Assembly: GCA_038861545.1 (NCBI GenBank)
Contig: JAWCCZ010000007.1
Span: 1 to 38,989 of the forward strand
Direction: 5' to 3'
Length of the DNA stretch: 38,989 nt
Source of the DNA: Thermofilaceae archaeon
Lineage (GTDB): Archaea > Thermoproteota > Thermoprotei > Thermofilales > Thermofilaceae
Part shown: positions 1-38,989 of the stretch, piece after piece
How positions within the stretch are numbered: position 1 is the stretch's first letter
How the letters are laid out: every line of letters starts with the position of its first letter
Notes under the pieces: model-generated
The model's input: only the letters and a program-made list of their open reading frames with translations
What the model was told of the DNA's origin: nothing
Databases searched by the model: none
Translations under genes and position numbers: made by a program

Positions 1-297
1 TTTAACCGCATTCCAAATGGTGTAAAGCCTTCCGGTACTTTTAGAACCCTTACGGACTTCCCTCAGAGCCCAATTCTTCAAAACGCTTAACGCTTCATTA
101 GGAGTTAACTTTACCAGCTCCTCCGGAGATCTGCCACAGCTCTCAACAAAATCCGCCAACATGTCGACATAATCGCAAGCCGTCCTTCCACTCCTCACGG
201 CTACCAGCTCATCAAACCAGTCCTTAACCTCTCCGCAACCCTCATATAATTTAAGAGCCCTCTTTGAAAGTGTATATCTATAACTAAACCTCTCCAA
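1..297 (-). CDS. N-terminal part (runs off window) of a probable tyrosine recombinase/integrase, core-binding SAM-like domain
   Basis: Manually translated open frame from TTG at 297 to base 1 (99 codons): MERFSYRYTLSKRALKLYEGCGEVKDWFDELVAVRSGRTACDYVDMLADFVESCGRSPEELVKLTPNEALSVLKNWALREVRKGSKSTGRLYTIWNAVK. The V..W...L...S..T...Y...L..F....G.SPEEL...AVK pattern resembles N-terminal domains of archaeal integrases. Catalytic RHRY residues lie outside the window. Confidence 0.6.
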   Translation of the reverse strand, partial: MERFSYRYTLSKRALKLYEGCGEVKDWFDELVAVRSGRTACDYVDMLADFVESCGRSPEELVKLTPNEALSVLKNWALREVRKGSKSTGRLYTIWNAVK

Positions 298-327
298 GAT
301 CCATCAAGAAAACAGGAGAGGAAGAGG

Positions 328-335
328 TATATAAA
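328..335. promoter_or_regulatory. TATA box (TATATAAA on +, TTTATATA on -), possibly bidirectional
   Basis: About 31 nt upstream of the integrase TTG on the - strand and 20-27 nt upstream of GGGCCC on the + strand, with a purine-rich BRE-like run before it on +. Confidence 0.5.
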
Positions 336-360
336 TGTTCGGATAGGAAAAATCGGGCCC

Positions 361-710
361 GTAGTCGAGTAAGGATTATAGGCAATCTTCGCGAGTCCTG
401 TAACGGGTGAGTACCGGCACTCTATAATCCCTTTCAATTTAGTTACATTTGACTCGAAGCGAGGTACTTCTTCTCCGCTTAAATTCACCGAAATTATAAG
501 CGATCTCTTTTCTAAATCATAGCCAGCTTCCCTCACAGCCCTACCTACGTCTCGAAGCGTCACTGAAGAAGAGCTGTATTTCACTGTGGCGTAACCCGAG
601 GTTAAATCGGCTTTAATTTCTATGCCGAGTTTTTGCAGTTCCCTTTCTATAGATAGGACGCAGGTAGGGCAGTCGACTCCGATGATCTTTATCTTCTCCT
701 CAATCTTCAT
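361..710 (-). pseudogene. copA: 5' fragment of a heavy-metal (Cu) P1B-type ATPase, CopA-like; only the N-terminal HMA domains remain
   Basis: GVDCPTC metal-binding motif and HMA fold ending in AGY, then a second degenerate HMA-like domain. After YNPYSTT the ORF (201..710) reads into unrelated sequence. The start overlaps the stop of the YHS gene (707-710). Confidence 0.7.
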
Positions 711-895
711 GGCTCAGCAGTACCCACAGGCATACCATTTGGCCCACTGTTCAGGTAGGTTTCAGGATAACGCTCAAACACCTCTCTGCATTGGGCACTG
801 CAGAAGTAGTAGATTTTACCTCTGTATATAGTTTTATGCTTTATTTTCTCTTTATCTATAATCATTCCACAAACGGGATCCATTACTGCAACCAT
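707..895 (-). CDS. YHS/TRASH domain copper chaperone
   Basis: DPVCGM...Y.GK.YYFCS..C...F...P..Y signature; immediately upstream of the copA fragment, as in crenarchaeal cop operons. Confidence 0.85.
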   Translation of the reverse strand: MVAVMDPVCGMIIDKEKIKHKTIYRGKIYYFCSAQCREVFERYPETYLNSGPNGMPVGTAEP

Positions 896-933
896 AGCTA
901 GATGATATTATGACATAGTAATAAACTTATCCT

Positions 934-1395
934 TTAGAGCGTAAGCCTTATGCGCCGGCTACCTTGTGGTGGAATTTCTCTTCTCTCGATCCGTTCGACA
1001 AGATCAACTACTCTATGCTTGATTTCATCGCGTATTTTTCTCGCTTCGTCTAAGCTCATGCCGACAGGGTCTGGAATCCCCCATTGTTCCACGTACTTAG
1101 TATAAAGAATAGGGCATTCCCCGGACTTCGGCTCTCCGCACACAATTATACCAATGTCTGCTACTTTATGCATCTCTGGTACGAGTAGCCTTGGCACCTT
1201 GCCAGAAATATCTATACCTTCCTCAAGCATAAGAAGTACTGCGTTTGGATGTACCTTTTGAGCTGGCCTGCTGCCTGCACTGATTGCGATCCAACCAGCA
1301 GGCGCTATAGAATTGAAATACGCTTCAGCGATCTGACTTCTGAATCTATTTTCTATGCAAACAAAAAGGGCTATTTTTCGTTTTTCGGCATACAT
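934..1395 (-). CDS. arsC: Low-molecular-weight phosphatase family / thioredoxin-type arsenate reductase (ArsC-like)
   Basis: CX5R loop FVCIENRFRSQIAEA, SAG motif, Cys pair in VCGEPKSGECP, W.IPDP motif. Confidence 0.75.
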   Translation of the reverse strand: MYAEKRKIALFVCIENRFRSQIAEAYFNSIAPAGWIAISAGSRPAQKVHPNAVLLMLEEGIDISGKVPRLLVPEMHKVADIGIIVCGEPKSGECPILYTKYVEQWGIPDPVGMSLDEARKIRDEIKHRVVDLVERIERREIPPQGSRRIRLTL

Positions 1396-1562
1396 CGTAA
1401 ATAATTTCTTAAGGTTAAGTTAAAAGCTTTAGTATTCGCTAAAAGTAATTCCAAGAAAGAAGAACGTACAACGGATTCATGTTGCAGTACTACTTTAGCA
1501 TCGATATTGGGTTGTACTGGATTAAGAAAGCTTTAATAGGTTATTCCATAGGTATACAGCGT

Positions 1563-2073
1563 ACGAAACCGGTAACCTTGGATTTAATCTTAAGCGCTTT
1601 TGCTGGAAATCAATGACGCATCTGAGGTATCTTATATTCGTAGGCATTGCTGAGAGAGGAGTTCTCCAATATTGCCCGCCTCTTCAAGGCTATCGCTTAC
1701 GTGGAGTTTATTCATGCTCGAAATCATTATAGGAACTTGCAGAAGTGCTTACTGAACCCGGAAGTACGTCGAAGAACTTAGAACTGGCCATTAGAGGAGT
1801 ACGAAGTGAATGATATGTACCCAGCCTACATCGAAGTAGCCAGTTTCCAAGGAGAAAAAGGGCCAGAGCGTAGCTTCAGATGGGCTTTAAAAGCTAAGAT
1901 AATCAACGCTCAACTCTATAGGGAAGCGAGGAATTACGTTGGCGTAAACAAGATTGGCCTCTTACGGTAAAGTTTGGATTTGCTCTACATGTGGTCACAC
2001 TTACATTGGTGAAGAACCATCTGCAAAATACCCTATATGCGGAGTTCCAAGAGACAAGTACGTAGGCTTTTAA
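1563..2073 (+). pseudogene. Rubrerythrin pseudogene
   Basis: Reassembled across about 5 frameshifts: (ACG)KPVTLDLILSAFAG/SMTHLRYLIFVGIAER/EFSNIARLFKAIAYVEFIHARNHY.../PGSTSKNLELAIRG/EYEVNDMYPAYIEVASFQGEKG...FRWALKA.../WICSTCGHTYIGEEPSAKYPICGVPRDKYVGF*. The start appears mutated ATG>ACG and one rubredoxin Cys is replaced by Tyr. Confidence 0.9.
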
Positions 2074-2194
2074 TTTTCAATTTTTCCGTATTTATTGAAG
2101 ATTAACATATAAGTTAATTAATTAATACTACAGCTTCAATCATTGTAAAGAAATTATTAAATACTAGATTCTAAGCTTTATAACGGTGACTAAA

Positions 2195-3244
2195 ATGTTA
2201 TCAAAACACCCCCTGGAATTACCTCAGGGCAGAAAATTATCTAGAGAGGAAATAGCCGATGCTCTGCGCTTATCTATAATCGCTGAGCTCGACGCTATAA
2301 GCCTTTATCTTCAACTAGCTAGGACAATTGACGATGAACGGGTAAAAAGGGTTTTCGAGGATATTGCAAAAGAAGAGAAAACTCACACGGGAGAGTTCCT
2401 TGCCCTATTGAAGGGCCTTGACCCCGAGCAGGTTGAGGAATTGGAGTCCGGAGCTCGCGAGGTAATGGAGTTAACAGGGATCCGTGCACAGGATCCCCCT
2501 TCATCCGAAAGTCAAGCTGAACCTTTTACGGGAGAGGAGCTGAGTTATCTGCTGAAACAATTCACAAGCACAGCTGACTCGATTAGAGTTTTCAGACGGT
2601 ATCTTCCTTTAACTAGGGCGGGCAGAGGCACCCTCTCGGTTCCTGTTGAACGTCCAGGCGAGCCCCCCACAGTGTTACCCTTAAGGGAAATCGCGGTTAG
2701 ATTCTATGTAAACCAGAGCTCAATCGATTACGCGAGAGCTACGAAGCAGCCCCTAGAAATAGCCGACGCTCTTAGAGCTGCTGTAGAGCTTGGTTTAAAT
2801 GAAGACCGCACGCTTTTCGAAGCCCTCGCAGGTCTTCGAGAAGCTATAACTGCAACGATCACTAGTTGGGAGAAGCCAGGCGCTGCTGTGGGCGAAGTAG
2901 CTGGAGTTGTAGCTAATTTGATAGGGGCTCAAGCAACACCTCCTTTCATTTTATTTATTAGCCCCACTAGGTTCTCTAGATTACTTCAGGTGCATGAACG
3001 GACAGGGGTTATGGAGTTAACTAGGCTCAAAGCATTAACAGATGTTGTCGCAACACCGGTCTTACCGGACGACACAGCCTTAATCGTATCGGCGACGCCT
3101 AGAGTCCTAGATATAGTGCTTGGCGCTGATACTGAAGTTGAGTATATCGGTCCTGAGAACGGAAAGCACGTGTTCAGGAGTTGGGAGAACATCGGAGTTA
3201 GAGTTAGGTATGAACGTGGGATAGCTTTACTAAAGCAAGCGTAA
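2195..3244 (+). CDS. Family 1 encapsulin shell protein with N-terminally fused ferritin-like protein (Flp/EncFtn)
   Basis: N-terminal ~100 aa carry EncFtn motifs (AELDAISLY...EEKTH.GEF). The C-terminal part has Linocin-M18/HK97-type motifs (EDRTLF, DIVLGAD..VEYIG). ATG at 2195 follows a GGTGA SD; the ORF track starts at GTG 2186. Confidence 0.88.
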   Translation: MLSKHPLELPQGRKLSREEIADALRLSIIAELDAISLYLQLARTIDDERVKRVFEDIAKEEKTHTGEFLALLKGLDPEQVEELESGAREVMELTGIRAQDPPSSESQAEPFTGEELSYLLKQFTSTADSIRVFRRYLPLTRAGRGTLSVPVERPGEPPTVLPLREIAVRFYVNQSSIDYARATKQPLEIADALRAAVELGLNEDRTLFEALAGLREAITATITSWEKPGAAVGEVAGVVANLIGAQATPPFILFISPTRFSRLLQVHERTGVMELTRLKALTDVVATPVLPDDTALIVSATPRVLDIVLGADTEVEYIGPENGKHVFRSWENIGVRVRYERGIALLKQA

Positions 3245-3338
3245 TAGGGTGGAGTCTCAGCTGCTGGGATCCAAAAACAACTGGTAAAAAATAGGTTAAC
3301 TGAGGGACAGTAAGACTGTCTGCCAATCGGTCATCTGA

Positions 3339-4352
3339 TTAAACAACTCTATTCGGAATTTTTTCTCCGCTTAAAAACTTCTTTATCGTTTCTAAAGTAG
3401 TTTCTAAGATTCTATTCACCGCTTCCCACGTGTTATACGCTAAGTGTGGTGTTAAGATAACGTTAGGGTACATCGTTAAGTGGAAAGCTAGTAAACCTTT
3501 CCTGAGTTCTTCGAGGCTTTTAAAGGAATAAGCCTCTACATTTCTCATAGCTTGCTCGCCCTCGACAACGTCCAGCGCGGCTCCGGCTAGGATTCCTTTA
3601 TCTAAGGCTTCAAAGAGCGCCTCTGTTTCCACAAGGCCGCCCCTAGACGTGTTGATTAAAATAGCCCCTTGTTTAATTTTCGTTATATTCCTCGTGTTTA
3701 TCAGGTGTCGCGTTTCGTGTGTAAGAGGTAGGTGTAAGGTAACTATATCCGAGGAGGAAAGAAGAGCGTCAAGGTCGACGTAGAGTACACCGTACAGTTT
3801 CTTCAGCTCCTCATTTTCGAGTACATCGTAGGCTAATATTTTCATGCCGAATGCGTGGGCAAGCTTGGCAACATGGCTTCCAATTCTACCCGTGCCTACT
3901 ATACCGATGGTTTTCCCAGCTAGTTCCCTCCCGCGCAACCTCTCTAACGAGAAACTGGATTTATCGGGAAGCGAATCGAAGCCTATAATCTTCATTTTCC
4001 TCATGAGCATTAGCGCGAGCAGTATCGTGTACTCAGCCACCGTGCTCGAGCCGTAATCAGGTACATTAAACACCGTTACTCCCCTATTTTTACAAGCTTC
4101 CAAGTCTATGTGATCGTACCCAGTAGATCTCGTGATTATGGCTTTCAGCTTCGGCAGCTTTTCGAGTAGCTCGGGTCCAACATTCGAGTAAATGAACACA
4201 CTTATAATTTCTGAGTCCTTTACCGCTCCCGTGTTCTCAAGGGTTAAAGGCTTTTGATTGAAAATTAAATCATGTCCGGCAAGGGCTTTCCTTATTTGAG
4301 TTTCTTCCCAACCCTCAATCTCGAAAAAAGCTATTTGAACCGTAACTACCAC
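3339..4352 (-). CDS. D-isomer-specific 2-hydroxyacid dehydrogenase (D-lactate dehydrogenase-like)
   Basis: RSTGYDHID, GTGRIG Rossmann motif, NTSRG, LDVVEGE, TPHLA. Confidence 0.9.
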   Translation of the reverse strand: MVVTVQIAFFEIEGWEETQIRKALAGHDLIFNQKPLTLENTGAVKDSEIISVFIYSNVGPELLEKLPKLKAIITRSTGYDHIDLEACKNRGVTVFNVPDYGSSTVAEYTILLALMLMRKMKIIGFDSLPDKSSFSLERLRGRELAGKTIGIVGTGRIGSHVAKLAHAFGMKILAYDVLENEELKKLYGVLYVDLDALLSSSDIVTLHLPLTHETRHLINTRNITKIKQGAILINTSRGGLVETEALFEALDKGILAGAALDVVEGEQAMRNVEAYSFKSLEELRKGLLAFHLTMYPNVILTPHLAYNTWEAVNRILETTLETIKKFLSGEKIPNRVV

Positions 4353-4517
4353 CCAAGTTATAGGTTTTCTCGACCTTTTAAATATGTCGATGTCATACTA
4401 GCTTGAGTCCCAGGGAAAGCACCCCGGAACAGGGGGCGTTATTTCTCGAGTTAACCTTTAACTTCACAACGGCTAATTTACAACCCTGTAGAAGCGGCAA
4501 TGGCTTCAGCTAGATGC

Positions 4518-5777
4518 TCAGGGAGTAAGCTCTTCCAGCGACTTACCCTTAGTCTCAACACCTAGCAGCAACACTGCGATAGCTGAGACAAGGTGACTTA
4601 CAGCGAAGAGTGCGAACGGTGCCAGTGGGTCTTTGTATAGGAGTATTAACGCGCCAGCTATGTAGGGTCCAACAATCCCGCCCACCCTACCTATAGCGTT
4701 AGCCCATCCGCTACCTGTTCCCCTCAGCTCCGTTGGATAAAGCTCAGGTGTGTAAGCATATGTGATGCCCCAAGCCCCTAGGTTGAAGAAAGATACCAAC
4801 ATACCCCACACCAGCACCTCGGCTTCAGAGGTGGCGAGCCAGAGGCCTAAACCGGCTGCACCGGCTCCAAGCATATAACCAACTAGAGCCCATTTTCGCC
4901 CTACTATTTCGATCAGGTACGCGGTCGATAGGTAGCCGGGTATCTGCGCTAAAGTGATAGCTATCGAGTAGTCTAGGCTTCTGACAAATGGTATACCCCG
5001 AGCGTAGAGTATATCCGTAAGCCAAAGGAAAATACCCCAGTAGGTTAAGACTATGATGAACCAATGTGTCCAAAGCATGACCGTTCTCTTCAAATAAGGC
5101 CTAGCCAGAAGATCCCTGAGCATACTTTTTCTAGAGGGATAGACCTCCGGTAGTTTGACACCTAATTTTTCAGAGAGGATTTTAGCTCCCTCAACGTTGC
5201 CCTTACCGATGAGGAACCTTACCGACTCGGGGGTTAAAAGATAGAGGAACGGCAGGATGACCAAAGCCGAGGCCGAGGCTGTAAAGACGCTTCTCCAGCC
5301 GTAGATCGGTGCAAGGATCCTCGAGAGCAGGAGCGCTACTAGCCACCCGAAAGCCCACGCGCTTTCCAGAAGCGCTACGCTTCGCCCCCTGGCCCTTGTA
5401 GGCGCGTACTCACTCATGAGTACACTGGCCGTTACCATATAGCCAGCATTACCAGCCCCCGCTAAGACTCTGTATATAGACAGGTCAAGCCAACTTCTAG
5501 CGGTCGCGCTAAGAGGCGTAAAAATCCCCATAAGCATCGCCGAAGTAAGCAGGACAGGTTTTCTCCCCAGCCTATCTGCCATATAGCCTAATAACAAGGC
5601 TCCGAGCAGCATGCCTAAGAGCCAACTACTTAAAACTCTACCAGCCTCCTCTGGGTTTAGCTCCATTTCTATGCGAATTAAAGGTAACGTACCGCTTACA
5701 AGACCTGCATACATGGCCCCCATCGTCCAACCAACCATTAAAATCATCAACAGCTTGTATTCGAAACGCGACTTCAC
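4518..5777 (-). CDS. MFS transporter (Sugar_tr/NiaP-like)
   Basis: About 12 TM segments; motif A GYMADRLGRK; PESVRFL; ELYPTELRG.G; ETKGKSLEE. Confidence 0.92.
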   Translation of the reverse strand: MKSRFEYKLLMILMVGWTMGAMYAGLVSGTLPLIRIEMELNPEEAGRVLSSWLLGMLLGALLLGYMADRLGRKPVLLTSAMLMGIFTPLSATARSWLDLSIYRVLAGAGNAGYMVTASVLMSEYAPTRARGRSVALLESAWAFGWLVALLLSRILAPIYGWRSVFTASASALVILPFLYLLTPESVRFLIGKGNVEGAKILSEKLGVKLPEVYPSRKSMLRDLLARPYLKRTVMLWTHWFIIVLTYWGIFLWLTDILYARGIPFVRSLDYSIAITLAQIPGYLSTAYLIEIVGRKWALVGYMLGAGAAGLGLWLATSEAEVLVWGMLVSFFNLGAWGITYAYTPELYPTELRGTGSGWANAIGRVGGIVGPYIAGALILLYKDPLAPFALFAVSHLVSAIAVLLLGVETKGKSLEELTP

Positions 5778-6006
5778 ATAGCCTCCATGTTAATCAAGTT
5801 TATAAACTTGACACAGGCATTAGAATTCTTGCAAAATTAACGAAAACATGCGATGACCACTTAAGCTGTGCTGAAAATTTTTCAGTGCAAACGTTTTAAC
5901 TTGAGCCAACCAATCGACGATTTACTTCCGGTGAAGTGGCAAACCCGCTTCATTGTTTTCACTCAACATGCAAGTATAGCCGAGTAGTTTAGAGAAATTT
6001 TCTGAA

Positions 6007-6055
6007 TCAGCCAAGACCAATCACATCATCCTTCAGCCTGACGTGCAGTCATCCC
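6007..6055 (-). ncRNA. Box C/D sRNA (2'-O-methylation guide), probably targeting 23S rRNA
   Basis: The - strand reads GGGATGA(C)-ctgcacgtcagg-CTGA(D')-AGGATGA(C')-tgtgattggtcttgg-CTGA(D), with canonical spacing, in an intergenic region. The guides are complementary to UGACGUGCA and AAGACCAAUCA, which resemble neighbouring conserved 23S domain II segments. Confidence 0.85.
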
Positions 6056-6126
6056 TGTTAACCAATCTTGGCTAGCACATCTACAGTTAGGCATTTTTAA
6101 CTCTTATCCCCGTTATAGTTAAAGCT

Positions 6127-7251
6127 ATGCTAGATAAACCGAATTTTGAGCGGCTGAGATCAGTACTCTACCTTGAAGAACCTCAGGATCGGGTACCTCT
6201 ATACGACCTTTACGCCGATCCAGAGGTTGTAGAAACTCTAACAGGTGAGCGGTTGGCTGAGGGCCCAAGCAGTGTAGGGGAAGCTGCCATAGCAGTTAGG
6301 AAGAAAAAGTATCTGAGGGACGCTGAACACAACGCGAGAGTTTTAGTAAAGTTCTACCTGAAGCTAGGCTACGATTACGTCACATTTTCCATCCCCACCC
6401 CCTTCCCCCGCTCTAACGTGCAGCTGGCTAACGATACAGCGCCGCTGCGCAGACCTAAAAGAGTTTGGAACGATGAGAGAAGGGGGGTGATTGAAACTCG
6501 GGAGGATTTCATTGAGTACGTGTGGCCTGAGGTGGCAGACGTACAGGAGACTTTCCTTACCTACTATGCCGCTTTCAAGCGCGAACTACCCGAGGGTATG
6601 GAGATCATACCTCTTACTCCGGGAGGAGTTTTCGAGAATGTGGTATGGCTAATGGGTACCGTGCCTTTTTCAAGGACCCTGTATAGGGATCCAGTTTTAG
6701 CGAAGTGCATGTCCGACAGGGTGGGAAAGGTGCTTGAGTATATCTGCAAAATAGCCAGCGAGTGTGATTCTGTGGGGGCTGTAACGATGGGCGACGACAT
6801 GGGTTACAGGAGCGGGCCAATGGTATCTCCCTCCGCGCTTAGGCAATATGTGTTCCCCTGGCAAAGGAGCTGCGCCGAGGCGGTTCACAGACACGATAAG
6901 CTATTCATCCTCCACAGTTGCGGTAATTTAAAGGTCATTATGGATGACCTGATAAATTACGTTCGTATCGACGCAAAACATTCCTACGAGGATGTCTCCT
7001 ACCCTGTTACAGAGTACAAGGAGCTTTACGGTAGCCGCATAGCGATACTAGGAGGCGTGGATATGGACAAGTTGTCCAGAATGCCTACAGACCTCTTTAC
7101 AGGTTATGTAAAGGAAGTTCTCAGAGCGTGCGCACCGGGCGGCGGTTACGCGCTAGGCTGCGGAAACAGTGTAGCCAACTACATCAGGATAGAGAATTAC
7201 TTAACCATGATTGAAATCGGTAAAAAATACGGCAGGTATCCGCTAAGGTGA
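6127..7251 (+). CDS. Uroporphyrinogen decarboxylase / MtaA-CmuA family TIM-barrel protein
   Basis: DRVP N-terminal motif, GDDMG...GPMVSP, LHSCGN (HxC), GGVDMD, GGYALGCGNS. Confidence 0.85.
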   Translation: MLDKPNFERLRSVLYLEEPQDRVPLYDLYADPEVVETLTGERLAEGPSSVGEAAIAVRKKKYLRDAEHNARVLVKFYLKLGYDYVTFSIPTPFPRSNVQLANDTAPLRRPKRVWNDERRGVIETREDFIEYVWPEVADVQETFLTYYAAFKRELPEGMEIIPLTPGGVFENVVWLMGTVPFSRTLYRDPVLAKCMSDRVGKVLEYICKIASECDSVGAVTMGDDMGYRSGPMVSPSALRQYVFPWQRSCAEAVHRHDKLFILHSCGNLKVIMDDLINYVRIDAKHSYEDVSYPVTEYKELYGSRIAILGGVDMDKLSRMPTDLFTGYVKEVLRACAPGGGYALGCGNSVANYIRIENYLTMIEIGKKYGRYPLR

Positions 7252-7535
7252 GCTACATGCGCAGGCTCCAAGGCATAGTCCGTGAAGTGCTTGTGACTGA
7301 TGATGTTCGCAGAGACGAAGATGGAGAAACCTGGAGGAAGTGCATCGTTTTAGTTCAACTCACCGGTTTAAGCAAGCGCGCAGGAACGGAAGAGTTACCC
7401 CCAACTCTACGGGATAAAGTAGTTAAAGTAGTAAGATGGTGTTGTTATGACTGGCATTTTAAGGTGGGTTGTAGAGCTACTTTAACACCAGAGGAAACCG
7501 AGGCAGTTCTTAGGTCCGGTTCAATTTCCCCTTGA
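7248..7535 (+). CDS. Small hypothetical protein (Cys-containing)
   Basis: GTGA start/stop overlap with the upstream gene; 95 aa, beta-rich, RWCCYDWH motif. Confidence 0.65.
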   Translation: MSYMRRLQGIVREVLVTDDVRRDEDGETWRKCIVLVQLTGLSKRAGTEELPPTLRDKVVKVVRWCCYDWHFKVGCRATLTPEETEAVLRSGSISP

Positions 7536-7547
7536 CTCCTCGCTTGT

Positions 7548-8117
7548 CTACTGGATGTTGAAAGTGAAACTACTATGGAGCAACTTTGAATCGATCGTAG
7601 ATACCTTTCCACATGGTTTTCCCAACCATGAAGAGTGTACAGCTCCCCACAGTATAACGCAGCACTTGGCTTCGCTAGTGTTTAACATACCGGTTGCAAA
7701 GCAATAGAGGATTTTCTTAATCAGGATTTCACCAAATTTTTTCTCCTCCAGATCATCCATTGACTCATACTCGGCTTGGCTCAGCATAGGTTCACAGTTG
7801 ACGAACACCTATGGTCTTCCGACAAAGCTTATCCTCTACTTGCTGAAGCAGATCCAAAAACTATCAAGGCACCCCCGGCACAATTCTTGGCACCGTAGCA
7901 ATACTACCTATTCCAAGTGGTAAGAGAAAAACTTGAAGTTTCTCGTCTCGAAAAATCGTGAAATAAAGGTTTTCCGTACCTTTCCTTAATTCTTCTAACA
8001 CGCACGAGTGCCTCGCTTGATCTTAGCAGGATTTTCGAGGCTTCATTCAAACGCGTATCTAGTTCAGCCACTTTTCTTTTCTGAACAAGTAAGTATAGAT
8101 GCACCCGCCTTTTTCAT
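7548..8117 (-). pseudogene. Possible degraded gene remnant of unknown identity
   Basis: Two short same-strand ORFs (7904..8104, 7548..7808) plus an out-of-frame ATG at 8117; no family recognised. Confidence 0.3.
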
Positions 8118-8204
8118 CTCTTATAAGTTTAGGAAATAACCACTGTTTTCTTCACAGTAAATTTAAGAGCTTTCGCTAGGGCTCGCTTGTGAACCCTAGC
8201 ATCG

Positions 8205-9449
8205 TCATGCGCTAGGCCCCTTTACCAGCTCCTCCAGCTTAAACTCCTCGTTAACTATCACCTTATCTTCTTCCAAGTAGCTCAAGATAAGTTTCCTCAG
8301 GTACTTGGGTAACGCCTCCCCTGGGAATACGCCGTGCAGCCTCCTACCGCGGAGAGCTCGGATTAAAGCAACCACGCAGAGGGCGGTCGGGTACGTAATG
8401 TAAGTTGCTCCGGGAAGAACTTCGTTAATACGTTTCTGGCTTGGGAATAACACGAAACGCTTCGATATAGCCGCCTCTCCACCAACTTCGCCCTCGGCTA
8501 CTACTTCCAGAGCGAAGTATGCGTCTTCGAGCTCCCCCTCGCGGCATACGCGTATCACCTCGCTCGGTTTTGGAGCTGACGGGAGAATGCGATACAACAA
8601 TTCTTTTGGACTCACTAGGATTTTACCTACACGTACTGGTTCATCGCTGAGTATTCCGAGCCGGTAAAGCGCCCTTAGGGTTTCTATATCGCTACCTCCA
8701 GCGTAGTAGTAAAGGTTATTCAGCCTGAGGAAGCGTGGTATCGTGTAGCTTTCATCGTTCAGCACAGAGTAACACCTCACTGAACCTAGAGGGCTCGGAA
8801 AGTCGAACACAGCGCTTTCCTCGAATGGTTCTAACCATACGAACCTCCTCCCCCTGTACACGAGCACCGGGGAGGCTGTAAGTAGCATTTCTTCCCTAGA
8901 CCAGGGTATGACGAAAGAGCTTCCCCGCTGGTCCTCTATAGACACTATATGTATACTATTGACCGCCTCCAGATCATCGTATGCTTCCCGGGCTAGCATA
9001 TTCGATAGCCCTGGAGAAGCGCCAAAGTTTATTACGGCGAGAAGGGCCGCTTTCCGGAATTCTCTCGTAAGCGACAGCTGCTCTGCTTTAGTCCTTCTAC
9101 CCCCATAACAGGCTAAATCCACATAGTATGCTCCAGCTTTAATAGCGGCGCTCATTACGGCTGGATTAAGCGGCAATTCTCTTCTACCAACTTTAACGAA
9201 AGTGGGTAAGGCATTTACAACGAAGTCGAAACCGCTAAGCTTAGGAACAACCCTTTCTTTGTCCAGCACATCAATGTGCTCGACTGGAATATCACAGGTT
9301 CCTTCAAAGCTCAAGTACCGCTTAGCCCCCTCCTCATCCCGATCCAAGCATACAACTTCCTTTGCTACACCCTTTAAGACGGCTAACCTAGCTACCGCTG
9401 AACCCACAGCCCCACAGCCAATAACCGCTAATCTCAACTGAGTCACCAC
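8205..9449 (-). CDS. Saccharopine dehydrogenase family protein (carboxyspermidine dehydrogenase-like)
   Basis: IGCGAVG Rossmann motif, VVNALP, YVDLA, FGASPGLSN. Confidence 0.8.
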   Translation of the reverse strand: MVTQLRLAVIGCGAVGSAVARLAVLKGVAKEVVCLDRDEEGAKRYLSFEGTCDIPVEHIDVLDKERVVPKLSGFDFVVNALPTFVKVGRRELPLNPAVMSAAIKAGAYYVDLACYGGRRTKAEQLSLTREFRKAALLAVINFGASPGLSNMLAREAYDDLEAVNSIHIVSIEDQRGSSFVIPWSREEMLLTASPVLVYRGRRFVWLEPFEESAVFDFPSPLGSVRCYSVLNDESYTIPRFLRLNNLYYYAGGSDIETLRALYRLGILSDEPVRVGKILVSPKELLYRILPSAPKPSEVIRVCREGELEDAYFALEVVAEGEVGGEAAISKRFVLFPSQKRINEVLPGATYITYPTALCVVALIRALRGRRLHGVFPGEALPKYLRKLILSYLEEDKVIVNEEFKLEELVKGPSA

Positions 9450-9551
9450 CTATCTTATCAGTTACGCTGGATAAAGCTTCTGGGACCTGCGGATACTGAA
9501 GCCACCTGTCGCTTACATTAACTTTATTTGTTTAAAGATTACTGCTAAGTC

Positions 9552-10037
9552 ATGGAGCGCGATAAAGTCCTGAAAGTGCTTAGCTGTATGGAGCTTCTGG
9601 AAGAGGCTGCCGCCAGGTTTTACGAATCGTTATCCCGGGTAATACAGGATGAAGAACTAGCCGAGTTGATGAGATTCGTATCCAGGGAAAGCGAAAACCA
9701 CGCCAAGGTTTTAAAAAGCTTTTTCGGCGAACCGCATAGGGACGAGTGCCTAAGTGTACTTGGCTCTAAGGGTTTTAATATTCTTTTGGAACTGGAAGAG
9801 GCTACCAGTAGAATTGAAGGTGGATGGAGGCCGTCGCAGGCCGACCTCGCCGACCTCCTTGAAAAATTAAACAACCTCGAAAAAATGGCTGGAGAGGAAG
9901 TTTACTCCCAGATTATTACAGCTGCTTTTTCGATTGAAGCTTTAGGTCCAGCTAAACTCTTACTTAAAGCTATAGCAGAGGAAGAGAAGCATCATTACGA
10001 GATAGTTCTTTTCGTGTCAAAAACTCTTAGAGAGTAA
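9552..10037 (+). CDS. Ferritin-like/rubrerythrin-like di-iron four-helix protein
   Basis: Two E..AA.FY / E..Y and ExxH pairs (ESENH, EEEKHH); no rubredoxin domain. Confidence 0.75.
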   Translation: MERDKVLKVLSCMELLEEAAARFYESLSRVIQDEELAELMRFVSRESENHAKVLKSFFGEPHRDECLSVLGSKGFNILLELEEATSRIEGGWRPSQADLADLLEKLNNLEKMAGEEVYSQIITAAFSIEALGPAKLLLKAIAEEEKHHYEIVLFVSKTLRE

Positions 10038-10124
10038 TTATGAGAAAGGAATATCTCAGAAGTGGAGCGGAGAAGACATCCACCCGCACCCATGGGCACG
10101 CATGCTAAGCTTGGTGGTGCGTAA

Positions 10125-10598
10125 TTGGCTAAGGTAGTTCCAATCCGAGCGGGAAAACTTCAATTTATTTCGGTGAACTCAAGGAAGGCTACGCTTTTCT
10201 TTGTACCTGTTCCGAGTGGCACGGGTAAAGCGTTACTGATTTTCGGGGCTAAAGTTAGGTCGAAGAACAAAATATGGTGGACTCCAACCCTAGCGTTATC
10301 TGGGCAGCCCTTACAGAGGTTTGTCTCCAGGGCTGGTGAACTAGCCGACAAGGGGAAAGGGAGGGTATCTTTCTCTTCCAAGAAGAATGGCCTCTTCATC
10401 AAGGTAACCGTAAAAGGTAGTAGGGCATGCTTCGCTCTTGGTCAAAGGAATCGTGTTTTCATATCCCTGGGTCTCAGCGCGAGGAATCTTGGGAAGTTAT
10501 CGCGCACGCTTGCCAGCATCAAGCCGCGTAGGCAGGTCGAGTTACCTCGTCCTTTGACTTGGCGAAGCAAGGAAGCGGTATTCGGTCCCTATGTTTAG
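10125..10598 (+). CDS. Highly basic hypothetical protein
   Basis: 157-aa ORF with a GGTG SD-like sequence upstream of TTG; about 31 K/R versus 4 D/E. Confidence 0.6.
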   Translation: MAKVVPIRAGKLQFISVNSRKATLFFVPVPSGTGKALLIFGAKVRSKNKIWWTPTLALSGQPLQRFVSRAGELADKGKGRVSFSSKKNGLFIKVTVKGSRACFALGQRNRVFISLGLSARNLGKLSRTLASIKPRRQVELPRPLTWRSKEAVFGPYV

Positions 10599-10618
10599 AT
10601 TAGGGAAGTTTATTAACC

Positions 10619-11608
10619 TTAAAGTTTTAGGTTGAATCTATTTACTCCTTGCCTTAAATTCTGCATAATCTTCCCCGTAAGCTCCACGTTGCTCAGAGTG
10701 TACGCGAGGATAAGGGCTCCTACCGCTGGGGGGAATTCTGGTCTTATGATTTCAACTTGAAGCTGCTCCTTAAGTTTCTTTTCGAAAGGATCTAGTATTA
10801 CCCTTCCAGCTTTAAAAACCCCTCCTACCACTGCGACCTTGACCGGCTGTTCTTCAAGCATTCCAAGCCTTTTAACAAGCGCTATTACATGCAAGGCTAG
10901 CTGCTCGGCCGCTCTCTCAATAATTTTTAATGCTACTCTATCCCCCTGCATAGCTAGCCGAGTAACCGAGGGGGCTAGCCTAGCTACATCGCTGGTACTC
11001 ATTTTCTCCACATAGAGTTTCCTTAGAATCTCGTCGGGAGAGTCTATACTCAATGCCTTAAGTATTTCACCCATTAGAGCTGTAGGCTCACTCCTACCAT
11101 CGAAAGCCCGCAGAACTTCCCGCAGGGCCTCGATAGCTATATAGTAAGCGCTTCCCTCGTCACCCACGAGGTTGCCCCATCCTCCACATCTGGCATATTC
11201 TCCTCTACGATTCCTAGCACCGGCTACCGAACCTGTTCCCGCAATCACTATAACCCCCGGCTGTCCCATGGTAGCCCCAACCAGCGCAATCTCAGCGTCG
11301 TGTCTTACGTAAACCCTTTTGCCGGCTATCTTAGGAGCAGCTTTTTCCTCGAAAAAGCGGAAATCGTGTAAAGTGTCCATCCCCGCTAACCCCAGAACCA
11401 CCACGTCTGCTACTTCTAGCTTAGCGTCCGCTAAAGCTAGCCTAATGCTAGAGTTTATATTCTCAACTGCAACGTCTAGACCTACAGAATGATAGTTAGA
11501 GGGGCCGGCTTCGCCGATGCCTATGATTTCTCCCTCATTATCCGCAGCGACCGATAATGTTTTCGTAGCTCCTCCATCTACTCCAACGAAAACTCCCGCC
11601 ATAGGCAT
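10619..11608 (-). CDS. BadF/BadG/BcrA/BcrD ATPase family sugar kinase (N-acetylglucosamine kinase/hexokinase-like)
   Basis: GVDGGATKT, GPSN, GLAG.D, IAGTGS, GGWG..VGDEGSA. Confidence 0.88.
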   Translation of the reverse strand: MPMAGVFVGVDGGATKTLSVAADNEGEIIGIGEAGPSNYHSVGLDVAVENINSSIRLALADAKLEVADVVVLGLAGMDTLHDFRFFEEKAAPKIAGKRVYVRHDAEIALVGATMGQPGVIVIAGTGSVAGARNRRGEYARCGGWGNLVGDEGSAYYIAIEALREVLRAFDGRSEPTALMGEILKALSIDSPDEILRKLYVEKMSTSDVARLAPSVTRLAMQGDRVALKIIERAAEQLALHVIALVKRLGMLEEQPVKVAVVGGVFKAGRVILDPFEKKLKEQLQVEIIRPEFPPAVGALILAYTLSNVELTGKIMQNLRQGVNRFNLKL

Positions 11609-11715
11609 GTATGATTGTTCTTGCTATTAAATATTGGTAATCCCGCTGCATAACGCATGCCAGCGTATCCATATGTATGTACAGATTTTTATACTAAAAC
11701 TGTTAGCAACTTAAT

Positions 11716-12888
11716 GTGGAAGAACGTTTGAAATGGTTCGTAGAAGCCCGCTTCGGGATGTTTATCCACTGGGGCTTATACTCTCTGTTAAGCAGAGCCG
11801 AGTGGGTCATGAATTTAGAGAGCATACCCCGTGAAGAGTATGCGAAATACGCCTCAATGTTCAAAGCAGAGCGCTATTCTCCTGATGAGTGGGTTGAGTA
11901 CGCTAAAGAGGCTGGAATGAAGTACATGGTAGTGACCTCCCGCCACCACGATGGCTTCAGCTTATTCGATACCAAGTACTCAGACTTCAAGTCTACTAAA
12001 ACCCCCGCGGGCAGAGATTTGATAGGTGAATATATCGATGCATGCAGGAGAGCGGGACTTAAGGTTGGTATTTATTACTCTCTTCTCGATTGGAGATGGG
12101 ACGCGTACTGGAAGGGGCCCGACGACGCTAAAGAGTGGGAAAGATTCCTAGAGTACGTGCACGGACAGGTTGAAGAGTTGTGCAGCAACTATGGGCGGAT
12201 TGACATCCTCTGGTTCGACGGTGGCTGGCCTTATAAACCGGAGCACTGGAGAGCAGAAGAGCTTCTCAATAAAATTAGGAAGCTGCAGCCGCATGTAATA
12301 GTCAATAACAGGACCGGATTACCTGGGGATTTCGATACCCCTGAGCAACACGTACCATGGTGGGCTCCGCCTAGAAGACCTTGGGAAACCTGTATGACTA
12401 TGAACGATAGCTGGGGCTTTTTCGAAGGTGATAGGAACTGGAAAACACCGCGCCAAGTTATTTCAACTTTAGTAACAGTGGTCAGCATGGGCGGGAACCT
12501 TCTTCTCAATGTGGGGCCTCGAGGCGATGGCAGCTTCCCTCCGGAGGCTGTGGAACTATTATCGCATATAGGTGCCTGGATTAACCGTAATGGCGCGTCT
12601 ATCTACGGGGCTCGAGGAGCTCCTTTCACTACGACTGTGGGCCCTGTAACAGCAAAGGGTAATATAGCCTTCGTTCACGCGTTGAGGTGGCCCGGTAAAA
12701 GGATAACTGTCGCTGGGGTCGGAAACTCTGTTAACTCGGCTTACCTTTTAGCTATGGAGAAAGAGGTAAAATTCGCCCAAGAGGGAAACCGCGTACATAT
12801 CGAGGGGCTACCATCCCTCCCTCCAGATCCCTATGATAGTATAATTGTGTTAGAGCTGGACGGCGAACCTCATAGGCCCAGCGGGTAG
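11716..12888 (+). CDS. Alpha-L-fucosidase, GH29 (no signal peptide)
   Basis: WF..ARFGMFIHWG.YS, TSRHHDGF, LWFDG nucleophile motif, PWETCMTM..SWG, GGNLLLNVGP. Confidence 0.95.
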   Translation: MEERLKWFVEARFGMFIHWGLYSLLSRAEWVMNLESIPREEYAKYASMFKAERYSPDEWVEYAKEAGMKYMVVTSRHHDGFSLFDTKYSDFKSTKTPAGRDLIGEYIDACRRAGLKVGIYYSLLDWRWDAYWKGPDDAKEWERFLEYVHGQVEELCSNYGRIDILWFDGGWPYKPEHWRAEELLNKIRKLQPHVIVNNRTGLPGDFDTPEQHVPWWAPPRRPWETCMTMNDSWGFFEGDRNWKTPRQVISTLVTVVSMGGNLLLNVGPRGDGSFPPEAVELLSHIGAWINRNGASIYGARGAPFTTTVGPVTAKGNIAFVHALRWPGKRITVAGVGNSVNSAYLLAMEKEVKFAQEGNRVHIEGLPSLPPDPYDSIIVLELDGEPHRPSG

Positions 12889-12941
12889 AGAATCACGTTA
12901 TCCTAAATAACGAGTTTTTTAATTCAATTTCGGCGATACTA

Positions 12942-13976
12942 TTGAAAGTAGGTGTTATAGGGTGCGGATCCATAGGTAAAGTCCATATTCAGAAGTTCAA
13001 AGCAGTTGGCGCCGAAGTGGCAGCCGCCTGCGATATCGATGAGAATGAGCTTAAGTATGTGAAGAACACGTTCGGTGTAGAACATATTTATACAGACTAC
13101 CGCGATTTACTAGCCCGTGGGGATTTAGACGCCGTAGTGGTGGCTACACCGAATAACCTTCACTGCCGCATGACCATCGATGCGTTGAAAGAGGGTAAAC
13201 ATGTTCTTTGCGAGAAGCCTCCAGCGACGTCGGCTCATGATGTTTCGAAAATGTTCGAAGCCGCTAAGAGGCATGGAAGGGCTCTTTTAATCGGTTTAAC
13301 GATGCGTTTCCGTGGAGATAGCAGGGCATTGAAAAAGTACATCAATGAAGTCGGTGTCGGTGAACCATACTACGCAAGGGCAACTCTTCTCAGAAGGTCC
13401 GGTATCCCGGGTTTCGGTAGCTGGTTTACCCGGAAAATCGATGCAGGATCCGGTCCGCTTTATGATATAGGGGTCCACGCGCTGGATTTAACGATGTGGT
13501 TAATGGGTAACTTTGAAGCCCATGAAGTTTTCGCATCTACTTACGCGAAGTTCGGGCCGAAGGGCATCGGCCTCGGCACATGGGGTAAACCGGTTCCAGG
13601 AGGCCCTTTCGAAGTTGAAGATTTTGCCGTCGCTTACATAAAGATGAGAAATGGGGCCACTGTTTACCTCGAGGTAAGCTGGGCGAGCCACATAGCGAAC
13701 GATATGTTCAGCATCTTTATTTTAGGTGATAAGGCGGGTCTCGAGTTCCCAGGAGCTAGGGTTTACAGCTGGGAAGGCGTTTCAGTCGATAAGCAGCTAA
13801 AGTTTTCGGAGGAAGACCCTTACTTAGCTGAAGCGAGTCATTTCAAAGAAGTGGTCGAAAAAGGTATCGAGCCTGTAACAAAACCAAGCGAGATGATTAT
13901 GCTTCAGGCTACTCTTGAATCCGCAATTAAATCGGCTGCCGAGGGTAGACCGGTTAGGCTAGCCGAGGTTTTCTAA
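12942..13976 (+). CDS. Gfo/Idh/MocA family oxidoreductase
   Basis: IGCGSIG, ATPN..H, HVLCEKP, G.GPLYDIGVHALD. Confidence 0.92.
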   Translation: MKVGVIGCGSIGKVHIQKFKAVGAEVAAACDIDENELKYVKNTFGVEHIYTDYRDLLARGDLDAVVVATPNNLHCRMTIDALKEGKHVLCEKPPATSAHDVSKMFEAAKRHGRALLIGLTMRFRGDSRALKKYINEVGVGEPYYARATLLRRSGIPGFGSWFTRKIDAGSGPLYDIGVHALDLTMWLMGNFEAHEVFASTYAKFGPKGIGLGTWGKPVPGGPFEVEDFAVAYIKMRNGATVYLEVSWASHIANDMFSIFILGDKAGLEFPGARVYSWEGVSVDKQLKFSEEDPYLAEASHFKEVVEKGIEPVTKPSEMIMLQATLESAIKSAAEGRPVRLAEVF

Positions 13977-13988
13977 ACTATATATCGA

Positions 13989-15074
13989 CTATAACTCTAT
14001 TGTAAGGCCTTTTTTAACTGAGTGATTGAGAGCTAACAGGGTTTTTGTAATCTCGTATCCCCACCTCACTGATGGAAGCGGTTTTTCCCCCTTTTCTATG
14101 CATTCAGCTAGATGGTCGATTGAGCAGTGATAGTAGGGTCTAGATTCGCCTAAAACCTCTTTTCCAATCGATTTTACGCTTCCAGCACGGGTCACGGATA
14201 TTAACGGGACTGAGGCATCAACCATCGCCGAACCGCCGGTACAGTAAACCTGGATAGGTGGCATGTGAAGTCGCGTGAAAGTAGTATAATTTCCCATGAT
14301 AATCGCTAATCCCCCATCCCCGTATTCAAGCAATCCGACGAAGTTATCTTGCGCGGTCGGGTCGACCGGAACACTGGGCTTCAAATTATGGAAATAATAG
14401 ACACCTTTCCCATATGTTTCTCGGCTTATGGACTCAGTAACCTCTCTGGGCTGCAGTACAAACCTGCGCTTAATAGCTACTGTACCGAGTGCGGTTACAC
14501 GCACAGGCTTACCCAGTACAGCGTGAGCCCTAGCTACACCGTACACCGCCAGGTCGTAGAGCACACCCCCGCCAGCCTCTTCTCTAAAAAACCACTCAGA
14601 CCACATAGGCCCGCTATGGCCTGTATGCCAGATGGAGAAACAGTGTTGCCCCAGCTCGTGAACCACATCCTTTAAAGCTCTAAACGCTGGCAGTAGTAAA
14701 GCATCCGACGGCTCAGCTATTGCAATTACCCCGCTTTTCTCAACGCTCCTGACTACGGTTTCCGCATCTTCCAAGGATAAAGCCATAGGTTTCTGCACGA
14801 TGAAGTGTTTCCCCTCTTCCGCAGCCCTAATCGCCAAGGGTGCATGAGACTCATGGCTTGTTGTAACCACTATCGCCTCTACTTCTCGGTCGCGGAGGAA
14901 TGCGTCCGGGTCACTATACCAACGTGCAGCGTTCCATAGTTCCGCGCTCCGCTTTGCTCGCTCCGGAATGATGTCACAGACAGCGGTTAATCTATGTTGT
15001 TTAGCTATGTAAGGAAGGTAGTAATTGTTAGCGACATTTCCACAACCAATAACTCCGAAGCTTATCTTTTTCAC
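13989..15074 (-). CDS. Gfo/Idh/MocA family oxidoreductase
   Basis: IGCGNVA, VQKPMA, GGGVLYDLAVY. The GTG at 15074 is preferred over 15113 because it removes the overlap with the upstream gene and has a TATA-like TTATATA ~25 nt upstream. Confidence 0.88.
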   Translation of the reverse strand: MKKISFGVIGCGNVANNYYLPYIAKQHRLTAVCDIIPERAKRSAELWNAARWYSDPDAFLRDREVEAIVVTTSHESHAPLAIRAAEEGKHFIVQKPMALSLEDAETVVRSVEKSGVIAIAEPSDALLLPAFRALKDVVHELGQHCFSIWHTGHSGPMWSEWFFREEAGGGVLYDLAVYGVARAHAVLGKPVRVTALGTVAIKRRFVLQPREVTESISRETYGKGVYYFHNLKPSVPVDPTAQDNFVGLLEYGDGGLAIIMGNYTTFTRLHMPPIQVYCTGGSAMVDASVPLISVTRAGSVKSIGKEVLGESRPYYHCSIDHLAECIEKGEKPLPSVRWGYEITKTLLALNHSVKKGLTIEL

Positions 15075-15081
15075 AAAAAAT

Positions 15082-15822
15082 TTAAACACGGCGCGGTATA
15101 TAATCGTTAGCATTCACCCGTTTGCTAAGCTCTCCTAACCGCACCACTTTCTCTGCAACGATTTCACACTCAATCTCAGGGATTTCCAGCCGACAACCAT
15201 AGTCGGTTATTCTACGCGGCTTTCCGGATAAGACGGCGTAAGCTTCGTCCTCCTCTAGCAACGTCAAAATATATTTAGCTAGCTCATAGCTGAAAACCGC
15301 TTTTCCTTCTCTCACCGGGTAACAGTAAGGTAAAACTACTTCAAACAAGCTGGTTCTAAGAGAAATTTCAAGCGTCACTTCCATTTCGTTCAATACTGAA
15401 CCCTTTGCCACGCTTAGCGTAACGTAAACCGCACCATCTACACTGAACTGGCAAGGCCCTAAGTGCCTGGCTTCAGCTTTTAATTTTTCTGTCAGCATTT
15501 CCTTGGTTCTCCCCCTTGGGGGGTAATCCCCCATTATCCCGCCCACGACTACATACCTGAAGTTCCGTATATCGTCAACTGAAAGCGGGTCTTTAGCCTG
15601 AGGATCAAGCACTAGAAGCTCATCGGTAGCCGCGAGCTCCGAGATGCTTTCCTGGTACGCTTCAGTAAATGAAGAAACGCAGGCGAGCTCACCTTCATCT
15701 TTTAAGTTGGTTACTATAAGATTGCCGTTGGAGAGGCTAGCGGCGTGTTTATACTCTGTAAATACCCACGGAGTTAGAACTTCTTCTAGGTGTTCTATCA
15801 CTATTACAGCCATTACCGCCAC
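15082..15822 (-). CDS. SPOUT-class SAM-dependent methyltransferase, Sfm1/DUF431-like
   Basis: VIEHLE...W...EY, VLDPQA..PL, GGIMGDYPPRGRT, R.LG..QFSVDGAV, LPY.YP. Confidence 0.85.
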   Translation of the reverse strand: MAVMAVIVIEHLEEVLTPWVFTEYKHAASLSNGNLIVTNLKDEGELACVSSFTEAYQESISELAATDELLVLDPQAKDPLSVDDIRNFRYVVVGGIMGDYPPRGRTKEMLTEKLKAEARHLGPCQFSVDGAVYVTLSVAKGSVLNEMEVTLEISLRTSLFEVVLPYCYPVREGKAVFSYELAKYILTLLEEDEAYAVLSGKPRRITDYGCRLEIPEIECEIVAEKVVRLGELSKRVNANDYIPRRV

Positions 15823-15892
15823 CCTTTTAGGGAAAGCTTATACGTTTTAACCCAAGCAGAAATCGACGCAGTTAAAGCTCAGGTGATGTGTT

Positions 15893-16726
15893 TTGAGGTA
15901 CTCTGCCGAGGGAGCTTTCCCAGAAATATTCAAGCGGCGGGTTCGCGATGAAGCTAAGGCAGCAGTGATTGGCATTATTGGTTCAGAGGAAGCAGCAACG
16001 TGGACCGCGAGGAGGCTTAGGGCTATAGGCTATACAGTGACGGGGCTCTACGTAGTTGCTGCAACGAGTTCAGAAGTTGAGGAGTGTGTAAGATCCAAGC
16101 TTGAAAATGATGTTTTAGTAATGACTGGAGGTGTCGAGCCCGGCGTTGCACCGGCTTTCGAGGGAATTGCAGCAGCATTAGGTAAAAAATTGGTTCAAAA
16201 TGAAGAGGCTAAGAGACTGGTTGAGCAGCACTACTACATGGTTTACAGGGAGCAAGGTTACCCCGGCGATGAGTTTCAAATACCTGAAGAATTCGAAGTA
16301 CTATATACGTTACCAGATGAGGCCAGAGTTATACCTAATTCCAAGGGCTTAGTTCCTGGAATAATCTTAGAGGAAGGCGATAAAATCGTGGTTTGTCTGC
16401 CGGCTAATGTAACTGAGGTAAGCGACATGTTTGAGGACGACGTAGACCCATACGTGAGAAGCTTGCTGGGCGTCAGCTTGTCTGCAACTATAAACGTGGT
16501 AGCGAAAACGCGGGATCAAAAGCTGCTTAGTCTTATAGCAGAGGAAGTTGCCAGAAGCAATCCATGGATCTTTACACAAGTAAAGCAGAACATTTTTTCG
16601 AAAGAAGGCCGTGCGATCACCTTAACAGTTTTCGCTAGAGCGCCAGAGGAACTTAGCGAGAAGCTCGAAAACGCAATTAAAATCATTGAAGAAACTTTAC
16701 GAGTTAAAGGTATCGAAAAAGCATAG
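15893..16726 (+). CDS. CinA-like / molybdopterin-binding (MoCF) domain protein, divergent
   Basis: MTGG, IAAALGKKLV.NEEA, LP..A.VIPN..G.VPG..L...IVVCLP pattern; canonical GGLGPTxDD is degenerate. Confidence 0.65.
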   Translation: MRYSAEGAFPEIFKRRVRDEAKAAVIGIIGSEEAATWTARRLRAIGYTVTGLYVVAATSSEVEECVRSKLENDVLVMTGGVEPGVAPAFEGIAAALGKKLVQNEEAKRLVEQHYYMVYREQGYPGDEFQIPEEFEVLYTLPDEARVIPNSKGLVPGIILEEGDKIVVCLPANVTEVSDMFEDDVDPYVRSLLGVSLSATINVVAKTRDQKLLSLIAEEVARSNPWIFTQVKQNIFSKEGRAITLTVFARAPEELSEKLENAIKIIEETLRVKGIEKA

Positions 16727-17561
16727 CTATACTGGTACAGCTGCAGAGCTAGTAAACTCCGAATTAGTACAAAGCCAGTGAAAACCATCATTACCGTGGA
16801 CATGATAATTTGAGGAAATGCATGAATCTGTTAGCCCCAAAAGTCAAGCTAAGCTTTTCTTTTCACTATGTACTAGCACGAGGGATCTCTTAACTATACA
16901 TTAATTTCTTTAACCTTGACGCCGCGATACTTTTAGTAGCAGTACATTTAGCTTCACTTGTCTCATCTGTAAAGAGCGCTTTAGGCTGCATGTAAGCTCT
17001 TATTTCTGTTTCGCTACTTTCGATTTTTTCGAAACACTATAGGGGGTAAGATTGCGAGTCGATTACAACTCTATTAAACAAAGACTGTACATATTCAAAA
17101 CTTAGCGCACCGTATATTTTTGAATAGTTCCAGCTAGGTTCTTGGTTTAATTCCTTGTTCACCTTTAAGGTCTACATACGTAGTGATTTTCTCGGGATTA
17201 AAAAGGAAAATTTTAATTGAAGAACTGGTACTCTCCTCTCTGACGTTATTGGTAACATCTCAGAGGAACTTTCACCTCCTCGCAGAGCATCAGCTTGTAA
17301 CATAATCTCAGGTATGTAAAGTCTTACTATAGGAATGATTATGCGTTATACGTTTTCATATTTTATGATGATATACGGAGTTTTCTGCTGAGCTTGCTTG
17401 AGAGAACTTATGTCCTGGCTTTTCCGGCTTTGATGAGCTAGCTGACACAAAGGTGCAGATTCCACACACGTACTTAAAATGGTGGTAGTATATCGGGAAT
17501 CACTACTTGACACTGTAGGTTTGCAAAGGCAAAAGTTTATTCCCGTGATTTTAGGAGGCAT

Positions 17562-18200
17562 GTGCACCTGGTCTTCATAGGTCCTCCAGGTATAGGTAAG
17601 GGGACTTATGCAGCTGCCATATCGCAAAGATATGGGATTCCACATGTATCCACTGGCGATATCCTACGGGATGAGGTAAAGAAGGGTACTGAACTGGGTA
17701 AAAGGGTTAAAGAATACCTAGATAGGGGTGCTCTGGTACCCGATGAACTTATCATTGAGATAGTTAGAAAGAGGCTAAATCAGGAAGATTGTAAACACGG
17801 GTTTATCCTAGACGGTTTCCCGAGGACTATAAAGCAAGCAGAGGAACTAGATAAAATCACGAAAATAGACCTAGTGTTTAACTTCATTGCGCCTGAAGAA
17901 GTTATTATAGATCGAATCAGTGGTAGGAGGATTTGCAGGGTTTGCGGTGCGATTTACCATGTAAAATATATACCTCCGAAAGTTCCAGGCATATGTGATA
18001 AGTGTGGAGGCGAGCTCTACCAGAGAGATGACGATAAACCTGAGGTTGTAAGGAAAAGACTTGAAGTGTTCAAAGCTCAGTTTGAACCAATTATAAACTA
18101 TTATAGGGGTAAGAGGCTTTTGGTTGAGATTGATGCGAGTGAGCAAGCAGATATCGTAGTTCCAAAGGTCATATCGGTCTTAGAGAGCATAAGTGAATGA
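17562..18200 (+). CDS. adk: Adenylate kinase, bacterial-type long form with Zn-binding LID
   Basis: GPPGIGKGT, HVSTGDILR, GFILDGFPRT, LID CRVC...CDKC, QRDDD. Confidence 0.95.
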   Translation: MHLVFIGPPGIGKGTYAAAISQRYGIPHVSTGDILRDEVKKGTELGKRVKEYLDRGALVPDELIIEIVRKRLNQEDCKHGFILDGFPRTIKQAEELDKITKIDLVFNFIAPEEVIIDRISGRRICRVCGAIYHVKYIPPKVPGICDKCGGELYQRDDDKPEVVRKRLEVFKAQFEPIINYYRGKRLLVEIDASEQADIVVPKVISVLESISE

Positions 18201-18247
18201 AAACTATTAAAGCTAGGGACTAAAAAAAAAGAAGCAGGAGGACAGCA

Positions 18248-20173
18248 ATGGGAATGACTAGTTTTTCAGATACGGGTGTGACTCGGAGGACGCTTATACT
18301 AATCGCTCTTCTCATGGCGCTGTTGGTCCCCTCTAACCTGTACATAACGCTAGTTGGTGGCGCATTCGGCGTACTGCAAACTTATACTTTGGTATTGCTT
18401 TTCGTATACATTAGCAGGTACCTCGGTGCAGATCTTACGAAACGGGAAGTATACGCTCTTTTCTACGCATTATCGTACTCGACGATATACTTTAATGCGT
18501 ACCCGCTTCTATACAGGGCATACTTACGGGTTAGCGAGATTACTAACTCATTTATTATCGGAGGAGAACCTGTTTCATCACTTCTACCGGCATGGTTTGC
18601 TCCTCCAGCCGGCTCTCCCGTGTTCAAGATACGCACCCTTTTCCATCCAGACATGCTGTATCCGCTTGCTGTATCCTTAGTGTTCACGGCGCTTTGGCTT
18701 GTAGCGGAGCTCTCCATGATAATGCTCTCCTCTTTTCTCTTCGTGGAGGTTGAAGCCCTGCCTTACCCTTTAGCGCAGGTAGATTCCACGTATATTACAA
18801 TGATATCCGATAGACCTTCAGAATGGCTTAGGGGTTTCCTGCCCTCAGTCATCTTGACGTTGTTCCTCGCTACTCTAATTTACCTTCCAAGCATAGGAGC
18901 AATAGTAGGTCTTCCAGCCCCCCCAATTGGCTTTTATGATTTTTCCCAGCAGATAGCCGACTATTTACCGGGCGCGGCTCTTGGGATATACTTTTACCCT
19001 TGGGTTTTTCTTTGGGGTTTCATGATTCCATTCAACGTGGCTGCTACGGCTTTAGTGACGTCCGTAATCATATGGGTATTCCTTAACTCTTTATTCATAA
19101 CAACTCCTCTCCTAAGAGCGATTTTCCCCGATTGGGCTAAAGAGTACGAGAAGGGAATGAGCCACTGGTTAATCGTCGAAAGATCGACCTTGAGAATCTG
19201 GGCCCCTATCCAGCTCGGGGCTCAGCTAGCCTTAGCCTTAACATTAGTTGTCAGGTACCGTAGAGAAATAGCTAGAGCTTTGATCGCGCTGGCTAAGGGC
19301 GGCACAGCGACTGCTCGAGGCTATCCTTCTCTTAAAGTTCTTCTAGGAGCCTTTTTCTTAACTACTGGGTTGATTGTTCTTTTATACGACATGTTGCTTC
19401 CTGGCCTTCCTATTTACTATATTGCTCTAATCGGGATAGGCTTAGGGCTACTCATACCATTAACAAATGCCTACATGACTGGTACTACGGGCTCCGGCTT
19501 CGGTACACCTCCATATACTTGGCAATTCATTGTATACTCTCAAATTGGCAAGATCCCTCCATCCACTCAAGTGGCCTCTATACTATACTCGATGCCAACC
19601 ATAGGCAGCATGGCTGGCAGTGGGGCTCATGCAATAAAAGTAGCACATTTAGTAGGAGTTAAACCCACCGACTTAATCAAAGTTATTGTAATAGCCTTCT
19701 CAATAGGTACTATTGCCAACTTATTTGTAGTGGATGCGCTATGGAGACTTGCCCCCATACCTAGCATGGCTTACCCAGAGACTGTCAGGATAAGGGATAC
19801 CACAGTTTATGATTGTATTGTGGCATCCGGGTTGCTGCCTTTAAAACCTGACATAATATTGCCAGCGCTCGGATTGTTCCTAGTAATTTTCGCGACCCTT
19901 GAAACATTAAACGTTTTTCTACGCTTGCCGGTACCTATCTCAGGTGTAGCTTTGGGTTTAAGCTATCAGCCTGCTACCACTATAGTGTTGTTCCTCTCTT
20001 CACTCACTAGCTATGTAATAATTCCCAAGCTGCTTGGAAGGGAACGTTCGGCTAGATGGGGGGCTTTTAGAGGCGTGTTAGTATCAGGTGCATGGCTCGG
20101 TGATGCTATAGCTAACTCTATTTTTACGTTGTTGGGCTTAATAGGTAGGGCAGCTTGGACATGGCCGTGGTGA
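18248..20173 (+). CDS. OPT-superfamily-like polytopic membrane protein
   Basis: 641 aa, roughly 15-17 hydrophobic segments; G.T.R.L N-terminus, L...E motif, E.LPYPLA motif typical of OPT-like proteins. Confidence 0.7.
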   Translation: MGMTSFSDTGVTRRTLILIALLMALLVPSNLYITLVGGAFGVLQTYTLVLLFVYISRYLGADLTKREVYALFYALSYSTIYFNAYPLLYRAYLRVSEITNSFIIGGEPVSSLLPAWFAPPAGSPVFKIRTLFHPDMLYPLAVSLVFTALWLVAELSMIMLSSFLFVEVEALPYPLAQVDSTYITMISDRPSEWLRGFLPSVILTLFLATLIYLPSIGAIVGLPAPPIGFYDFSQQIADYLPGAALGIYFYPWVFLWGFMIPFNVAATALVTSVIIWVFLNSLFITTPLLRAIFPDWAKEYEKGMSHWLIVERSTLRIWAPIQLGAQLALALTLVVRYRREIARALIALAKGGTATARGYPSLKVLLGAFFLTTGLIVLLYDMLLPGLPIYYIALIGIGLGLLIPLTNAYMTGTTGSGFGTPPYTWQFIVYSQIGKIPPSTQVASILYSMPTIGSMAGSGAHAIKVAHLVGVKPTDLIKVIVIAFSIGTIANLFVVDALWRLAPIPSMAYPETVRIRDTTVYDCIVASGLLPLKPDIILPALGLFLVIFATLETLNVFLRLPVPISGVALGLSYQPATTIVLFLSSLTSYVIIPKLLGRERSARWGAFRGVLVSGAWLGDAIANSIFTLLGLIGRAAWTWPW

Positions 20174-20177
20174 GATC

Positions 20178-23100
20178 ATGAAGTGTAAAGCCTTATATGC
20201 TTTAGTGCTGCTTGCCGTATTGCTGTCAGTGCTAGCGATTCAAGCTCAACCGGTAAGCGTCGAAGAACTTGTACGCAAAGCTTTGAGATCTTACAACTAC
20301 ACAAGGGTTTTAGAATTAGCTGAAAAAATAGCTTCGCTTGGCTCAAGAGCACCAGGGTACTCTGGTTACGAGAGCACAGTCAATCTTATAATCGAGGAAG
20401 CTCGCTCTTTGAACCTCAGAGTATACGTTCAGAATTTCACAATCCTAGCTCCCGTGGAAAGGGAAACGTATGTTGAATTGCTTGAACCAGTGCGTTTGAA
20501 ACTTAAAGCGTATAGTCTCTGGCCCAACGGGGGTATAGCCTCCAGGGTAAATTTGCAGGAGGGTTACGCTGTTTACGTAGGGAAGGGAGAGCCAGATGAG
20601 TTCAACGGCAAACTCGTTAACGGAAGTATAGTGTTAATGGACTACGGAGGGAGCGGTGATAACTGGCTTCATGCTATGAGGTTTGGAGCTAAAGCAGTCA
20701 TATACTTAGCTACAAGTGAGGCGGAGAACGAGGCTTTAAAGAAGTTCGACCCAGTGATCCCCATACCATTTATACGCTTTTTCCTAGGTCCAACTGAGTC
20801 AGCGCAGCTGAAGGAGCTTCTGGAAAAGGGACCTTTGAAAATAAAAGTTTACACCGATATGGAGCTTAAGGAGGTTACAAGTCACAATGTGCTTGTAGAG
20901 GTGCCTGGAACCAAGGCACCAAATGAAATTATGCTTTTTACTGCACACTTCGATTCATGGTGTGTTGCTCCAAGTTTAGCTAATTCCACTGAAGAAGCTT
21001 TGTCAACAGCTACGCTAATAGAACTTATGCGCTACTTGGCGGAGAATAGGGCTAGCCGAACTGCATGGTTTCTTTATACTTCGGGTCACTGGAACGGGCT
21101 TACTGGTCCAAGGGAGTTTGTACGGAACTATATACTAGCTAGGCCAGAGCTCATAAAAGGCGACAGGCTAATATGGCAAGTAATGGGCTTAGATATTTCC
21201 GTAGATTTACCATTGATTTCTCTAATTTACGTTGGACATTTCTACCAGGTGGGAAGACCTTTTATAACTACAAAGCTGTACTGGGTTCAAGGTTTAGCTG
21301 CGAGTTATTCTCCGCTTGTATCCGAGTACCTCAGCGAGATAGGGATTCCAGAATCCTCAGCTTTAAGGGCTGTTATAAGCAACCTTTCGGGGCCGATAAG
21401 GTTCCAGGATCTAGCCCATGGCCCAGACTTTATGTGGTCGAGTACAATGAGCAAACCGTACGTTCTAGACACAGAACCCTTCACTATGGCTGGCATGGCA
21501 GCTTTCACCATGAGGACTTCTTTCAGCTACCGGCCGCTTGAGGGCGAACCGATTAATGACCTAGGCTACGTTAAGTCAAGGTTCAGGGATAGAGCAATTC
21601 CACAACTCGCTTCCACTGTTGCTTTAGCAGTAGGGTTGCTGAGTGAGCCTGAAGTTAGGATCACGAAGAGCATGATCACACCTACAAGACTACACTCTCT
21701 GCTTTACTGGGGTTTTATAGATTTAGAGGTTAAGGTACATCAATACAATATTACCAAGGGTTGGTACGATCCAGTTCCCAACGCTATCGTGAGGGTCTCT
21801 CGTTCGACTTCATACCCATTCGCTTGGATGTTCGCTAAAGCCGATTATAATGGAACCGCTCTTGTGTTTGGTATCACGCCTCAAGGGCTTAATACATGGT
21901 TTGCTGACGCCTACCTGCCTATTAATGAGAGCTGGATGGTGATGCCAGCTTGGGGGTTGAGAAGCGGTGGAGCTGTATCCGGTATCAACGCCTTAGTTCA
22001 AAAGATACACGTTATTGTACAGATGCAGCCACTGGAAGTCAGGGTTCTACTGGATTTACATAATCCTCGGATTATGAGGCGCACTGTAGAGGATCCGAGG
22101 TATTGGAGCGCAAACGTATGGGCGTGGGGCGGTCTGTGGTTCTCGCAGTTTGAAAGCGAAACAGGCATGGTACCACTTTATTATTATGCTACAGTTTTTG
22201 ACAGAAGGGGAACTGGACTAGCAGGAAGCGTACCAGTGAAGCAGTTGACGTTTAGGTTGGATGCGGGCGAGCGGTGGGCTCTTGGCGTGGTTCAAGATGG
22301 TAAGCAGGTACTCACGGCGTTCGATTATGCTTCAAGCCTACATACACTGGTTAGCGGAAGGTACTCTATAGTGAGCAGCAGAGAAGTGAGAAGGTTAAGC
22401 GGGGATCTGATGCTGGAATACTCTGGAACCCATTTAGCCGCCGCTCGAGAGGCTTTGCGAGAACTAAGGTATGGTGACGCGTACCGTAATGCCTTGGCCG
22501 CGTGGAGCTACGCTACAAGGGCTTACGCAGACGAGACGATGCCTCTCTATGATGAAAGTATAAAGTCTGCAGTAACAATGGTGCCTTTCCTAGCTATTGC
22601 CGCTTACTTCCTAGAGAGGCTTCTCTTAAAGGGAGAAGGCTTCAGAATGATCTTTAACCTAATATTGTTAGAAGTGATTATGTTCATCTTTTTTGCTCTG
22701 ATACACCCAGCTTTCTGGATAGTCCCCAGCACGCTTCTCTCAGCTTTAGGCATTGGTCTTCTAGTGTTAATGGGAGTAGTTCTATGGATCTTCTACCGTG
22801 AGGCGAGGGATATAGCATCGGAGGTAGCGGCTAAGTTCCTAGGTCGGCACGAAGTAGTATCGGAGAAAACAGCTGCTACTCTCATGGCAATGTCCCTATC
22901 AACTGAGAACATGCGGAAAAGACCCTTGAGGACTGTGCTGACAATACTTCCGTTAATTGTATTTTCAATGGCGTTAGTATCACTAGCTTCACTTTCACCC
23001 TACACGGCAGCCGTAGCCTCGCCAATTCGTGAGGCAAGGGCACCTTATTATGGCATCCTAGTTAAAAGGATGTTTGGTGTACTTAACGATGCCTTGGATT

Positions 23101-24650
23101 ATCCATCGTTGGAGATGTTAAAGGCTATAGTGGGCAATTGTGGCACTGTGAACCCACGTATCTGGTACTACCCTCCTTCAATCATTGGAATGGGTCCATA
23201 CGGATTACTCATCTCCGGTAACTCTACAGCTAGAGTAACAGCAGTTCTGGGTTTAACCCCCAGCGAAGCATCTATAATTTTATCTAAGGGGATTGTAGAG
23301 GGGTTTACTGAACCTTTCTTTAGCGAGGATCAGCTAGCTATAGTCCTTCCAGCTACCTTGGCAAGTTCTTTGGGCGTTGGAGTGGGAGATGAAGTTGAGC
23401 TCCAAGGTATAAAGCTGGTTGTCACAGGTATAATATCTGAAACTACTATGGGAGTTGTCAAGGATTTCGATGCAGGTAGTTTAGCGCCTATAGATCCTCT
23501 CTTTTACAGTCAGCTTAACGGATTCTCAGTTCAATTAGGAGGTGCTGTTACGCCGCAGCCATTGTCTTGGAGCAGGCTGGTGATTGTACCTAGCGGTATA
23601 GCTAGAAAGTTGGGCGGTTTTGTATCGAGCGCTAGCGTGATCCTAGATCAGAGCTTTCCTCTACAGAAGGCTGAAGAACTAGCTCGACGTTTAGCTTACT
23701 CAATAATGATGACATGTTATCTTGGTATTAAGGATGGCAGCGTGTTCGCATATACAAGGTTTCCGACGTATGCAGCAGTCGGTTGGGAAATGATGGTAAC
23801 TCCCTTTATCTTAACTGCACTCAGCATAGTAGTTTCATTGCTCGGCAGCGTCAAAGAAAGGTCCAGAGAGCTTTTCACCTATAGTAGTGTAGGGCTATCT
23901 CCCAACGGAGCTATGCTGATGTTTCTCACAGAATTTGCGGTTTATGGTTTTCTAGGAGCTACAATAGGGTACTTTGCGGGCTGGGCTTCGAGTAAAGTGT
24001 TCAGGATTTCCGGAGTCCTACCCCTAGAGTTTGTATTCAACTATGCATCTATCGCGATAACGCTGGTAATGGCGCTCGTTCTTCTTTCAACACTTGTAGC
24101 CTCTGCTTATCCAGCCTACCTAGCGTCCAAGATTATCACGCCGTCCCTTGAAAGAAGGTGGAAAGTAGCACGTGCTCCTAGGGGAAGTATATGGGAGCTT
24201 CCCCTCCCCTTCAGAGTCCCAACTGAACAGGAAGTGCAAGCTCTTCTACTTTACATTCAGGAGTACTATACGGGAGCCGGTTACGAGAAGAGGCTTTTTA
24301 AGGTTTCAGCAGAGCCTAAGGTTAATTTACCAGAAAAACGATTAACCTTTAATGTAAGACTTTACCCCTACGATACAAGCACAGAGCAGGAAGTTAACCT
24401 TTATTTTATGAAGGAGAAAGTTGGCGGCTGGAGAGCTGGAGTTAACTTAAAGCTACTAAAGGGTTTAGGAAACATTTGGACTGGAGCTTCGCAGTACGCC
24501 TTTTTAGATGATTTCAGAAAGCAGCTGCTCTTGTGGGGTACTCTCTCCTCTGCTGAGAGAGCAAGGTACTTTAAGATGGTGGAAGAGCAGTTAAGCAAAA
24601 ATATGATGAACTCAAGTAATATGAGCGGTGAACGCGAGCCTAAGAGCTGA
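20178..24650 (+). CDS. Large membrane protein: signal peptide + M28 peptidase-fold/PA ectodomain + MacB/FtsX-like permease
   Basis: Signal peptide; LGSRAPG, PA-like VYVGKG...GAKAVIY, TAHFDS; extra TM bundle; MacB TM1 motif ENMRKRPLRTVLT; MacB-like LASSLGVGVGDEV; FtsX motif SVKERSRELF...VGLSP...FLTE and YPAYLASKI. Confidence 0.82.
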   Translation: MKCKALYALVLLAVLLSVLAIQAQPVSVEELVRKALRSYNYTRVLELAEKIASLGSRAPGYSGYESTVNLIIEEARSLNLRVYVQNFTILAPVERETYVELLEPVRLKLKAYSLWPNGGIASRVNLQEGYAVYVGKGEPDEFNGKLVNGSIVLMDYGGSGDNWLHAMRFGAKAVIYLATSEAENEALKKFDPVIPIPFIRFFLGPTESAQLKELLEKGPLKIKVYTDMELKEVTSHNVLVEVPGTKAPNEIMLFTAHFDSWCVAPSLANSTEEALSTATLIELMRYLAENRASRTAWFLYTSGHWNGLTGPREFVRNYILARPELIKGDRLIWQVMGLDISVDLPLISLIYVGHFYQVGRPFITTKLYWVQGLAASYSPLVSEYLSEIGIPESSALRAVISNLSGPIRFQDLAHGPDFMWSSTMSKPYVLDTEPFTMAGMAAFTMRTSFSYRPLEGEPINDLGYVKSRFRDRAIPQLASTVALAVGLLSEPEVRITKSMITPTRLHSLLYWGFIDLEVKVHQYNITKGWYDPVPNAIVRVSRSTSYPFAWMFAKADYNGTALVFGITPQGLNTWFADAYLPINESWMVMPAWGLRSGGAVSGINALVQKIHVIVQMQPLEVRVLLDLHNPRIMRRTVEDPRYWSANVWAWGGLWFSQFESETGMVPLYYYATVFDRRGTGLAGSVPVKQLTFRLDAGERWALGVVQDGKQVLTAFDYASSLHTLVSGRYSIVSSREVRRLSGDLMLEYSGTHLAAAREALRELRYGDAYRNALAAWSYATRAYADETMPLYDESIKSAVTMVPFLAIAAYFLERLLLKGEGFRMIFNLILLEVIMFIFFALIHPAFWIVPSTLLSALGIGLLVLMGVVLWIFYREARDIASEVAAKFLGRHEVVSEKTAATLMAMSLSTENMRKRPLRTVLTILPLIVFSMALVSLASLSPYTAAVASPIREARAPYYGILVKRMFGVLNDALDYPSLEMLKAIVGNCGTVNPRIWYYPPSIIGMGPYGLLISGNSTARVTAVLGLTPSEASIILSKGIVEGFTEPFFSEDQLAIVLPATLASSLGVGVGDEVELQGIKLVVTGIISETTMGVVKDFDAGSLAPIDPLFYSQLNGFSVQLGGAVTPQPLSWSRLVIVPSGIARKLGGFVSSASVILDQSFPLQKAEELARRLAYSIMMTCYLGIKDGSVFAYTRFPTYAAVGWEMMVTPFILTALSIVVSLLGSVKERSRELFTYSSVGLSPNGAMLMFLTEFAVYGFLGATIGYFAGWASSKVFRISGVLPLEFVFNYASIAITLVMALVLLSTLVASAYPAYLASKIITPSLERRWKVARAPRGSIWELPLPFRVPTEQEVQALLLYIQEYYTGAGYEKRLFKVSAEPKVNLPEKRLTFNVRLYPYDTSTEQEVNLYFMKEKVGGWRAGVNLKLLKGLGNIWTGASQYAFLDDFRKQLLLWGTLSSAERARYFKMVEEQLSKNMMNSSNMSGEREPKS

Positions 24651-24716
24651 TACCTTTCCCCGATTAAACTTCTACACTACTTTTACTTCTATTATATCTT
24701 AATCTTTGCAAGTGGA

Positions 24717-25679
24717 TTAGTATGGATGCTTAAGCTCTAAGCTTAGTCCCGTAGTCTCCTCTAGAAGCTTCCCTTTACTCTCAAACCTATGCTTGTCGAC
24801 TCCTCTAGCAGTTACCAATAACTTATTGGTTTCTAAGGCTGTTCCCCAGTATTCTTCCTTTCCGTAAATATTAGTGAAAGAGTCAGCGAGTCGGAGTATA
24901 GCTGTTAAGAGTAGTCCATCTTTGCCAAAGTCTGTGTATAGAGGATCTTGCTCGGGATTTGAACGCCTGCGATGGTGCTTAACGAGAAACACTGTCAGCT
25001 TGGGGTCTACTATGGTACTTAAAGTTTCAACGTGGTGTTCAAGAATTCTAACACCAGTCTCTTCATGCTTGTATTCAGCGAAGAATCTTCCTAAATCGTG
25101 AAGCAAACCAGCCGCGTAAAGCGCTTTTAACTCCTCATCCTCCGGTTTAAACAGTTCTCCTAACGCTGTCAGTAAATCTAGGGAGAGATTTGCAACCGTT
25201 GAAGCATGCTCAACTCCAGCACCAAACTCATACAATTTACCTAACTCGTAAAGTTGATGAACTACTTCCATGCCCATTTTACTGACCAGCCTACTATACC
25301 AGGTGAGGGCTAAGTCCTGAGTAAGGGTTAAGGGTCCAGGTAGCGTCGAGTTAACATTTAAAGCCATAAGCGCGATGCCAGCTATTAGGTAGCTTCTGTT
25401 ATCGAGATCACCTGACCCTTGGATTAAAATGTTATGGTCACTTTTCACGATTGGTTTAACGACGAGTGCCAGTTCATTAAGTTCTTCGACCGGTCTAACA
25501 CCTGAAGGAGGGAGGATGAACTCTATAACTGGCACACCGACCCGCCCGATTTCTCTAAGGGAACCCGTGCACGAGGAATCAACAATAATGATCGTTGCAA
25601 TTTTTTTCTCTAAAATATCAGTTGTACTCAGAGAAGAGGTGCAGGGCGAGATGATAAATGGACCGACTTTCACAACCAT
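24717..25679 (-). CDS. HD-domain protein (Ppx/GppA C-terminal-like) with a possible degenerate DSP-like N-terminal domain
   Basis: EHASTVA...AAGLLHDLG...KHE...KHHRR...LRLADS HD signature. Confidence 0.75.
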   Translation of the reverse strand: MVVKVGPFIISPCTSSLSTTDILEKKIATIIIVDSSCTGSLREIGRVGVPVIEFILPPSGVRPVEELNELALVVKPIVKSDHNILIQGSGDLDNRSYLIAGIALMALNVNSTLPGPLTLTQDLALTWYSRLVSKMGMEVVHQLYELGKLYEFGAGVEHASTVANLSLDLLTALGELFKPEDEELKALYAAGLLHDLGRFFAEYKHEETGVRILEHHVETLSTIVDPKLTVFLVKHHRRRSNPEQDPLYTDFGKDGLLLTAILRLADSFTNIYGKEEYWGTALETNKLLVTARGVDKHRFESKGKLLEETTGLSLELKHPY

Positions 25680-25712
25680 CCGCTCGCGTGGTGTCTAAGC
25701 GCTATATAAAAA

Positions 25713-27122
25713 CTAACTTCTCTTAAGTTTAGCTTTTCGTGGATCTAAAGTATTCCAATCAATAAAGTATCCAAGTTTCTCGAGGATCTCGACAGCATCC
25801 CCCATGCTTATACCCGCATCCTCTAGATTTTTTACAGCCTCTTGGAGAGTTTTGCCGGAGAGATCGGGGAGCCTCGTCTTTAGGGTTTCTAAGTCGATGT
25901 CAAATGTTTTCCCTTTTTGCCGTGGCTCACCAAGAAAACGTTTTAATAGCGGGTATATATCGGCGCCCCTCAGCCTCCGTTTGAATAAAATAACCTCATG
26001 TGGCAGTTGCTTGAGCGATGAGCAAGCTAATTCTTCATCCACAGCTACTATCATCTTCACATCCTTTAGCTTGCGCAGCTTCTCTAGCTTTCTTTCCAGG
26101 TACTCTTTCGTCCAAAAACCCACTATCTCTATGTAAACTTTTAGTTCACCTGAAGTCACCGAGAAATCAGGAATGAAGATTTTGTTGTCTACTACTAAAG
26201 GTTCTGGCTCCCTCTCTACCTTCCAGCTAGGCGCTAGCCTAGATAAGCTCTTGTAAAACTCTTTCTCAACTTCACTGTCAAAAACCGGCTCCAGTTCTAG
26301 CATTTCGATAGCGAAAAGTTCTCTCTGGGAGCTGTCAAGCTGGAACAGTAACTTTCGATTGCGGCTCAGTATGTCGGCTCTAATTTCCCACTGGTCAGCA
26401 GACATTATGTAGGGTACCAGTTTCGCAAGCCTAATCCCATACCTCCTTACTTGCCGGAGGAGTGATGCAGGTCCATCGATCTGCAGTCGCACACTACTAT
26501 CTGGCGAGCTTTCCGCCATGTATAGGAGCCCCAGCATCTTAGTGTACCTTAACAGTTGCTTGGTGAGCAAGCCGCCGCTTTTAACCTTAAAGTCAAGCTG
26601 AGTCGCTTTAAAGAGTAGTGTTTGAACCATAGAAAGGTTAAACTTCCTTACCAGATCCTCTGGCGTCAGTGAAGGGGCTTTTACCAACACTTCCTCCTGG
26701 TACTTCTCCAATGCTAATTCTAAATCTTCAACCCTGCAACCAAGCCTTGCCGCTACTTTCTTTAACACGACTTTACGCTCTTCTTCCCCTACAACGACCC
26801 CAAAGTTCTTACCAACTTCCTCAAAGATTTCAAATCTGGCCCTCAAGGGATCTACTGGAAGCTTTACTGGTTCAAACATAGCGGCCCTAGCTGCAAGCGT
26901 CATCATCGCTTTCACAACCCTGAGATCTAGACCCGATTCTAGTGCTAGCTCTTCAAGCTCTTGGAGTGATATTTCAATTTCCTTTAAAGTTCTCCCTATA
27001 CTCTCAGCGAACTTCGCTAGGATCTCTGATGCTATGGCTAATGGCAGTCCCTCAGGCTCTAAGAGAAGCGGCTCTACTCGGCTTTTCTTAACACTAGCGA
27101 CTAGCAGGTTGGATGGAAGCAT
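25713..27122 (-). CDS. bax1: Bax1 endonuclease (DUF790 family)
   Basis: MLPSNLL start (ORF track starts at 27134); N.S..QTLLF, DGPASL...RRYG, FDS.VE, REPEPL...FIPDF...IEIVGFW; adjacent to xpb. Confidence 0.9.
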   Translation of the reverse strand: MLPSNLLVASVKKSRVEPLLLEPEGLPLAIASEILAKFAESIGRTLKEIEISLQELEELALESGLDLRVVKAMMTLAARAAMFEPVKLPVDPLRARFEIFEEVGKNFGVVVGEEERKVVLKKVAARLGCRVEDLELALEKYQEEVLVKAPSLTPEDLVRKFNLSMVQTLLFKATQLDFKVKSGGLLTKQLLRYTKMLGLLYMAESSPDSSVRLQIDGPASLLRQVRRYGIRLAKLVPYIMSADQWEIRADILSRNRKLLFQLDSSQRELFAIEMLELEPVFDSEVEKEFYKSLSRLAPSWKVEREPEPLVVDNKIFIPDFSVTSGELKVYIEIVGFWTKEYLERKLEKLRKLKDVKMIVAVDEELACSSLKQLPHEVILFKRRLRGADIYPLLKRFLGEPRQKGKTFDIDLETLKTRLPDLSGKTLQEAVKNLEDAGISMGDAVEILEKLGYFIDWNTLDPRKAKLKRS

Positions 27123-27123
27123 C

Positions 27124-28479
27124 TCAAGCACCAACCCCTTTTCTCCGCTTACTCGAAGCCTTTACCTCCTTTGTACCAGAAGTTACAACTTCATAGAGGA
27201 TCGCCCGTTTCCCCTCTTTTGGCCTAAGTATCCGGCCTAGTCTTTGCACAAATTCTCTTCCACTCCCGCTTCCACTCAATATAACTGCCACATTAGCATC
27301 TGGAACGTCTACTCCTTCCTCCAACACTTTGCTCGTGACGAGTGTGGTGATCCGTCCTTCCTTGAACATCGACATCAATGTTTTCCTTTCCTCATCTGGG
27401 GTCCTATACGTAATCTCCGGTACGAGGAAATGTGAGGATACTGCTCTAACAACATCGCTATGTTCAGTGAAGATCAAAACCTTATCCCCCCTATGCTTCG
27501 CTAGAATATCCCGGAGAATGTCCAGCTTCATTGAAGCATGCAATGCAATTCTTCTAGCCCTATACCATGAGAGGAGCGCCTCTCTTGCCTCCGGATCCTT
27601 TACGCTCAAAGCTGCCAGCTTCTCGAAATCCTTAGGGCCTCTCATTCTTAGTCTCTTTTTCCTGAGAAAAGCACGGTAGATTGACGTAAGTTTAGCATAC
27701 TCTTCTCTCTCACTTTCGGACATGTTTACATATAGCCTTACAATGTCGAACTCCGCTAACCACTTACCCGCCAGCTCCCTCGCATACTTTCTGTAAACGA
27801 CTGGACCAACTAGGTAGGGTAGGTCGAGATGAAGCTCGTCTTCGCGCTCCGGAGTCGCCGTTAAACCCATCCTGAATGGAGCCGCCGAGAACTCAGCGAT
27901 TTGCCTGTAACCGGGGCTTGGCAAATGGTGTACTTCATCAAGGATTATCAACTCGAACTTATTGCCGAGCCTTTCCACATTAATGTAGGCAGAGTCGTAA
28001 GTTGCAATCGTTACACAACTCAGCTCTCTTTCTCCCCCTCCATACCTAGACGGTGTTAACCCAAGATGACGTTTAACTACTTCCTCCCACTGGTCTATAA
28101 GCTCCAACGTGGGCACCACAATAAGAGCGGGCACGCCGAGTTCGGCTATTGCTGCTATAGCCACCAGAGTTTTCCCGGCGCCCGTCGGTAGAACTATAAC
28201 ACCCCTTCCCTCACGCTTCCAAGCCTCCAGAGCCTCTCTTTGGTAATCCCTTAGAAGGGGTAAATGCGCTTCCGGGAATCGACATACAGGTAATTGGAAC
28301 ACGTTGTCTTCGAACTGCACGCCTATGAACTTGAGTGTTTCAATGATCCAGCGGTACTGTATTGCTAGGCTCCTGTAACACTTCACCCTTGGATCGTACT
28401 TGAAGAACCCAGCCGCTAAAGGCGGAGGTAATCCTCCTCTTAGCAGTAAAGTGCCGGCGTCCCACTCTAACTTTAGCAT
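27124..28479 (-). CDS. xpb: XPB/Rad25-like SF2 helicase
   Basis: LRDYQ, LPTGAGKT, DEVHH, GLTATPER, EGVDVP, QRLGRILR; paired with bax1. Confidence 0.92.
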   Translation of the reverse strand: MLKLEWDAGTLLLRGGLPPPLAAGFFKYDPRVKCYRSLAIQYRWIIETLKFIGVQFEDNVFQLPVCRFPEAHLPLLRDYQREALEAWKREGRGVIVLPTGAGKTLVAIAAIAELGVPALIVVPTLELIDQWEEVVKRHLGLTPSRYGGGERELSCVTIATYDSAYINVERLGNKFELIILDEVHHLPSPGYRQIAEFSAAPFRMGLTATPEREDELHLDLPYLVGPVVYRKYARELAGKWLAEFDIVRLYVNMSESEREEYAKLTSIYRAFLRKKRLRMRGPKDFEKLAALSVKDPEAREALLSWYRARRIALHASMKLDILRDILAKHRGDKVLIFTEHSDVVRAVSSHFLVPEITYRTPDEERKTLMSMFKEGRITTLVTSKVLEEGVDVPDANVAVILSGSGSGREFVQRLGRILRPKEGKRAILYEVVTSGTKEVKASSKRRKGVGA

Positions 28480-28553
28480 CTAGTTCAGTAAGCACGGGGT
28501 TAAATATCATTTTACACCCGAAAAGTTAATTTCATCTGCGGAAAAGAATATTT

Positions 28554-29540
28554 ATGGAACAAGTTTACGACGTAGTTATAGTTGGAGCTGGTATCGCCGG
28601 CTTGACCGCGGCCCTTTACACGTCTAGGCAAGGTCTGAAAACCCTTGTCATTGGAGCAGACTTGGGCGGCCAGCTCTTGCTGGCCTCCGAGATACAGAAC
28701 TTCCCTGGTTTCGAGAGCATAAGGGGTTTCGAGCTAATCAGGAGAGTAGAATCCCAGGCTAGATTGTACGGGGTCGAAGTGATCTTCGATGAAGTTTCAG
28801 AGCTTCGTAAAGAGGGAAATTTTTTCGTGGTTAAGTGCTCAAGCGGTGAATTCAAGGGTCTCGCACTGGTATTGGCATGCGGTAAAGCTCCTAAGGAGCT
28901 TGGAGTCCCTGGGGAAAGGGGGCTGAGAGGTAAGGGTGTTTCCTACTGCGTTGTTTGCGATGCACCGCTGTTTAAGGGAAGGGATGTTGCGCTGATAAGC
29001 TGGGGTCAGCATGGGCTCGAGGCGGCTAACACGCTTGCGAGCCACGCAAGGAGAGTCTACTGGGTTTTTCCCAGTGAGAAACCATACGAGGATGAAGACG
29101 CTATTGGAGCTTTGCTATCGCGCGGGAACGTAGAGCTTGTGCCGCGGGCTAAACCACTCGCCGTAAAAGGTGAACGTAAGGTTGAAGCCCTAACGGTGGA
29201 GTTAGCTTCAGGGAGTAAGAAAGAGTTGCCGGTTGATGGGGTATTCGTAGAGATAGGCTATGAGCCGAGAACCGGCTTCCTGAAGGGCTTCATTGAGTTG
29301 AACGAGAAGGGCGAGGTAGTAGTCGATAAAGAGTGTAGATCATCAATGCCCGGAGTGTTCGCGGCGGGTGATGTAACGGATCTCTCTTACAAGCAGGCCG
29401 TTATCGCGGCGGGAATGGGGGCTACGGCCGCGTTATCCGCGTACAGGTATGTTATGGAGCTGAAGGGTAAAAAGGTTGTATCGATCGGTGATTGGAGGCA
29501 TTTCAAACGTGAGGGAAGCTTAACGTTAAAGCTTGGGTAG
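28554..29540 (+). CDS. trxB: Thioredoxin reductase-like flavoprotein
   Basis: GAGIAG FAD motif, GKGVSYCVVCDAP redox centre, GVFAAGDVT, KQAVIAAG.G. Confidence 0.88.
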   Translation: MEQVYDVVIVGAGIAGLTAALYTSRQGLKTLVIGADLGGQLLLASEIQNFPGFESIRGFELIRRVESQARLYGVEVIFDEVSELRKEGNFFVVKCSSGEFKGLALVLACGKAPKELGVPGERGLRGKGVSYCVVCDAPLFKGRDVALISWGQHGLEAANTLASHARRVYWVFPSEKPYEDEDAIGALLSRGNVELVPRAKPLAVKGERKVEALTVELASGSKKELPVDGVFVEIGYEPRTGFLKGFIELNEKGEVVVDKECRSSMPGVFAAGDVTDLSYKQAVIAAGMGATAALSAYRYVMELKGKKVVSIGDWRHFKREGSLTLKLG

Positions 29541-29655
29541 CTTAAACCCTAGCCCGATTTAGACATAGCTAAGTGAATACTGGATAAAACGTAAAACGGT
29601 GTCGTAACCTTTGAGAGGCTTTCGCCCTAAAAGGGCTAACAAAAGGTGGTATAGG

Positions 29656-29676
29656 GGGGATTATTAAGGAATCCCC
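29656..29676. terminator. Hairpin between convergent trxB and vapC
   Basis: GGGGATT-N7-AATCCCC inverted repeat. Confidence 0.3.
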
Positions 29677-29702
29677 TAAGTGATCGTAAGAATATAACTC
29701 CT

Positions 29703-30149
29703 TTATAGATGGGCTTCAAGGAATTCATCCTCTAGGATTACTGTATTTGGTCTCTTTTCCCCAACTTTTTCCAAGAACTCGACTAAGTCTCTATCTCTGG
29801 TAAGCATCTTAAGGTTATTTTCTAGTGAAGTAGTGTAGAGTAGGAGGTCTATTAGATCCCTGAAACCCTTGGATTTAAGTTCCAGGGCTCTTAGATAAGA
29901 TCGCGTTGTGGGAAAAGCTTCTTTAAAATTCTCCATTATAGAGTTAAGCCCAGCCTCCACTATCTCTAAATCATACTTCAACTTGCTCAACTTACCTAAT
30001 ATCTCAAGAATGTTGAAGTGCGTGTAGTATATTTCGATGGCATTTAACCTGTAAAGATTCTCTAATACCTGTAAAACTTTGTCAACGCTACTGACTGAAA
30101 CGCCCAATATTGGGAGGAGATACGTTGAATCAACAAGTATTCTCTCCAT
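29703..30149 (-). CDS. vapC: PIN-domain toxin, VapC family
   Basis: ILVDSTYL, E, DLIDLLLY, LTRD acidic PIN motifs. ATG at 30149 is preferred and overlaps the antitoxin 3' end. Confidence 0.88.
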   Translation of the reverse strand: MERILVDSTYLLPILGVSVSSVDKVLQVLENLYRLNAIEIYYTHFNILEILGKLSKLKYDLEIVEAGLNSIMENFKEAFPTTRSYLRALELKSKGFRDLIDLLLYTTSLENNLKMLTRDRDLVEFLEKVGEKRPNTVILEDEFLEAHL

Positions 30150-30384
30150 GGAATATATCCTCCTGCATCTTTTCAGATTCTCTCTCAAATTCCTCGAATG
30201 TAGTTGAACCGAATTTAGGCCCCTTTAAAGCTAGCCAAAATGGGTCTTTAACAACCTCGATCACAAGTTTACCCTCTTTAACATCCATTTTCAGTAGTGA
30301 CCCCTCCCTGATCCCGAGAGCTTCAGCTATGGACTTAGGGATATAAAGGGTATTCTTCTTACTAACCCTAGTCTTAACACCCAT
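30130..30384 (-). CDS. vapB: AbrB/MazE-type antitoxin, VapB family
   Basis: RVSKK..LYIPK.IAEALGIREGS...V..GKLVIE swapped-hairpin motif; upstream of the PIN gene. Confidence 0.88.
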   Translation of the reverse strand: MGVKTRVSKKNTLYIPKSIAEALGIREGSLLKMDVKEGKLVIEVVKDPFWLALKGPKFGSTTFEEFERESEKMQEDIFHGENTC

Positions 30385-30387
30385 GTT

Positions 30388-30456
30388 TAAATCCCAGATA
30401 AAATTCCATTTCTCAGATATTTAAATTAATCCCAGGAATTCACATTTTCTCAGATA
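30388..30456. promoter_or_regulatory. vapBC promoter with imperfect direct repeats (probable autoregulatory operator)
   Basis: AATCCCAG...AATTC..ATTTCTCAGATA-like unit present twice, flanking ATTTAAAT (30419-30426). Confidence 0.5.
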
Positions 30457-30595
30457 GTCTAGAACTCCTATGTCGGATTACGCAAGGTTAAAGAAGGCAC
30501 GGTAATCATCTCGAAATCGCTGGTCTCCTTTTATTTATACAATGTTCCAGTGATCCAAGATATTCGAGATATATAGGTTTAAAAATGAAGGAACT

Positions 30596-31636
30596 CTAGC
30601 AGATTCTAGGCACGAGCTCGCCTGTAGGTTGCTCGAGTATGCGATGTCCGCCAACTTCGGTCCTGTACAGAACGAAGCCCCTGTACTCTCCTCCTTCTCG
30701 CACTTCTCCAATGATCCGAGCGTCCGGAAAACCTACTTCTACCAAATCGTTTAAAACTTCCTCTGAAACCCCTCTCTCAACACCCAGCACAGCGGTTCCT
30801 TCGCTAGCGAGGTAGAGGGGATCAAGACCGAGCAGTTCAGCGTAGCTGCGTACTGCCGGCCTTACCGGGATTCTATCCCCCTCCACCACGATCACAGTCC
30901 CCGTCTTCTTCGCCCACTCGTTCAGAACTGCGGCTAATCCGCCCCGCGTTGGGTCCCTAGCGGCTCGAATACTCCCACCCCATTTTTCGAAAACCTTCAG
31001 CAGGGGGGTTAAGGGTTTAACATCGCTTTTCAAATCCCCGCTTCCAACCTCCAACCCCTGCTGCAGAGCTAGTATCGTTGCACCGTGATCGCCAAGGTAT
31101 CCAGTAACAATTATCTTATCCCCCCCTCTCAGGTTAGCGTCCACGATCGGGCATTCAGTAACACCGACGCACGTTGTAGATATAACCAGCGAGTCAAGCG
31201 AGCCCTGCGGCATTACTTTCAGATCGCCGCCGAGAAGCACCACCCCCTCGGATCTAAGGACGTTCAGAAACGATTCGAACACAGCTTCCAGGGTCTCCGA
31301 GTCAACTCCTTCAGCCGCTACTATAGTATCTAAGATCGCGACGGGTTTCCCGCCCATCATCACGACATCGTTAATCGAACCGCAAGCCGCAAGTTTACCG
31401 ATATCGCCTCCCGGGAAGAACGTCGGTTTCACTGTATACGCATCCGCTGTTAACACGAGATGCCGCCCATCAGGCATTGGGATCGTTGCGCCGTCATCAG
31501 CAACCTTCAACCCCACTCCGCCCATAGTGGATAAGCGATCCTCAACCCTGGAGAACACTAGCCATTCGAGTAACTCCTCCATTTCCCGCCCACCAGCGCC
31601 GTGCGCTAAAGTCAACCTCCATCCCTTGTTACTCAT
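30596..31636 (-). CDS. hypE: Hydrogenase maturation carbamoyl dehydratase HypE
   Basis: LAHGAGG, FFPGGDIGKLA, GGDLKV, RDPTRGGLA, C-terminal PRIC. ATG at 31636 is preferred over 31696. Confidence 0.95.
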   Translation of the reverse strand: MSNKGWRLTLAHGAGGREMEELLEWLVFSRVEDRLSTMGGVGLKVADDGATIPMPDGRHLVLTADAYTVKPTFFPGGDIGKLAACGSINDVVMMGGKPVAILDTIVAAEGVDSETLEAVFESFLNVLRSEGVVLLGGDLKVMPQGSLDSLVISTTCVGVTECPIVDANLRGGDKIIVTGYLGDHGATILALQQGLEVGSGDLKSDVKPLTPLLKVFEKWGGSIRAARDPTRGGLAAVLNEWAKKTGTVIVVEGDRIPVRPAVRSYAELLGLDPLYLASEGTAVLGVERGVSEEVLNDLVEVGFPDARIIGEVREGGEYRGFVLYRTEVGGHRILEQPTGELVPRIC

Positions 31637-31792
31637 AACCCTCAAGCTAATCTCCAAACAGGTGTTTAAGTTTTCACCTGCTTTTGAGTTTTTCAAAAGG
31701 AAGTCATTATCGACTCAATACCGGCTCTGCTACTAGACTACCATTATGGAAGGTAGTCAGTCTCATACAGCGCGTCCGGTCGCAGATCAAGA

Positions 31793-33295
31793 CTACCACG
31801 ACCATTTCCTGAATAAGGGTCTAAGCAACCCGTAAGCTTCCAAGAACTTCTCGTATAAATCGCTGTAAACTTTCGCCATAGCTTCATCGGGTTGTATCGT
31901 ATCCTCCTCGCCGACACTCCAATCCAGTTCACGGATATCATTTACAGCTCCTAAAGCTACAAGGGAGAGAGCTGCGGCTCCTTTATTCGACGCATACTCA
32001 CCGCCCTTAACCCTAACTAAGGGTCGCCTAGTAGCGCTGGCGATAATCTTCGCCCAAAGCCTCGATTTAAGACCCCCGCCCCCTCCAATCAAGCGGACTG
32101 GCGAAATACCGTTATCTTCCAGCGCTGCGAGTATCGCCTTCAGCACCATAGCCACCCCCTCCATCAAAGCTCTGATCATATGCCCTTTCCCATGAACGTA
32201 GCGGAGACCTAGCAGGACACCGCTCGCGAAAGGATCTCTAAAAGGGAAACGCTCACCGGCCATGAAAGGTAGGAACACTAACCCTCCAGCTCCAACCGGT
32301 GCACGCTCGGCCTCGGCAACAAGTAAATCGTAAGGGTCTAAATCGAGGTTCTCCGCAACTGTTTTTTCGAACCCCCCAAAAGTGTCCCTAAACCATCTAA
32401 GCACAGATCCGCCGTTGTTTGTGCTACCCCCTAGGGACCAGCGCCCAGCAGCTGCGTAGTAGCAGAACATTCTCATACCCTTCGAGTCGATGACAGGCTC
32501 CTTGCTAAGCAGCCTGAGAACAGCTGTGGTGCCCAGATTCACCACTGCTGTGTCGAAGCTTTCGGCCGTATAGCCGAAGTTCTGGCCCGCGCCATCGAAA
32601 GTCCCCGGCACTAAGGGTGTCCCAGGTTTCACACTGAAAAGCTCAGCGCCTTTGCCTTGTAGCTCGCATAAAATTTTTGCGCCTTCTACAGGGGTCGCCA
32701 ACTCGTCCTCCCCGATTCCGGCGATCTCGAGCGCAAGGTTATCCCACCTCAGGCTCCGAATATTAAAAAGCTGGGAGCCGGAAGCGTTACCGTAATCCAC
32801 GTAAGGCTCACCGACAGCTTTCATTACCACAAAGTCCTTCACTAAGAGGAAGCGCCTAGCGCGGTTAGCTATGTCAGGTCTTTCCCTCTTGAGCCAGAGT
32901 ATCTTAGGTAACGCGTACACGAAAAGAGGAGGACATCCAGTCCTCTTGTAAAGTTCGAAGGAATCGCAGGCTTCCTCCACCGTGGCTACGTAAGGGCCGG
33001 ATCTGATATCCATGTGTGTCAGCGTACTGTAAACCGGCTCGCCACTCCCATCGACTGGTAGTAAACCGTGTTGGTAGCATGTTAAAGCCACAGCATCGAC
33101 GTCGAGACCTTTAACGGCAAGCCGAGCCGTCTCGGTAACCGCCGCCAGTATCTCGTACGGTGAATGCTCCGCCGCCCCTTTCTCCCTGGTGATTAAGCGT
33201 AGCTCCCGGGTTGCAGCTTTAACTAAGCTTCCTTTCTCGTCTACTACTGTAGCTTTAACATTTGTGGTTCCAATGTCGACGGCGAGCACCTTCAC
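31793..33295 (-). CDS. FGGY family carbohydrate kinase (gluconokinase/xylulokinase-like)
   Basis: AVDIGTTNVKA, Y.RTGCP, PKILWLK, LGTTAV.R, FLPFMAGERFP, RALMEGVA. Confidence 0.9.
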   Translation of the reverse strand: MKVLAVDIGTTNVKATVVDEKGSLVKAATRELRLITREKGAAEHSPYEILAAVTETARLAVKGLDVDAVALTCYQHGLLPVDGSGEPVYSTLTHMDIRSGPYVATVEEACDSFELYKRTGCPPLFVYALPKILWLKRERPDIANRARRFLLVKDFVVMKAVGEPYVDYGNASGSQLFNIRSLRWDNLALEIAGIGEDELATPVEGAKILCELQGKGAELFSVKPGTPLVPGTFDGAGQNFGYTAESFDTAVVNLGTTAVLRLLSKEPVIDSKGMRMFCYYAAAGRWSLGGSTNNGGSVLRWFRDTFGGFEKTVAENLDLDPYDLLVAEAERAPVGAGGLVFLPFMAGERFPFRDPFASGVLLGLRYVHGKGHMIRALMEGVAMVLKAILAALEDNGISPVRLIGGGGGLKSRLWAKIIASATRRPLVRVKGGEYASNKGAAALSLVALGAVNDIRELDWSVGEEDTIQPDEAMAKVYSDLYEKFLEAYGLLRPLFRKWSW

Positions 33296-33427
33296 AACAA
33301 GAAAATCGGGAAGGTGGCAATATAGCTTTACGATACCCCCGCTTAACTCGTATATACACGGTATAAGCGAGGCATAGCGTATAGGCTATCTAAAGCTGTT
33401 TCTACTCGTCACTACGCTTACCGGCGC

Positions 33428-34024
33428 CTAGCCTAAAAGGGCTTCGATGATCAGCTGGCAGAACTCTGGTAAGTCGTCCGGCACTCTACCGGTGATCAAG
33501 TTCCCATCCCTTAGAGCGGGTGCATCCTCGAAAAGAGCGCCAGCGTTTATCAAGTCATCCATCACCGCCTTGTAGGCGGTCACCCTCTTACCCTTCACCA
33601 GACCAGCTGAGATCAATACTTGTGGCCCGTGGCAGATAGCCGCGATAATCTTACCTGCCTCGTACATCGCTTTAACAAGCCTAAGCACCCTCTCGTCAAT
33701 CCGCAGGTGATCTGGCGAGAAACCACCCGGTATGATCAGCGCATCAAACTCCTCTGGTTTCACATTTTCGATTTCCTCGACTACGTAACGCGTCCCCAGC
33801 CCAAACACTTCTAATGGGACTGGTGTACCATAGCGGCCGGTAACCGGCTTACCGGGGATAGCGGGACGCGGATGCAACCCCACTTTAACCGGGATTATGA
33901 CGACTTCTGCCCCTTCCTCGCTTAACCTCAGGAACGGGTAAAGCAACTCCACGTCCTCAAACTCGTATGAAACAATAATTGCAACCCGTTTACCTTTCAA
34001 GCGAGTACCCGGCCCTGTCCTCAT
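33428..34024 (-). CDS. pfpI: PfpI/DJ-1 family protein
   Basis: FEDVEL..P, IPGGFSPD, AAICHGP nucleophile elbow, DGNLIT.R.PDDLP.F. Confidence 0.9.
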   Translation of the reverse strand: MRTGPGTRLKGKRVAIIVSYEFEDVELLYPFLRLSEEGAEVVIIPVKVGLHPRPAIPGKPVTGRYGTPVPLEVFGLGTRYVVEEIENVKPEEFDALIIPGGFSPDHLRIDERVLRLVKAMYEAGKIIAAICHGPQVLISAGLVKGKRVTAYKAVMDDLINAGALFEDAPALRDGNLITGRVPDDLPEFCQLIIEALLG

Positions 34025-34109
34025 AATAATACGAATGGAAATTTCAGTAAAAACGTTAACGCCCTCCTTTACCGCTTTTTCGCTCTAAGAGGGGTGTGGT
34101 TTTTACCCC

Positions 34110-34157
34110 CCAGCCGAAGCGTGAATCATCCTCGGCAGGCTGCAAGTGGCTCACCGC
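34110..34157 (-). ncRNA. Possible divergent box C/D sRNA
   Basis: The - strand reads GCGGTGA-gccacttgcagcctg-CCGA-GGATGA-ttcacgcttcgg-CTGG; spacing is canonical but the C and D boxes deviate from consensus. Confidence 0.35.
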
Positions 34158-34215
34158 ACAACAGTAGTATTTAAGCGGAAGGATTTTATTTAGGATCAGT
34201 TCTTTTAACTTGTGT

Positions 34216-36366
34216 ATGGCTAAGGGTCAAGTCGAGGTGATTACGGCTTTATTGATGAGCGTTGTACTAATGGCTGGCTTCGCTGTTCTCTGGATGTGGT
34301 TATACCCAAGCTACATGGCGTGGGAGCAGGAGGCCGCGAGAACAGCTCTCAAAGCTAGAGCAGCAGCTGCGGAGCAAGCGGTGTTGGAGCGCATTAAACC
34401 TCAAGGCGAAGCCTTAAGCCTAACTGTAGTTAACACGGGTAGCATAGAAGTTACTGTTGCCGCCGTATACGTTAACGAGAGCATGGTCTGGAGCGGGGAG
34501 CTGAAGCTGCCAGCGGGCGCAAGTAGTAGTCTCAGCCTACCCTCCCAAGGCGAGGGGATTTATAACGTTAAGCTGTGTACTACTAGGGGGAATTGCTGGA
34601 CTTTCATAGAGCAGGTGGGTTCTTCCACTCAACCCTCTAGCGTTACTCTAACCGTAGGTGTATCCCCGCCAGACGGCGGAAGGGTAACTGTACGCCTCCC
34701 TGACGGCAGCGAGTACCTGATTCCTCCAACAAGAGTTTTTGTCTTACCGGGTGGAGCGCAGGTCACGGCAACAGCTGAGCCAAACCCCGGTTACACGTTC
34801 ACGCACTGGACCCCTTCTGGCGATACAAACCCGACGATCACATTCACTATTACAAGCCCCATGACGCTTACGGCTAATTTCGAGATAACAGAGTACTCCT
34901 TATTCGCGATAACCGATTATACATCATCGCTCAGCGGCACGCCTGGCGCTCAAGCTCAAATTTCAGTTACTGTAAGCAATCTAGCCAGCGTTGGAGGTAC
35001 GGCTCGAGTTGAAGTCTATGATCACACGGGTAGCTTAATCGGCAACAAGTTGCTCAGCATACCTTCGAGTAGCTCAGTATCAACGCTTTTTAACGTAAAT
35101 TTACCTAATCAAGCTGGAGACTACGAGTGGCGGGTAAAGGTTTTCAACGTTGAGAAGGGTAGCTATGACGACGATAAACCCATCCACGTAAACGTTTACG
35201 TGGAGCCTCCCAAGTTCAATATCGTAGATTACAACGCTACGGTAACTGGTTTAATCGGTTCGAAAGTAAGGCTCGTGGCGATTCTCAACAACACCGGCGG
35301 CCAAGGAGGAGAAGTAGAAGTTAGAGTCTTCGACGATGGTAACCTACTGAATAGCACCAGGGTTGTGATAGATAAAGGCTCTATAAAGCAAGTAGTACTC
35401 ACAGTTAACCTACCTCCGTTGAAGGGCGTGTACGCGTGGAGCTTAAAAGCGTATAACGTATACACCGGCGGCTACGATGATAGCAAGACTATTCAGGTAA
35501 CAGTCATAGATTTAACGAGGCAAAGCCGAACAGCTTTTCTCTATAATAGCTTTGAATCAATGCCCAGCGATTGGGTTATCTTAGGCGGGTCGTGGAGTAT
35601 TTCTGGAAGCGGCTGGAAAGGCAGCTGCTTGCAAGGGGTTGATACGAGCAACGCAGGCGGGACCCCCGGGTTGGGCATATACTACTGGCAGAAGAGTTTT
35701 CGGGATTACGCGCCCAACGCTTTCCAAGCTATAGTTAAGCTGGGGAACGTGCAACCCAATGATAGAGTATACAGGGGTTACGGTTTGCTGGAGGGAACTA
35801 CCACAACGACCCGGTTATACGAGTTAGCCGTGTACGTGTCGAGTGCAGCTAATATTCAGATAAGGATCTCAAGAGTTACCCCTACGGGGCGAACAAACGT
35901 AGCAAGCGTAACTACAGGGTATGTTTCGCAGTGGTACACGCTATACTTGAGTTACGCTAGCTCCAGTTCAGGTAACGGTTTCTACCTAGCGCTATACGAT
36001 CGTGATGGAGTGTTGTTAACAACGTTAACTAGGACAGATGCCACATTCCAGCCAAACTATATAGCTCTCACGACAGACCGGCTCAACTACATATCGCTTT
36101 TCGACGAGCTGGTGGTTGCTACAAGCGACCCGAGAATAGTCTCGGTTAAAGGTTTACAGCAAGGCTGGGTAGTGGAGCTGTGGGAGGGTAGCGTGCTCAG
36201 AGCTAGTGGAACAGCGGGAACCGATGGAGCAGTCGACCTCAATGTTTTACAATACCCGATAATAAATAACGGCATGTTCGTGATCAAGGATCAGCAAGGT
36301 AGGGAAATCCTCCGCAAAGTCTTTGACATGGTAGTAGGAGGTGATGCTTACCTATGCGATCCATAA
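34216..36366 (+). CDS. Large type IV pilin-like surface protein with class III signal peptide and multiple beta-sandwich domains
   Basis: MAKG|QVEVITALL plus hydrophobic helix; archaeal pilin-like V.NTG...V.V.AVYVN; PNPGYTFTHW...TLTANF repeat domain; two CARDB/Ig-like repeats; aromatic beta-rich C-terminal domain. Confidence 0.78.
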   Translation: MAKGQVEVITALLMSVVLMAGFAVLWMWLYPSYMAWEQEAARTALKARAAAAEQAVLERIKPQGEALSLTVVNTGSIEVTVAAVYVNESMVWSGELKLPAGASSSLSLPSQGEGIYNVKLCTTRGNCWTFIEQVGSSTQPSSVTLTVGVSPPDGGRVTVRLPDGSEYLIPPTRVFVLPGGAQVTATAEPNPGYTFTHWTPSGDTNPTITFTITSPMTLTANFEITEYSLFAITDYTSSLSGTPGAQAQISVTVSNLASVGGTARVEVYDHTGSLIGNKLLSIPSSSSVSTLFNVNLPNQAGDYEWRVKVFNVEKGSYDDDKPIHVNVYVEPPKFNIVDYNATVTGLIGSKVRLVAILNNTGGQGGEVEVRVFDDGNLLNSTRVVIDKGSIKQVVLTVNLPPLKGVYAWSLKAYNVYTGGYDDSKTIQVTVIDLTRQSRTAFLYNSFESMPSDWVILGGSWSISGSGWKGSCLQGVDTSNAGGTPGLGIYYWQKSFRDYAPNAFQAIVKLGNVQPNDRVYRGYGLLEGTTTTTRLYELAVYVSSAANIQIRISRVTPTGRTNVASVTTGYVSQWYTLYLSYASSSSGNGFYLALYDRDGVLLTTLTRTDATFQPNYIALTTDRLNYISLFDELVVATSDPRIVSVKGLQQGWVVELWEGSVLRASGTAGTDGAVDLNVLQYPIINNGMFVIKDQQGREILRKVFDMVVGGDAYLCDP
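34903..35506 (+). repeat. Two tandem ~104-aa Ig/CARDB-like repeats within the pilin-like protein
   Basis: F.I.DY...G......N....GG...V.V.D..G.L...VNLP...G.Y.W..K..NV..G.YDD.K.I.V.V begins at 34903 and again at 35215. Confidence 0.85.
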
Positions 36367-36493
36367 ACTCCAGATAACCATTCTCAAAATCTCACGGATC
36401 CTTTTCGAATTTACTTTCACCGTCCCCGAGCCTGAAGAACGCTTAAACTGATACTCTCCTCGCATGCTCTAGCCGAACGGAGGACTGAAGGTA

Positions 36494-37224
36494 TCAGTAA
36501 AAGAAGGTGTCCGCCCTGAAAACGTGAAGCGTGAGCGGGTGGAGCTCCTTCACGGATTCCGCCTCCCTACGGATCACTTTGACGTAACCGTGCCTGATCC
36601 ACCTCAGCAGTTTCAAAGCCCCTTCAATATCGTAGAAGCGCGCGGAAGCCTGGTTAACGCTCTCATCGAGAACAAGCTCGGAGCTGAGCGCTTCCTTCAG
36701 TTTGGTGTGCCCGAAGCTCCTCCTCGTCTCGTACGATAGGGCGAGGATGTAAAGGTTACTAGTACTCCTAATGCATTTCTGCAGCTTGCTCTCCGATACT
36801 CTCAGAAGGTACGCGTAGGGGTCGAAACCGGTGGAGTGCTTGACCAGTATCCCGAGGCTCTTCGGCACGATGAGGCGCACATCCCCCTCCCCCACAAAGG
36901 CAGAGCTGGAGTATTGGATAGGCGTTCTCCGAAAGGATAAAGGAATACAATTACGGCAGCTCTACGCGCAGCTTCCGAAGCTTCCCCCCTCTTTTCAGCC
37001 GCCTCTGACAACTCTCTAACTTCCTGCAAGTTCCTCTGCTCTAATTTTTCCATTTGGAGGTGTTTTATCGGCCCCAGCCGAAGCTTCCTAGAGATGAATT
37101 CAACACCTGTGGTTTTACCGGAGAAGCGGGGTCCAATGAGGAGGACAGTAGAGTGTTTCAGCAGTTTAGATTCGAGATCCTCATAGTATCCTAGGGTAAC
37201 ATACTGTGGATCGTTTTCACCCAT
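36494..37224 (-). pseudogene. Fragmented P-loop ATPase gene
   Basis: Walker A LIGPRFSGKTT in ORF 36802..37275 (likely start 37224). The sequence continues in another frame (36494..36895) and ends early. Confidence 0.6.
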
Positions 37225-37278
37225 TCGGTTGTTAAGTTCTTTAGGTCTTAAAAAGGTATTGTTCACCGGCATCATTTG

Positions 37279-37372
37279 CTAGCACCTACCATTAAAGGGT
37301 GGTTGTTTTATTATCTTGAGCGTGATTAATATGCTGACACTGTTAACTAGCACCTGCCATTATAAGGTGGTT
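37279..37372. repeat. Two 26-bp imperfect direct repeats with internal dyad symmetry, 42 bp apart
   Basis: CTAGCACCTACCATTAAAGGGTGGTT (37279-37304) and CTAGCACCTGCCATTATAAGGTGGTT (37347-37372); 23/26 identical. Confidence 0.85.
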
Positions 37373-37825
37373 TGGAATAGCCTTCATCGTTGGCTGTTAG
37401 GCTGTTTTTCACGTTAGTGTATCGTACAGCGGTGCTATTAGGACAGCGTTGAATACGGTATTCCTCCCTCATTTACGCTATCCTCCCTGTATTTTTTCAT
37501 GCTTTTCTCCTAATTGAAATTCCCCCACCGTAGGGATTCTATCTCCTAGTCGCTTTCATCGTAAGCATGCAGGTTGGTATCGCCAAGTACTGTCGCCGCA
37601 AAGGTTGTTGCGTTTAAGGCTACACTCATGTTTCCGGCGAATCGGCGATGAAAACAGAAAACTAGTTACATGCATACTGTGCCGGCTTCTACCGAAGTCT
37701 ATCTTGAACTCATACCTCCACGAGTTCTCTTCCTTCCATTAAAGGTTAGGTATCTAAGTTTAGCTATAGGCTGCTTGGAAAAATAATTGAATAAAAGCTT
37801 TAATCTACAGAGGAGAGGATTCGTG

Positions 37826-38989
37826 ATGAGGGTTTCGGTGACGCATAGATACAAATTCCTCCTAGTTTTTACACTTGAAACACTTGTGTTATCATCTCTT
37901 ACAATCGTCGTTATTCAAGTCGGCTCGGCAGCACCTCAGTCAACTAGCTACGGTATTGCGCTTGACAATATAACCATCGTCGCCGTTCACCCTTTCAATT
38001 GGATTGAAACCAATAGAGAGTATTTTTGGAGAAATATAGTCAATAAACTGCATATCCAATTCATAGATAGAGCAACAGGGTTTATGGAAGGAGCTGATTG
38101 GTTTAAACCGCGCATAGATATGAGAACAATCGCTTATGCAAAGTCCAGAGACATATTGACTGGATCTTACATGATTTTGACGCCAATTCCCCCAATCCCC
38201 GAACCCTTATATCTGGACCCTTATGGCAAATCTGGTAAGTTTACCCAAATCGCGGGTGGTAGGAACCTAGACGGCAACCTGCTTTTCCATGACGATAGCT
38301 TCCACCTCACCGTTTCTCTTAGCTGCCCGCAGTGGTTGAACCACTTCATAGAATCTACAAAGAAGATAATCGACGCTGGGCTGGACGCGATCGATATAGA
38401 CAATATAGTTGTACGCCCTTCAATAGAGGGGGAGATTTCTCCGAGTGGAGCGTGTACAATTTTCGAAGCCACCTAGCCTCTCGTTTCTCAAGCGAGCAGC
38501 TTGAACAGCTCGGCATACACAATGTAACAGCGTTTGACATTAGGGAGTACATAAAGTCCAAGAACAGCCTAAAGAGCTTTAAGGGCGAGATCCTCGTCAT
38601 CGCAGCACCCACTACAAGCCTATCGAGGGAGGAGATAGAGGCCATTAAGACGTTTGTTCAAAACGGGGGCGGGCTACTGGTCCAGTTAGAGCCCTCCAGC
38701 TGCCAAGCAGCAAACAGGCTGCTCAGCGAGTTCGGCATTTCAGCTCGCTGCGGGAATCTAATTTCCTCAAAGTACTTGTGGGATCCGGGCAGCTTTGAGA
38801 TCAAACGCTTGAAAACAAACCACCCTGTTATGTTGGGAGTCAAATCTATAGTTCTAAACTGGGGAGTAGCTCTTGATATCAAGAACCCTAATGCGAGTAT
38901 CTTGGCGGAAACCGATGAAAACGCGTGGGTTGATAAGAACGGCGATCTGAAGCTGAGCCCTAACGAGGAGAGGGGGCCTTTCCCCGTCG
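37826..38989 (+). pseudogene. Secreted glycoside-hydrolase-like protein with a class-I GATase-like domain; frameshifted near 38415-38432 and running off the window
   Basis: Signal/TM N-terminus, then ...IIDAGLDAIDIDN. The -1 frame continues GGDFSEWSVYNFRSHL...EEIEAIKTFVQNGGGLLV...HPVMLGV...GPFPV, open to the window end. Confidence 0.7.

Follow-up and report, generated by a model that had tools for sequence, protein, structure and literature searches.

[quoted passage not shown] 2017, PMC5495485). The dusA-specific integrases (Farrugia et al. 2015, PMC4482086) likewise insert at the 5′ end of a gene, although they belong to bacterial elements and their target is a protein gene.

The element reported here, found at a broken copA gene of a Thermofilaceae archaeon, is like the pTN3-like elements in that it takes the 5′ half of a tRNA gene as attB and restores the tRNA while separating it from its native promoter. 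Targeting of this kind is thus already known and the principle is common to both, whereas the architecture is different. The core here is 15 nt (tRNA positions 1–15) against the 41 bp of pTN3. In pTN3 and the SSV-type systems attP is located within the integrase ORF, and integration divides the gene into Int(N) and Int(C), whereas here a whole integrase gene of 430–431 codons adjoins attL in many integrated copies, with the core 58 nt upstream of the start codon. In addition, the hosts are Bathyarchaeia rather than Thermococcales, and no SSV-type kinship was detectable (PF16795). An intact integrase adjoining att recalls the non-partitioning pNOB8-type elements (PMC8371274), a likeness of layout; the use of the 5′ end sets the present element apart from these, as the review gives a 3′ preference and names the pTN3-like group alone for the 5′ half (PMC8371274).

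The stretch analysed, referred to below as the window, is the entire contig C7 (38,989 nt) of assembly G000 (1.63 Mb in 12 contigs, 92% complete), and the ORF at its left edge is therefore truncated at the contig end (Table 1). To the right of copA lie a YHS/TRASH gene, a low-molecular-weight phosphatase, rubrerythrin and an encapsulin-like gene, in an order that matches the same-genus genome G001 with 75% nucleotide identity, indicating that the right-hand part is host chromosome. The top named relatives of the CopA piece are from Thermofilaceae or Thermofilum. We considered and rejected the possibility that this piece is cargo of the element, given that the 38.6 kb to its right are syntenic with the same-genus chromosome. 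No tRNA was found in the window by ARAGORN, and Rfam gave no match on positions 1–900. As a separate observation, the 352-aa ORF adjoining rubrerythrin (2186–3244, + strand) looks, by eye, like an encapsulin shell protein that has a ferritin-like part at its N-terminus.

Table 1. Coordinates of the features at the left end of the window
Feature	Position	Strand	Basis
Integrase N-terminus, first 99 codons of 431 aa; TTG start at 297, runs off the contig	1–297	−	Match to P0001
Chimeric ORF, 169 aa: 117 CopA codons + 52 element-read codons to the first stop	201–710	−	ORF list
Element leader: integrase-proximal att arm between integrase start and tRNA-type start	298–354		Near-invariant from TATA to tRNA position 8
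TATATAAA, sole TATA box between integrase and tRNA position; proposed bidirectional promoter core	328–335		Position called from sequence
GTTCGGATAGG, arm motif, candidate integrase-binding site	337–347	+	Invariant in alignment; proposed binding role
GGGC, tRNA positions 1–4, element-derived, just left of the crossover block	355–358	+	Empty allele has CTCT
CCGTAGTC, identity block common to element core (tRNA positions 5–12) and copA	359–366	+	Allele comparison
copA remnant, first 117 of ~794 codons, N-terminal metal-binding region	360–710	−	Homology to P0006
copA-derived D arm/loop mimic, antisense of codons 111–115 (YNPYS), includes GGATTA	367–382	+	17/20 matches, tRNA-Arg(GCG) 5–24
YHS/TRASH metal-binding gene, intact, directly upstream of copA	707–895	−	PF04945, E 5e-16; syntenic with G001

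The copA remnant is 71% identical to residues 1–117 of the intact CopA of G001 (P0006, 794 aa) and holds one HMA match (PF00403, residues 7–65, E 9e-12). Homology of the frame that starts at 710 on the minus strand stops at codon 116–117, and past this point the window frame and the G001 protein are unrelated. Of the architecture of a P1B-type copper ATPase (HMA, E1-E2 ATPase and hydrolase domains) the metal-binding N-terminus alone is left, and intact relatives measure 786–812 aa; the window thus holds the remnant of a CopA gene and no working member. A tblastn search with CopA residues 118–794 gave no match anywhere in G000, and nothing closer than 63% over these residues was found in a collection of 5.8 billion proteins. 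We also found no second copper-type PF00122 ATPase in G000, the sole PF00122 match being a different, non-copper-type ATPase on contig C2. Copper export has probably been lost in this host, as the stump appears to derive from the only copper-type P-type ATPase of the assembly.

The ORF at 1–297 gave no Pfam match by itself, and the initial annotation had taken it for the start of an integrase. This assignment is substantiated by its 98–99% identity to residues 1–99 of P0001, a 431-aa protein in which the tyrosine integrase domain PF00589 spans residues 127–296 (44.2 bits against a cut-off of 27.1); the domain falls beyond the contig end, which explains why the piece in the window lacks it. The nearest solved structure to P0001 is that of Pyrococcus abyssi XerA (4a8e). 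Catalytic candidates picked by eye are R155 (in GGLRPED), YSLR ending near 271, GH near 293 and HVY near 301, the XerA alignment covering the first Arg alone among them. The SSV-type profile PF16795 found no match in P0001 at an E value of 0.1 or below. In tblastn searches the integrase gave only one weak match to a plasmid collection, to an archaeal plasmid at 25% identity, and none to phage records, and its family is not described in a paper on Bathyarchaeia viruses.

The habitual site of this integrase was examined at 35 loci with integrase relatives from public genomes and metagenomes, for 25 of which upstream sequence was available; all named hosts are Bathyarchaeia MAGs from hot springs. 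In 23 of the 25 a whole tRNA gene, intron-bearing or not, begins 57–62 nt from the integrase start and is divergent from it; this count includes some near-identical copies from different samples. These data clearly place the family at tRNA 5′ ends, as had been proposed for the element in the window. Arg(GCG) predominates among the adjoining tRNAs, and Lys(UUU), Arg(CCG) and others are also represented. Across 19 aligned loci almost no variation is seen between the TATA box and tRNA position 8, the integrase-side spacer being more variable, and the box starts 27 nt upstream of tRNA +1 in 16 of 17 motif-matched loci. Since the same leader is found beside different tRNAs in different hosts, it is a property of the element. 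Three loci (L020, L026 and L029) had been candidates for truncated tRNAs or an episomal attP, and were rejected when an intron-aware ARAGORN run returned whole intron-bearing tRNA genes. At L021 (around 800–860) the leader ends at AAAAAT and is followed by non-tRNA DNA without GGGCCC, beside a 72-residue integrase relic; this is probably a copy decayed by deletion.

The far ends of such elements could be located in three genomes. L035 carries tRNA positions 1–15 a second time, as a 15-nt direct repeat 3.6 kb downstream on the same contig; the repeat bounds a small element with a frameshifted integrase. Genomes G121 and G124, which hold integrase loci L013 and L012 respectively, each have a 26-nt fragment of a tRNA 5′ end on another contig (L047:1333–1375 and L048:1309–1350). 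The layout is the same in all three: host upstream DNA is followed by tRNA nt 1–15 and then by the element arm, which consists of a D-loop look-alike ending in GGATAGG, a spacer and an inverted GGATAGG copy. attL and attR of these relatives are identical over tRNA positions 1–15, and in the L013/L047 pair, where a single element can be followed at both ends, the two disagree at position 16, which puts the exchange 5′ of that position. In the attP that can be deduced, an 18-nt tRNA start is surrounded by three copies of GGATAGG, two direct and one inverted, and these motifs are candidate integrase-binding sites. We dropped L022 as evidence on the crossover point: its far arm joins non-tRNA DNA, and it is treated as a decayed copy because of a poor core match and an adjoining 39-residue integrase relic.

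The far arm is further conserved for some 100–150 nt past the palindrome (common GGTCTGAATA...TTATTGT; L035:13380–13500, L047:1376–1470 and L048:1350–1440), which suggests that it contains additional arm sites or else a small regulatory gene. The palindrome itself had no match in IMG/VR, nor in 120 genomes of the window's class. A duplicate of the att core at the far end, which the initial annotation had expected, is thus present in the genomes of three relatives and absent from the window assembly, where attL alone is found; no second element arm, leader or core was found in G000.

To characterize the junction in copA, Logan contigs from four hot-spring runs of two studies, two of which runs may be the source sample, were compared with window positions 1–1500. 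Contigs at host depth (12.1, 13.7 and 3.85; lengths 34.9 kb, 29.8 kb and 460 nt) cross the occupied junction in three runs from both studies. Each extends from 337 rightwards and so has 22 nt on the element side, which is below the 31-nt threshold. In the fourth run a 545-nt contig matches 359–654 with one difference and continues into 249 nt of other sequence, of which the last 30 nt on the copA strand keep the frame (TT-EREILDAINV, against TS-EEEILRAITA in G001). This contig is the empty, uninterrupted copA site. Run X6 had no occupied junction listed among its contigs, a result that cannot prove absence. That one difference aside, occupied and empty alleles are identical from 359 rightwards and part between 358 and 359, close to the position near 361 at which the break had been placed from the window sequence. 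The flank of the cognate tRNA and copA diverge at 367, and the two boundaries together confine the exchange to CCGTAGTC (359–366). Overlap regions of tyrosine recombinases are typically of this size, 8 nt. The junction had been annotated as a tRNA start brought in by the element: this is certain for GGGC alone, the remainder falling within the crossover block.

We regard it as very improbable that the junction is a chimera, made during assembly or binning, of a Bathyarchaeia element with Thermofilaceae copA. It is true that the element is otherwise found in another class, and that the contig stops inside a high-copy element whose depth exceeds that of the host 5–20-fold (249, 157, 22 and 50 against 12, 14, 4 and 5 in the four runs). 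However, the partners have only 8 contiguous nt in common, too few for a k=31 graph join, and all 31-mers of a Logan contig must occur in reads; the junction is spanned at host depth in the three runs described above, no empty-site branch is listed in those runs, and a second off-target copy, L010, has the same end point. In these springs the abundant form of the element is flanked by tRNA-Arg, as seen in a short unitig at depth 243 with three tRNA-type differences. The abundant variant differs from the copA-linked copy at 4–5 of 343 nt (window 1–343; for example at 34, 41 and 124), and the copy in the window host therefore belongs to a minor, slightly diverged lineage.

The initial annotation had further described the copA site as a tRNA-mimicking secondary site on the antisense strand, and the scan of the genome upholds this. 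Over the 20 positions 5–24 of the cognate tRNA-Arg(GCG) the site has 17 matches. A scan of both strands of the 1.63-Mb genome, in which copA was first returned to its empty form, gave three or fewer mismatches at only two places, the tRNA-Gly(TCC) gene and the copA site. The latter ties for the best match in the genome and is the best outside tRNA genes; by our own arithmetic, about 0.1 sites with this number of mismatches are expected by chance, and the likeness to a tRNA 5′ end thus goes well beyond chance. The tRNA-Arg(GCG) of G000 itself starts GGGCCCGTGGCC, with 2 mismatches inside the core. Two Val tRNAs of G000 have a perfect 15-nt core with a different D loop and are unoccupied, a point that counts against the preferred reading. 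Four further tRNA genes of this genome, at C3:12079(−), C5:16630(+), C5:19337(+) and C5:107889(−), are identical over their first 45 nt, which reach an apparent intron early in the anticodon stem; ARAGORN calls one of them Arg(gcg) with an intron and gives the others no identity, and the four may be an Arg isoacceptor family with a common 5′ half and intron.

Where the proper site is lacking or altered, tyrosine integrases such as that of phage lambda make use of a partial match to the core and thereby inactivate the gene struck. In contrast with such lambda pseudo-attB sites, the event at copA is a natural one in a host of another class, its occupied and empty alleles are both public, and the exchange is narrowed to 8 nt. 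The second off-target copy, L010 (98% DNA identity), comes from an unrelated host, whose IleRS is only 35% identical to that of G000; it also lies inside a protein gene, and its identity to the tRNA again stops precisely after position 12, beyond which the D loop is matched in part. The gene in question (L010:9733–10014, + strand, junction near 9925–9945) is a Lys/Glu-rich coiled-coil ORF with a weak match to ArlX (E 0.08). Among 120 species genomes of the window's own class, the best other match to the integrase was 33% identical. The simplest reading is that the element was transferred from Bathyarchaeia into a Thermofilaceae cell and then used the pseudo-site.

Neither G000 nor the protein database searched yielded the far junction, the remainder of copA or the other parts of the element. 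Simple insertion is therefore plausible and short of proof, and because the far junction and the remainder were not found we also weighed a rearrangement mediated by the integrase, in which the element first entered elsewhere, for example at a tRNA, and the present junction arose by inversion or deletion with the copA pseudo-site, leaving the remainder of copA beside a tRNA remnant or lost. The pTN3 integrase is reported to invert between non-att sites (PMC5495485), and the perfect-core Val tRNAs would be better primary targets; yet the G000 tRNAs with similar starts all retain their own upstream DNA, the assembly has no other copy of leader or arm, and an empty copA allele exists in the same population, as expected of a recent simple insertion. 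We consider such a secondary origin of the junction improbable, and off-target insertion directly into copA remains the preferred reading.

A TATA box 20–27 nt upstream of the first G, with a run of purines, had been noted on first inspection and was recovered here: TATATAAA occupies −27 to −20 relative to G355 and is preceded on the + strand by purines at 318–327, the + strand then reading GGGCCCGTAGTCGAGTAAGG from 355, with GGGCCCGTAGTC at 355–366. This is the only A/T box in the 57-nt gap between integrase and tRNA. In native tRNA genes of G000 the best TATA-like octamer starts mostly at −32 to −26 (mode −31) and follows a purine- or A-rich stretch. The element box, also preceded by purines, lies at the near edge of this range; as it is about 2 nt closer than the native mode, the predicted start in the tRNA direction coincides with +1 or falls barely inside it. 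Three host MAGs have no copy of tRNA-Arg(GCG) (at least 97% identity) other than the one adjoining the element, and expression of that copy is therefore presumably required. On these grounds the element TATA may supply the promoter of the rebuilt tRNA, and as it is separated by 30 nt from the integrase TTG, the same box could drive transcription both ways. It seems doubtful that the box serves the integrase alone, the rebuilt tRNA being transcribed by read-through or from another element promoter and the spacing reflecting integrase-binding sites. Such a role would suit the 30-nt distance, which fits a short-leader mRNA well, the presence of a GGATAGG arm motif in the same conserved leader and the offset of about 2 nt from the native mode. 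Against it, however, stand the lack of any other A/T box in the gap, the resemblance of the purine-rich stretch on the tRNA strand to native tRNA promoters, the divergent orientation of the integrase, which makes read-through from it impossible, and the sole-copy status of the adjoining tRNA.

Taken as a whole, the locus is best explained, with a probability of roughly 0.85, as an off-target insertion in which an element that normally uses tRNA 5′ ends integrated at a pseudo-attB in copA. Positions 1–358 of the window would represent attL, the integrase-proximal end of an integrative island. The 431-aa integrase would recombine attP, made up of the first 15 nt of a tRNA gene and a D-loop look-alike, with the 5′ ends of tRNA-Arg and tRNA-Lys genes in Bathyarchaeia. 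Integration would sever the tRNA from its own promoter, to be left at the far end with a 15-nt fragment, and would place the leader, with one TATA 27 nt upstream of +1, before the rebuilt tRNA, the integrase gene staying whole and divergent. In the Thermofilaceae host, where the cognate tRNA-Arg(GCG) starts differently, the integrase may for this reason have acted on a pseudo-attB that is antisense to copA codons 111–119, and crossover inside CCGTAGTC would have produced the 117-codon stump. We are also inclined to think, with more reserve, that this is a second archaeal family of 5′-end-tRNA integrases, unrelated to the first and having a 15-nt core and a bidirectional TATA, caught entering Thermofilaceae at the best look-alike, the exact core lacking.

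The cargo beside the integrase varies between copies (L025:1726–11431 compared with L023:1773–7200). One set comprises a DUF499 protein, an SNF2/NOV_C helicase and a protein of the metallo-beta-lactamase fold, and is defence-like in look; the other includes a MacB/FtsX ABC transporter together with a 1162-aa protein without a Pfam match. Given this variety of defence-like and transporter genes, the islands probably serve gene flow among uncultured Bathyarchaeia. The family would constitute a second, independent archaeal solution to the use of tRNA 5′ ends, beside that of the pTN3-like elements, and with an unbroken integrase and a promoter in the att arm it would offer a compact test case for the re-promotion of an essential tRNA and for bidirectional transcription from a single TATA. 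As a natural off-target event of which both alleles are public, the insertion fixes the exchange region to 8 nt without experiment. It also appears to record a mobile element crossing archaeal classes in a hot spring, the consequence for the recipient probably being the loss of its copper pump.

Follow-up and report, generated by a model that had tools for sequence, protein, structure and literature searches.

A conserved gene pair encoding an OPT-fold protein and a pseudo-aminopeptidase–MacB/FtsX fusion, a possible receptor and channel cassette of a type VII ABC machine

Organization of the locus

The window, the whole 38,989-nucleotide stretch of a Thermofilaceae archaeon contig analysed here, carries two co-oriented genes separated by 4 nt, as a preliminary description of the stretch had stated. 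Gene 1 (family P1) encodes 641 residues and gene 2 (family P2, ORF 20178-24650, + strand) 1490 residues. The features of the locus are as follows.

18205..18242, + strand: candidate promoter and ribosome-binding site belonging to gene 1 itself, from sequence only
18248..20173, + strand: gene 1, polytopic OPT-fold membrane protein, 641 aa (ORF, model, Foldseek, Pfam on relatives)
20169..20173, + strand: GGTGA, Shine-Dalgarno-like motif for gene 2, overlapping the gene 1 stop codon (sequence)
20178..20246, + strand: gene 2 signal peptide or N-terminal anchor, aa 1-23 (hydrophobic core, then A-Q-A, read from the translation)
20283..21677, + strand: gene 2 PA domain and M28-fold pseudo-aminopeptidase ectodomain, aa ~36-500 (Pfam, PDB profile, residue census)
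21678..22547, + strand: gene 2 second extracellular region, aa ~501-727, and helical stalk, aa ~728-790 (conserved in paralogues)
22548..22841, + strand: gene 2 three extra transmembrane helices, aa 791-888 (model helices 2-28, 32-53, 63-99)
22866..24137, + strand: gene 2 MacB/FtsX-type permease module (Pfam, PDB profile, Foldseek, structure comparison)
24138..24650, + strand: gene 2 cytoplasmic tail, aa 1321-1490, with stop codon (conserved in 6/6 paralogues; model pLDDT ~90)

The candidate promoter comprises a TATA-like TATTAAAG at 18205-18212 and the ribosome-binding site AGGAGGA at 18236-18242, both within the 47-nt gap between the adenylate kinase gene and gene 1. The TGA stop of gene 1 ends at 20173 and the ATG of gene 2 starts at 20178; because only the 4-nt spacer (GATC) follows the GGTGA motif, a shared transcript and translational coupling are probable. 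The order adk–P1–P2 is kept in orthologous loci, which reflects general conservation of the region and not function.

Gene 1 has an OPT fold

The predicted structure of gene 1 (pLDDT 91.2, pTM 0.91) matched only barley Yellow Stripe 1, an OPT family member, in a Foldseek search against the PDB (7wst/7wsr, E 9e-10, TM 0.64-0.68), and its Atlas neighbours are OPT and DUF6785/6784 clusters. Pfam OPT was matched by 16 of 52 gene 1 family members (best 1.2e-17) and no other family was matched, bearing out the earlier OPT-like assignment; a profile search with the protein itself (P0001) gave no Pfam or NCBIfam match. DUF6785, also suggested as a profile to check, did not match gene 1 but a third, related family, which accompanies three other paralogous loci and is absent from this window. 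Gene 1 contains no N-x-S/T sequon. It is predicted to be the channel or permease half of a cassette. Although it has the overall fold of the OPT family (Yellow Stripe 1, fungal and plant oligopeptide transporters), gene 1 is only ~15% identical to Yellow Stripe 1, lies below Pfam detection and is always encoded with a MacB-type giant; we know of no other OPT protein encoded in such company.

Gene 2 fuses a pseudo-aminopeptidase to a MacB-type permease

The C-terminal half of gene 2 is a MacB/FtsX type VII ABC permease. It comprises an amphipathic N-helix and TM1 (aa 897-936), a Porter/Sabre-like extracytoplasmic domain (aa 938-1201), and TM2, the coupling helix ER.RE..VG..P and TM3-4 (aa 1204-1320). 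Pfam detected FtsX (3.2e-13) and MacB_PCD (2.2e-4), and profile comparison with the PDB gave MacB at 2.8e-24 within a match group of MacB/LolC/YtrF/FtsX/HrtB. The fold agrees: Foldseek returned LolCDE and MacB, and structure comparison (VIA) gave Z 12-15; the periplasmic domain of MacB (3ftj) was superimposed with Z 13.0 and an rmsd of 4.1 over 182 aa. Coupling-helix residues E1227, R1228, R1230, G1239 and P1242 are invariant among the paralogues, as is an H843-P844 motif in the extra transmembrane part. A model of this half (pLDDT 87.5) contains the extra helices, N-helix, TM1, extracytoplasmic domain, TM2-4 and an alpha/beta tail. The tail is a family-specific domain (beta-alpha-beta4-alpha in the model) resembling TBP-like/helix-grip folds at middling Z scores of 7.3-8.5 only; the tail type occurs in 466 clusters, in every case at the very end of proteins of ~1500 aa.

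At the N-terminal end, Pfam Peptidase_M28 matched at 1e-6 over the N-terminal part only, and the ectodomain profile matched the PA-containing aminopeptidase 2ek8 at 1.8e-36, followed by YwaD, transferrin receptor, GCPII and nicalin. Residues ~501-790 gave no Pfam match; the preliminary description took the first part of them (~501-727) for a beta-sandwich, here a putative fold. The 1040 predicted extracellular residues hold nine N-x-S/T sequons, against 4.1 +/- 1.8 in shuffles (p ~0.016). The preliminary description had the architecture right in the following parts: the M28 fold with PA, the MacB-type TM1 and extracellular domain, the FtsX helices, the extra helices, the ~170-aa tail and the at least nine sequons.

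The same description had included a processing step, which finds no support in the pocket. In a census of 56 family members, the general-base Glu is His in 51, and both Zn1 ligands are replaced (Glu by W/Y/F in 46/56, His by S/T/A in 47/56). The pocket Asp is kept in 50/56, the first His is Tyr in 21/56, and none of the six paralogues keeps the canonical M28 set. In gene 2 the pocket consists of H257, D259, E273, H304, W305, D339 and T432, and is remodelled rather than decayed. Exopeptidase activity of this domain, trimming peptides or glycopeptides ahead of import, would accord with the clear homology to active PA-containing M28 aminopeptidases and with the retention of one of two zinc sites (H257, E273, D339) in 6/6 members of the window's own orthologue group; against it stand the lost general base, the lost other zinc site, the substituted first His and the incomplete residue sets, and we regard it as very improbable. 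Since the catalytic Glu and Zn1 ligands are replaced, the ectodomain is predicted to be a binding module and no working peptidase. Transferrin receptor and nicalin likewise use the PA and M28 fold as a binding scaffold without peptidase activity; gene 2 resembles them and GCPII-like proteins (profile matches ~1e-12 to 1e-13) but is prokaryotic, is fused to an ABC permease, and carries His for the catalytic Glu and an aromatic residue for a zinc-binding Glu.

The two families are paired across archaea and bacteria

This 1.63-Mb genome encodes six gene 2 paralogues, all of which adjoin a gene 1 paralogue, in three arrangements (P1>P2, P2>P1 and divergent); the window's pair is one of these six cassettes of putative receptor and channel. 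Elsewhere, 45 of 48 archaeal loci and 15 of the 24 from bacteria have P1 or a related DUF6785/6784 protein within 3 kb of P2, the adjacency extending over several bacterial phyla; at the other nine bacterial loci, mostly from Fimbriimonadales, neither protein was found within 3 kb. Identity matrices of P1 and P2 over 46 loci are strongly correlated (Mantel r 0.88; 0/2000 permutations as high), and their nearest relatives agree paralogue by paralogue. P0263 (2146 aa), known at the protein level from a single metagenomic database record, joins a complete P2 to a DUF6785+DUF6784 protein in a single chain. The survey of gene order thus upholds the functional pairing proposed earlier: co-localisation holds and the families co-diversify, as expected of a genuine conserved pair. 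P1 and P2 very probably belong to the same machine, in which they may touch.

A candidate motor is encoded elsewhere

Thirteen FtsX genes are found in this genome versus only three LolD-like ATPases. Its dedicated MacB/LolD-type ATPases (C3:20764-21492 and C5:60848-61594) have intact Walker A/B, signature and H-loop motifs and are 62-72% identical to ATPases within bacterial P2-P1 operons, compared with only 44-46% for the canonical MacB-pair ATPase. In Poribacteria and Armatimonadota, motor genes and the P1/P2 pair share one operon. The motor set, all single-copy and outside the window, comprises the two ATPases, a 238-aa mini-FtsX without ectodomain, a PqqD/RRE-like protein and a 320-aa protein. 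Across the 120 genomes surveyed in the class, P2 occurs in multiple copies, with at least 9 matches in the top genome; the PqqD-like protein, the 320-aa protein, the mini-FtsX and the orthologues of ATPase B, which are 75-93% identical, are single-copy and share one set of ~27 genomes and families with P2. The rest of the 120 lack them, among these seven genomes from a sister genus that are complete or nearly so (95-99%). We consider it likely that the motor is encoded in trans. The machine described earlier as two genes was a genuine pair but incomplete: co-occurrence and bacterial operons add the ATPases, mini-FtsX, PqqD-like and 320-aa proteins. We infer that one motor serves all cassettes, with P2 binding the trans-encoded ATPases or the mini-FtsX.

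Relation to known systems

Like LolCDE, the type VII ABC system for lipoprotein release in E. coli, P2 has an N-helix, TM1, extracytoplasmic domain, TM2-4 and coupling helix, with a separate LolD-like ATPase and a second FtsX-type permease gene that recalls the LolC/LolE heterodimer. P2 differs in adding an 800-aa pseudo-peptidase ectodomain, three extra transmembrane helices and a 170-aa cytoplasmic tail; the second permease lacks an ectodomain, there are two distinct ATPases, and an OPT-fold partner (near-obligatory in archaea) and a PqqD-like protein are present. The machine also occurs in archaea, where both the outer membrane and the Lol pathway are missing. With FtsEX-EnvC, FtsEX-PcsB and YbbAP-TesA it has in common the expected ATP-driven motion of an extracytoplasmic domain and a hydrolase-like effector held outside; here, however, that module is fused to the permease and inactive, and the partner is a transporter-fold protein instead of a cell-wall or lipid hydrolase. 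TonB-dependent and Sus-like uptake offers an analogy only: many divergent, fast-evolving receptor-channel cassettes with apparently one conserved single-copy energising module. There is no homology, archaea lack the outer membrane, the energy here would be ATP and not proton-motive force, and a shared motor is presumed here.

Function of the machine and alternative readings

Hints on the cargo come from the neighbourhoods. The window also encodes a GH29 fucosidase, two GFO/IDH/MocA oxidoreductases, a BadF-type sugar-kinase-like ATPase, an FGGY kinase and an MFS sugar transporter. The flanks of the cassettes in this genome are mixed (MttB with RuBisCO, URO-D, a xylose-isomerase-like TIM barrel, an MFS transporter). 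In a tally of 139 flanking ORFs, which had no background control, URO-D was counted 7 times, GFO_IDH_MocA 4-6 times, and sulfatase, GHL10 and MR_MLE 3 times each, with no peptidases among the top 25 families. A relative, P0251, has a galactose-binding-like F5/8-C insert in its ectodomain. OPT members of known function are importers, and many fast-evolving cassettes with a slow-evolving single-copy core are typical of uptake systems. The type VII ABC systems characterised so far work by extraction, expulsion or transmission of force, and none is known to bring a solute in across the membrane. Import of nutrients is a tentative assignment, slightly short of evenly balanced; that transport runs inward and that the cargo is a nutrient are both presumptive.

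That outward or envelope-bound record of characterised systems would favour export or surface assembly, in which a cytoplasmic peptide or protein passes through the RRE-like adaptor and leaves via the OPT-fold protein while the pocket grips its N-terminus and the stalk pulls or releases it. PqqD/RRE-like proteins and cytoplasmic adaptors are better known from pathways that mature and export peptides, where RRE domains bind peptide leaders; the PqqD-like gene lies inside bacterial operons and co-occurs with P2, and an aminopeptidase-like pocket, conserved though inactive, suits holding a free N-terminus. We nevertheless judge export unlikely: known OPT proteins import, no candidate cargo or precursor gene recurs beside the cassettes examined, one leader-recognition step by a single RRE is hard to reconcile with six or more divergent cassettes, and the neighbours are catabolic rather than biosynthetic.

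A sensory or regulatory role is less probable again. As in FtsEX-EnvC or BceAB-BceS, the MacB module would relay a conformational signal with no cargo passing through P2, the ectodomain either controlling an extracellular partner or reporting ligand occupancy to the OPT-fold protein and cytoplasmic tail. The inactive peptidase-like domain, as in the receptor-type M28 relatives transferrin receptor and nicalin, is consistent with this, as is the conserved tail, which resembles a ligand-binding or membrane-binding fold type, and FtsX-type systems frequently act as regulators instead of transporters (e.g. PMC10214136, PMC12646458). Yet no kinase, transcription factor or hydrolase consistently adjoins the cassettes examined, six to nine copies per small genome would be a heavy investment for sensing alone, and the near-obligatory archaeal partner is a full-size transporter-fold protein. 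It is more improbable still that gene 1 is an ordinary proton-coupled OPT importer and gene 2 an ABC permease for an unrelated envelope task. P1-P2 contact is inferential and some bacterial lineages carry P2 without an adjacent P1 or DUF6785/6784 protein, but adjacency outlasts changes of order and orientation (6/6 here, 45/48 archaeal loci) and extends over archaea and several bacterial phyla, the families co-diversify, only 4 nt separate the genes, the ribosome-binding site of the second overlapping the stop of the first, and one fused protein is on record.

The explanation we favour, to which we give an even chance, is that the pair is the receptor and channel cassette of a conserved multi-subunit type VII ABC machine with a motor in trans, used for nutrient import. 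Gene 2 would be the receptor-transducer: outside, a stalk bearing an aminopeptidase-like pocket that is conserved although catalytically dead; fused to it, a MacB-type permease whose coupling helix is intact. Gene 1 would be the OPT-fold permease travelling with it. An extracellular ligand would bind the ectodomain; ATP binding and hydrolysis by the trans-encoded ATPases would drive the MacB stalk, and with it the ectodomain, by mechanotransmission; and the ligand would pass to the OPT-fold partner and across the membrane, with different nutrients for different cassettes. The motor common to all of them would consist of the two MacB/LolD-type ATPases and the mini-FtsX, with the cytoplasmic PqqD/RRE-like and 320-aa proteins.

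A literature search found no published description or functional characterisation of this machine or, in agreement with the earlier statement, of the gene 1/gene 2 combination, widespread though it is in archaea and bacteria. On the reading we favour, the cassettes would be interchangeable units, probably for nutrient uptake, that draw on one shared ATP motor.

An OPT-fold protein and a giant permease are encoded side by side

The genome that holds the window (contig C7) measures 1.63 Mb and is 92% complete, and its closest public relatives carry the labels Thermofilaceae or Infirmifilum. The two co-oriented genes set 4 nt apart in the preliminary description are open reading frames of the sizes it gave, with the 4-nt spacer between them:

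18248-20173, + strand, gene 1, 641-aa ORF (protein P0001, family P1)
20178-24650, + strand, gene 2, 1490-aa ORF (protein P0002, family P2)

A GGTGA motif overlaps the gene-1 stop codon, and the 47 nt upstream of gene 1 hold a TATA-like box and an AGGAGG motif. On the strength of this spacing and these motifs, the two genes look like a single transcription unit. The adenylate kinase gene (17562-18200) was left out of the operon, because its synteny in six orthologous loci extends to the whole region and gene 1 has a TATA-like box and ribosome-binding site of its own. The Rfam search gave no matches in the window, which also lacks tRNAs. The 835 nt at 16727-17561 contain no plus-strand ORF of at least 100 aa and have no Rfam or tRNA matches; the G+C content is lower, 0.42, over 16001-18000, which spans this stretch.

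Other features of the window were noted in passing. A single plus-strand ORF at 2186-3244 joins a rubrerythrin-like N-terminal part to an encapsulin shell domain (Linocin_M18), and its product resembles an encapsulin with fused cargo; another rubrerythrin is encoded separately at 9552-10037. On the minus strand (25713-28479), genes for an XPB helicase with a damage-recognition domain and for a DUF790 (Bax1-type) protein overlap by 11 nt and form the XPB-Bax1 pair of archaea. A weak PASTA-like match in the C-terminal part of the DUF790 protein stays under the Pfam cut-off.

P1 and P2 genes travel together

The same genome encodes six full-length P2 paralogues (26-39% identity) and six P1 paralogues, and every P2 gene adjoins a P1 gene. 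We refer to each pair as a cassette, named after its contig. P1 precedes P2 in C7 and C1a, the two genes diverge in C1b, and P2 precedes P1 in C2, C1c and C6; at these last three loci there is a third gene, X, for a polytopic protein with DUF6785 and DUF6784 that is distantly related to P1. A survey of 80 loci from public genomes revealed full-length P2 relatives in many lineages, including Thermofilaceae, Brockarchaeota, Bathyarchaeia, Desulfurococcaceae and other archaea, and Armatimonadota, Poribacteria and Brocadiaceae among bacteria. P1 or X lay within 3 kb of P2 at 45 of 48 archaeal loci (31 of 32 with full flanks) and at 15 of 24 bacterial loci (12 of 15 with full flanks), so the expected co-localisation of the two families was borne out.

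Pairwise identities of P1 and P2 were correlated over 46 loci (r = 0.88, with none of 2000 permutations as high), a value inflated by shared ancestry. Agreement at the level of paralogues is independent of shared ancestry, and here the nearest relatives of each paralogue agreed between P1 and P2; the pairs were therefore inherited as units. One 2146-aa protein, P0263, fuses a complete P2 to a complete DUF6785/6784 protein. We count it as a lead only, because it rests on one metagenomic record and a lost stop codon may be its source. Complex prediction of P1 with P2's transmembrane segments (aa 790-940 and 1200-1334), run without controls, scored 0.01, which speaks neither for nor against binding.

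Gene 1 is a divergent OPT-fold protein

The OPT-like label first given to gene 1 held for its fold and not for the family model. P0001 had no match in Pfam or NCBIfam, and the OPT model PF03169 did not reach it even at E <= 1. Its AlphaFold model (pLDDT 91.2, pTM 0.91), searched with Foldseek against the PDB, matched solely 7wst and 7wsr (E 9e-10, TM 0.64-0.68, ~670 columns), both of which show the OPT-family transporter Yellow Stripe 1 from barley, all others having E > 0.01. This relationship emerged from the fold search only, as a P1 sequence profile gave no match among PDB sequences. The nearest shapes in the ESM Atlas belonged to archaeal clusters with OPT annotation in part (TM 0.89) and to a Poribacteria cluster with DUF6785 and DUF6784 (TM 0.81). 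DUF6785, proposed earlier as a family to check, does not apply to gene 1: PF20581 and PF20580 gave no match to P0001, and these models match X in C2, C1c and C6. The P1 profile in turn picks up two X proteins.

Among P0001 and 51 aligned relatives, 16 of 52 matched Pfam OPT, with 1.2e-17 as the best value, and none matched another family; the C1a paralogue scored 35 bits with the OPT model. Because these relatives match the OPT model while P0001 falls below it, gene 1 is a divergent OPT-fold protein of a sister clade, and is not a member of OPT or DUF6785 by the curated models. When longer proteins with a P1-like portion were sought, none turned up, which the tool itself treats as weak evidence.

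The outer half of gene 2 carries a remodelled M28 pocket

A profile of 56 N-terminal halves of the gene-2 family matched the M28 aminopeptidase 2ek8 with its PA domain at 1.8e-36 and YwaD at 3.9e-24 in the PDB, with transferrin receptor, GCPII and nicalin at ~1e-12. Gene 2 itself matched the Pfam M28 model at 1.1e-6, in agreement with the M28 fold and PA insert first recognized in it. The co-catalytic zinc ligand set of M28 enzymes (His, Asp, Glu, Asp, His) with its general-base Glu is not intact in P0002, whose pocket residues are H257, E273, W305, D339 and T432, with H304 at the general-base position. Among the 56 family members, the general-base Glu is His in 51 (H304 in P0002), the Zn1 ligand Glu is W/Y/F in 46 (W305) and the Zn1 ligand His is S/T/A in 47 (T432). 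The Zn2 ligand His is retained in 26 and is Tyr in 21, the bridging Asp position is E/D in 45, and the second Zn2 Asp is retained in 50. H257, E273, D339 and H304 are kept in all six members of the window's orthologue group. With the general base and both Zn1 ligands replaced across the family, we rejected active peptidase function for gene 2 on this census, and the processing step once ascribed to its M28 domain finds no support. Judged from its residues, the pocket was first remodelled and then conserved, as a binding site would be, and is neither a working di-zinc peptidase nor a product of random decay.

The predicted extracellular parts of gene 2 contain nine N-x-S/T sequons against 4.1 +/- 1.8 expected, which matches the earlier count of at least nine. 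In P0251, a metagenomic P2 relative of 1612 aa, an F5/8 type C (NedA-like galactose-binding) domain is inserted in the M28-like ectodomain.

The inner half of gene 2 is a type VII ABC permease

The model of residues 790-1490 (pLDDT 87.5) runs through three extra TM helices, an amphipathic helix, TM1, a 260-aa extracytoplasmic domain, TM2, a short coupling helix, TM3, TM4 and a beta-alpha-beta4-alpha-alpha tail. Pfam FtsX (PF02687) matched gene 2 at 3.2e-13 (50.2 bits, cut-off 25.5) and MacB_PCD at 22 bits, under its cut-off of 27, while a sequence profile found MacB in the PDB at 2.8e-24, and also YtrF and LolC/E/F. Fold searches returned LolCDE, MacB, HrtBA, YtrEF, YbbAP, BceAB and FtsX with Z 12-15. 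The extracytoplasmic domain between TM1 and TM2 matched the MacB periplasmic structure 3ftj (Z 13.0, rmsd 4.1, 182 aa) and also the LolE, LolC and YknZ domains. Type VII ABC permeases dock their ATPase through an N-terminal helix and a coupling helix, and the model predicts both, a cytoplasmic N-terminal helix (model residues 108-125) and one between TM2 and TM3 (440-448); all six paralogues share E1227, R1228, R1230, G1239 and P1242 without change. The C-terminal half of gene 2 is a type VII ABC permease by its FtsX domain, Porter/Sabre-type domain and predicted ATPase-docking helices, and the MacB/FtsX fold originally assigned to it stands.

The tail, a hallmark of the gene-2 family, occurs in at least 466 sequence clusters and without exception forms the very C-terminal end of ~1500-aa proteins. 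Its likeness to TBP-like/helix-grip folds (Z 7.3-8.5) was too middling for a functional assignment, which we rejected, and a language-model atlas search with the tail gave no usable match.

A single-copy core accompanies the cassettes

No ABC ATPase was found within 13 kb of the six cassette loci, and the genome has 13 FtsX genes versus three LolD-like ATPases. One of the three, on C2, adjoins an ordinary 390-aa FtsX gene; ATPase-A (C3:20764-21492) adjoins a 238-aa mini-FtsX without an ectodomain, and ATPase-B (C5:60848-61594) has no FtsX neighbour. In Poribacteria and Armatimonadota, P2 is followed in an operon by one or two copies of P1, a 310-366-aa protein without Pfam match, a PqqD-like protein and an ATPase, with mini-FtsX between the PqqD-like gene and the ATPase in Armatimonadota. 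These bacterial ATPases are 66-71% identical to ATPase-A and 62-72% to ATPase-B but only 44-46% to the C2 ATPase. Homologues of other operon members are scattered in the archaeal genome:

C5:2653-3618, 320-aa protein, homologue of the 310-366-aa operon protein
C4:224641-225048, PqqD-like protein, homologue of the PqqD-like operon member

In a phyletic survey of 120 genomes of the class, strong P2 matches occurred in about 29 genomes, in multiple copies. The PqqD-like protein (27 genomes), the 320-aa protein (27) and mini-FtsX (27 strong matches, 51-80% identity) were single-copy, as were ATPase-B orthologues (75-93% identity), and all four fell in the same families as P2. None of these genes was found in the remaining families, nor in seven complete or near-complete (95-99%) genomes of a sister genus. 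Therefore, a slow-evolving single-copy core accompanies many fast-evolving cassettes. As candidate motor, two dedicated LolD-like ATPases accompany P2 from genome to genome and sit in the bacterial operons, and the catalytic motifs of ATPase-A and ATPase-B are intact. The co-occurrence of mini-FtsX suggests that P2 may pair with it as LolC does with LolE; P2 may also form a dimer of its own.

A possible partial system exists in one genus (g14, genomes G024-G027): G025 has the mini-FtsX and ATPase-A pair with no P2 found, whereas in G024 the only P2 match contains a stop codon and the small core genes are missing. Another five large permeases of FtsX type (714-1090 aa) in the window's genome have neither an M28 ectodomain nor an adjacent ATPase, and two of them lie to either side of the C1c cassette. 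The putative motor of the cassettes may also serve these five:

C1:389820-393092
C1:412737-415562
C1:255369-257513
C4:120563-123589
C1:136861 region

Cargo and direction of transport

We tentatively favour nutrient import as the function of the cassettes, since known members of the OPT transporters are importers, a family marked by proton-coupled uptake of oligopeptides or metal chelates, since many cassettes over a single-copy core is a pattern typical of uptake systems, and since the genomic setting is catabolic. The window encodes an MFS sugar transporter, a URO-D-like protein, a BadF-type ATPase, a GH29 fucosidase, two GFO/IDH/MocA oxidoreductases and an FGGY kinase. Among 139 flanking ORFs from other genomes, URO-D, GFO/IDH/MocA, MR_MLE, sulfatase and GHL10 lead in a tally made without background control, and no peptidases appear among its first 25 families; this tally and the galactose-binding-like insert of P0251 also favour uptake. 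The nutrient reading is weakened by the lack of that control and by the mixed neighbours of the other five cassettes (MttB with RuBisCO, URO-D, a xylose-isomerase-like barrel and MFS). An export or assembly machine, which we consider unlikely overall, would fit the PqqD-like (RRE-like) protein and the tendency of type VII ABC systems to act outward at least as well, and sensing we regard as less probable still.

Several features of these neighbourhoods deserve mention. The carbohydrate-leaning block of the window occupies 4518-15113 and 31793-33295, with the BadF/BcrA-type ATPase and GH29 alpha-L-fucosidase among its members, and the fucosidase and GFO/IDH/MocA oxidoreductases are syntenic in two orthologous loci (L029 and L030). 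The C1a cassette is followed immediately, on its own strand, by homologues of an MttB-family methyltransferase and the RuBisCO large subunit (C1:466193-469135, - strand). Cassettes in this and other genomes repeatedly have URO-D-like genes next to them (7 of the 139 flanking ORFs).

Implications

Databases name these proteins 'FtsX-like permease family protein', 'M28 family peptidase' or 'ABC-type antimicrobial peptide transport system permease'. Literature searches on DUF6785/DUF6784, on FtsX with OPT, Thermofilum, M28 or PA, and on archaeal type VII ABC systems with OPT found no description of the system, consistent with the initial view that the combination lacked functional characterisation. 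In bacterial envelopes, type VII ABC systems are known for extraction, expulsion and the transmission of force; we know of none that works with a partner of secondary-transporter fold, and of none studied in archaea. It is conceivable, if rather doubtful, that P1 and P2 form a new hybrid transporter class, in which ATP-driven, receptor-mediated uptake on a shared single-copy motor would run through an OPT-fold channel that takes its energy or its gating from a type VII ABC mechanotransducer. The cargo of such a transporter might be glycans or glycopeptides, and its carriers would be archaea, PVC bacteria, Poribacteria and Armatimonadota. Interchangeable receptor-channel cassettes on one motor would then be a functional counterpart of TonB/Sus where these are absent, and the archaeal layout predicts that loss of one core gene would disable all cassettes together.

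The six pairs take up ~38 kb of the 1.63 Mb genome, a visible share for small archaeal genomes, and the system ranges from hot-spring archaea to sponge symbionts and soil and water bacteria, the last known for degrading polymers. Should the system serve uptake, it would account for the way its carriers obtain complex substrates and would add a new mode of coupling ATP to transport.
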